NCBI RefSeq assembly: GCF_001194135.2
Contig: NC_068994.1
Location: forward strand, 53,616,853 to 53,680,852
Direction of reading: 5' to 3'
Length of the DNA: 64,000 bases
Origin: Octopus bimaculoides
Lineage: Eukaryota
The notes below the pieces were generated by a model. That model was not told where the DNA came from and did no database searches. It saw only the letters and a program-made list of their open reading frames with translations. Made by a program: the position numbers and the translations under genes. Below, one piece after another: positions 1-64,000 of the stretch. Position 1 is the stretch's first letter. Each line of letters begins with the position of its first letter.

Positions 1-329
1 AGTCAACCACTAGATAACATTGATAAGTGTATTAATTTGATTTACCATCCATATTCTGTCTGTTGTGTTGCAAATAATTATTACAATCACACACATCAAC
101 ACAAACATATACATATACAAACTCATTAGAGAAAATAAATATTGCCTGAATGTATCAAGAATATAAAATGACTGCAAGTATATTATAAATACACATTTAA
201 GAGTCTATACATGTACCTAATTTATTTATATTAAGAAATTTATGTAATAAATTTTGAATAGGGAGTTTTTACAACATCAGCTATAAGTCATGTACTGCTT
301 TTTGTGGCTTTAAGTCGTATGAGTTTTGG

Positions 330-630
330 TTGGTTTCAGTATGGAGAGCAATTGAAAGGAAACGTCACTTTGAAAAAGTTGATATTTGCTTGCCAGTATT
401 TAGTCATGGCCAGCTTTATGTGGCCTTAAGTCATACAAGAAGGAAGGAAAACTTTAAAATTCTTTTGAAGGAAACAAGCAGTCAAGAGATGTTAATTGCG
501 GATAGATTTTTCACGAAAAATTTGGTAATAAAAGAATTATTAAACTAAAAACTTGGTTTTGTACCTTATTTATATATAAAATACTACAATTAGCCATCAT
601 TTTTTATAGCAGGAGGCCAGCTAGTAAAAA
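330..630 (+). mobile_element. Helitron 3' remnant (PIF1-type helicase C-terminus)
   Basis: FEKVDICLPVFSHGQLYVALS...TKNLVIKELL matches the RepHel helicase terminal motif; followed by ...ggccagCTAG|T, the typical Helitron 3' end. Confidence 0.75.
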
Positions 631-699
631 ATAAAAACTGTATATGGATTCTATTTAATTTTAAAAATAAAATGTATTTCAACTCTAACTTTATAAACA

Positions 700-846
700 T
701 ACAATCATCATCATCGTTTAACGTCCGCTTTCCATGCCAGCATGGGTTGGACGATTTGACTGAGGACTGGTGAAACCGGATGGCAACACCAGGCTCCAAT
801 CTAATTTGGCAGAGTTTCTACAGCTGGATGCCCTTCCTAATGCCAA
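700..846 (-). mobile_element. RTE 3' tail / RTE-derived SINE with (GAT)n tail
   Basis: Near-exact reverse complement of 40065-40212, the 3' end of an RTE copy. Confidence 0.8.
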
Positions 847-929
847 CAATGTGTATATATATTTTTGGGGACACCCTATTTATATATATATATTAATGTG
901 AGGTACGCTTTTGCTGTTTATTTTTTCAG

Positions 930-3900
930 CTTCACTTTCTGGTAAAAAATTAGTTGCTCTTACATTGATCCATAATGGAGCCAATACTGATCTCAAGGAC
1001 AACAATGGGAAGACCTGTTTAATGGTTGCTGTTATCAATGGCCATCAACAATTAGTGGAAGTCCTTCTGGAGAACAATGCTGATATCACAATATCTACGG
1101 TTAGTCGATTGCCACCCCCTTTATTTTCATCATTGATCATTTCCCTCCTTTCATCATAGATTATTACCATTATTATTGTTGTTTAGCCTCAAGTTAGCCC
1201 TGATAGAACATACCTTATTCTAAAAGATATCCCAGCTGTTACCAGCCTATTTTTTTAGTATTTCAGAGACTTCATTGCTCAATATATCCTTATTATTTAC
1301 AATGTTAGCATGTGATTGCATGAAGACTTGACTGCACAGATACTCCATATTTGGCTTAAAGTATAAGTCAAGTACTTGGATTGATGTGATTAACTAGTCC
1401 CACCCACTGAAAATTACTAGCCTTGTGTCCAAATTAGAAACAATTATTATTGTTGGCACAGTAGGTAAGAAACAAGAGCTCTAAATGAAATATTTATACT
1501 GCCACATTTAGTTATGTTCTATTGTTTTACATCAGTTTTCCCACCTGTAATTCCATGAGTACTTATGATTCATGTTGAAACAATTGATTTCCACAGCTGG
1601 AAGCCCTTCCTATTTACCATCTAAATGTAAACTACAAGTGATATCTGTTTTGTATCCAGTCAGCAAAAATGGATCAAGGAGTATTATATGCCTTACTTGA
1701 GTAAGGCACATAACACACACCCTGTGGCCTACTAGTACATCACTTCCTCTTTCTGCTTCTACTGCTACAATAACGGCTACTACTACTCAGAGCTGAATTT
1801 ATGCCAATTGCACTCAACAATTTCTGTTCCATTCACCTCTCCTACTCTCTTCATCTTTGTTGTGTTCCTATCCCAGCCATGCACTACACCATGCCCAGTC
1901 CTTCCTTCTCAAAACATTGTTCCTCTGGAATTCCCTCCCTGCTCATGTCTTTCCTGCATAAAGATTCAAGAGGAATGGCTGTAATAATTTTCACTTGAAC
2001 TCATGATCTTCAAGTTCAGCCTACACTGATATAGTAACCTATAATATTATTGTGTTCCTGCATTCTTGTTTGTTTCATCTGTGTTATGCTTACACCAAGG
2101 GAGGTAATAACTTGAATGGAGAACTACAGCGAGAGAGAGAAGTGGAAGGGAGACAAAGAAATGGAATAGTGGAAAAGATAGAAAAGGAAACCATGAAATA
2201 GAGAGAGAGGTGGGGAGAAGGTCTATATTATTCTACATTTGTGTTAAAATTGTAAGCACAATTGAAATACTTAACATACTGAAACAGTGCCATGGCCCAT
2301 AAATTTATGCTTTAAAAGATATATCAATGAATAGTTAAGTTAAAGTGAAATAACCTTAGTTAGTAAATAGTTGTGGAAATGACACTTTTATTTTTAAAGT
2401 GTTCCAGACCAAAACCTGTAACCATATTGGGGCAATGGTGTTATCCTTTTCTTTTTCTTTTTTTTTCTGTTAGGTTTAAATGTTTATTGATATTTAAAAA
2501 TAAACAGATACACATACCAGCAGAAGGGAAAGTAGATATGATAGTTACTTAGACAGACAAATTGACAGCCAGGTAGGTAGACTATCTTACTGATATATCC
2601 AAAGAATTTTATTAATCTCATGCCTATGCATGCCTTTCAAATTGCATTCAGTTCATACAGTTTATAAAGTATTTTCTGTGATCATATACATGCCATTCAT
2701 ATTGCATTCAGTTCATCCTAATACTTGACCAGTTCATTATATTATAATGGGAGACAAGGTTCTGGATAGCGGTTGAATATCGCCTTTCTCCCATTAATTT
2801 CTTATTCTTCATGCTGTTAAGGCTCCAGCAGTCGAGTAAAGAAGTATCAGGCTAAACGCAGGTTCTCCATTAGTTTTTACTTACAATATATACACATATG
2901 TGGTATGTTGCTCTTTTGCAGCCATTTCATGCGGTATGTATTCATCGCTCTCCATTACGCGGGCCATGGTCTCAGGAGATACGACAAGCGGACTAGCCTT
3001 GTGCTTTTCGTCACCTGGACTACATTTCCCAGTTCACGAGTGACATTTGGCACATACCTAGAACAGAAAACGTGACTGTTGACGCACTCTCTTTCTTGTG
3101 CCTGCTCCAATTATTCTGTTTTTGCACTGCCGTACTCAGTGGGGAGCCCTTATAGCGGCCCAAGCAGTCAGCGCCATATTGGGTGAGATCTCGCAGCAGC
3201 TGTTGCCATCTCCGAGACTGGAGCGAGACCTCACCTGCATCCATTTGCCATGTGCAAGCTCACAACGAGGCTCATGATGGCAAACTATATAAAAGGAAGA
3301 AACCACAAGGTTTGATCTCTTTTTTCCCCCCCGCATCTGCTCGCAGAGCACACTTCACTGGCTGGGCCCCTAGGCTAATCCGCTTGTCGTCTCTCCTGTG
3401 GTAATGGGCCCCCGTAACAGAGAACAACAAATTCATACCGCATGAGATAGCTGCTGAGAGGAACGTACCGCCCCTTTGTATATATTGTAAATAAAAACTA
3501 ATGGAGAATCTGCGTTTTGCTTAATACTTCTTTACTCGACTGCTGAAGCCTTAAGCAACATGAAGAATAAGAAATTAATGGGAGAAAGGCGATATTCAAC
3601 CCATATCGAGAACCTTGCCTCACATTATAAATCAATAGATTGCCTGACTAAATGTCTTGAGCTTTCTTAATCACCCTATGACTCTTCAACTAAAAACCAA
3701 ATATAAACTTGGACCTAAGAGGTCAATGTTCAATAAAGTAAATAACTAGGGTTGATTTAATTGATACATTATTCTAGTCCTATCTACTAAAGATGGTTTG
3801 ATCACTTCAAAAGAAATCAATATTGTATATGAATAACCTTATACACTTGTTTTTGGAGTTTTTTTTTTTTCCCCCTTTCAGAGTGGTCGTACAGCATATG

Positions 3901-5557
3901 AAATGGCTGTTTCTCTTGAAAAAAGGGTAAGTAAATTTTAAAGATGGAATGGGTCATCTTCATGCTTTTTACATCATCCCTGATTGAATAGCCTCTACAA
4001 TCATTTTCTTACAATTAGTTTGGGAGCTGTTAACAGGAATACTTTCAGAAAGCATTTATAAGCATCTTGACAACCAGAATTTACTTCCAGAAGAACAGAA
4101 AGGTTGCAGGGAGAAGGCTAGAGGAACACATAATCTAACATACATTGACAAAGCAGTTTTAAAATAAGTGAAATCTAGAAAAAGTTTAACAATAGCAAGG
4201 ACAGATTATAAGAAAGCATATGACATGATTCTACATTTATAGATAAGTGAATTCTTGAGAATTTTCAGTATTGCAGACAACATAAGAGAGTTAATTAGCT
4301 ATAGCACGAAGAAATGGAAATTAGATCTTTACTCAGATGATACAGCCTTTGGGAAAGTTAATACCGTGAGAGGAATTTTCCAGGAGACTTCTTATACACT
4401 TTAATGTTTGTGTTATGTTTAATCCCCCTCAGTTTAGCATTAAGAATTCAAAGGTAGGGTGTCAGTTTAGAGATAATAAAGATAAAAATTAACCATTTGC
4501 TCTACATCGATGACTTGAAGCTCTTTAGTAAAAATAAAAAGTGATAGATTCTTTAATACAAACTGTAAGATGCTTAAGCAAAGATATAGGTATGAAATTT
4601 GTCATAGATAAGTGCACACTACTAATCATAAAAAAGGGAAAGGTAGTCAGCAGTGAAAGCATTCAGTTACCAGACGACCAGACATTAAAATCACTGAAAG
4701 GAGAAAGCTACAAGTATCTAGGAGTATTAGAATCTGACAGAATACTAACTATAGAAATGAAAGAGACTAATACTTTGTTATCAACAAAAAGAACAGCAAA
4801 GTTGGGATTTGAACTTAGAACATAATGAGCAAGAATAAATAACACAAAGCATTCTGGCTAACTCTTTAATAATTCAACCAACTTGTCTTTATAACAGCAA
4901 CAGTAATGTTTTCTGGTTTAGGCACAGTTTTGAGGGGAGGGGATTAGTTAATACCATTGATCCCAATGCTAGATTAGTACTTTGTTTTATTGACCATAGA
5001 GAGATGAAAGGTAAAGTTGATCTCAGTGAGATCTGAACTCTGAATGCAAAGATTCAGTGCAAATAACACAAAGCACTTTTTCTGATATTCTAATGACTGT
5101 GCTGATCCAATAATAGATATTTATAGTGTTAGTGTTAATGGTGTAGGAATAGTAGCTCCATTTTACTAATCAGCTTTGCTTCTGAAGCTCAATGGCAACA
5201 GATGTGCATAATTGTTAATTCGTATGATTGTGGTTGGATATGGATTTGAGAAGGTCATAGCCCAATTATTGCATTCCTAGACTTATAATGGAAGGCATTG
5301 CAGATGTGACCATCATGTAGAATATGACTTGAAGACAATTTGACTGCACAAAGGCTATCATCTTGTTGAATTGTTAGTTTCTTGAATATGTTGGTACATA
5401 TCATACACTTACTCAGATTTCTCCTGACACTGATTTATATGTTGGTACATATTTGGTTTGTTGTAGATGATGTTCTTACTTTTTTTTCTTCATTTGCCAG
5501 AAAATTATAGATACCATGGAGAAATTTATGAAAAAACGTGGAATAAAATTTTTCTAA
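930..5557 (+). CDS. FANK1: FANK1-like paralog A, 3' part; coding exons 930-1099, 3882-3926, 5501-5557; ...ASLSGKKLVALTLIHNGANTDLKDNNGKTCLMVAVINGHQQLVEVLLENNADITIST|SGRTAYEMAVSLEKR|KIIDTMEKFMKKRGIKFF*
   Basis: Polypyrimidine-AG acceptors and GT donors with compatible phases; ankyrin-repeat translation; same exon sizes as copies B-D except one codon shorter in exon 8. Upstream exons lie outside the window. Confidence 0.88.
1175..1335. mobile_element. Second SINE-like family (gttgtttagcc..agtcagccctgat...); copies also at about 11120-11260, 14330-14470, 14630-14820, 21200-21360, 37110-37270, 45390-45510, 46900-47100, 53270-53420, 62300-62430
   Basis: Repeated, diverged matches in both orientations within the window. 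Confidence 0.65.
2742..3630. repeat. Long inverted-repeat element: arms 2742-2999 and 3372-3630, spacer about 370 bp
   Basis: The arms are reverse complements along their length (e.g. gaatatcgcctttctcccattaatttcttattcttcatg versus catgaagaataagaaattaatgggagaaaggcgatattc), roughly 80-85% identical by eye. Confidence 0.9.
4015..4770 (+). mobile_element. Decayed non-LTR retrotransposon RT fragment, R4/Dong-like
   Basis: EEQKGCR, DYRKAYD, RGIFQGD, INHLLYIDDLKLF, GMKF..DKC and YKYLGVLE motifs with stops and frameshifts. Confidence 0.75.
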
Positions 5558-5754
5558 GGAGTGAAGCGGTAATGTTAACACGGCATTGATTAAGGTATGT
5601 ACCTGTTTGCATATTCTTAGACATTTCTTTCTTGGAACTTCTTCTAGCCTTTCTTTCCATCTCTTAATTTATCTATCTATATATATAAAGATGAGAATGT
5701 GTGTCTCTGTGTGAATCCCTAAAACTTGAAAACTACACAACCAAGCAGCATCAT

Positions 5755-6310
5755 GCCACCCCATGTCTTTGAACAGGGCATTAGGCTCAATTCAGATGGC
5801 TATGTGAAACTGCTGGAGACTGCAGTCAAACTCTGGCAGGAGAGAGTTACTGCTGGAAGGCCACGTGTGTAGCAGAAGGGTTCAGCTCCTTGTCATACCT
5901 CCAGAAAGAGTCAGTAGTGGTTGTTAGAGAATTTGTACAACTTGACCAGCCCCAATTTCTGGCCTCGTAATTCCCTCAATTGTAATCCCATGGATTACTA
6001 TGTGTGGGGCATGGTTGAGAAAGACACCAGTTGTTCTGTCTAAAACACCAAGGCCAAGCTGATGGTTAAGATCAAGGAAGTGTTCAAAGACCTTCCAAGG
6101 GACACAGTGAGGGATGCATGCACCCGGTTCTAGAGTTGTCTTGAGGTTATGATGAAAGCTGAAGGCAGGTACTTTGAGTAAAGTGTTATTTCCTCACCAT
6201 AATTTAGTTGATGTTTTTTGAATTTTTAAAAATACTTTTAGGTTTGGTTCGGATATAGTGTTTTCTTTTCCTTTTATATGAACCATCAAATTTAGCCCAA
6301 ACACCCTGTA
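5755..6310 (+). mobile_element. Tc1/mariner-superfamily transposase 3' fragment with right TIR
   Basis: WPRNS.NCNPMDYYVWG and EAEG.YFE*-like motifs; ends ...CACCCTGTA. Confidence 0.75.
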
Positions 6311-6532
6311 TGTATGTGTGTTAAGATAAGTAAATAACCAATGTATACATATTAATAAATTTGATCCTGCCTTCTTTCATTCACTGTCAAAGGTGTTTAT
6401 TTGGATGAAAGAGGGATCTTGAAATTGCTCTCTGTATGGAAAGAAATACTTGAAATTTCCCACTGTTGCTTTGTAAATGTATTTTTTGATTATTCATAAA
6501 CCTCATTTTTTTTTTTTTTTCTAATTTATCAG

Positions 6533-6890
6533 AATTGTAATGGTAACAAACTCAACAAGCTGGACATGCATTCGAAGAGACTTTCCTTTTCAGTCACAAT
6601 ATCTGTATATCTTCATATAATGGATTGAATCAAATCTTGCCCATTTGCCTGCAGTCACAGAATCTATTTGACATGGTTTAAATTGTTAAATCTGTCCAAA
6701 CAATGTGTGTCACTGAATCTTCCAGTTTTAATGGCATCAAGTTTTGTATATTTTTGTTTTCTCAACTTCAGCCAGCAGAAGCAGACAATATTTGTGTAAC
6801 AACTTATGTATTTTTATCATGTGAAAATTCTAGCCTATTCCAAAAAAACTGTTATGATAAAGTTATTTTCCTCACCAATAAATTGTCATA
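6533..6890 (+). other. Non-coding terminal 3'UTR exon of paralog A; AATAAA at 6877-6882
   Basis: Acceptor ctaatttatcAG|aattgt after a poly-T tract; alignable with 48924-49310 downstream of copy C; donor AAG|GTATGT at 5594/5595. Confidence 0.65.
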
Positions 6891-6944
6891 TACAAAATAA
6901 AATTATTATTATTATTATCCAATTGATTTGCATTTTATTTCATC

Positions 6945-7195
6945 TGCTCGGAAATTTCCAGGAAGTAAATCTTCCCCCTCATCCACTTCCTTGGAACTTT
7001 CATCCCCTCCTCGGAACTTTGCAGGAAGTAATTTCTCCCACTCCTCCCATTCCTTGGAACTTTCCAAGAAGTAATTCGCCCCTCATCGGAACTTTCCAGG
7101 AAGTGATTCCTCCCCTTCTCCCCTTCCTTAGAACATTTCAGGAAGTAATTCGCCCCTCCCCCGTAACTTTTCTGGAAGTAATTTTTCCCCTCCTC
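6945..7195 (+). repeat. Minisatellite, about 7 units of GGAA(C/A)TTTCCAGGAAGTAATT separated by C-rich linkers
   Basis: Direct repeats seen at about 6950, 6992 (partial), 7013, 7055, 7088, 7130 and 7163. Confidence 0.9.
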
Positions 7196-7886
7196 CATTT
7201 ATTAATCACTTTTGATTCAAACTTTGTATGAATAACATGAGAATTTTATATTCTCAAATAATATATGCTTATACAAGAAAATTTTAATTAGTATTATGCA
7301 ATCGTTGACAGGTTTAATAAAGCCACAAAAATGAACTTCATTTAATTTATGAACATTTTAGAAAAAGTATGTTACTTTTAATAGCTGAAGTTATACTGAA
7401 ACAGCCAGCAGAATAAAACAAAGAATCCATCAAAAGCAAGAGAATCTGAATGCTGCAGGACCATCACAGCTTCAGCGTTTCAATGAGATAGAAAAGTTAT
7501 AGAAAAAGGTAAAGAAGCGGGTGGGGTGGGGGATTCAACAAAAAAGGAAATTCAGGAATTCGAGTGAACGGTATGATTATCTAGCTAAATAACCGGAAGC
7601 GATTTCATTATTTATCTGAGGTTTCAAGGTTAACAGAAGGTAAAATACATTCTAAGTTGGGGGAAAGAGGTACATGTAGGGCTGCTAGAGGTGGAATTTG
7701 AACTTAGAACGTAAAGGCGAACGAAATGCCGCTAAGCGCTTTGCCCGGCGTGCAAAAGACTGTCAGAATAATAAAGATGTTTAAAAAGCGTTTCTAACCC
7801 ATGCACATATATATTAAGAGAGCGAGCGAGAGAGAGAGAGAGATGTGTGTGTTTATATATGTGTATGCGTCAGTGAGTATGTATAC

Positions 7887-7972
7887 CTACGTAATAAACC
7901 TCGTGCATGCTTTCTCTAAAAACAGCGTCTTGTTTGCGGTTTTTCTGATTCATTTCGTTGTCAACTGCCAGT
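7887..7972 (+). promoter_or_regulatory. Conserved upstream block of paralog B (putative core promoter/5'UTR)
   Basis: ctacgtaataaacctcgtgcatgc...aaaacagcgtcttgtttg...tcaactgccagt aligns with 33527-33620 and 51966-52050, each about 130-220 nt before the exon-1 donor. Confidence 0.6.
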
Positions 7973-8105
7973 TTATATGCTCGGTTGACATTTTCTTTTA
8001 CTTTAGTCTATGAGTACCCGGCTTTCCATGAATGAAAGGGGACTAGTAGTTATCAACTCGGTAACTCACTCATCATAAATATATGTATTTTTTATATACC
8101 CTGTA

Positions 8106-11100
8106 ATGCCAACAAGTAGGAAAAATTTATATTTTTTTGTTTATTGTTTATATTTAATTAATGTTTCCTATATTGTTTACATTTAATTAATACCAGTTCA
8201 ACATAGTAATGTTGTTTATTTGGCGGAGGTAAAAAATACGTACACCACCCGTTTTCGGCGTAACAAAAGCACTAACCCTAAACACCGGGTGTACGTATTT
8301 TTTACTTTCGCCGTTTATTTTACGCTTTTGCTTTGTTTTTTAGTGGGGGGTGAACGAGCTGAGAAGGGAGTTTCTATGAATGAATTCGTTCGACCTTCCA
8401 TAAATAGCAACTGAATCTCAAGTATATTTTACCGTTTTAAAAATATGAAGGACTCGCTGGATAATATAATCCTCGATGCACTATGTCTGGAAAAGGAAAG
8501 GATTGTCATGGCTGTAATGCCTTTTCCGATGAACACTTTCTTGCCTAATCTAAAATATTACGGATCAGGACGCCCACATGAGTTGGATTTTTTCCGCTTT
8601 GACGGGGATTTTTCCAATTTATTTTTCACTACACCCTGAGTTTCTTATCGCGAGCCACTTTGAATATTTTCATGGAATAATTTGAGCATAATAAAATCAT
8701 TGAAATTAAACTAAAAGAGCCTAATTTAATGAAATATCAAATAATGCAACCTAACAGAAAGTAATAAGTTAATGTATGAACGATTTCAACGGGTTCTTGA
8801 TTTACAAGGATTTGTGTATCTCCTTGCCCACTGGATTGCATCTCCTTGATTTTCTCGGAGCAGATCCTAAGATCACCCTTTGCCGCTTCTTCAGCCATTC
8901 TGACCACCGTCTGCTGGCGTATTGAGCGTAACTCTGCCAGGAGTGCTATGTCAACAGCATAGTCCAAATCCGTTAGACGTCTGCCTGAAGTCCACTGTAT
9001 TCCGGCAGATGGTTCATTTATGGCTCTCTGCAAGACCGATAACCAGACACGTTGGACAATCGGCGACCCTTCATATTACGGCCATAAGCTTCAAAGTATG
9101 AAGAGAAGCTAGAATGTAACAGAAACACATCGTTAAATGTTCTAAAGAAACAATAATCTTTCAAATCTGTTTATCTACCAATATTCTTTCAAGTATAAAG
9201 ATGTAATTGTATGAAACATTTATCCCCAAATACAACATCTGTTTCAACACACGATTTCACATCAAAAATCTTACAAAACAAATATATAAACGGAACAATC
9301 ATAGTATTGTTTTCGGGTAACTTCTCCAGATTATCCATAGACAAGTGACAAAACAGGAATTTCACCTGCACTTAACTCTCAAATACAGTATCGACGGTAC
9401 TGTGCTAGCCTGAAACTCAGTTTTGCAACACCCGTCCCTCAGTTCTATGTTAGTAGATCAAAACACAATTACACATTTTATTCTCAGAACATTTCATATA
9501 TAATATATATATTTATTTATAAAGCATTACTGTTTGTTTCTTCAGAAAATTTTTATGGCTTTATTTTTATCCCCCCGTTTTCTGATGTGGAACTTAATTA
9601 CAACTCACTCACTCTCTCGGCAGACCTTAAGACGAATCGAACTCAGGAGATTTTCGATTGTACATATTTGTTCTATGAGATTTCTATTATTGAATACACC
9701 CGTTTTTTGTTGTAGCTCGATTAATGTAAACGCTTAAATAGTCTTTTATATCATGCCTTCGTATTAAATTAATAGTTAGTCATATTGTTCTGCAAGTGTA
9801 GTGGTGCGTGTGGCCGCCATCTTAGGAAGTGCCATTGTGCATGTGCAAGGGATTTGCCGTCAGCGGAAGTACCCGAGCACGCATGCGCAATGCAACAGGT
9901 GGAGAAAAACCAATAGCGTTCGCGCTCTTTTCTCTCTAGCAGCGGTGGCGACAACACGTATCTCTTATCCATCCAGCAGCCGTCGTGACAGGACGTCTTC
10001 CAGGCTCTGTCCCAACTCGACCCCGACATGTGGTCGAAGCTTTCTTTGGTATTCTAGCGGCATGCCTATTCACCCAGGAACTAAACGGCTCTACACCAAC
10101 CTAGAATAAACTATGTTCTGTTGTTACCGTTATAACTGGTGACCCCCGACGTGATAACGGAATNNNNNNNNNNNNNNNNNNNNNNNNNNNNNNNNNNNNN
10201 NNNNNNNNNNNNNNNNNNNNNNNNNNNNNNNNNNNNNNNNNNNNNNNNNNNNNNNNNNNNNNNNNNNNNNNNNNNNNNNNNNNNNNNNNNNNNNNNNNNN
10301 NNNNNNNNNNNNNNNNNNNNNNNNNNNNNNNNNNNNNNNNNNNNNNNNNNNNNNNNNNNNNNNNNNNNNNNNNNNNNNNNNNNNNNNNNNNNNNNNNNNN
10401 NNNNNNNNNNNNNNNNNNNNNNNNNNNNNNNNNNNNNNNNNNNNNNNNNNNNNNNNNNNNNNNNNNNNNNNNNNNNNNNNNNNNNNNNNNNNNNNNNNNN
10501 NNNNNNNNNNNNNNNNNNNNNNNNNNNNNNNNNNNNNNNNNNNNNNNNNNNNNNNNNNNNNNNNNNNNNNNNNNNNNNNNNNNNNNNNNNNNNNNNNNNN
10601 NNNNNNNNNNNNNNNNNNNNNNNNNNNTATTGTCTTAAAGGAAAACACACAAAGAAAAAAAATTATTTTTATTCTTAGTTTAAACTCTGCAAATACTGAC
10701 TTTGCTTTTCAGCCCTATAAGTTTGATAGGACAAGTTTCACTGATGCGTTTTAGGTGAGGTTGGAGGTGGCTTGTGTAGTTACTTACACAGTTATCCATA
10801 CAATTTTGTGTTTATTTCTGCCATCCTAATTTTAACTTTAAATTCTTTTTTTCTACCTGATCAGATAACATTTCGGTCGCAGAGCCTGATGTGACTTCTT
10901 CCAACCATTATTCTGTACATCTTGATTGGTCTTCCTCTCTGCTCCAGTTCAAATACAACATTCTAAATGAAACTGAGAGAATCTACACCATTACACAGCA
11001 ATCTGAAGGTCATGTTGAACAAGAAGATGGCTGGAAAGATGTATATATGTATGTACACTAACATGTACTGTTTTATCTAGTTGGATAGTTAACTCTAGAA

Positions 11101-14100
11101 TTTAAAGAATATTTCATTTATATGAAAATAGTTATTGCTGCTGTTTAATCTAGTTTAGCCTTGATCCAGGAGACATATAATCAAAGACATTCCAACTGTG
11201 ACATTCCTGTTTTTTTATTCTGACAGTGTATTTACATTAATATTATTTAATGTAGTTTTCTTTGTCAGACCTGATTCAGTAACCTTATTATTAAAGACAT
11301 TCTAGTTTGAATAATCTGTTTCATTTAATGTGATTTTCCATTTTTTTTACAGATGATAGGGTGTGAGCTGAAATAAATTTGGCTGCTATTTCAGGCAGAT
11401 TAAGCAGCTACATAAATGATTCTATATTCCTTCTCTCCATTGATGAAATTGCATTACTTATTTCTTATTTCTTTATTGCCCACAAGGGGCTAAACATAGA
11501 GGGGACAGACAAGGGTATTAAGTAGATTACATCGACACCAGTGCGTAACTGGTACTTAATTTATCGACCCTGAAAGGATGAAAGGCAAAGTCGACCTCGG
11601 CGGAATTTGACCTCGGAACGTAACAGCAGAGGAAATATTGCTAAACATTTCGCCCGGCGTGATAACATTTCTGCCAGCTCACCGTCTTAAATTGCATTAC
11701 TGCTGACTTTAATCAAGTAGTATTGTTCAGTCAAGGTCAGCTGCACGTTAAACATTACTGCAAACAATATAATCTATCCAGTGTAACTTTTATTGCTTTT
11801 TGCTGATGTGGTATAAATTAGATACAGTGGCTCTGAGGTTAAGGTGCTTGACAACTGATTGCATAGCCACATGTCCAAATCTTATTCCTTATAGATGCTG
11901 ATCATTTACTTTCATCAACTGAATGATTTTCTGATAACAATCTTCACAGCAAAACTAAGTACATGCACTCTGATATACAGTATGGTATAATATATGATTA
12001 AGCTTCGTATGTATCAGTATATTTTTTAGGAGTTTGTGCCTAAATTAAAGAGAATATGGTATTTTATACCAAGCCTGAAGACAGTTTTTACAAAGAGACA
12101 AATTTACTAGAAGCTAGTTCTTTATCACCAAATTTTCTCCACAACAAGACTTGATATATTTATATACCTATAATAAACATCTGCTGTAACCATGTCATAT
12201 TTCCTGGAGTTTTGCATCCAGAACTTGGACATCCGGTATATTCATCTATTTTTAAGACAGTAGGATAAAACTTGGAGCAAATCTAAGAGCTGTTGCATGT
12301 ACAGAATATATCATGTAATGTACTAGTAATAATATTTAAAATCATAAAAGAAAATACAAACTTTATTTTAATTCACATTATAGGGCTTACTGTAAGCCAA
12401 ACTTTATTGTAGAGTGGATATAGTTAATGTTAGTAAATCACTGTTACTTTCCTTAGTTGACACTGTGTGAAGATGGAAGGCAAGTTTGACAACTGCAACA
12501 TATGAAGTCAGAGCTTAGATTAAATACTGTTAAATCTTATATCTAGGACCCTACTATTTCTGCTTACTCATTGTTCCATCATCCTCTTGTGGTATTGTTA
12601 CAATTACTCAATGCACTACACTGGTGTGTGTGTGTGTGAGAGAGATGACAATCAAATCAAATAATAGACAAACTATATTATCTATTATTTTTTTGCAGGG
12701 GATATGGTGAACATACAGTTGTGATGGACCTTAATCCAAGCACTGAGTACATGTTTCGACTTCGATTTCATCGAAGTGATGATGATTACACTTACTGGTC
12801 ACCTCCAGTAAAAGCCATTACATGCAGTAAGTAGACATCTCAAATTATTTTATTATTTTTACTCTTTTATTGGTTCTAGTGAGTTAGAAGTCTCCATGCT
12901 GGGCTTTTTCTCATGATTTTTTCTTTTCATATTTAATATTTACAAATTTTCTGTGAATGTTAAATTTTTGAAATATTGGGTTGATATTTTGCCTATGGTT
13001 AACATTTATGGTTTACTTAACCTGAATGAGCTCTTAATCTTCATCACTCTGAGAGATGGAGCTAATGTTCGATGGGGAATGCATCGTCAACATGACAAGC
13101 TCTTTGATTCTGAAGGTCTTTATGGATTGTCGTATTGAGTAAGTGAATTTTAATATTTGTGTGTGCATAAATGTATATATTTGCTTTCTCTTTAACAATA
13201 TTTCACTTCTTTGTGTATGTGAGTGGTTACAGATTAGGATGTTTGAACATTTATCACCACCACAACCATTCTCCTCTTCATCATCATCATTCTAGTCATT
13301 GCTAACCCCTACTTCTTCCTTGCCCCTTTGTCCTCCCTTTAACTATCATCAAGGTCATCATTTTTGCCATCATCATTAATTTTTAAGTCTGTTTTACCAG
13401 TCTGGCATCGATTGGACAACTTTACAATTCATCAACTGACTGTGCATCTTGGCTCTACTTCATCTCTTCTGTGAGATATCCCATGTTCTCAATCAAAAGT
13501 TTTGACTGGCTTCTTCCCAAGTCCTCCTTGTATCTCAGGTAATTCCTGTTTCTACTCTGAGGACACATTTGGAGGTGTTTTAGTTACTTATTCTCTCTCA
13601 GCTAGATGTTCTTCTTATTGATAAGCACTCAACCATAAACTAAGAATTGAAACTGTGGTTGTCAGTCAGACAGGCTAAGGTATATATTCACTTGCTTTGC
13701 CCAGAAGCATCCTTATTCTCACATCTGAGTTAGTTCATGGTTGTTGTTATTGTCTATGTCCATCCCCACCTAATGAAACTGTTCAAGTAGAACAAAGATA
13801 AAAGCCATTCCAACTATGACCTCTTGTTTTTAATTTCTGTTACTATCAGTTATTTTTCTAATAAGCCTGCTGGCTATTTACAACATCAGTGCCTGAAAAG
13901 ACGCAGAAATTCGACAGATCATTGACAGTGAGATTTGGCTGTTTGGTAGCTACTGGACTTCTGCCACTGATGAGCCTAGGCAGGACAAAATCACGTGGTC
14001 TGGAAATTCCAGTACCCATAGCAGACAATCCCATCTGCCAACAATATAAATATGAGTGCTTTTATGCACCATGCATCCATATAAGAGGTTCTCTCAAGGT

Positions 14101-17100
14101 AAATAACACGGTATTCAGTGTTCTAACACAACATCCAAGTTAAGCTGCATGTTTGCTTGAGTGTTTATGCTTCTGAATGTATATGCATGAGTGGTCTGCA
14201 TGTATGTGCATGAATGTGTGTGAACATGTATCTTCACCCCTTTGTAAGAGTGTGAGTTACCAATAACCTCTTTAAACACTAAAAATGAACCAATGAAGGA
14301 GCAGCCTCTCCTTGCTTGAAATAGTAGTCACATCCCATTTAAATTATATCTCACTGTCTTTAAAATGGGATGATACAGCAATAAATAATACTCTCAGATA
14401 AACTGTCTGAACAAAAGATAGGGTAGTCATGGCAGGAATATCTTGATTTTGTAGAACACCAACAAAAGTATACAACTAGGCTATCAACAATAGTATATTA
14501 TTGACCAAGACAGCATTACTGGACAACCAAGTTAAGCAAAGAGTCAGTGGTTCACTTCTCATCACTGGCTTTGAGCTATTTTTTCCCATATGCTACATTA
14601 ATATATCTCTGCTCAAGCTAACAAAAGACCTGCACAGTTGCCTGAGTTGCTAGAACTAACAGCAAATTTTCCTTCACACACACTGCACCATTATAAAAAA
14701 AAGGAAAGAACACACGAGATAATGTAGTCCTAGATACCTGGGATGGTTACATTTGGAATGTCTTTGCTTACAGGTCTTCTCTATCAAGGTTGACCCAAAG
14801 TAGAATACAAAGAAGAATAACAACATAGCTCTATATTCATTCATTCTTTTTTCATTATTAATTTAGATAATTAAAATTGATCCACAACAGACTCCAGGAG
14901 TAATTTTTGCAAATTCTGGTGATTATATTTAATTAAAATTAAGTTAGTGATTAAATATATAAATTGATTTCATCCATTTAAATTTCTTTTTTCTATAGAG
15001 GAACCATTCTATGGAGAGAACTTACACAAAGCTGTACATCGCCAGAAAATTTCCGAAATTGTGGATGTGCTAAAGTCTGGGTAAAGCACTGACATTTCCC
15101 TTCTGTATTTTTGTTTCTTGATCATCATTATTATTTATGTTAATATTTCTTCTCTTAATTTCATTTTGTTAACTTCTGTTTCATTGTTGTATTGTTATCT
15201 CTTGAGTATCTTCCCTCATCATGTTTAATATCTCTGCTATTGTTGTAATCCTTATTTTCATTGACATCTTTAACATCATATTAATCATCGTCACTGTATC
15301 ATTACCATTTTTCTTTAATCAATGCAAACACAATCACCATAACCACCACCACAAGCATCATCCTCATTTGTCATTATCGCCACGATTAAGCACATAAATA
15401 CTACCATCACTACTATCATTATTTGCAGCAAAAGTAGCATCACCATCTAGCCTAGAAAGATGATACTTTGAAAGTAATTGAAATTGCTCAATATAGCAAA
15501 AAAATAAAATTCCTATGACTTCTGTTTTTTCAATATTAGGAACAACTAAGGTGACGAGCTGGCAGAATCATTAGCATGCTGGGTGAAATGTTTGGCAGCA
15601 TTTTGTCTTTCTTCATATTCTGAGTTCAAATTCTGTCGAGATCAACTTTGCCTTTCATCCTCTTGGGAACAATGAAATAAGTACCAGCCAAGTACTGGGG
15701 TCACTGTAATTGATTTACCACCCCCTCCAAATTTACTGGCCTTGTACCAGAATATGAACTCGATATTAGGGACAACAGTTTATGAAACTACTATTTATAA
15801 TGGGGCCCTTGGGCCAAACCAGTTTACAGCCTTATTTCATCTTGTCTGACATCTTCATTGAAATATGTAACGTTATATAGAAAAATTGTTTGTTTTCTTT
15901 ATCTACCTTTGGTTAGTCAATAATAAAATTCAGTATCAAAAAATAAAGTAAGTCTAATTTTTTCATTTGCCTGAAATGAATCAATGTTTTATATTAAGAA
16001 AAAAGTGATAAAAAATTAAAACTTCTCCAGGTACAGTATTTTAAACAGTAAACATTTACACCTTCCTAGAATGGCGCAACAGAGACTAACACAGTATTGT
16101 TTATACAAAACATTAAAATAATTATAAAAAAACAGAAATGTTCATGGTACGATTTTAGTTTCATTTATTATTTTCTTCGACCAACAAAACTTAAAAGCAT
16201 CTGCAAGAACCCATAAAGACAAGCAAAATGTCATGGGCAAAATGCCATAGGCAAAATGCCACAGGCAAAAGGCCATGGGCAAAATGCCACTAAGCATTTT
16301 GCCTGGCATGCTGACAGTTCTGCCAGCTCACCACCTCAGTAGTAGCAGCAGCAGCATAATAGAGGAGGAGGAAGAGCTTGTTCAACATAACCTGGAACTA
16401 AATGAGAACAACAACCCTTATAAGTGACTGCTAGAGACATGTACTCCTGTCTGATAATATTTCAAGAACTGGTAGCTTCCATTCTGCTTAAATATCCATT
16501 AGCCTCAGTCTCATATTTTGTGTTATTTTTTAAAAAAACAAAATCTTTTGTTCCTTATCCTCAAGTAACTAATGATGACAATGTGGTTGCAGTGAGAATG
16601 AATATGAATGCTGATGGTGATAAATACTAATGATAATGATCCTAGTTATAGCCATGAAGATCATTAATCTGATTATTACACTGAAAGTGATGAGAATTAA
16701 TATAGCAATGGTTAATAATGATTGTGACAGTAAGATGATGTTAATGAAAATGACAATGATTATGATGATTATATTACTGATAACAGTTTTCCATAATGTA
16801 TTACAGAAATATCACAGTTGATGTGACAGATAATCATGGTCTAAGTGCACTAATGAATGCAGCAAAACGGGGCCAACCTGAGTAAGTACCTATTGTATAT
16901 ATATATATAGTCTTGTGGTGTGCATAATATCTGACATTGAAGTGAAATAGCGAAGTGGATAAGGTATAAAACTACAAGCTCATAAGTTTTTGAGTTCAAA
17001 TCCATTTCAGGTATTGTATTGGGTATTTGGATAGCACAGTTAATTCTAGTCTCGCTCAGTTTTCCTAGATGTCAGAAATAAAAACTAGAAATACAAAGAT

Positions 17101-20100
17101 AGACCGGCATCATAGCCAGAAGCAGATGCACCTTACACCAAAATGATGTCATGAAACCAAAGATAAATAGTGAAACTTAAAAGCCACTGACTTAGGAATC
17201 ATTTACATTTGACAATTATGATGCCATGTATATATAAAGTCTTTTGATGTGTACAGTGTGTTGTGGTTATGGAGTGTATGGGGTTTTGTGATTATGGTGT
17301 GTATAAGATCTTGCAATCATAGTGCCTGCAAAGTCTTTTGTTTGTGGTATATGTGAAGACTTGTAGTTATGGGGTGTCTGTTATGATGTGTATAATGCAT
17401 TGAGCTTATAATTACATGGTGTATAAAGTATTATTATAACAGTGTGTTTGAAGTATTGTGGTAATGACGTGCATGAAGTCTTATAGTTATGTTGTGTATT
17501 AAGATCTTGTATTTATGGCATGTTTTCTCTTTTGTGGTTTGGATGTGTATAATGTCTTATTGTTATGTGTTCAAGGTACTGAAGTTATGGTTTGTATAGG
17601 GTTTTGCAATTAAACCATATTTATATAAGGATTTGTGAGTATCTTCAGTGGTTAAGATTTATGAAATCTTGTGGGTATTTTTTTGTGGTTAAGATATATG
17701 AAGTCTTATGGACCGATGTGGTGCGTATGGAATTTAGTTGTATTCATAAGGTGTAGTCTTCAAAGGTGTTAAATATTAATCTTTTGATATGTGTTAAATC
17801 TTATTGTAGGTATAAAGTATAGTAGTGTGTGTGCACACAATCTAGAAATTTTATTTTAAGATATGAGGCCTATGTATATTGCCTTGTATATATACAAATC
17901 TTGGTAGGAGTCTCAACTGTTGGAGCTATAAATTGTTTTCAGGAATGTCACCTCTAGGCCTGCAAAATATTCTGTGCTTAGTTAGGTTAAAACGTTAAAT
18001 ATTAATTATTAAATATTTGAAGTAAGTGGTTTTCAATACGTATAAAAATGCTGATTTAATGCATGAAATTTGAAATTCAATGTATAATTCAGTAAATACT
18101 TAATATTTTGATGTTAGACTTCCTTCCTGCCTTTCAATAGAAACATACATATATAAACATACATACAGACATGCATACTTAGGTACATGATATGAATATA
18201 GCAGAATGCATTTATTTAACCGGCTAATCTACTGACTCTGTAATTCACTGCTTTTTGTATTTATTGTACCATAAGCTCTAGTAAGTAACTGCATCACATT
18301 CTGAAGTGTCTTCCTTCATATTTCAGAATTATGAAAGTATTGTTGTCTTATAATGCTTCTATTTCTTGCAAAGATGAAGCAGGGAAAACAGCGTGAGTAT
18401 TTAGAATCAACTTCTTTTCATTCAAATATAATGATGGTACAGGAACAGAGGTTTGACAACTGCATTTTGTCTTGACACATTATAGTAATAACACTAACTT
18501 CTCAAAATTTATCACTGGTCAGTTGCCTTCTTTCTCTAGATTTTCACCCACTTTGTAGTAACATATTAAATTGGAATAAAATGGGATGGTATTTCTCTGG
18601 TAGAATGACATAAAATATTTCTTTTCCAAGATTAAAAGCAAGCCCTGGGTCAACCAGCATCCTATGAATGAATTTAGTAGACATAAACTGAAATAAGTAA
18701 GTAATGTGTGTATGTGCTTGTGTGTGAGTGTGTCTCCTTGTCTTGCTATTGTGATAGATGTAAATGTATGCCCTTATCATTTCAAATGGCGTCATTCCTT
18801 TCCAATCTTCCCCGAAAACATGCCCCAGCTTGGGGGAAATATTAACTTGCTTGAAAATAGGGAAGGGTTGGAAGCAGGAAGCGCATTCAGTAATGGAAAA
18901 ACTGCCTTAATGGATTTTATTTGATCATGCAAGCATGGAAAAGTGGACATAAAAAAGATAATGTTAGTGATGATGTGTGTGTGAGTGTGTGTTTGCAAGG
19001 AAATATGTTTAACATACTATTAACATAAAGTTTATGGGATCATGCCAACTTTGTCTCCTTCAGTAATAAAAAGATACAATCATTGCACATATCAAGAAAA
19101 CATTATTGCACTTCACTAAATATGAACAGTGTACTACCAGAAACTCCATGATTATTTCAGATGTTAGGTGTCTCTATCCTGTTAAATGCACATCTTCAAC
19201 ATAGCAAAAACTGCATCACAATGAGATTAAAAGAATGAAACAAGAAAACAAACTGAAATTTAAATTTAAAATCACAAAAAAATATTATTATATTTAGATA
19301 TGCTTGAATTTTATCTTCACCCAATCATTTTTATATAGGGAAATACTTCGTCTTCATTTATTTGAAATTTCAAACCGAGACAAAAAAAGTTTAAATTGAT
19401 AGTGAAATTTTTTTTTTTTTTCAATTTTTTTGAGGTTACCCTAGTCTAATGCATGCCTGCATTTATGGCCAGCTATCAACTGTAAAAATCCTGTGCAAAA
19501 ATGGTGCACTCTATGAAGATTATGATTTGGGTGGTACTACTCCATTGCATTATGCCATTGACAGCTGCAACTGTGATCTCATTGAGTGGATGATTGGAGA
19601 TGGAGCAAATGTGAACATTCAAGACAAAAATGCTGGTTGGACTCCATTGATGCGATGTGGTGAGTTCTGAATTTGTAGTTGTAAATCAGAAACAGTTGTT
19701 AAAGGTAGCAAGCTGACAGAATTGTTAGAGATTTGGAAGAAATACTTTGAGGTATTTCTTTCAGTTCTTTACATTCTGAGTTCAAATCCTGCCAAGATCA
19801 ACTTTGCCTTTCATCTCTTTCGGGTCAGTCAAGTAAAAGTCTAGAACTGGAGCAATGGTATTGAATAACCCCCTTCCTTAAAATTGTGCCAAAATCAGAA
19901 AAAGGAGGTGAAATGGCATGATTGTTAGAGCATTGGATAAATGATTTGCCAATGTTTCTTCTGACTCTACAATCTGAGTTCAAATCCTACAGAGTCTACT
20001 TTCATCTTTTGTGGTTGATAAAATAAGTACCACAACTTTAGGGCCAATGTAATTAACCTGCCCTTTCCCCAAAAAATTTGGCCTTGTGCCAAAGTTTGAA

Positions 20101-23100
20101 ACCAACAATGGTGAACAAGCAGAATCATTAGCAGTATTTCATTCATCATTACATTCTAAGTTCAAATTTCACTAAGATTGACTTTGCTTTTCACCTTTTC
20201 AGGGTCAATAAAATAAGTACCAGTTGAGCGCTGGAGTCAATGTGATCAACTTATATCCTCCCACAAAATTCAAAACCATTATTATGATCATCATCATCGT
20301 CATAGAATTTTAGAACACTGAAATGCTTGAAACAGTGGATCATCACCAATCTGTCAACTGTTAACATTTTGTGGTCTAATTTCACAGATTTAACTGGAAT
20401 GTTGTACCAGAGTTCTTTTAAAGAAAGAATGGAATGCATCCTGTTTCTGATGTATCTCTAGTATGATTATCAAGAGCATTTCTTTCTAGAGTTAGCACTG
20501 TATATAGTTTTTACTGTATTGTTAAGTCTTATTGAAAAATAATGCATTGTGAGCATTTCAGGAGCATCAGCAACTGCTCCAAACGTGTAAGTCTTACTTT
20601 GTAGAGAGTCAGCAACTGATAAGAACTAAAGTATTTTTTGTCCTTAAAGCAGAATGCTAGTTTTGGGGATAAAGTATTAACTAAATTGTGGTCATCAGGG
20701 AAGACCATCAGAGATGGTGAGGCTTAATTTTTGTAGTATGTTTGAATGTTTTAGTGGTGTGTTGTTCAAGACTTGACAGAGCAAAGTACACAATTGCTTC
20801 CTTGACATGAACAGTGATTGAGTTCTTGTGCTGTTGAAAGAAATAAGATTATCTTGTGCCAGTTAAAATATATGTACCCATGAATAAGCAGCATGTTTGT
20901 TAAATTAAGTAATCTTTCTACTAAGAAATACTTATCTATGCATATTTGACATGATGCTTACTATTTTTTCTAATATTCTCAGCTTCTCTCCATGGTAACA
21001 AATTAGTTGCTTATACATTGATCCACTGTAAAGCCGATATTGATGTCAGGGACATAAATGGGAAGACCTGCTTAATGATTGCTGTCGTCAATGGCCATCT
21101 ACAACTTGTGGAACTGCTCTTGGAGTACAATGCTAATGTTACAATATACAATACAGTTAGTAGACTGCCATTCTATTTATTTTTCATGTAAGATCATAAT
21201 TATTGTTGTTGCTATTTAGTGATGCAAAGTATTCCAGCTTGTCCAGCCCAGCATTTTGTATGTCAGGGACTACATTATTCATCTTCCCTTCTTTATATCA
21301 GATGGTAGAGTCTAATTTAATGAAAATTTGGCTATTACTTCTAGCAGTTCAACTAACAATATAGAATCCTTCTCACATATTAGTCAATATTATTGCTGTA
21401 CTAGAGAATTGTAGGAAATGGAACTTAAGATTAAATATGCACATTACATCATCTAATTATTTTTTAATTTTCTAGGCCTAGTCATTAGAAATTTTTTATT
21501 AATTTCTTCTACTATCTTACAACCATTTTCCTGCCCATGATCCCATTTGTGGGTATGACTCCTGTTGGAACAATTTTCACAGCTAATACTACTCATACTA
21601 TTAACCACTCAACTGAGAAGTAGACGTGAGAACTGCTTTCTGTTTTGTTCAGTCAGGCAACCTGATGCTAGGAGAGTTATGTACCTTGCTCAAAAGCATA
21701 ACACTAAGGCTACACTAATTTTCATTTGAACGATAATCATGTGGTATAGCTTACATTTATTATATGTAATAATAATAATAATAATAATAACTGGTTGTCT
21801 CTTGAGGTCTCTGGGTGAGACTTCGAATCAACTTGTACAAATACAAAGGAAAAGTCAAACATATACTAATAATGATAATAATAAATGCCTTGATGCAGTA
21901 CCAGACACTGGCTCTCATGGCTTCTGATCTTAACTGATTGGAAGTTTTTGTACATGTACATGTTTTGTCTTGGTATAAAAGATGGGCTGCAACAAATATT
22001 CTGCTCAGTACCACAGATTTGCTTGTCAGTTATTTGACCTTAACCATTTGAGTGTGTCCCTTAGTGGCTGATGGTATGTGTATCTCTGATCATGTGCAAG
22101 AGTAGTGGGGGAGCATCAAAGCCATGTGTTGAGAGGAATTATTTGGGGTTTGAATAATTCACCTCTGGAAACATGGGTGTTTTGTTCAACATCCTGAAAC
22201 AACCCTTATTCAGGGACCTTTTGAACGGGATGGGCTATTTGACCTAAAGAAAATTCTAACTGGGACTCCCACCTGCAAGGTCATGCACTGTTTATCTTGA
22301 TATGAGATCACCATGTTGCGCACATATGGTTGTGATGCATGTGCCCGATGTACCCTTATCAGACAAGTAGTCATGATGAGTATACTGGGCTTTGTATATT
22401 TTACCCCAGTGTCTCTTTGATGGCATGCACTGCTCTCTCTCACTCAATAATAATAATAATAATAGTGAGAATTACATAAACACAGGGAGTTCAGGTGGTT
22501 GCATTTCAACAAACTAGTATATGACTGGTTCTTTATTTTATTGATCCCAAAAGGAAGAAAAGCTAAATCAACTCTAGTAGGATTTGAACTCAGAATGTAA
22601 AATAATATAACTAAATACCTGCAGTCTCAATTAGTGAGGGTGTCAGCTGTGGTATTTAAAAGACTGTCACTATTAAAAAATATATACTGAATTACAGAAA
22701 ACTCAGTTTAGTTATATAAGTGATAGGCATGGCTATGTGTATTACTGAGTTATCTTTTACACATATCACTGTAAACAGCCTTCCATTGTCAATGAGTTTT
22801 CCGATACTTAATGATGATGCATATTATCTGTGACAGGTGGAGACAAACTGACTATCCACACCACTGATTACCATATGGCATTTTTGTCTGGTGTTTTGAT
22901 ACTCATTTCCTCACTAATAATACTTATTTGAACCAATAAAATTATAAATTGTTGCTGTTATTATTATTGTTGTAATTGTTGCTGCAGCTATTGTTATTGT
23001 TGTCAATTAGTGTAATGGAATGGTAGACTTAATACCTTCATGGATTTCCCTATGTCCCTTTATTTAATAACTTCAAATAAACTCAATGTCAAGACTACTG

Positions 23101-26100
23101 TTATTAAATCCAAGGCCTATAAAATCAGTGCTAGTCAAATACTGAAGTTGGTTTGTTGACTGTTCCATCTCCTGAAATGTGTGGCCTTGTGCCTATGGTA
23201 AAAATCATTATTATCATTATTACTATTATGGAAGGGTTGATTCAACTGATACATTACCCATTCTGCTACTAAAGATGGCCTTAACATTTAGAAAAAAATC
23301 AATATTATATATGAACAACCGTTATCTCTTGTATTGCATTTTTATCCTTATCTTTTTCAGAGTGGCCGTACTGCATATCAAATAGCTGTTTCCCTTGAAA
23401 GAAGAGTGAGTAGATACATCATTGAAGTTAAATTTTACTGGTGGATTGGATCATAATTGTCATGGTTCTTCTCAACTTCAAATCTAACTCTGGGAAAGTA
23501 CAGCTGCTGCACATACACTGATTACCAAATATTCACTCAGCCAATATTCTGTTACCTCTAGCACACTGAGGTACTCTATCCTCTCACTCTCTACATATAT
23601 TTATGCTCTGTCCCTGTCTTTTCTACTGAAATAGCAAGATATGTACAACTTCCCTTGTTCTGATACTCTTAACACTCTTAATGCAACCTTAAATGTCCTA
23701 CTCAGATTTATAACTTTTTGAACCCACATTTTTCAAGACAAACATCACCACATTGATTTAACCTACATCAGGAAGGCTGTTAAAGACAATGATTACTGTC
23801 TCTTCTTCCTTGTAGTTCATAATAATAATAATAATAATTCTTTTATTAGCTACAAGGGCTCACATACAATAACATTAAATGACATAACACAGACATTAAA
23901 GACAACACGAGACAAAGGGTTTTACAGCGTGTAAACAATATATTACAATAAAAAATTAAACAAATTAAAACTCCTAATAGGGGAGGTGCTTTAAAGTCCT
24001 CATGGAAAAACCCACAAAACGCATGGGTGTTTGATCAACAGGGCAAGAGCCCTTCCCTTTTAATTTTTTACTGGTGTATATTCAGAACCGGTCCCTTCAC
24101 ACTGGCCATTCTTCCAACATTCACCCACCTTTCAACAAACTTGCTAGAAGGCAACACATCTCTCTCCACCCTCAACTTCCTTTTCAAGTGAAATTTGAAA
24201 AAGTCGTTGAGGGCTTGGCCAAAGAGGAAAGTGTCTGTCTTTAGCCCTTTCAAGCAGGTCTGCCATACTACCTCTTTCACTACAGCCACTAGACAAAAAA
24301 AAATTGCTTGCCCCTCTCAGCTAAAAGAGGGCAGCGGGGCAATCTTCACAATGGATTCAACTGATAGTTGGATCCATCCTATATGTGACAGTAGGTGGTC
24401 AACATAAACCCACAGGTCAGCAATACTTAGACACTGGACGAGGGCATGTAGAGCAGTTTCATCATTCTGCATACACCTCAGGTAGGCCCGGCTGATGGCA
24501 TTTCCGTGCCTGTACAGTTTATCTCAAACAGGAATAATCCTTGGTAGCACTGCCAGGCAAGGAATTTCAGAAAGTTATCCATAGGCTCAGGCCTGAAAGT
24601 TCTCCGAAACAAACCAGTTAGTTGATCTTCATCAACACCCAGTTTCCTCAAGAATGTTGACACACTTTCCCTCCACTAGCCCTCTATAGAAAGCTAGAGT
24701 GGAACTACTACCAATGACATTGCACGCCTGGCAGAGAGCTGTGAGCGCTTGACAGCACTCAAGGTGCCAAGTGCACCTCCTCAATCTACGCCTAATCCAG
24801 GTTTGTAGCTCAGTCAAAGAGACGAGCTGTAGAAAAGTGTGCCTGACAAACGGTGACCACACCTGCTTACCATTAAGGAAATGCTGGAGATGCTGTAGCC
24901 TGAGTGCATGAACAACTACAGCATGCCCAACCCTTCATTCAGCCACTGTTGACAGCAGATGGAGCGCTTAACCAGTGGAACGTTCCCCTTCCACAGAAAG
25001 TGGAAGAGTAAACACACCAGCCACAAGGCAAGTGACGATGGTCAAGCGATAATAGATGATGGATAAGATGTACACATTTGCCACCTTGGCTTGACCTTTC
25101 AGCAACAGATTCCTCTCAGCCCGTTTCTGGGTGAGATTAGCTACCCTGCTCATCACTTTGTCCCAGTTTTTCTCCACCTGGAGGTCTGGACCAAAGCAGA
25201 CTCTGAGCAATTTAACTGGACCATCTGTCCAGTGCCCCATGATGCTGTTGGACAGCATGGACTTGCCTCTCCAAGTGCCGAGTTGCAAGCCCACTGACTT
25301 TTTCACATTAATTTTTGCTTAATGTGAAAAAGTCATATTCTTGTAGTGTGTTGTCAATTCTTCATATTCTTGTAGTGTGTCGTCAATCAGGTTTATATGC
25401 CTGTGGCTCAGCACTATGATGGTGACATCGTCAGCGTAAGCAGACACACACTCCCACATCCTAGATCATGTGGGACACCCTTCAAAGTCTCTGACTTCCT
25501 CAGTAATGGCTCAAGAGTCAGTACATACAGAAGGGAGGAGAGAGGGCACCCTTGATAGATCAAACGCAAGATGCTGAATGGCTCTGACAGGTGACCATTC
25601 ACCCAAACAACCGAGCAGATGCCACTATACAAAGCAGCAATCCAACCGCAGGAAACTAGACCAAAACTGGATACCCTGAGGACAGTTGCCAAGTCTTGAT
25701 GGTTGATTCTATCTGATCAGAGCTCCACCCATGCCAACTTCGTTACCCTACCTCTCTATGATGTAGCGCATAAGACAGAGGTTGTCCTGAATAGTCCTGG
25801 TTGGGATGGTGCATGTTTGCACCTCGCTAACCAGCTTGTCCACAACAAGCACCAACCTCTTGGCTAACACCCTGGCCAAAATCTTCAACTCTGCATTGAG
25901 CAGAATGATGAGCTTAAAATTTTCTATAATGTCCCTCTTGTTTGAGTCCTTTCTCAGCAGTGTCACTGCCCCCCACCCCCGACATACAAAAGTAGAAATT
26001 CTCCTATTATGCTGCTAGTTGCAATAGACATCTGCTAAGAGTCCTGCAAACAAGTCCGGCATCGAAATATAAAGCTTGTAGGGCAGACCATCCAAACCCG

Positions 26101-27509
26101 GCGATCTGCCTCTCGTGGATTCATATAAAAAAGATTGGAGGTGGTACAGGATAATACAATACATATAGAGCGGAACTGAATCATGCAAGAAAGGGAATAA
26201 CAATAAAAATTATAACAAGTAAATCCCCAAAGGAGAGAGACTTCCAAGGGCTGCTTGTAGAAACCCCACAAAAACCATGATCACCCTGACCTCTAGAGCA
26301 AGTGCCTTCACCACTTCATCTACTTTCTCTAGAGGCACAATGCTCAGAGCAGGCTCATTCACTTGGCCATTTGTACTACATGTGGGATGGGTCTGGTTAT
26401 CAGCTGAGTCCATCACAAAGATCTCCTTGCCACCTTCCTTTGGCCAGGAAGGGCAGGCAGTATTTTTGTCTGATGGCCTTAGTGAAATTGGTTGTATGGT
26501 GGACTAGGTTGAAAGGGCTAAAGATAGACACTTTCCTCCTTGGCCAAGCCCACTTTTTCAAGTTTCCCTTGGAAAGGGAAGTGCTACCACCCAACAATTT
26601 TGTGCTTGTGATAGTGGTGGTGGAGGCAATGGGAATGATGTTGACAGTGCTGGGGCAGGTATTTGAGAATTTGTTTTGATGGTGTCTCCAGCTGTTCTCT
26701 TTTCTTGATGACCAATTGTTCCTTTCAGTGGACAGACAATTCTCATTCACCATCTTTTTTTTTAGCAAATATCAGAATAGTCCCCAAGGGCTACAGATGG
26801 AAAAGAACTAACCAGCTCTCCAAGGTCCTGGTTAGTTTACTTAAGTAACGAAAACAAATGTACAATGCATAACAATGTGTAACAATATGAATAACAACAA
26901 AACTTACAGAGTGATGTGCAACACATGTCGGTGAACGTATAATACTAATACTACTACTACTAATAATAATGATAACAATAATTATAATGATTTCTAATCC
27001 AGGCACAAGGACAGCAATTTTGACGAGGAGTTAGTCAGTACCTTTGATCTCAGTATTCTTGATATATTATTTTATCAGCCCTGAAGGTATGAAAAGCAAA
27101 AATGACCTTGATGGAATTTGATCTCAGAATGTAAAGAATATAAACAATGTTGTTTTTTAGTCTCAGGTCAGTGGTGATCTAGCAAACCTTCGATGAAAGG
27201 TATTTGAAGATCTGACTACAAATTTTACCAAGTTGAACAATCACTAAATGCTGTCTTTTTGGCTTGCATGGTTCCTGTATATGTTGGTTTATATTATGAT
27301 TAACTACTTATTCAAATTTCAGAACTTTATTAAATCATCTTTTTTTTATTATTTTTTTTTTTGTAGACCATTAGTTTATACTAATTCTGGTTTTTATTTG
27401 TTGCTAGTCAATGTTAGTTTTAGTTGATATGGTTTTCCTCTTCATTTGTCAGACAATAATAGAATGCATGAAGAAGTATATGAAAAAGAAAGGAATAAAG
27501 CATGTATAA
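8106..27509 (+). CDS. FANK1: FANK1-like paralog B, 344 aa; join(8106-8115,10865-11048,12699-12826,14999-15080,16807-16881,18327-18392,19445-19659,20983-21155,23361-23405,27453-27509)
   Basis: 1035 nt with no internal stop and consistent phases. FN3 domain (VTSSNHYSVHLDW...GYGEHTVVMDLNPSTEYMFRLRF...WSPPVKAIT) followed by ankyrin repeats (GLSALMNAA, GKTALMHAC, GGTTPLHYA, GWTPLMRCA, GKTCLMIAV, GRTAYQIA). Domain order, length and motifs match vertebrate FANK1 as recalled. The 10-nt exon 1 is inferred from homology with D and C. Confidence 0.9.
8222..8312. repeat. Small fold-back/MITE-like element with a perfect 18-bp inverted repeat
   Basis: gtaaaaaatacgtacacc (8229-8246) pairs with ggtgtacgtattttttac (8288-8305); the loop contains ctaacccta. 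Confidence 0.75.
8737..9045 (-). mobile_element. RTE-type LINE RT fragment
   Basis: GIQWTSGRRLTDLDYA(V)DIALLA...AAKGDLRI.SEK. Confidence 0.75.
9797..10155 (+). mobile_element. Putative 5' LTR (about 340 bp) plus tRNA-Trp primer-binding site of an LTR retrotransposon; internal part runs into the gap
   Basis: Starts TGTAGTGG; AATAAA at 10105; TGGTGACCCCCGACGTGAT at 10137-10155 equals the tRNA-Trp PBS TGGTGACCCCGACGTGAT with one extra C. Confidence 0.7.
11460..11690 (+). mobile_element. Abundant SINE family (representative copy); relatives at about 7680-7770, 15545-15770, 19705-19900, 19905-20260, 32715-32900, 33065-33480, 36950-37070, 52600-52825, 58190-58420
   Basis: Recurrent core ggtacttaatttatcgaccc.gaaaggatgaaaggcaaagtcgacctcggcggaatttga in both orientations. 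Confidence 0.8.
16223..16290 (+). repeat. 14-bp tandem repeat (GCAAAATGCCAYRG) x5 at a SINE junction
   Basis: Units read directly; the array runs into the SINE segment aaatgccactaagcattttgcc. Confidence 0.85.
17225..17790 (+). repeat. Degenerate minisatellite of about 29 bp (tgtgtataagRtcttgtRgttatgg-like) in intron 5 of B; remnant in C at about 41290-41560
   Basis: Periodic recurrence of aag.tcttgt.gttat. Confidence 0.65.
21830..22460. repeat. Unclassified interspersed repeat flanked by (AAT)n
   Basis: GC-richer block bounded by AAT microsatellites at about 21769-21790 and 22446-22464; no coding motif recognised. Confidence 0.4.
23815..26215 (-). mobile_element. Decayed Tx1/L1-like LINE ORF2 (RT to C-terminus) with 3'UTR and (TTA)n tail
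   Basis: SPGLDGLPY; LLNAELKILARVLAKRL; RTIQDNL; QGCPLSSLLYVLTLEPLLR; YADDVT; NVYILSIIYYRL. Confidence 0.85.
26290..26690 (+). mobile_element. Second, oppositely oriented C-terminal fragment of the same Tx1/L1-like family
   Basis: LKGLKIDTFLLGQAHFFKF on + resembles LKGLKTDTFLFGQALNDFFKF on - at 24068-24289. Confidence 0.7.
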
Positions 27510-27659
27510 GTAAATCACTAATGTTAACAAGCATAACTTATGGTATTTTGGTATGTGCCTGCTTACATATTTTCCGGTGTGTCTAACAGCTACTAACATC
27601 TTTTTTTTTTCTTCTGTAAGTTGTATATTATCATCATCCCCATCATTATTTAATGCTTA

Positions 27660-28050
27660 TGTTTCATGCTGGCATGGGTTGGAAGCTTTGACGGGATCTG
27701 ATTGGTCTGCAGAATTGGTATGGAATGAGAATGAGACCCACAAGGAGGGGTTGAGTGTTGAAGTCACCAAAGGTGACAACTTCAGAGGGGGCAGAGGTGA
27801 GATATATGCCTTTAATGCTGGAGGAAGTATTGTCAAAGAATTGCTGATAGTATGAGGAGTTGGGAGAGTGAAAGAGGGAACAGATATATTTGGGAGAAAG
27901 TGGAAGGGAGACTTTGACCCAGAGTAACTGGAAAATGTTATTACTGAAATCCAGGTGAATAACAAGGAGAGTGGAGTCTACATATATGCTGACACTATGT
28001 ATTGGGCAAGCATGGATAAGTCTTGGTAACCCTCTACCAGAAGCCTTGTT
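27660..28050 (-). mobile_element. CR1/L2-like APE endonuclease fragment
   Basis: LWVKVSLP..YICSLFHSPNS...EVVTFGDFN. Confidence 0.65.
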
Positions 28051-29087
28051 CAAAATTTATGAACACAATAAACTCCAGCAAAGTTACGCATAGATCAGGT
28101 GGTTAAATATGACCAGTATATGTGTCCTTAAGCAAGACACTTATTTCATGTTGCTCCAGTCTACTCAGTTGTAAATCAGTAACTGACATGAAAGTTCATT
28201 TTTTTGCTGTTATTGTTGTCGGTGTTGTCAATGCTGATAATGTAGTTGATTGTTATGTATTGTAGCAAAAGATTAAATGATTTTTGTTTTTTTGGTTTTA
28301 CCCTTGAAGGAAACTTGTTTGTAATGAGTTCATCATTCTACTCCATCATTTTCTGTAACTGTTCATTATTTTTTCTTTCTTTTTTTTAAATCTCTGTTAA
28401 TACTTTTTTCACAGGTTTGTATCTGAGAGGGGAAGAGGTATATCTGTTTACACTAGTGTTATTACTGCTACAGCAACTACCTCTTCACCTTTCCCTATTC
28501 CTCCATAAGATGAAGCTATCTGGTATTTCTTGAGAACTTTATTTACAAAATAAGAAAACATAGATGTTAAAATTGTTTTTTTTTTTTTTACCAACCCAAA
28601 GAAAGCAATGTGAACACTGGAATGCTTCAAAGTGTTCTGATCAGTAAAATACACTGAAAGTAACTATTTCTATTGAGTACCAAGACCAGTTGGTTATTGA
28701 AGTGACTTAACATAACAGCTTGCTGTCACCCTTCAGCTAAAGTATACCATCGTTCCTGAGCCTGAAGTTGCAATTCATAGCATAAAACTTAGACTGTTAT
28801 AAACATTCATGGTAACAAGTTGGGTAATAAAATATCCATAAAGTGGACAAATATATTTTCATAGATGTTGATATTTCAAATAAAATTAAAAATAAGTGTC
28901 ACAATTGAATATCAATTAAAACTTAATTTTACAAAGTAATCGCTGGTTGCCAGCTACCAGGTAATGTATACCATAGTACCTCAACTGGAAGTAACATTTC
29001 ATGACACTAGTCTAAATCTGTTATAAATACACAAGCTGAAAAGTTAGGTAACATATATCTACATAGCTGTATGTGTATGTATGTATT

Positions 29088-29350
29088 GGGTCATCCCATA
29101 AATAATGCATTTTTTCAAGTGTATGAACTAAAAGTTGGAGTATCAACTTATGAAAGCAGGTAGTAATTTTACCTTGTCCTTATGTTTTTTAAAGAGTGCA
29201 GTTCGATTTTAAGTTATTTTTTTCAAAGCTATAATGGAAGTGACAAAGGAAAATATTCAGCATATTTTGCTTTATGAGTTTAATAAAGGTAACAATGCAA
29301 TGTGCAAGGAATATTAATGCAGTATATGGGGATCAGATCCCCTGTCCTCT
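29088..29350 (+). mobile_element. Mariner 5' fragment (TIR plus HTH start)
   Basis: tattgggtcatcccataa TIR-like start; HILLYEFNKGNNA. Confidence 0.55.
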
Positions 29351-29429
29351 ACCATGCAAGACCCAAACATATACATATATACTATTAAGTACATAAATGC
29401 ATTCTCTTAGTAAAACTAAGTTTTAAGGA

Positions 29430-30440
29430 TGTATAATCCTGCTGGGGGTGCAGAAGCTAGAGATAGATGAGTGGTTGGTGAGAGCTGTGCAAGCCATGTA
29501 TAAGGATGCTGTCAGGAAGGTGAAAGTCAGCAATGTGTATAGCATTGAATTCAATGAACAGGTAGTTCACCAAGGCTTGGTTCTCATCCCCCTCTTATTC
29601 ATCATAGTCTGCTTGGCCAAAACAGGAATTTAAGACAGAATGCCCTTGGAAGCTCCTCTATACTAATGACCTTGCTCTTATAGCCGAATCACAACCAAAA
29701 TTAGAGAAGAAATTTCAGGTATGGGAGTAAGATCTGGAATCAAAGAGCCTTAGAGTTAATTTAGCAAAGTTAGTAGAAAAACAGACAAATCACAGATCCC
29801 TTCAGGGAGATGCTCCTACTCAATATGTAGATAGAAACTCCATAAGGTATACCCAGTGCAAGCTATGGACACAAAAGTTGCAGCCATATCAGAGGGAGAT
29901 TAGCAAAAAGTCTTGGTGTGTGACACCTGTGTAAAAACAATAAACACTAAGGATGTACAAAGATTAGACTTTGTCAAATGCCCAGAGATATATAGCTTCT
30001 GTTAGGTAGGTTACCAAGTCAGCAGTGGAGGAGATTGCTCTGAAAGCATAGCTGCTAGAATAAGAATGTACTAAGCAGAATTCATAGAGCTACCCTTCTT
30101 GGTAACAAAGGGCCTCTCACTCTAAGTGAAAGGCTAATTGCATGATGCCTGCGTGTGAACAGCCATGCTACATGACAGTGAAACATGGGCTGTGATTGTA
30201 GAGGACATAAAAAAACTTGAAAGAAATGAAGCTATTATGCTCCACTGGATGTGCAATGTCAGTGTGCGCATACGACAGTGTAAGTATCTTAAGAGGAAAA
30301 CTGAGCATAAGAGGCATCAAATGTAATGTGCAAGAAATGAGACTGCATTGGTATGGCCATGTGATATACATGAACAAGGGCAGCTGCATAAAAGAAGTGC
30401 TGATTTCTAACTGAGGGAACCTGTAGAAGAGGTAGATGTA
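29430..30440 (+). mobile_element. Decayed RTE LINE, 3' half of ORF2
   Basis: EWLVRAVQAMY, CPW.LLY..DL and RLHWYGHV; same family as 38665-40212. Confidence 0.85.
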
Positions 30441-30479
30441 GGATGTAGATTTCAATGGTGATTACGATTGTACAACAGC

Positions 30480-30750
30480 TCGGAAATCTCACTTTGATAA
30501 TTCTGATAAGAAAAGAACTGAATTTGTTGGTGAGATCCAGGCCATGATTGACAACAATCCCTCCAAGTCAGTCAGGTCCATCGCCAGGTACACTGAAGTG
30601 TCTGAGTTTCTTATCAAGCAGGTGGTGCATGAAGACATTTGGTATTCCTTATACGAAATTAGAAAGGGCCAAAACCATGAAGGACAAGACCACACTACGA
30701 AGCTTCTGAACAAGCTCAAGTATACCCTCCAAATGAACATGCTTTGGTTA
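30480..30750 (+). mobile_element. Tc1/mariner-superfamily transposase HTH fragment
   Basis: RTEFVGEIQAMIDNNPSKSVRSIAR...VHEDI.YS. Confidence 0.65.
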
Positions 30751-31984
30751 GCTGTGCAAGCATGCATTCCCACACACTATCCACTGATTTTCAGCATAAC
30801 ACCTTTTTGTAAAGTAACGAACATCGGTCCGTAAATAAACATGATAATAAAATCTAAATATTGTGATTGACCAATCCAAATAATCCAGTTTCCAGCAACC
30901 AACCCTACAGGTATGCTTGGAAGTGCTAAATTAAAGAACCAGGCTTCAGCATCTAACAGAGAGAATAGATTGTTGCCATCCAGCATCACCAATTTTCTCA
31001 GTATTACACTGGATAGAATTTTCAAGTTTGGTGTGACAAAGTGTTTATTTGTATTATGGAGCATTTCAAAGATTATACAAAAGTTTTGTCGCTGCAAAGT
31101 AGTTCTTCAAGGGGAAGAAGGCTGGATGTTCACCACTCAAATGCAGTCTGCTTGTGAATGTTTCAAGTGTTGGATTTGAAGCGAATCGCTTTCTGGATTC
31201 TTCTTAGCTAGGATTCGAAACTCAGTCTAGATTCTTCTTTAAGTCCTTTCCTATTATTCTTGGCATTTGCACTAAGAAAATTTATGAGAGTCAACGGTCA
31301 TATTTAGGTAAGCCCTACTATTTCCTGAAGATTCTTAGATTAAATACAGTTAAGACCAGATAACAGACGAAAAATCCCTAGTTTATCCTGACCTAATTTA
31401 AGTAGGAAAATATTACAAATACAAGAACCCAAACTCAATTCTTCCTCCTTAGCCTGACGGAAGAAGCACCTTTTGTATGTTACCGAAGGAATATACAACT
31501 TTCACCCTCTCTACTCATCAACCGAGAGAGGCAAATTCTCTTGCTCTTTCTCTCTCCTTCTTCCATCTGTCTTCTAGCAGTCACGTAGATGAACACAGCT
31601 ACTTAAGAAATCAACAACAAAACTTCGACTAATCTTTGTATTCAAAGAAATTGCTTCTTATATTGTAAACGGTAAAATAAGGGTCATTCAACTATTATAT
31701 TTCTCATGCCACTCATTCCATGGAAGTCTTCAAACCATAACCATTACTCACTTGGTGACACTTGAGAATCAATCTTTTATCTGTCTATATCTTGACCAAA
31801 CACGATATATCAATAAACAACTGTATATAACCACTACAGATTCGTTTGATTAGACAGTATGTGAAAGAATCAGTGGACCAAGGACCCTGTTGGACGTCAG
31901 TGGATGATGATAGAATAATATCAGTAGTATGGAGCATGTTTGGTGATTCATAAAATTAACAGGTCAATGGGTTGATGGTCAGGA

Positions 31985-32200
31985 CTACACTAAAGTAGTA
32001 AAACTTCCAATGTGACCTCGATCCATGCAACTGAAAGCATTACTCATATCAAACTTCACAGTAAGACGTTGGGAGTTCGTTGATTGGGCTTCGATAGCAT
32101 TCAATGAATTGTCTAGCGCTGATTTTTTCACCCAATCAACAGACAACAAACTTGGAAATATATTTCGCAAAGAATCTTCTGAAGATGTTGTCCACATTTA
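31985..32200 (-). mobile_element. Possible CRE/NeSL-like RT fragment
   Basis: VKFDMSNAFSCMDR resembles the RT D..NAFN motif; very short. Confidence 0.45.
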
Positions 32201-33526
32201 TAGGACAAATGTCACTGTCCTTCTCTAAGTAGTCAAACTAGATGGAAAGAAGCGCGGAAAGACTACGAGCATGGAGTTGAAACCACCGCAAATAATCAGT
32301 TGGTGAGACACTATCGCCCTCAACAGACTATGATCAGTCTCTGCCTCATGGAATGACAAAGTGAGCAGGACAAAACCCATCAAAACCTCTACTAGTCGTT
32401 ACAGGGTAAGGAGGGGTATTTAGTGGGGAGGGGATGGGTCTGAACTCTGCAGATGAATTAGGATGCTTGAACCTGAGAAGTGGTCTATACTTCCTCACTG
32501 GGATAAATTTCCAAGTTGTCCAATGAAATTACCCTTCTGGCTGCACCTTTAATGAGACTTACGTTTACGGAATCATGTGAAGGTTCTGAATTACCAGGTG
32601 CCCTCTATGAAATCATTCAACGACCTGCTAGAAATAGAAGCCAAATCACCTTCAAATTATACCTTACCGTTTTAAGAAAGAAAGAACATATATAATAATT
32701 ATTTCAAATTTTTGCCACCGGGGCAGCTTGGGAGAGGTGAGGATGAGTCGATTACATAGACCCGTATTCAACAGGTACTTATTTTATCGAACGACAAAGT
32801 CGAGCTCGACGTTATTTGAACTCAGAACGTAACGACAGGCGAAATACCGCTCAGCAATTCACTCAGCGTGCTAACGATTGTGCGAGCTCGCCACCTTAAG
32901 AACATATGTAATAATGTAATTTGATATACACCAAAACAGAAAAAAAAGAAAATGAAAATTGCGAGAAAGTTTTGCTCATACTTCGGCAAAATACAACCCA
33001 GAATAGGGAAAATATATAAGTTTATAAAAGGATGGAAAATTATCAAGGAGAAAGTAAATAATATAATGGGTTCTCATTTAAGAACAAGGCCAGCAATTTT
33101 GAGGTGACCATCGATTCTTGTACTTGGCTAGTACTTCATTTTATCGACACTCGGCTGGAATTGACCTCGCGGGAAATTGAATCCAGAACAAAATAACATA
33201 TCACAATGTATTCTCCACCCCCACTTACGTTTCTAACTGCCAGCGCGTAGTTGGCTGTAGTGTTAAATAAAATAATGGTTTCTAATTTATGTACAGTTCT
33301 GAGGGGTGAGATTTAATCGAGATCATCGATCGCAACACTTGCCTGCTGTATTTTATCGACTTAAAAAAAATGGAAGGTGAAGTTGACCTCGGCAGGAATC
33401 GAACGTAGAACATACAGAACCAAAAAGACACCTCAAAGTATATTCTCCGACGCTCTTGCGATCGTCATATTTTAGAGAATGGAAGTGAGCGATTTTTCTT
33501 TTCCTTTCCCTAGGTCTAAGTAAGTA

Positions 33527-33681
33527 TAATAAACAACGTGCATGTTTTGTCTTTTCAAAACAGCGTCTTGTTTGTAGCTTCTTGAATAGATTTTCATCGT
33601 TAACTCTCAACAGTCTACAGGTTCAGTATCATTCGAGCGAGTGTTAATAGACTTATTTCGTGTACACTGCAATTTCAACAA
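33527..33681 (+). promoter_or_regulatory. Conserved upstream block and exon 1 of paralog C
   Basis: ataaacaacgtgcatg...aaaacagcgtcttgtttg; ends tgtacactgcaATTtcaacaa|GTAGGT. Confidence 0.6.
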
Positions 33682-34399
33682 GTAGGTCAAGTTCATGTTT
33701 TTGTTTTATTTTGTTTCTTACTTATATATATTTAATTTGAAGTTCGCTCTCAAAAGAGAAAAACAAAATTATGGTCTATTGTAATTGTTTCATTTTACAT
33801 TTTTGCATAGCCAAGGCCTCTCCTTCAGAATAAGGGGAAGATTGCATGCGAAGGCAAGTGCTATATTGTAGTGGTTTGGAAATGATGATTCACTGAGAAT
33901 TGTTGCAGCCAATCATTCCAGAAGATGGTTGAAGTTGCACTTCATAAAATGCATCAAAAGATAGATATAAAATCTAAAATATAATTTTGCTCTTAATATT
34001 AAAAAAAAATTTCCTGGAGAACATGCATTTTTTAAAAAACTAGAATAATTCATGCTATTACTTTAAAAAAGTTATTTTTCTAATCAGTAATGTTTTGCAG
34101 TGTTTGAGGATATATAATATTTTTAGCTTTTGTGTCAGGAGCTAAAAAGAACAAATTTCAGAAACAGTGTTATATAACCTGTAACACCCCTTTAAAAAAA
34201 TTTCACTTTGAAGACACCAAAGTGCAACCCAAAATGCGGAATATACATATATACATTCACTTCTATGTGTGTTTGTAGGGAAAGAAAGAGAGAGAAGGGG
34301 AAAACCAGAGTTTCCGTGGAACAACCTGCTGAAGTCTCAGACCAAACGTCATCCAGATGATGAGTAACTGAGTGTTAAATAGGTTTATAAAAATGAGAC

Positions 34400-34710
34400 A
34401 GACCCAGACAGACTGAAAGAAGTAAATAGCGTAGCCAGAAAAGAAGCTATATGTGCAGTATACTTAGTAAAAGAAAGGTAGAAAGAATGGTTTTATATCA
34501 TTTGGCATGAAGGTTAGAGACACTAGATGCTCAGAATATTGAGACAGTGTACGAGAGGAAATCAAAATGTTGCTGGGGAAAATTGTATAGGGGGTGATAA
34601 CGGTACACTTGCTTTCGATGACACTCAAGAGAAAGAGACATGGAAGTGCTAATCTGAGAAGCTGCTGAATGTGGAGAATGCATTTGAGAAAAGAAGTTTA
34701 CCACAACTAG
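34400..34710 (+). mobile_element. Decayed RTE ORF2 linker fragment
   Basis: ARKEA..VYL...ENCIG.D.GTLAF...ETWKC..EKLLNVENA. Confidence 0.65.
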
Positions 34711-34751
34711 ATCAGAACTATTCTTCTTTCAAGTTGACTGCAGTGAGGTAG

Positions 34752-34863
34752 TGAAACTGTTTTACTACGCGTGTGCAACTCGAGGGGCTTCCGGTGGTGA
34801 AGTCCCCTGCGCATGCGCAGAATAGTACTTCCTCATTGGCGGCTATAATTTCGCGCCACTACA
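34752..34863 (-). mobile_element. Truncated homolog of the 9797 LTR 5' end, inverted orientation
   Basis: The reverse complement tgtagtggcgcg..gccgcca..aggaagt..tgcgcatgcgcagggga..ccggaag..cgag aligns with 9797-9900. Confidence 0.7.
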
Positions 34864-35492
34864 AAGGATTTGAAGGTAGGTGGAGCTGTGGGCCCATTGC
34901 AGAAAGTCATGAAGAGTTGCTTCAAATGTCTGGCATAGAAGAATTTGGTTCAGTCAATCAATCAACCAAGTAATACAAAGTTGCCAAGTTATTGCAAAAT
35001 TGATTAGGAATTGGATTAGAATAGAAGAGGTGTATGTTCCAAATTCAAATCCAGACAAAGTAGACTTTGAACTTCATCTTTCCCAAGAACAATAAATTGA
35101 TACAAGTGAAGCACTGTATCTATTACAAAATGCTTGCTCTTGTGCATCTGTTTAAAAATCATTATCATTAGTTCAGTTTCTGTAGGAGTTCACTCATCCT
35201 TCAACCCTCAAGGGCTGATAAGGTAAATTTCAAGGATGAACTCTAGGAAGTGAGATGATTCTATTTTCTTTCCCTTGAAATCTGCAGTTGTCATGTATAT
35301 CTATGATTATAATTATTCATTGTGTCCTTTATATCAAGTAGTGGAATGTGGGTAGAAGTTTTAACTTCTATTTCTAGTAAACTGAATGACTTTATTTGGG
35401 CTCCTTCAGCTTGACAAATTTGTTTTTTTTTTTTCTGCCAGTGTAAAAAATTCTAGTTAACATTTTATATATTTTTTTTTTTCTTAGAAAAT

Positions 35493-38400
35493 ATGGAAAT
35501 CTTAGCGGCTGAAGTAACTTCTTCAGACCATTATTCTGTACATCTTAACTGGTCTTCCTCTCTGCTTCAATTCAAATATAAGCTTTTATGTGAAACAGAG
35601 AGAATCTATACTGTGGTACAGAAAATCGAGGGTAGTATTGCAGAGGAGGACAAGTGGCAGATTGCATATATGTGAGTACCTCTACTTGTTATGATTTCAC
35701 TAGTAGGATAGATAACTTTCAAAAATAAAGGAAAATTTCATTTGTCTGAAAATCAAAATTGATGTCATTGGGATTTTTTTAATAGTCTAGTCAGGAGGCT
35801 ATACCCTTTGCACATCCTCCAAGACTGGTGAGAGTGATGTGGTTGATGTTCATCTTGAACAACTACATGAAAATATGGGTGGGATCAAATTTTCTGAAGT
35901 TTGACACCCCAATATCCAATCTGTCAAGGGATTGGTCATTGTAGTTACTGTGGGGCCTGGTAGGGAAAACACAATATGGGTGTCAAGAGGAGGAGAGACA
36001 GGTATGTCAAGTGAACATTGGTGGATGTGATATGCAACTAGCTCCTCTCCAAGAAGAAACTGTTATATAAAGGTAGAGAAGAATTTCAACCAACTCATCA
36101 TTCCAACATCCTCAGTTATGACACAGCTGAATTATTAAGACTACTTATGTGTGACAGAGAAAGAGAGAGACTCACATACAATACCCATTGTAATAGCCAA
36201 ACTATACTGGCTTGTTACTTTTATTACAGAGGATATGGTGAACATACAGTTGTGATGAATCTTAATCCAAGTCAAGAGTACCTGTTTAGAATTCGATTTC
36301 ATCGAAGTGATGATAATTACTCTGCCTGGTCACCTTCAACAAAAGCCATCACAGAAAGTGAATAAACATCTTAAATTACTTTTATTTTACACATTTTCAT
36401 TTCTCTTATATTTTTACTGGTTCCAATCAGCTGAGTGTTGCCATGCTGAGGCTCTGATTCATTATTGTAATTTTTTTATTCTTTTATTTTTTACATTTAT
36501 GAATTTTTAACAATTTAGTTTTAGTATGGTATGGTATGTATGTATGTCTCTGTAAAGTATGTAAATTTGTATACCTGAATGGTTAGCATTGTTATCTTTG
36601 AAATCATCATCACTACTACAGTAATCCTACTTATCATCATAATCATCACCATTATTTTCCAATTCATCACTTCCATCTTCCTCCCTTTGCCTTTCCTTCC
36701 ACATCATTATGATCATTAAGCTCATTATCTTTGCTCTGATCATTAATTTAAGTTTCTTTTACCTTTTTAGCATGTATTCTGCTGGTTTACAATACATCAG
36801 CCTGCCATGCATCTTGGCTCTTCCTTATCTCTTCTGTAAGAGGTTCCATGTTCTCAGTCAGCAACCTGAGCTGCTTCTTCTCAAGTCTTCTTTGTACCTC
36901 AACTGTCTCCTGTTTCTGCTTTGAGGACATATCTGAAGACATTTTAGGGACACATGCGAGCTGGCAGAAACATTAACACACTGGGCAAAATGCTTCACGG
37001 TATTTTGTCTGTCTTTACATTAAGTTCAAATTCCACCAAGGTCAACTTTGCCTTTCATCCTTTTGGGGTTGATGCTATGTTTATATCTTTTTTAAAATAT
37101 AGTAGAAAGATCCTATACAACCACTCAACTTGCTAGATACAGCAACTAAATTTCACTCAAATCGCATAGTACCATCTAATTAAAAGAAAGGACACATTAG
37201 ATACTGTATCCCTTGACACCCCTAAAAAAACAAGATAGTCTGGTCACTACTGGAATGCCTTTGGTAAAAAGTCACTTCAAACCACAACTATAAAATTCTT
37301 CTTTTTGCTTTATTTTTTTTATTTGAGTGCATGTGCGTTTGTTTATGAAGGGTTAATAAATGGATTGTTTCCAGTACAAGACTCAAGGAACAGTCTCTTA
37401 AAATTCTAGTGATAATATTTATTTAATCAAGTAATTAAATAAAGAAAGGACTAACTTGTTAAATTCAGTTCCGTTTCTTTTTTCTACAGAAGAACCATAC
37501 TATGGTGAGAACTTACATGACGCTGTGAGCCAACAGAAATTTCAAGAAATTCATGATGTGTTACAATCTGGGTGAAATACCATGTTTTTTCATTTATTTT
37601 TTTACACCAACCACTTTACAGTGTGGACTGGGTGCTTTTAAGTAGCACCTGCACTGACAGGGTCACCAAGTACTTGCAAGACAAAAAAAAACTTTCAAGA
37701 GGGGAGGAGGCATTGGAGGAGGTGGTCTTATGTTCGATGATGAAAAGGTTATAGTGAAATAGACACAGGTGTCTTGCTGTAGAGGAAGTACAATGTTACC
37801 CGGCCAGAGAGAGGAAGATCAGGAATGAAGACAGAAACAGGTGTACTACCGCAAAGGAAATACATGGTTTCCCAACCTGAAGGAAGTGGAAGACATCAGG
37901 ATACAGATGGTGGCAAAATGTTGGGCATACTCACAAGGAACAGTGATCAGAATATATATGGGATGGTTGAGTAAAGGAAGAGAGAGATATACGATGGTGG
38001 CAAGTGCCAGGGCATACCCTTGAGATTCAAATGCCATAATATAAGTGGCAGGATATTGCAATGGTAGTGTGATTAAAGAGTGTGAGTAAGTGGCGAAAGA
38101 CCTAGAGATGTATAGAGTTAGTGGGGCTACTAGTAGCAATGACACAGAATAACAGGGTTGTGAGAACAGGATTGGGGAGTGAGAACTAGGCATAGTGTAT
38201 GAAGGAGTTAGGTGTGGGTGGAACACACAGGTTGGGAGCTAGTAGATAGCAATAATAGAGTGAGATGGAGCATGTGAGTAGAACACAGATCAGAGGCAGG
38301 CAGAGAGCAGTAGGCACAGGGCAAAGAGGACAAGATTGGGGAGTGGGAGGTAATCAAAGTACATGAAGTGGAAATGTGAGAAAGAGAAGAGATGTAGTTT

Positions 38401-38592
38401 GGTTTGTTGTGGCAGAGTGTATGTGAGAAGTTTTCTTGTTAGGTGTGGGTGGGACACACAGCACTTCTAGAACTCAGTTTCGCTGATGTGGGTGGATCTT
38501 CTCAAGAACTTCATATTGCCAGATATCTTGGTCCATTGTCATTTCCTCCATGAGGCCCAACTTCCTGAGATCGGTTCCTAACACTTCATCCC

Positions 38593-38625
<33 letters not shown>

Positions 38626-41600
38626 CTTAATTGCTTTATCTACCCTGGTACTACCCTGAGTTGATAGTACCAGGGTAGATAAAGCGATTAAGAGTATGAA
38701 GACCGGGAAAGCCCCCGGCCCATCAGGAATCGCTGCAGAGATGCTCAAAATATCTGGCAGTGTTGGCTATAGCCTAGTCACCCGTATTACGAACCAGGTG
38801 ATACACGAAGGAGTAATCACAGAGGAGTTCAAGACAGGTTGCCCCTGGGAGCTCCTCTATGCTGATGACCTTGCCCTAATTGCGGAGTCACTATCAGAAC
38901 TAGAGGAGAAGTTTCAGGTGTGGAAGCAAGGTCTAGAATTGAAGGGCCTTAGAGTCAACCTAGCTAAAACCAAAATCCTAATAAGTAGGAAGGTAGATAA
39001 AACACAAACCCCTTCAGGTAGATGGCCCTGCTCNNNNNNNNNNNNNNNNNNNNNNNNNNNNNNNNNNNNNNNNNNNNNNNNNNNNNNNNNNNNNNNNNNN
39101 NNNNNNNNNNNNNNNNNNNNNNNNNNNNNNNNNNNNNNNNNNNNNNNNNNNNNNNNNNNNNNNNNNNNNNNNNNNNNNNNNNNNNNNNNNNNNNNNNNNN
39201 NNNNNNNNNNNNNNNNNNNNNNNNNNNNNNNNNNNNNNNNNNNNNNNNNNNNNNNNNNNNNNNNNNNNNNNNNNNNNNNNNNNNNNNNNNNNNNNNNNNN
39301 NNNNNNNNNNNNNNNNNNNNNNNNNNNNNNNNNNNNNNNNNNNNNNNNNNNNNNNNNNNNNNNNNNNNNNNNNNNNNNNNNNNNNNNNNNNNNNNNNNNN
39401 NNNNNNNNNNNNNNNNNNNNNNNNNNNNNNNNNNNNNNNNNNNNNNNNNNNNNNNNNNNNNNNNNNNNNNNNNNNNNNNNNNNNNNNNNNNNNNNNNNNN
39501 NNNNNNNNNNNNNNNNNNNNNNNNNNNNNNNNNNNNNNNNNNNNNNNNNNNNNNNNNNNNNNNNNNNNNNNNNNNNNNNNNNNNNNNNNNNNNNNNNNNN
39601 NNNNNNNNNNNNNNNNNNNNNNNNNNNNNNNNNNNNNNNNNNNNNNNNNNNNNNNNNNNNNNNNNNNNNNNNNNNNNNNNNNNNNNNNNNNNNNNNNNNN
39701 NNNNNNNNNNNNNNNNNNNNNNNNNNNNNNNNNNNNNNNNNNNNNNNNNNNNNNNNNNNNNNNNNNNNNNNNNNNNNNNNNNNNNNNNNNNNNNNNNNNN
39801 NNNNNNNNNNNNNNNNNNNNNNNNNNNNNNNNNNNNNNNNNNNNNNNNNNNNNNNNNNNNNNNNNNNNNNNNNNNNNNNNNNNNNNNNNNNNNNNNNNNN
39901 NNNNNNNNNNNNNNNNNNNNNNNNNNNNNNNNNNNNNNNNNNNNNNNNNNNNNNNNNNNNNNNNNNNNNNNNNNNNNNGGTGGCACATAAAAGACACCAT
40001 TTCGAGCGTGGCCGTTTTCGTGCGGGTGACACGTAAAAGCAGCCACTACACTCTCTGAGTGGTTGGCGTTAGGAAGGGCATCCAGCTGTAGAAACTCTGC
40101 CAAATTAGACTGGAGCCTGGTGTTGCCATCTGGTTTCACCAGTCCTCAGTCAAATCGTCCAACCCATGCTAGCATGGAAAGCGGACGTTAAACGATGATG
40201 ATGATGATGATATGTGTGTGTATATATCTATATATATCATCATCTTAATGTCCACTTTTGTATACTTGCATGAGTTGAGTGAGATTTGTTGAGGTGGATT
40301 TTCTACAGCCAGATGGCCTTCCTGTCACTAACCTTTACGCGTTTCCAACTTGTTGTTTTTAAAAACCTTTTAGCAAAACTTGTATCAGTTATATGAAGGA
40401 AAATAATCTAAGAATTCAGAGAAAATATGTTATTATCAACACATGCTATTCTAATAGCCTTCTTATTGTTATTTCCTTTTCTAATGTTTCTGCTTTTTTT
40501 TTTGCTTTCTTATGTTTGCTATCTTCCAAGGACCTTTATATCTCATCCACACTCACATCAGAATCACTATTTCTGTTGTTATTATCATTTTCACTGACAT
40601 TTTTATCATCACTGCCAGCATCATCATAGACATTTCCATTCTGGTGGTATTGTCAGCAGCAGCAACAGTGGTGGTGATGGCAGCAATAACATTGATGACA
40701 GTCATCACATTGATTGGCCTAGCAATTAGGATTAAAATGAGAGCAATGGAGATGAATAATATTGATGATCATGATCATAAATAACAATAACGATGATAAA
40801 TATTTTAATAAAGATAACAGTATTTATGAAAATTAAGATTTTGATTATGTTACTGATAAGTTTCCATAATGCATTACAGAAATGTCAAAATTGATGTGCC
40901 AGATAATGAAGGTCTAAGTGCATTAATGAATACAGCAAGACAAGACCAAACTGAGTAAGTAGTCACTGTATATTTACAGTTTTATAGTGTGTATAATGCC
41001 TGGTAATGTAAATGAAATGGCAAAGTGATAAGATATAAAACTACCAGTCCATACATTTTGAGTTCAAACCCACTTCAGATATTTTATTGTGTTTGGACAG
41101 GAGAGTAAATTCAAGTCTCCCTCAGTTCACCTATATATTAAAAGTAGAAAACAAATCATACACAAATGTTACTGTTACCCAAGATAGACTGGCATCATTT
41201 CCAGAGGCAGATGTAGCTTAAATCAATATGTGACATGAACCCAAAGATATATAGTGAAAGTTAAAATACACTGGCTTAAAGACATTTACATTTAAGAATT
41301 ATGTTGTCTTATGCTTTGTGTGTGTGTGTGTGTATTTGAATTGCCTTGTGCTTATAGTGTGTATAATGCTCTGTTGTTATGGGAAGATTTTGTAGTTATT
41401 GTGTATGCATATATGTGTGAAAGTTTTTGTAGGTATGATATGCATAAGGAATTGTGTTTGTTGGGTGTGTAATGTCAAGAATCTCTGGTCTACATAATAT
41501 TTTGTATAATGTCATGTATTTATGACATTAAAGGTCTTGTACTTAAGGTGTATATAAGGTCTTGTTGTTATGCATTCACACTACACACTGTCCCCTTGTA

Positions 41601-44600
41601 ATGGTTCTTGCTTCATACTTTTGCATGAATGTTTGCAGTTTTCTCAGGTTACTTAATTTTTGCTGCACTCTTCTTTATGGCATAAACAACATGCATACAT
41701 CTACTGCTTGCTTTACACCCAATTACATGCAAGCATCCTATGATTTGTGCCTTCAACAATTTGTTCCCATGTCTGTGTCAACACTTCTTTTCCCATCCAC
41801 TAGTTGTTGGTATTCAGCACAACAGTTTATGTAAGGTAACTATTGTAACATCAATCTGTAAATAAACATGATACCTAAAATCAAAATATCACATTTGATT
41901 TTATATGGGAGTAGCAAACAGCCAGGCCAGATAATATAACTCCCAGCAGACCAAGACCACAAAAGTATTGCAGTGTGTGTATGGATTTTATTGTAGTGTA
42001 ATGTGTACATATACAGACTGTAAATAAAATCCGTATGCTGGATTTTACCACATTCCAGTATCTTTTGTCATATATATGAAGCTTGGTAACATAAAATATT
42101 GTAGTGTAATTTAAATTTAAGTCTTTTTGTATCATTTAGTGGTATATATCATCTTACAATACCTATTAATTTCTTATATTGTTTGCATTTTATATTGCAT
42201 GTATTATATAACCTTACAACAGCACATTATTATTATCTTATATCAACAGAACAAATCAAGTACTTCCTACCAGTGACTAAATGATTAGAATATCTCAACC
42301 CAATCTACCACATAGTTGAAAATTGGCCTTACTAAATTCTGGATTGAATTTTGTGCAGAATAGATCTCTGTTTTAACTATGAGTGGTCCAGTTTTTCAAT
42401 CAACAGAACCACCTACTCACTAACTTATAGTGAAGGAGATTGAATATTCTACCGACATTGTACCATTAATGTAATTTTCATGTTGAATTAGCTTAGTATA
42501 ACACTGTCAGGCTCCCACATGGTTTCTGCTACTCAATTTCATTCACAAAGCTTGGGTTATTCACTGCCCTTTGTTTTTCATTCTAACAATCAATCTGTAT
42601 TGTATTGTAGCTATGCTAAGTAATCATATCCTAAAGTGTTTTCTTTCTTATTTTAGAATTATGAAAATACTCTTGTCCTTTAATGCTTCTGTTAATGCTA
42701 AAGATGATAGTGGGAAAACAGCGTAAGTATTCAGAAACTGGTTTTATTTATTCACCAATAATGATAGCAGGGAACAGGGGTTTAATGAATGCATTTTTGC
42801 ATCTTAGCACATTAGTAGTAACAGTAACTTCACAAAACGTAGCAGTCACTGACTGTTTTTGTTTTTGCACTAGAGATTTCCTCCTTTCTGTAGGTAAAGA
42901 TTCTAATTTGGAATAAGGTGAATCTAGAGTAAAAGGTAAACTAACATATATTTCTAAATAGCTAAAACCAAAGTTAAAAACCAACACTTCTGACGATCAT
43001 TAATATCTTAGACTATACCTGTCTGACACTTTCAGATACATAACCATTTGTACCGTTATTAAATGAACAACACTAAACATTCTCTCCACATATACATAGA
43101 CCCCCCATCAGGCCTGTAGTTCCTCTGCAGACCTATTTAATAAGGTATCTTAGTGCTATGGACATTAATTTTAATTTTTAATTTCAATCTAAATTTAATT
43201 TTAAGCATTAACTTTATTTGAACTTTAATTTAATATTAACTATTTTCCATATTTTATTTTTCTACTTTTCTTAATTGGCTGGATTACCTCAGTTTAATGC
43301 ATGCCTGTATCCATGGTCAGCTGGCAGCTGTGAAGATCCTGGTCCAAAATGGTGCACTCTATGAAGATTTTGATTTGGGTGGGTCTGCTCCATTGCATTA
43401 TGCTGTTGATAGCTGTGACTCTGACCTAATTGAATGGATGATCAGGAATGGAGCAGATGTGAATATTCAAGATAAAAATGCTCATTGGACTCCATTGATG
43501 CGATGCGGTGAGTTTTAAGTTTGCAGTTTCACTCACTTATTCAAATCTGTTGGGAAATATATGTATGTGCATAACTGTACAGTTTAATTCATAACCTGCA
43601 TAGTTACATATTCCTCAGTCAATGAAACATTCACTTTCACTCTTTATGAAGGAATGGAAGTGTAGATATCAAATGATGTTGTGAAGTTTAATTACATGGA
43701 CAAAAATTTATGCCTACAGAGTAGTTGGGCAGTGAAGTAATTGTGGTATTATTGATTTTGCAAGCAAGCAGTATGGAGACAGCCTCAGTCCCACCCAAGA
43801 TACCTGTGTAATCCTCCTCTCTATTTCTGCTGACATAGCGAAGACAACCTTTGTATCAAGTCACATCAGGTCACCATATTCCTCTCGTTTGGTAGATAAG
43901 ATCTTCCTCCTTTCTCTAACCAATGGAACCTACAAATGAGATTTTACAAGCTGCATCACAGGTCATTGATGGATGTGGGGAGTAACCTTAGATAAGAACT
44001 GATTTATGGGAGAGAGTACTTTTAATCCTTCACACATGAGATAATTTCTCTACTACTGATGCTATGACAAAAATGCACCCAGTACACTCTTGAGAGTGAT
44101 TAGTAACAAGAACATCATCATCATCATCATTTAACGTCCACTTTCCATGCTCACATGGGTTGGATGGTTTGACTGAGGACTAGCAAGCCAGGGGGCTGCA
44201 CCAGGCTCCAATCTGAGCTGGCAAGGTTTCTACAGCTGGATGCCCTTCCTAATGTCAACCACTCCAAAAGTGTAGTGGGTGCTTTTTATGTGTCACCAGC
44301 ATGGGGGCCAGTCAGGCAGCACTGTCATCGACTACACTTGAATGGTGCTCTTTACATTCCACCAGTCAGGTGACATTGGTATCAACCACACACAAATGGT
44401 ACTTTTTATGCACCACTAGCACAGGAGCCAGTCCTGTGGCACTGGCATCAACCATGCTCGAATGGTTTTTTACATGTTACCGGCATGGGTGCTAGTTAGG
44501 CGGTACTGGCAGAAGCCACAACAATGATTTCACTTGACTCAACAGGTCTTCTTGAGCACAGCATATTGCCCAACAATTGAAGGGTACTTTTAAATGGGCC

Positions 44601-47471
44601 AGTTATGCGACATTGGCATAGGCCACGGCTACGGTCTCACTCGGCTTGCCGGGTCTTCTCAAGTACAGTGTGTTTCCAAAGGTTTCGGTCACTTGTCATT
44701 GCCTCTGTGAAGTCTAGGTCATACTTCATCACCTCATCCCAGGTCTTCCTGGGTCTACCTCTTCCACAGGTACCCTCCACTGTTAGAGTGTGACACTTCT
44801 TCACACAGCTGTCCTCATCCATACGTAACACATGACCATACCACATCTGATGCTTCTTATGTTCAACTTTTCTCTCAAGGTGCTTACACTTTGTCATGTA
44901 TGCACATGTAACATGTAACTAAAATGAACTGTTTGAGAAAAACATTGACTCTATTAACTGTATTGCAGGATACCAATTTAGAAGGGCTTATGAAAGACTA
45001 AAGATATTTTTGCCTCCATTGAAATATATGTACTCATAAATAGTGCCCTGTTGGTTATATTAAGTAACTTTCCTCCAAGTTGCTATCAAGTAATACTTAT
45101 ATATGTATTATTAACATGATGCTTGCTTTTTCCCTAATTGTTTTTTCAGCTTCTCTAAATGGTAACAAATTAATTGCTCTTACGTTGATCCGCAATGGAG
45201 CTGACATTGATCTCAGGGATATTGATGGCAAGACTTGTTTAATGATTGCTGTCATCAATGGCTATCAAAAGTTGGTGGATGTTCTCTTGGATAACAATGC
45301 TAATATTGTAATATACAATAAGGTTAGCAGATGGTCATTTTCTTTATTTGTCATCATAGATCATCACCATTATTACTGCTACTGCAGCATCAACTGGACT
45401 TACCTATGATCAAAGACATTCTGACAGTAATCAATCTATCATTTTGTATCTTAGGAACCACATTCAATCTTTTTAAGATGACAGAGGATTACTTGACGGC
45501 AATTTAGATACTATTTCTATTTGTTCATCTCTCTCTAGCTCTATCTCTTTGTTAAATAGAGGCCCAGCGGTGTGCTGGTGCAGTTAGTGTGGAGGCCCTC
45601 ATTACCTCATCACAGCAGTGCAGGACATGTTTACAGGTTGGAGAGCAGCAGGTCCCCAAGTTTTCTATGGTGAATTGTGTTAAGGACACAATAGTAGGAA
45701 CCATGGTGACCAGAGGTTGTAATACAGGGATGTGCTGAAAAGACATGAAGAACTCCAGCATTTTGTCAGACACCTGGAATGAGAAGGCTTTGCAGTGCAA
45801 TAAATGACACCAATCACTGAAGCTCGTAATTCTAGCAATTGAGGAGAAACAACAGGTGGGATAAGAAAGAGCACGTGAGAGATATCACTTAATCTGGAGC
45901 ACATGTCATTGCTGCTGCAGATCAAGAACTGGCCTTGTTGCCTGCTGGGGATAATTTCTGAATAGATCAATTAACATTGACTTGTGATGGACAGCTGATG
46001 ACAACATTGATGATGCATGTGTGTGTGTGTGTATGTGTGTGTGTGTGCATGTCCAACCCATGCTAGTACGGAAAGCTCTGAAGTACATATGTATGTATGT
46101 TCTGAAGTACATATGTATTTTTGTAATGCAATGTGTGTGTGTGTGTGTGTAAACATGTTTATACATGCATATATATATGGTATTGTCACTTTGGAAGAAA
46201 CCAGTACTATATATGAAAAAAAACATTTTCACTTTTATCTCTCTCCTTTCAGAATGGTCATACTGCATATGAATTGGCCATGTCACTTGAAAAAGATGTA
46301 AGTAGATTCATAGTCAAAGTTAAATCAAATGTGGAATAGATCATCATCGCCACACTTCTTCTCTTTCTCCTCTTCTTCCTCTTGTTTTTGCTTGCTGTAG
46401 CTTACTTTTTCTACAAACTCCAGTTCTGATTGAGTAACTCCTAAAGCATGTAGGAAGCTAAACAAAAACAAAAAGGTGTAAAGTGCAGATCAAGAACATC
46501 TTGAGTGTCATTGTTTGACTAGTGGTTTAACCATGATCATCCCTGTCTTTTTTTCTCAAGTATAATGTATATAGGACTACATTAGCCAATATATACTTTT
46601 TATAAAACACTAGGTGTGAGTTGAGGTTAATTTGACTGCTTTTAACAAGTCAAGTAACCGTTGTTGCTCCCTACCAAATATATTATAACCAATTGTCAAT
46701 ATCATAACAACTGCTGCATCATAAATGTTATGGCTTTCTTCCACAAAGATAGAAACTAATCCAACATTAACCAATCGCTTACTCCCTACAATTTACATGT
46801 ACGCTTACATTAGATTTATGTTAGAATCATATCTGGGAAAACACAGCTGCTTCATATTATAAGCATGCACACAAAATAAAAAGAAAATTGGTAAGGAAGC
46901 CATTATATGGTCACTTGATCTACAAGAAACAGCAGTCAAATTGCTCACAAATAATATACTATGTTTTAAAAAATGGAAGTATGCATTTCATAAATAGTAC
47001 TAGATATCCTAAAAGGGATATTTTAGTAATACTAGATATCCCTAAAAGAGACATCTAGTACTACTAAAATGGCTGATGATCATACTGAAATGCTTTTGAT
47101 CATTACAGTTTTTCATTTGGTGTACTAAAATCTCTAAACATTCTCTCTCTCTTTCTCACACACACACACATACATACATACATGCACATACATATCTTCA
47201 TAATTTTTAACATCTACTTTTCCATACTTGCATAGATCAGATGGATTTTGTTGGAGCAGATTTTCTAAAACCAGATACCCTTCCTGTTACCAACCCTCAT
47301 TTTGTTTCCAAGCAAGGAGACATTTTTCTGTAGCCCAACATGTTTTCAAGAAACCATAACTAGTTTCTCCATACATATTTGGATTAGTTCATGTTTCTTT
47401 TTTTCATTTGTTAGTCAATAATAGAGAGCCTGATGAAATTTATGAAAAAGCAAAAAATTGAGTGTTGCTAA
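35493..47471 (+). CDS. FANK1: FANK1-like paralog C, 339 aa; join(35493-35671,36230-36357,37490-37571,40880-40954,42657-42722,43293-43507,45150-45322,46253-46297,47415-47471); likely non-coding exon 1 ends at 33681; ends ...KKQKIECC*
   Basis: 1020 nt open frame; exon sizes identical to B (184,128,82,75,66,215,173,45,57); canonical splice sites. Confidence 0.9.
38665..40212 (+). mobile_element. Young RTE LINE, 5'-truncated and internally deleted, spanning the gap, with (GAT)n tail
   Basis: MKTGKAPGPSGIAAEMLK...GCPWELLYADDLALIAES...GLRVNLAKTK is open; the 3'UTR resumes after the gap. Confidence 0.9.
44121..44830 (-). mobile_element. RTE 3' end plus 3'UTR
   Basis: WYGHVLRMDEDSCVKKC...GRGRPRKTWDEV; (GAT)n tail at about 44121. 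Confidence 0.85.
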
Positions 47472-47939
47472 GAAGTCAAGGTGTAATGTGAACATTGCAC
47501 AACTTATGAAATCTAGGTGGGTACCTGTTTACATATCCTCATGCCTTTTTATTTTTCTTACATGCACACACACACACACACATTCTTTGTATTTGGCTTG
47601 CAAAATTCTTGGTGTAAAAATTGGTATTGAAACAAATTTGTTGTATCTTGGGTGAGAATGTCATTATGCTAATAAAAACACGTACTAGTGCATGTATTTT
47701 TTGGCATAATGACCCTCTCAAGATAGGACAATATATGTATGTTTGTGTGTGTGTGTGTATAGGAAAAATATCAATGAATTTTAAATATATCAAATAATTA
47801 TAATCATATATCTCCTTAGTATTCTAGCATAAAGTCACCTCCCTCTCTATTATATTCTCACTCAGTTGAAACAGTCCTTAGTCTTGTGAGTTACATAATG
47901 ACCTCACTTGTGCTGGTGCAACAAAAAAGCCTCCATCAC

Positions 47940-48390
47940 ATTCTGTTAGAGTTAGAAAGGACATCCAGCTATAGAGACCATGCCAAAGAGACTTCGGAGA
48001 ACTACACAGTCCTCTGACTCACTGGATTCTGTCGAACCATCTAACCTATGCCAGGGTCTTCTCACACACTGCATATTTCCAAAGGTCTTGGTCACTAGTC
48101 ATTGCCTTGGTGAAGCCTAATGTTCAAAGGTTGTGCTTCACCACCTCATCCCAGGTCTTCGTGGATCTACCTCTTCCACAGATTCCCTCAACCACTAGGG
48201 TGTGGCACTTTTTCACACAGCTGTCCTCATCCATTCTCGCCATATGACCATACCAGCGCAGTGGTCTCTCTTGCACACCACATCTGATGCTTCTTAGGTC
48301 TAACATTTCTCTCAAGGTACTTACACTCTGTCGAGTATGCACACTGACATTACACATCCATCGGAGCATACTGGCTTTCATTCCAAACAG
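47940..48390 (-). mobile_element. RTE 3' fragment
   Basis: SMLRWMCNVSV...LRWYGHMARMDEDSCVKKC. Confidence 0.85.
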
Positions 48391-48923
48391 ACACAGTCCT
48401 CTAGTCTTAGATTTAGTAGTTGATGAAAAGACAAATAAATTAGAAATGAACCACAATCCTTTACAAGCTATGACCCCAGTTTGCTTCATGCCTTTCTTGG
48501 AAGTGTAGTCTATACTTAGCTACAATAGCGACATGGATTTCTTCTATCTTCTTGCTCTGTTAAAGTATTTGAGAAAAATTATATTAATGTGTCCAACTGA
48601 TTAAAATTCTATTTATTTGTGCAGCTGATGATAGCCCTGCATTTAAATTGATGTAATGATTGCATTGTTCAATTAAACGGAGCTGCTTGAAACGGTCGTA
48701 CTGCATCACTTCTTGATATCCTGTTGCTTATTTTGATATATATATATATGAATTGAATTGAATTGAACCAATTTCATTGCATGAGCTGTGGTCATGCTGG
48801 GGCATTGCCATGTGGTTTTGGTACATAACTTTTACTTCACTAATTCATTTTGGAACTTGACATTTGATGTTATGATATGTATATTTTTGTTTACTCATAA
48901 ACTTCTTTATTCTAATTTATCAG

Positions 48924-49310
48924 AATTGTGATAACAAGCTGGAAGTGGATTTGGAGTGGCCTTTCCATATTTTTCTTTATTTCTGTGTCTTTATACCTTA
49001 CAATTCAATGTGCACATGGATGGACAGAATCATCTTTTGCCTGCTTTGTCTCTCTTAAATAATCTACTAGACATTGGTGAGAGTGTTACGTCTCTGTAAT
49101 TAGACCTGTGCTTCTGAAACATATTACTTCAGTGTCACTGAATCTTGCATACTTTTCTATCCTTAAACTCAAAGTTGAACAGAAGTGGACAACTTGACCT
49201 GTAATATAATTCTATCTTGTAAAATTCTTACAAAACCAATTGAAACAATTTTAACATATTTCAATAGTATTGTTGCAAATAAAGTTATTTTTCTTCACTA
49301 ATAAACTACC
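48924..49310 (+). other. Non-coding terminal 3'UTR exon of paralog C; AATAAA at 49278 and 49300
   Basis: Acceptor ctaatttatcAG|aattgt identical to copy A; patchy homology to 6533-6890 up to the poly(A) signal. Confidence 0.65.
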
Positions 49311-51965
49311 ATATTCATCTGGAACTTACTATTATTTCTGTTTTGTCAATGTTTTTCAGATTTCTTTCTCCTTGTCTTCCTTCTTTTTCAATTTTTATTT
49401 CAAATTCTCCTTCTGTGCTTCATTCTTTTAGTGGATGTGAGTGGGATTGGTATAAGACTGTGTTGCACTTACACCTTTTTTACTTCCTTCTCATACATAG
49501 ACACATATACTCTCACTCTCTCTCTCTATTTATCTATCTATCTATCTATCTATCACACACACACACACAATAAAATCATAGCCATCATTTACAAGCAGTA
49601 TGACTTAGGAGCATGTATCATACCTTCATTAATTGTTTTAAGTGCCTATGCAATTATGAGCAACCATAAAAATCTCTCAGCTTTCCCACCCTTGATCTCA
49701 CTGAACATCCAGGATGTGACAGCATGAAGGAGAGAGGGCTGCACCCTAATCTGCTGGTACTCATTTTCAGCAAAGTAAACTGGAGATACTTGAAATGAAG
49801 CACTTTGCTCAAGAACACAATACACAACCAGTTGCAGGTATTGAACTCTCAAATTTGTGATCATGAACCCAGTACCCAAACCAGGTTAGAATACTGGGCT
49901 AAGCAAATAATTTTTCATACTGATGTTTGTGTGTGTATATGTGTGTGTGAAGGTATGTGGTCTAATTATTAGGATGTTTGGCTCACAATCATAGTGTTTT
50001 CATTAATAAACTGTGGCATTCAATTGGGACTTACTACTCAGTTGTCTCTACAAAAGCAAACGAGTTTTTCTGTTTGTCAGTAACTGAGCTTAAACCATCT
50101 CATCTGAAATAAGTATGCAAATCTCTAAATTTCACTTGTATTCTCTGATCAAGAATGCAGTATTGAATCATATAAGGTGTCCCTTTAACATGTTTTAGTC
50201 GTTGTTTTGAATCATCTATGGAAACTGTCACAAAGTTTGTCTCAGTCAGACCTTTAACAAACTCAGATTAGAGTGACTTTTTAGTTATAGCATGGCAACA
50301 TAGCACATTGTGAAAATAACCATTATATCCAACACAACTTGAGTGGCCCTCATTTGGCACTTTACAGCATTGTACTGTACATCATGGTTTTCAAAGAAAA
50401 GTAATAATCTGAAGACAAAGCATGTGGTCCTATTTCTGAATCCAAAATTGGAACTTACAAAGAAGTTAGAGACTAGTGTTTCACTGGCAAGTGTTTCTGA
50501 AGATTATGATCTTAAAAGGTAAATAGTTTCGGGTATACACAATGCTAGAGATAAATTCATTGCATTTTCCTTGGAATATGTTTGCAAATTCAAATTTTTA
50601 AAAAATATAATTGCAAAACTTGGTGCAAATTTTAAATTGTTGTCTGTTGTTATGAGGGCTGCAAAATATACTAATTGGGAAAGCACTGATGTTGTAGTTT
50701 ATCCTTCAAAGATTCTACAGTAACAGCATCTATGGTATAGAAATTTAAAGTGCAGCTTCCAAAGTAGCTAGACATATGGTGGTTTTGGTAAAATAGAAAT
50801 TGCTGTAGAATAGGTATTTGAATACCCATGATGAAGTAGATAATACACTAAGTGAAACAAGCACTCAAGAAGAGGTTAAATATAATGGCTCTTAATTTCC
50901 TAAATTATGTGTAAAATGAGACTAAACATGGGTTGCATTAATGGCAACTATCTTGGAATACTCAAACTTTTAAGAATGAAGCTACTACACCTGATTCCAG
51001 TGTTTTGTAGCACAGAAGCAGACATACATACACTTTTAAAAGTTAGTGCAGATATCAGTATGACTTTGAGTTTTGAAAGAGATAATGCACCAGTTACCAG
51101 TATATTACTGTATTTCCAAAAAATCATGGGAAATCCTTGTTCAGCATGCATATCTTTAATTACTGGGGTTTTTTTTTAATTCATTCTTTGGTGCATAAAA
51201 ACCTGGAAAATTTCTTCAAACATTCTGCTGGTTAAGTGGAGGTCAAACGATGCTGATATCAGAACCTAGTAAGATGATATGGAGAGTAACTTCAGACACC
51301 AAGTATTATCAGAAGAGATACTGAGTGAAGTTCTTAACAGCAGAAATGGTGATCTATTGCTCAAGAAGCCCAAACTCGCTGATATATATATGAGAATCCT
51401 TCAGTCACCCGAGATTTGTATGAGTGTGAGGCAAGGTACTAGTGTAGCATCATAGCTCTAATACAAAATGACAAGTTATACTCCCTACCATCACCTCTAT
51501 CACAAAATACTCATCTGTCGTTTACAATGGGTAACAATACTCTTTGATTTTCATACATTTAATGTTAAATAATTTTATAAAATATATATTTTTAATTTTA
51601 TATATCTGTACGGTATTTACAGTATTTCCTGTAATTTTGTTGCTGTTTCTCATGTTAAAACCACACTGTATATTTCCAATATTGTATATGTACACAATAT
51701 TAACCCATCTTTGGTTAACTCGTACAGTTGCCTTAACTTCACATTCTTCTTTTCACCTTATAACGGGCAGTTCAGTTCATGTAGTGAAGCTGCAATGAGA
51801 CTGTTGCTTTGTTGACATATAGTGACCTCCCTTAGAAACCACAGGACAACCTGAATGACATGTATAAGCTGACAAACAAACAGATACAGAGAGAAAATGA
51901 AAGATTAAAATAGAAGAAAAATGTAATGTGTGAAAGAGATGTGTGTGCATTTACATACGTCTATG

Positions 51966-52193
51966 TCTACGTAACATAACACGTGCATACTTTCTTAGCG
52001 TTTTATTAGGGATTTTCTGAGTAGCTTTTGTCATTAACTGCCAGTAATGTACAAGGTCTAACGACTAAGTTTCCAGCTCTTTACGGGTGGGAAAAAAAAG
52101 ATTTGTGATTGTCATCTTTATCCACTTACTTAATCTCCATAGGAGTTTATATATTCTCTTGGTGGATTTTTCTGTACCCCATAATGTCAGCAA
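51966..52193 (+). promoter_or_regulatory. Conserved upstream block and exon 1 of paralog D
   Basis: ctacgtaacataacacgtgcatactttc...ttaactgccagt; ends tgtaccccataATGtcagcaa|GTAGGT. Confidence 0.6.
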
Positions 52194-55100
52194 GTAGGTC
52201 GAGATTATATTTTTGTTTTGTTGCTTATTTATCTTTAATAAGTAGTTCTCTCAGAAGAGAAAGCCAAATCACTAACGGTTTACGCTGGTAATTTAGTTCA
52301 TTTTACAACGTGGATCTTTTCAGAAAAGATCCTAGAAGATATTTTTTGATTGAACCAATGAAGGAGCTTCTATGGCATCACCAGAAATATCATCTCAATT
52401 TCCAACATATCACCCTCTGAGTCTTAAAAAAAGATGGAGGAAGTACACATTCCGTTATCCTTTTTTCTTTTAATCGAAGCACATTCGTTAACGCGTAATC
52501 TTGCTGAATGCGTTCGTAATTAGAACGTCCTTGACCTCCGGTACTAATCGAAAGTAATCTAACACATTAATCAAAACTGACCCAAAGGAAATAACACGTT
52601 ATAATAATAATAATCCTTTCTACTATAGGCATAAGGCCTGCAATTTTTGGAGAGGGGGCTAGTCATTACATTGATCAGTACTCAACTGGTACTTATTTTA
52701 TTAACTTGGAAAGAATGAACGGCAAAGTCGACCTCGGCAGAATTTGAACTCTGAACGAAGAACGGAAGAAACGTCACTAGGCATTTTACCTGGCACGATA
52801 ACAATTCTGCTTGCTCACAGTCCATCAGGTCATAACAGAGGGGTGCAAAGCGAAAGTTTTAGTAAGTAAGAAAGCAAATTTGTATCCATATAGAAAATGG
52901 CCTTGTTCAATATGAAGAAAAAAGTAAGCAGAAATTCTTTACGCTGTAGTTAATATAATCTGTGGACACAAGAGGTGCAGTGGTATCACAGAGAGATTAA
53001 CAAAGAAAATATACTTTGTATGTGGCAAATGCACAGGAGCAATAGAATTTAAGAGTACAAAGGAAATAGATTTTCTCAAATGCCCAGAAAGATTCCTAGA
53101 CTAGAAGCAGTAACACAAAAAAGTACCCATTACACTTTGTAAACTGGTTGGCATTAGTAAGGGTATCAGCTATAAAAATGATTCCAAAGCAGAACACAAT
53201 CCTCCAAACCATCAGATCTTGTCAAATTTCCAACCAGTGCCAATATGGAAGATGCACATTAAAAGATGTTGATGATGATCTTCAAATCACACCCTGCTGT
53301 CTTTTTTAAAAAAGACTCATTGGATAATGTAGCCTAAGTACACTGTTTGATAAAAGATAGAATGATCAGACTGGAGTGATTCTGATTGTAGGTCTGTTCA
53401 ATCAGAAGCTAAACAGTGATAAACTTATTCTCACTAGTTCTATACTTATCAGATAATTATTTTCTTCCTTTGTAGGGTTTTTTGAAGTGTTTTCGGTGTC
53501 TATATTTCTTGATCCTTCATACACAACTTCTGTGCTAGATGGGATATATAGAAGAGTGTGTATTTCTATGCCCCTTTTCTAAATTCTCCTGGTAGTGCTA
53601 AGCACATTTGTTGGCATCCTTTTGTCTCGAGAGACAATGGTAGTTGTGCATAAAATAATCCAGTCCAGTTTTTACATTTCCTGTCATTTACATCTGCTGT
53701 GGCTGTGTAGTCCTATTCTGGACAAACACTCCCTCTGGCAGGTGACGCAGATGTAGCGAAGACTTTGCCTGGCTGGTTGTATAATGTCATAGTTTCTTGT
53801 TGTTGTCTTTTCTTGTCTTTCCATTTCTCCTGTCCTTTTGTCACTCGTTTGTGTTCCCTCTCCCTCGCCAATCTCCACGGTTGCTGGCAACCGCTTCCCA
53901 GTTGCTAATATTGATGTCACAGGCCTTCATGTCCCTTTTGCAGACATCCTTTTCCCATAAGAACAGTCTTCCAACAGACCTAGTGCCCCTAGCAAGCTCT
54001 CCGTAGAGTATGTCCTTGGGGATTCTGCCATTTTCCATATGACTAACATGTCCAAGCCATCTCATACGTTTTTGTGTGAGGAGTAAAATCATGCTTGGTA
54101 TTCCTGCTTGCTTGAGGAAATCTTTGTTGGGGACATGATCCTGCCATTTGATGCCAAGGATTTTCCGGAGGCAGCACAGGTGAAAGATATTTAGGCGACG
54201 CTCTTGACATGTGTATGGCGTCCAGGTCTCACTGCCATACAGTAGAGTGTTAAGTACACATGCCTGGTAAATCTTCATTCTTGTGGTCTTGGTCAGCTTG
54301 TTGTCCCATGCCCGTTTGGAGAGTTGGGCCATCACAGCAGCTGCTTTGCCAATGCATATATTGAGCTCGGCATCATGGGATAGGTTGTAGGTGACAGTAG
54401 GGCCAAGATAGGTAAACTCCACTTCTTGTAGTCTGTGGTCTCCAATATGTATGTTTGGGATGTCTGATGTAGCCTGACCCATGATGTTGGTCTTCTTGAG
54501 GCTGATAACTAAGCCAGTCTCTACATACTTGCTCAAAGCAGTTGATGAGCCTTTGCAGGGCTTCTTCTGAGTGTGATACCAGAGCAGCATTTACCCTCCA
54601 TAATGTTCAATCCAGCAATGAGATTGCCAAAGTGTGCGGCAGCCAACATAGTCTTCCATTTTTTATTGGTTGACATTACTCCTTTTCAAAGTTGACTTCA
54701 GTTGATCTTTGAGCTTCTCTTTGGTTCTCCAGTCATGTGTTGACCATGGTGTAGTCGATCATAAAGGATTTTTCAAGGGAAGACACGAGCTAGATATAAA
54801 CATTGCATATCTACGAGGGGGTATTCAAAAGTAACGAGAAATGTTTTGTGGGACAAGCCCATTGTAGTTCAGGCTTCAACCACTAGAAGCCACTTGATGT
54901 GACCCTCAGGCATCTGTCTGCCGACCAGTGGCATCATGTGAAGTTGTACTGTCATGTTGTGCTTCCATGAAATTCTGTTTTCTGCTGGGGAAAACAGCAG
55001 CTGAAACAGTTGTCATACTTCAAACAGCTTACAAGGATGTGGCCATGAGCAAAAAACAAGTTTACAAGTGGTTTTCATGCTTTAAGAATGGTTACTTGTT

Positions 55101-58100
55101 GCTTGAAAACCAACCTCGTTCATCTCCTGAATGAATGAAAACATCACGAAAATCCATGACGAACTTGTTGATAAGACTGGTGTGTTCTGTAGCTCCTGCC
55201 AATGAATTTTGAATGAGGAATTGCAAATGCGGATGGATACATGAAAATATTACGTCTTTTATACATGCTTGTCTATATATATGGGAGCAAATATGGGTGC
55301 ATGTAAGAATAAGCATGTATACACAAATGAATGTGTGTGTGTGTGTGTGTGAATGCACAAGCAAATGAGTGCATGAAAAATGTGTATACATGAGGGAATG
55401 TTGGTTCATAACTGGTCTGTATCTTGAATTTGTGTGAACATATATATATGTGTGAGAACATTTAATCCACCCCACCGTACTTCTTGAAAACAGAATGGAT
55501 ACATTAATTAATATAGTCATAGATGTCTGTAAGAAACAGGAAGATTATAGCTAGAATTGTTTTGATAATAGCTCAACTCAATTAGCTTTGATTTAAGATT
55601 AAACATTAACAACACGTCTTCTTTTGCCTTCATTTTCACATTTTTTTCTATAAGTTGGTTTTTCTTTTATACATCACCCAAACGCTTATATCTCTTCAAA
55701 TTACATAATTAAATTTCTATCATCTATCTATCAAGTACAACCTCATCTCTGCCTTTTCTACAGATGATCTACAAAAATATGTACAAAACCGAAATTTTTC
55801 TGAACTTGAGAAACTGGTTACTTCTAGGTAAAGAACAAAGTTTTATTTATTTATTGTTTTCACTTTCATTGTTATTATTTTACTGCATAAAGGAAGTGTA
55901 TAGGATGGTTAAAGCAGGAATGCCTTTGATGATAGGGCTTTTTGATTAAAACTCAACAGTGGCTAAAGAATACCAACAGCTCCTGAGAATGAAAAAGTCA
56001 GGTATCTGAGTTGATGGTCAAAGGTGGTCAGGTAAATTTGGAGTAATTCTTGTGCAGCTCAGCTACAAACTCTGCAATTTGAGGTATGATTGTTGTACTG
56101 TCATTGTTCTGTATGGTGGTATCTGGATTACAATAATCTTTTCTGAGTGTATTATTTTGTTCATATAATGGAAGCCTTCTATTGTACATACAATTTATTA
56201 TAGTGGATATAGCTTGTTACAGCTACATTGATTTATCACCTAGTAGAGAATATAAGTAAAATCATTGTTAAATGTTATCCTGCAGTTTTGTTAATAATGA
56301 AATGAATTTATAATTTTCTTACATTAATGGATCTGAGCAGATGAATGGGCAGTTATACCAGTTTATTGACCCAAAAAACATGTCTGTTGATGAAGCAGAT
56401 GCACTAGCTGATTGGTCTAAATTGTGATGCTGTAGCCAGGTCTGTTGATACCAGCCTGTCTCATGATAGATGGTTCTTGACAAAAGCAAACTATCAATTT
56501 GTGGATCAATATTTGAGCTATTATATGGTATAATAACATTCTTGTTGTTATACCATATGTATACTAACAAGAGATATTTGTTATAACCAAACTCCCTACC
56601 TTATTGTCTTTAATATTTGAGACCACATTTTGTTTTTAAGTTCTGAAATTTTATAATTCTTGTAAAATTGACCAAATGCTTTGTTTAGAATGCATGAGAA
56701 GTGGGCAGAAATTTATTACTTTTCCTTTTAACATTATGAACCTTGAATTAAATACCAGCCTTTAAGAATCATCCTAAGGGGCTATTGGGAAAATATATTT
56801 CTATGAACCAAGTTAAAAATCATTGATTCTTTGTAAATGAATGATAAGGATTATGAGGATGTTGAACAGTGATGGTGATGAAGGTGCATTCAAAAAGCAT
56901 CTAACTATTTTCCTGTCAAAACACAGACAAAATCTTTTGGGTGGAAGCTGTTACCACCCTTCCTGAGCATGCATGAAAATTTCACACCAGTAAGCTGTGT
57001 CAGTTCCTGGCTGTTGTGCCTAGAGTACAGACATGTAATGTACATTTGTCAGATTTTTGTTTTCACACAGGATGACCAAATGCATTGAGCAGAGATATTG
57101 CATCACGTTTTGCCAAAGGCTTGGTGATATTCAAACTCAAAGCATCCAGAAGATTCAGCAGGCCTTTGGCAATGATGCTATGAGCAAAACGAAGATCAAG
57201 GAGTAATACAACTGCTTCAAACATGGCCACACCTAAGTTGAGAGTGATGTATGCTCAGGCAGGTCATCCATGAGATGAAATGAGGAGCTGATTGAGAAGA
57301 TTTGGCAAATAGTCATGGAAGACCATTGTGTAACAATCAAGTTGGTCACAAAGTAGGAATAGGCACAGGATCAGTGCATTCCATTTTAATGGAGGATCAG
57401 TGCATGTGGAGAGTATTGGCAAAATTTGTCCCCAAAGTGCTAGCAGAGCAGCAGAAGCAACTCCACATAGAAATCGTTCAGGACATGCTGGACTGTGCAA
57501 ACCATGACTCAGACTTCATGAAGACCATCATCACTGGTGATGAGACATGTGTTTATGATTTCTGTTCAATGCATTTGGTCAACTTGTATGAATACAAAAA
57601 ATCCAATGAGTGCACACTGCATATCTGTACTCTAGGCATAAAAGCTGGGAACTGATACAACCTATGGGTGTGAAAATTTTCCCACATGCATAGAAAGGGT
57701 GGCATTACTCTTCCACCCAAAGGATTTTGCTGGTGCAGCATTAGTTTTAGCAGGAAAGAAATAAAATTAGATACTTTTTGAACATACCTTGTATAATGAT
57801 CATCATAATGTAGGCAATGATGAATAATGACAACAATAGTGATGATTTAAAAAAGAGCAATGAAATATGATGATAACGATGACCATGATAATAAATAATA
57901 AGAATTATCAATCATGAAGTTGTTGGTTATGTATTATAACAATTTTCCATAATGTGTTACAGAAAGGTCTTAGTTGATATGCCACTTGATCAAGGTCTAA
58001 CTGCATTAATGATTGCAACAAAACGGAATGATATTGAGTAAGTACTCACAATATATATATATACATACACACACAAATATTACCTCTTTTCATGAGACAC

Positions 58101-59913
58101 AAAAAAACCTGTTCACTTTTTAAAGAATTGATTTTAGTTGATGAATACTGTTGCTGGTCATCTTAGAATTTCTTTTCATGGAGAAGAGTGGTGGATGACA
58201 ATAGGTAGAGCAACAAATTAAATACCTGGATGGCCAGATAAAATACTTCATGGCATTCCTCCAACTTTACATTCTGATTTCAAGTGCCACTGAGGTTGAC
58301 TTTACCTTTCTTCCTCTTGCAGTCAATAAATTAAGTACCAGCTGAGCACTGGGTTTAATGTAATTGACTAGCCCCCCTCCCCTCAAGTTGCTGGCTTTGT
58401 GCAAAAAATTAAAAAGAATTATTTATTTATGTCTTTTTGTATTGTGTTGAAATCCTATTGTAGAAGTCTTTATCATTCATCTGTCCAAGGTAAATATAAT
58501 TTATGGATTTGTGCCTCTATTAGAAATTAATATTTAGTCAGAGTAAAGCAGTGCCCATAACCCTTGCTAGTCCTCCTTGACTGTGATCTAGAATGTTTGT
58601 GTGCAATAAATGTAGTCCTAAATATATTTGTGAGCAGTACTATAACGTAGAGAATAGCTGAATTTTGTAGAAACTTAGAATCATAAAGACTGTCCCACTA
58701 GCCCTGGTACTTAGCAGGTACATATTTTATCCACCCTGGAATACTTGAAAAATGGAATAGTCTTGCAAGCTTGAACAGAGAGTATAAAAGAATTTCTCTA
58801 AATGTAGTACGTATTATTTAATCAGCTTCATGTACTGAGTTTGCAATTCACTGTCCTTTGGTATTTGTTTTATGTTGCTACAGCAACTATACATATCGTG
58901 AAATATTTCCCTACATATTTCAGGATTATGGAATTACTGTTGTCCTTGAAAGCATCTGTCACTGCTAAAGATGAGTCAGGAAAAACAGCGTGAGTATTTA
59001 AAATCTAGTTTTATTTATTCAACAATAACAAGGGAAGAAGGACAATGATTGGATGACTGCATTTTGTGTCTTGACTTATTAATGGCTAGCTATTTTCTTT
59101 CACTAGATTTTCTCATCTCTGTGGTAAAATGCTAAATCAGAATAAGGCAATATTATTTTCCAAAGGTGCAAGGTAGAATAACATAAAGCATTTGTTTTCC
59201 ATGACTCTGTGTGTATGTGTTTTCATATCTCATATATATATATATTTAAGTACTATAACAGAAACTAAAACTTGACTAAAATTTTGTACACAAAATTAAA
59301 CTTGAATTAAAATTTCAAATTAAATAAAATTCAAGTGATTCTATCACTGAGAAAAATCATTTTAAAACTGAAATTAAAATTCAAACTTAGGCTAAAATTT
59401 ATTGTGTTTTAAAAAAATACAAATGGAAATTTGAATTTCAAATTGAAATAAAAAAAAAGTTTTCAATTTAAAATTTGAATCTTTTTTCCACTCCATCTTA
59501 CCCTCTCAGTACAGTTTTTTTTAATATTTCAGCTTTATTAATTTAAAATTATAAATAAAAAATGATAAAAATTTATATGCTAAAAAATTTTTTTTCCTAT
59601 TTTTTGTGGGGCTGCTACCTCAGTTTAATGCATGCTTGCATCTGTGGCAATCTGCAAGCTGCAAAGATCCTACATAAAAATGGTGCACCTTTTGAAGATT
59701 TTGATTTTGGTGGATCTAGTCCACTACATCATGCTGTTGACAGTGGCAGCTGCGAGATCATATCATGGATGATAAGGGTTGGAGCAGATGCGGACATTCG
59801 AGACAAAAATGCTGCTTGGACTCCACTGATGCGATGTGGTAAGTTTTAAGTGTAGTTTGATTCTTTTTATTCTTTTAAAAGTAATTGTAAAGCATGTGGG
59901 GATAGGTTGTTCA

Positions 59914-59949
<36 letters not shown>

Positions 59950-62878
59950 CATGAATGTGTGTGCAAGTGTTCTAACCTCACTGAAGATTTAAAGTTCTTA
60001 CTGAAACATTCCACTAGCGTTCCTTATTTTTCAAGAGTGAATATGTTCTATATCTATTGGACCACAAGTATTTTTGGCCAGGGTAATTTTTCCAACCAAG
60101 AAAGGACTTACAGCACATCAGTAGCACCATTCCAAATTTAGGAGTTGTACTCCATTGTGAATCTTGTGCTTTGCAGAGAGTCAGCAGCTTATCAGAACAA
60201 GTATTTTCTGGAACTGAAGAGCAAGTCTTGACTTTAAAATGCAGTTGTAACTATGTTATGTGTGTATGGTTGTCAAGAAAGATCATCAGAGGTTTTGAGG
60301 CTTTGTATTTGTAGCAACTTTAAGGATTTTAATTGCCTGTTGTACAAGACTTGAAAGGGTGACGTACAAAATTGTATGCTAGAGATGTGCAGTGATTGTG
60401 TTTTAGTGTTGTTGAAAGAGACAAGATTTTTATATCCCTATTGAAATATTTGCACCCATCAACGTCTTTGAGTAGGAAAACTGAATATATTAACTGAGTT
60501 TCTATTAAGGAATTCATATGTATGGATTGACATGATGTATTCAGTGTTTTGTGTTTTCTTTTTCTTTTTTCCTCAGCTTCTCTTTCTGGTAACAAATCAG
60601 TTGCTAAGACATTGATCTTCAATGGAGCTAATATTGATCTCAAAGACAATGATGGAAAAACCTGTTTAATAATTGCAGTCATGAATGATCATGAACAATT
60701 AGTAGAATTTCTCTTGGAGAACAACGTCAACATCAAAATATTAAATACGGTTAGCAGATTACTGTCTCCTTGATTATTCATTGTAGATCATCATCACTGA
60801 CATTGTTGATCAATTTTACTAGTCAGACAAAAGTGAACCAAGAATTTTTATGTGCATTGTTTTAGGTTTAGCAAGGGAAAGTGATGTGCCTGTGGACCTG
60901 GTAATATTATAATCTGGTTTCAAACGAGTCGTGATTAAGAGCGCCAAGAAATACAAAGACAGGTTAAAATTGACAGCCAAACTGGTACAATATGAATAAT
61001 ACTGTTAGTAAAAATACATTGGTTCCTCGTGCAGTTTGTACATGATGATGTGCGCAGGAAAAGAACAAAGTATGTTAAAGTCTTCTGCTGACAATTCTCT
61101 CTCCTCTGTGGATAGCTTAGAGGAAATTATTTATAGTGGTAGGTTGACTCAAAACACACAATGCTTTTCTGGTCCGGCAAGTAGTCTGATTGGATAACTT
61201 AAAGCATCCAATCGGCACAAATGGGTTTGGTCATGTGACCACTTGCATAAAACAAGTGTAGAAACTGTTATGAGCCTATTTAAGCTTAAGCAAACCAAAT
61301 TGTGAATATATACTTGCTACAAAGGGTAAACAAAACGGCTGTTGAAATTTTCAATTAAACTTGTGATCACCAGGATCAGCCCATACTGTTATGATAATAA
61401 TAGTGATGATGATTTCCAAGATAGGTACAAGGAGAGTAATAATTTCATTCAACTTCCTTATATGGCAAATACTTTTCTTTCCTTTTTTTTTTAATGAATA
61501 AAAATAATAAAATCAATCCTGGCAAGAATTGAACTTGAAAAGAACATAGCTAAATACTACAAGCCATTTTGTCAGGTGTTCTGCCACTCACTGTCTCACA
61601 AATAATTGATGCTGGTTCAAGCCAGTAAAAAAATAAGTTATTATTAATAGTTTTGTAAAATAGTGTTGTGTTATGAACTGAGTTTATTAGTTTTGATGCC
61701 TTCATAGATTTAGTCATGCTAAAAAAAAGTACCAGTCAAGTATTGGAGTCAATATAATTGATTGTGCCTTCATTCCTGAAATGTGTGGCCTTATGCTTAT
61801 GTTAGAAATTGTTATTGTGATTCAAGACAGGAGAGGGTATGAGGGAAGAAATGAATCAACTGGCTTTCTTGAATAAACATTTCTCAGTATTTAGTTTTGT
61901 CTCTCAATGTTCCAGTTCTAGACCTCATGGCATTAACTTTCCCAATGATCCTTTGGGTCTTAAAATATATACTAAAATTAAACTGGAACCTTGTGGCTCT
62001 GTGTTCAATAAAATAAATATATTGGAGTTGATCCAGTTGATACATTCTCCTATCCCCTACCATAAATAGCTGTGTTACTTAGAAATTAATATCAATGTAT
62101 GAACAACCATTTACACTTGCTTCATTTTTTTTCTCTTTCTCTCTCTATCCTTTACAGAGTGGTCGAACAGCATATGAAATAGCAGTTTCCCTTAAAAAAA
62201 CCGTGAGTAGATTTATTGTTCAAGTTAACTTTTGAAAGCTGTATGGTTTATCAGTTTCCTCTTCCTCCTTATTCTTCTTCACTATTTCTTTCTTTCTTCT
62301 GGTTTTAGGTCAGCCCTGATTCAGTATCTCTATAGCTCAGCGAATTTTGAGAGAATAACTGTGTGATCCGTAGATGGAAAATGTTTTGGATGTGTTAACT
62401 GTTTTCATCATTTAACTTGCATTCCAACCATGATTATACCATCTTTTTCTCGGGCACAATATGAACAAATAAAAAACAAAACAGTATCCATTAATATAAC
62501 CTTCTTTCTAAAGTTAGAAATGACTAGAATATTCATCTGTGACCACAATATCCATTACTCAATGTATCTAGGATTCTATTATCCTATTATTCATTTTTAA
62601 GATTTGAATTGATCCCTAATTTCAGCCATTCCATAGATTTTGTTGTTTAACCATAGTCAGCCTGAAACAGCAGATCCATGGTGAAAAGTATTTTGGTTAT
62701 AAACCATCCTTTTTTTTTGTCTGTTGTAGACTACTACTAGTTTCCTCTAATCCTGGTTTTTATTATAGGTTGGTTATAAGTTTGTTTTTTTGTTGAAGCC
62801 ATTTTTCTTTTCATTTGTCAGGCAATAATAAAGATCTTGGATAAATATATGAAAAGTAGAAAGAATAACATTCCTTAG
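52184..62878 (+). CDS. FANK1: FANK1-like paralog D lacking the FN3 domain, 234 aa; join(52184-52193,55764-55827,57963-58037,58924-58989,59624-59838,60577-60749,62158-62202,62822-62878)
   Basis: 705 nt open frame MSANDLQKYVQNRNFSELEKLVTSRKVLVDMPLDQGLTALMIAT...MKSRKNNIP*. Ankyrin exons match B/C in size (75,66,215,173,45,57); exon 4 is 18 nt shorter; no FN3 exon homolog seen between 52194 and 55763. Confidence 0.85.
53680..54590 (-). mobile_element. RTE-BovB-like LINE, 3' part of ORF2
   Basis: GLVISLKKT, FTYLG, TLLYGSETW, MRWLGHV, RIPKDILYGEL and terminal CVTCQRECLSRIGLHSHSR zinc finger. Confidence 0.85.
54810..55190 (+). mobile_element. Mariner 5' fragment
   Basis: TACGAGGG TIR start; MKFCFLLGKTAAET...QVYKWFSCFKNG...ENQPRS. 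Confidence 0.75.
56878..57560 (+). mobile_element. Decayed mariner transposase, N-terminal half
   Basis: EQRYCI.FC...; AKFVPKVL; FMKTIITGDET.VY (first catalytic D motif). Confidence 0.8.
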
Positions 62879-63079
62879 GAGGAGACCAGAAATGTTAGTG
62901 TTGCATAACTTATGGAATTTAGGTATGTGTCTCTTTGCATCTTCTCAGATGTTTACAGTTTATTTTCTTCTTTATATCATCATGGCATGCACACACATGC
63001 TCCTTCATGCACATATATTAGGCAGCTACTTACTATAGTTAAGCACAAACTAGAAGTGGCTTTAGTGCGATGCTGATGT

Positions 63080-63680
63080 ACAAAAAGTACTTCCTCCCCA
63101 CACCATAGAAGAACCAGGAGGAGGAAGATAATCTGGTTTAACCCATCATTCAGCATGAATGTACTTGCTAATAAAACCAAGAACTTACTAACTATTGTAG
63201 GGCAATATTTCCTACTGGTAAACAAATGCAACAAACTCTTGAACATCAATAACTTGATAACTTTAACCTTGATTACCCACCAAAACTACTAAAAACATTG
63301 ACCCAGACAGCCAACTTGTAACTTGAGAAATTCCCCTTTCTAAAGCAGTGATATACAGCACATTTATGATACCCACAGATAATTGAAAGGAATCACACAG
63401 TACTCACTGTGAAAACATTCAAAATCTGTTATTACCAGCATTTATGCATTAAGATCAAGAGATAGGAAAATTCCATATCCTTGCTCTAATTTATCTGGAA
63501 ACTCAAGGACCATGAATTGGAATGTATTTCATTAACACAGAGTATCTTTAACAAAACCTCTCCATTCTTTAGTGGATTCTCAAACTGAAGATTGTGCTTA
63601 TCTGAAATCTTCCAGATATTAAAACAACCAACAATGTAACTTAACTGGAGATCAGAAATATTATTTAGCTGTGGCCACCA
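63080..63680 (+). mobile_element. Decayed Penelope-like element, RT C-terminus to GIY-YIG region
   Basis: RRRKIIWFNPSFS.NV motif, followed by degenerate Cys-rich linker, IWKLKD-like and CLSE-like segments. Confidence 0.65.
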
Positions 63681-63771
63681 GAAAAAATTCCCCCTGGATA
63701 GCTCCCTACTGATTCAAACTCATGGTCAACAAGCTTGAGTTAGTAGGGAGGAATGAGTAAGCATGCATAAA

Positions 63772-64000
63772 AAATTTACATGGCCCAACTAATTAGGGAG
63801 CGAATCAATTTAGATGAGATGCAGTTTGGGTTCGTGCCAGGTAAAAGCACTACTGATGCCTTATTTCTAGTGAGACAGTTGCAGGAGAAATACCTAGCTA
63901 AGGATAAACCTCTGTACCTGGCTTTCGTTGACATGGAGAAAGCCTTTGACAGGGTCCCCCGATCCCTTATCTGGTGGTCAATGAGGAAACTTGGGATAGA
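63772..64000 (+). mobile_element. RTE RT fragment, open frame, continues past the window end
   Basis: EMQFGFVPGKSTTDALFLVRQLQEKYLAKDKPLYLAFVDMEKAFDRVPR. Confidence 0.9.

What the first reader, a model, noticed from the sequence alone, without database searches (positions are those of the whole stretch)
52184..55827. Paralog D is an FN3-less, ankyrin-only FANK1 made by clean loss of a phase-1/phase-1 exon module
Seen: D keeps the upstream block and the 10-nt exon 1 (ATG TCA GCA A|gtaggt). No homolog of FN3 exons 2-3 is visible in the following intron, which holds SINE, RTE, BovB-like and mariner pieces. Exon 4 is exactly 18 nt shorter, removing the EPxYGE linker that joins FN3 to the ankyrins, and the frame stays open to the stop. 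Inference: selection kept a truncated protein, possibly a dominant-negative or decoy competitor of the FN3-containing siblings, or a relocalised scaffold.
Basis: partly seen in the sequence, partly recalled or inferred. Interest (0 to 1): 0.8.

Follow-up and report, generated by a model that had tools for sequence, protein, structure and literature searches.

The report
Octopus FANK1 paralog without FN3 domain
One of four neighbouring FANK1 gene copies in Octopus bimaculoides has lost the two exons that encode its fibronectin-type domain and now encodes only ankyrin repeats; the gene is intact, is shared with two other octopus species and is already in the public annotation, so it is an ordinary case of domain loss after gene duplication.

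Summary
The window is Octopus bimaculoides chromosome CM046614.1 and carries four tandem FANK1-like genes. B and C have coding exons of 10, 184, 128, 82, 75, 66, 215, 173, 45 and 57 nt. D has 10, 64, 75, 66, 215, 173, 45 and 57 nt. D therefore lacks exons 2-3 (312 nt, phase 1 at both ends, the FN3 domain) and the first 18 nt of exon 4. All D splice sites are GT-AG and the 234-codon frame is open.

Profile, tBLASTn and nhmmer searches find no FN3 remnant in D intron 1, which has no assembly gap. The independently assembled O. vulgaris ortholog has the same structure.

The public annotation already calls a 234-residue product starting at window 52184. The shorter models in all three Octopus species also lack FN3.

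Evidence for selection is mixed:
- **Indels:** none between species, against 5.4 expected (P about 0.005).
- **Long-term omega:** 0.42 on the D branch, as for B and C.
- **Recent omega:** about 1.0 for O. bimaculoides versus O. vulgaris, but the FN3-containing paralog B also shows about 1.0.

The decoy or dominant-negative idea is untested. This is a conserved domain-loss paralog of modest interest.

The parts
51932..52045 (+). Upstream block shared with paralogs B (7836-7972) and C; contains CACGTGCAT and ...TTAACTGCCAG
   Evidence: blastn, (E 7e-4 and 9e-3); three-way alignment
52184..52193 (+). D exon 1, coding part (ATG TCA GCA A, ends in phase 1), donor gtaggt
   Evidence: The 64 nt around it (52163-52226) are 100% identical in O. 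vulgaris. The annotated CDS start maps exactly here.
52194..55763 (+). D intron 1 (3570 nt). It stands where B and C have intron 1, exon 2, intron 2, exon 3 and intron 3. No FN3 remnant and no assembly gap.
   Evidence: Only its first 75 nt or so are homologous to intron 1 of B and C.
52609..52822 (+). SINE-like dispersed repeat inside intron 1
   Evidence: Other copies at 11526-11686, 15556-15743, 20159-20246 and 37023-37063. ARAGORN finds no tRNA.
53662..54609 (-). Fragment absent from the O. vulgaris ortholog. It holds a 249-aa ORF (53841-54590) that looks like a non-LTR retrotransposon ORF2 tail; class not verified.
   Evidence: Collinearity gap; ORF; no Pfam hit
54928..55134 (+). Mariner/Mos1-type transposase fragment (HTH_48)
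   Evidence: Pfam PF17906, E 7.7e-11
55764..55827 (+). D exon 4 (64 nt, phase 1 to phase 2), 18 nt shorter than in B and C. Encodes (N)DLQKYVQNRNFSELEKLVTS(R), the first ankyrin helices.
   Evidence: Same length and splice sites in O. vulgaris, with 9 substitutions of which 8 are non-synonymous.
57963..58037 (+). D exon 5 (75 nt)
   Evidence: Holds Met31, the start of XP_014769365.1.
58924..58989 (+). D exon 6 (66 nt)
59624..59838 (+). D exon 7 (215 nt)
60577..60749 (+). D exon 8 (173 nt)
62158..62202 (+). D exon 9 (45 nt)
62822..62878 (+). D last coding exon (54 nt plus TAG). The TAG replaces the AAG of O. vulgaris/O. sinensis and removes 10 C-terminal residues.
10865..12826 (+). Reference: B exons 2 (10865-11048) and 3 (12699-12826), the FN3 module absent from D
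   Evidence: The N-terminus of B matches the FN3 structure 1WFU (E 6.5e-4).
35488..36357 (+). Reference: C exons 2 (35488-35671) and 3 (36230-36357), the FN3 module absent from D
   Evidence: The C model is exactly XP_014769356.1.

Best explanation
D is a real, intron-containing, tandemly duplicated FANK1 paralog. A genomic deletion removed exons 2-3, the whole FN3 domain (312 nt, phase 1 at both ends). An in-frame loss of 18 nt at the 5' end of exon 4 removed the flexible FN3-ankyrin linker and the first turn of the first ankyrin helix.

The start exon, its upstream block and exons 4-10 remain. Splicing exon 1 to exon 4 gives a 234-residue protein made almost entirely of six ankyrin repeats.

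The loss predates the split of O. bimaculoides from O. vulgaris/O. sinensis. Since then the reading frame and all splice sites have been kept.

Shown here: the gene structure, the absence of FN3 remnants, the conservation across species, and agreement with the annotated 234-residue product.

Inferred: the protein is made and acts as an ankyrin-only adaptor. It would keep whatever partners the ankyrin face binds and lack whatever FN3 does. In mouse, the FN3 domain is the part reported to select a DNA motif (PMC3901870). Whether D competes with its FN3-containing siblings is unknown.
For: - **Exon arithmetic:** lengths and canonical splice sites.
- **No hidden FN3:** searches that score B and C at 70-103 bits find nothing in D intron 1, and there are no assembly gaps.
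- **O. vulgaris ortholog (L001):** identical exon lengths, splice sites and open frame. The exon-1 block is 64/64 identical, against 5.4% background divergence (P 0.03).
- **Indels:** 0 in the coding sequence against 5.4 expected (P 0.005).
- **Long-term constraint:** paralog-level omega is 0.40-0.45 and the D branch is 0.42, equal to B (0.46) and C (0.37). About 114 substitutions on the D branch produced no stop (P 0.007 if neutral throughout).
- **Domains:** Pfam finds ankyrin repeats only.
- **Annotation:** the public annotation calls a 234-residue product whose CDS starts at 52184. FN3-less models also exist in O. bimaculoides, O. sinensis and O. vulgaris.
- **Linker:** in an AlphaFold model of B, residues 107-111 have pLDDT below 50, between the last FN3 strand and helix 112-122. 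The deleted KEPFYGE is therefore linker plus helix start.
Against: - The recent omega (O. bimaculoides versus O. vulgaris) is 1.04 over all exons and 0.84-0.97 over the ankyrin exons, which is indistinguishable from neutrality.
- Exon 4 has 9 substitutions in 64 nt, 8 of them non-synonymous. This is faster than the flanking intron (P 0.007).
- D carries 22 fixed changes at sites that are invariant in all FN3-containing paralogs, against 5-6 for A, B and C.
- O. bimaculoides D has a nonsense change that trims 10 C-terminal residues.
- The exact 234-residue sequence is not in the protein collection.
- No transcript or protein data could be examined.
- The D-branch omega covers time before the FN3 loss, and the loss cannot be dated within that branch.
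Confidence: 0.65

Rival explanations
1. D is a decaying duplicate. It was crippled by loss of FN3, is possibly still transcribed, and is drifting neutrally. Its open frame is a leftover that has not yet been hit.
For: - Omega is about 1 between O. bimaculoides and O. vulgaris.
- Coding divergence (4.7%) is about the same as intron divergence (5.4%).
- Exon 4 is accelerated.
- There is a C-terminal nonsense change in O. bimaculoides.
- D has 22 changes at otherwise invariant sites.
Against: - No indels against 5.4 expected (P 0.005).
- All 14 splice sites and the ATG are kept in both lineages.
- B, which has FN3, shows the same omega of about 1, so this is a property of the cluster and not of D.
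- The D-branch omega of 0.42 equals that of its siblings.
- It is annotated as a protein-coding gene in three species.
Confidence: 0.25
2. The D ankyrin exons receive an FN3 domain from upstream by read-through splicing: C exons 1-3 (ending in phase 1) joined to D exon 4 (starting in phase 1). Under this reading, D on its own is not the functional unit.
For: The phases are compatible. C and D are adjacent and on the same strand in O. bimaculoides. Consecutive accession numbers suggest they are also adjacent in O. vulgaris and close in O. sinensis.
Against: C and D are annotated as separate genes in three species. No chimeric protein was found among the homologs. D keeps its own perfectly conserved start exon and upstream block. 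In O. sinensis, more than 9 kb downstream of C shows no D sequence.
Confidence: 0.04
3. This is an assembly or annotation artefact: the FN3 exons exist but are hidden in a gap or a collapsed region.
For: The window has N gaps elsewhere, at 10164-10627 and 39034-39978.
Against: There is no N in the D locus. The independently assembled O. vulgaris chromosome shows the same exon 1, intron and exon 4 layout without gaps.
Confidence: 0.01

Closest known systems
[quoted passage not shown]
   Same: The ankyrin-repeat region and C-terminal tail are homologous. The sibling genes B and C have the full FN3 + ankyrin architecture, and the N-terminus of B matches the FN3 structure 1WFU.
   Different: D has no FN3 domain and no FN3-ankyrin linker. 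It belongs to an octopus tandem cluster, whereas the literature searched describes a single vertebrate gene (PMC6486812). The mouse work places the reported DNA-motif binding in the FnIII fragment (PMC3901870), which D lacks.
Sibling paralogs B (XP_014769341.1, 344 aa) and C (XP_014769356.1, 339 aa) in the same window
   Same: Identical lengths and phases for exons 1 and 5-10, the same upstream block, and 56-57% amino-acid identity over the shared region.
   Different: D lacks exons 2-3 and 18 nt of exon 4. It carries 22 fixed replacements at sites invariant in A, B, C and E.
Existing public models of D: a 234-residue product at CM046614.1, XP_014769365.1 (204 aa), O. sinensis XP_036364634.1/XP_036364635.1 (204 aa) and O. 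vulgaris CAI9732681.1 (237 aa)
   Same: Same locus and same ankyrin exons. The 234-residue product starts at window 52184 and has the length of the exon 1 - exon 4 model.
   Different: The 204-aa and 237-aa models start inside or just before exon 5 and omit exons 1 and 4. None is described in the literature searched.
Truncated paralogs that lack one functional domain and antagonise full-length relatives, for example Id proteins among HLH factors (recalled from general knowledge, not tested)
   Same: The logic only: the interaction domain is kept and the effector or DNA-binding domain is lost.
   Different: No interaction, competition or expression data exist for D. It is not known whether FANK1 proteins act through shared partners or as multimers.

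Membership tests
FANK1 family (domain architecture) | N-terminal fibronectin type III domain | tested here: not met
   Exons 2-3 are absent. There is no remnant in intron 1 in O. bimaculoides or O. vulgaris. Pfam finds only ankyrin families in D.
FANK1 family (domain architecture) | C-terminal block of ankyrin repeats | tested here: met
   Ank_2 E 1.4e-49, and Ank with 5 stretches. The homologous region in the model of B has pLDDT above 90.
FANK1 family (descent) | Homology and shared exon-intron structure with bona fide FANK1 genes | tested here: met
   Exons 1 and 5-10 have the same lengths and phases as in B and C. D is 53-62% identical to A, B, C and E. The best database hits are all Octopus FANK1-like proteins.
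Duplicated (unprocessed) pseudogene | Disabling lesions: frameshifts, premature stops or lost splice sites | tested here: not met
   The frame is open, all sites are GT-AG, and this holds in two species. The only lesion is a stop 10 codons before the ancestral end.
Duplicated (unprocessed) pseudogene | Neutral substitution pattern (omega about 1) | tested here: inconclusive
   Omega is 1.04 between species but 0.42 on the long D branch. Sibling B also gives 1.03.
Processed retrocopy | No introns, poly(A) tail, dispersed location | tested here: not met
   Seven introns at the ancestral positions, in tandem with C.
Dominant-negative or decoy paralog | Co-expression with, and competition against, full-length relatives for a shared partner | not testable with these tools
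   No expression or interaction data are available. No paper mentions both FANK1 and octopus.

The most novel reading that the evidence does not exclude
D is a selectively maintained, ankyrin-only antagonist or re-targeted adaptor within a fast-evolving, possibly reproductive, octopus FANK1 cluster. On this reading its new N-terminus (exon 4: 8 non-synonymous to 1 synonymous change, 2.6 times the intron rate) and the 22 replacements at otherwise invariant ankyrin sites reflect adaptive remodelling after FN3 loss.
Probability: 0.15. Interest if true: 0.45.

Novelty: new member of a known kind. Interest (0 to 1): 0.25.

Why it matters
If D is functional, it gives a natural separation-of-function allele for a poorly understood protein family. 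FANK1 is linked to testis and multiciliated cells, and its knockout and knockdown phenotypes in mouse conflict (PMC6486812, PMC3901870, PMC5936064). Comparing D with B and C could show what the FN3 domain contributes. Otherwise it is a routine example of exon-deletion domain loss after tandem duplication. It is already captured by genome annotation, and its main use is for curating the octopus FANK1 cluster.

Tried and rejected
- **Representative-library HMMER search:** a search with the O. sinensis D ortholog was swamped by giant multi-ankyrin proteins. It gave no information on D orthologs in other cephalopods.
- **Exact look-ups of the spliced D proteins:** neither the 234-aa sequence nor the O. 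vulgaris-derived 244-aa sequence is in the protein collection. The look-up of encoding contigs, the representative search and structure prediction refuse spliced sequences, so the D N-terminus could not be modelled.
- **Look-up of P0001:** not on record, because it is not the longest isoform.
- **Deletion junction:** only about 75 nt after exon 1 are still alignable with intron 1 of B and C. The rest has turned over, so the junction cannot be recovered.
- **Acceptor shift versus an 18-nt deletion in exon 4:** C and D share the motif [GA]TAATTAAAT exactly 59 nt upstream of the same ...ttctacag acceptor (read). This favours an ancestral acceptor plus an in-frame deletion flanked by AG, but the evidence is weak.
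- **Pfam on the 249-aa intronic ORF:** no hit. There are no other copies in the loci held, so the RTE/BovB label is unverified.
- **O. sinensis C locus plus 10 kb downstream:** it does not reach D, so no third nucleotide sequence for exons 1 and 4 was obtained.
- **Literature:** the Jab1-interaction paper (PMC11114715) is not held, so which FANK1 domain binds Jab1 could not be checked.
Full report
**Source and layout**

The window is identical to Octopus bimaculoides GCA_001194135.2, record CM046614.1. Locus L005 matches window 25493-57471 base for base.

A tBLASTn probe and self-BLAST show four FANK1-like genes in tandem on the + strand:
- A: only the 3' part is in the window.
- B: coding sequence 8106-27509.
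- C: 33672-47471.
- D: 52184-62878.

My models of B and C are exactly XP_014769341.1 (344 aa) and XP_014769356.1 (339 aa).

**Check of the observation**

B and C have coding exons of 10, 184, 128, 82, 75, 66, 215, 173, 45 and 57 nt. D has 10, 64, 75, 66, 215, 173, 45 and 57 nt. Every junction is GT-AG and the D frame is open for 234 codons.

Exon 1 of D (ATGTCAGCAA|gtaggt, 52184-52193) aligns with exon 1 of B and C. It is preceded by a shared upstream block.

These exons encode the FN3 domain. Residues 13-109 of B match the FN3 structure 1WFU (E 6.5e-4) and gp130 FN3 modules. Pfam's fn3 model does not reach threshold on B.

Exon 4 of D (55764-55827) is 64 nt against 82 nt and lacks (K)EP[FY]YGE. 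In an AlphaFold model of B, residues 107-111 have pLDDT below 50 and the first ankyrin helix starts at residue 112. The missing piece is therefore linker plus the first helical turn. The FN3 part of that model is of low confidence because the alignment was shallow.

**Search for hidden FN3 exons**

A protein HMM of the FN3-plus-exon-4 region from six paralogs or orthologs scores exons 2, 3 and 4 of B and C at 103/98, 72/76 and 36/36 bits. It gives only negative scores anywhere in 49300-56000 and in the orthologous 7.1 kb of O. vulgaris. nhmmer with the exon DNA gives E of about 1 or worse, and tBLASTn gives E above 5.

D intron 1 has no N run in either assembly. Only its first 75 nt or so still align with intron 1 of B and C.

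The rest of the intron contains:
- a SINE-like dispersed repeat;
- a segment at 53662-54609 that is absent from O. vulgaris and holds a LINE-like ORF without a Pfam match;
- a mariner HTH_48 fragment.

**Other species and the public annotation**

The closest database proteins to D are all FN3-less:
- O. sinensis XP_036364634.1/XP_036364635.1 (204 aa);
- O. vulgaris CAI9732681.1 (237 aa);
- O. bimaculoides XP_014769365.1 (204 aa, starting at Met31 in exon 5).

The O. vulgaris locus (L001) is collinear with the D region at about 90-93% identity. It has the same eight exons with identical lengths, splice sites and open frame.

The 64 nt around exon 1 are identical in the two species.

The gene table for the O. 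bimaculoides record lists, downstream of C, a gene whose coding range starts at window 52184 and whose longest product has 234 residues. That is exactly the exon 1 - exon 4 model. A three-codon start exon cannot be placed by protein homology alone, so I infer that transcript evidence underlies that model. I could not check this.

No paper in the library mentions both FANK1 and octopus.

**Selection**

Nei-Gojobori estimates between O. bimaculoides and O. vulgaris or O. sinensis:

| Gene | Region | dN | dS | omega | Non-syn : syn |
|---|---|---|---|---|---|
| D | all exons | 0.049 | 0.047 | 1.04 | 26 : 7 |
| D | ankyrin exons | – | – | 0.84-0.97 | 18 : 6 (ex5-10), 17 : 5 (ex5-9) |
| D | exons 1+4 | – | – | 2.4 | 8 : 1 |
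| B | exons 1-9 | – | – | 1.03 | 44 : 12 |
| C | all (from the exon-2 ATG) | – | – | 0.56 | 22 : 10 |

D and C do not differ significantly (Fisher P 0.41).

Among the paralogs omega is 0.40-0.45. Three-point branch estimates give D 0.153/0.364 = 0.42, B 0.46 and C 0.37.

The recent values for B and D are higher than 0.42 (binomial P 0.003 and 0.018). This points to relaxed or diversifying evolution of the cluster as a whole, not of D specifically.

Independent of substitutions, D introns carry 66 indel events in 8614 aligned bases. That predicts 5.4 indels in the 702-nt coding sequence, and none is seen (P 0.005).

Exon 4 has 9 differences in 64 nt against a 5.4% background (P 0.007).

D has 22 fixed replacements at sites invariant in A, B, C and E, against 5-6 for A, B and C. 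Part of this excess reflects D's longer branch (dS 0.36 against 0.20-0.24).

Skipping exon 4 would give a stop three codons into exon 5, so exon 4 is needed for the exon-1 ATG to be used. The Met31 used by the 204-aa O. bimaculoides model is Ile in O. vulgaris.

**Interpretation**

The structural claim is secure. D is a conserved, annotated, FN3-less ankyrin-only FANK1 paralog, produced by genomic loss of a symmetric exon pair plus an in-frame 18-nt loss at the start of exon 4.

Maintenance of the reading frame is supported. Amino-acid-level constraint in the recent past is weak, but no weaker than in FN3-containing B.

What the protein does is not addressed by any data here. Mouse work places the reported DNA-motif selection in the FnIII fragment (PMC3901870), so D would lack that activity if it is conserved. 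The decoy or dominant-negative idea remains a hypothesis.

Domain loss by exon deletion after tandem duplication is a familiar process, and the gene model is already public. Novelty and interest are therefore modest.

Noticed in passing
window 33672-33681 (C exon 1) and 35493 (C exon 2): Paralog C has ATT in place of the exon-1 ATG, in both O. bimaculoides and O. sinensis. Its annotated protein (XP_014769356.1) starts at an ATG in exon 2.
   Followed up: partly
window 28912-30757, between B and C: There is a synteny break. In O. vulgaris, A-B lie at about 49.7 Mb and D at about 30.4 Mb of OX597827.1, some 19 Mb apart. Accession order suggests that C sits next to D there, and that O. sinensis is arranged likewise. 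In O. bimaculoides A-B-C-D are contiguous.
   Followed up: partly
B (8106-27509) compared with L002: The FN3-containing paralog B evolves with omega of about 1.0 between O. bimaculoides and O. vulgaris, against 0.4-0.45 among the paralogs. The cluster as a whole is evolving fast recently.
   Followed up: partly
window 62876-62878: O. bimaculoides D ends at TAG where O. vulgaris/O. sinensis have AAG, followed there by 9 more codons (…KEETRNVSVT).
   Followed up: yes
window 55764-55827: D exon 4 has diverged faster than its flanking intron (9 of 64 nt, 8 non-synonymous, P 0.007). The intron immediately around it is about 95% identical.
   Followed up: partly
window 10164-10627 and 39034-39978: Assembly gaps (N runs) in B intron 1 and C intron 4. 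The second one explains the low G+C in the composition profile.
   Followed up: yes
window 56881-57096 and 57558-57790 (D intron 4): A pair of inverted repeats about 73% identical and about 460 nt apart, probably two copies of a dispersed element.
   Followed up: no
window 63771-63998: Reverse-transcriptase (RVT_1) fragment of a non-LTR retrotransposon downstream of D.
   Followed up: partly
window 51980-52045, 7887-7972 and about 33540-33610: A promoter-proximal block is conserved among B, C and D despite dS of about 0.5. It includes CGTGCAT (CACGTGCAT in D), AGCGT[CT]TT[GA]TT and GT..T[CT]AACT, and may be a shared regulatory element.
   Followed up: no
L001 4714-6374 and several D introns in O. 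vulgaris: O. vulgaris D introns are much longer than in O. bimaculoides (for example intron 5: 5180 nt against 738 nt), because of lineage-specific insertions.
   Followed up: no
window 7004-7196: A 75-nt tandem repeat (2.6 copies) upstream of B.
   Followed up: no
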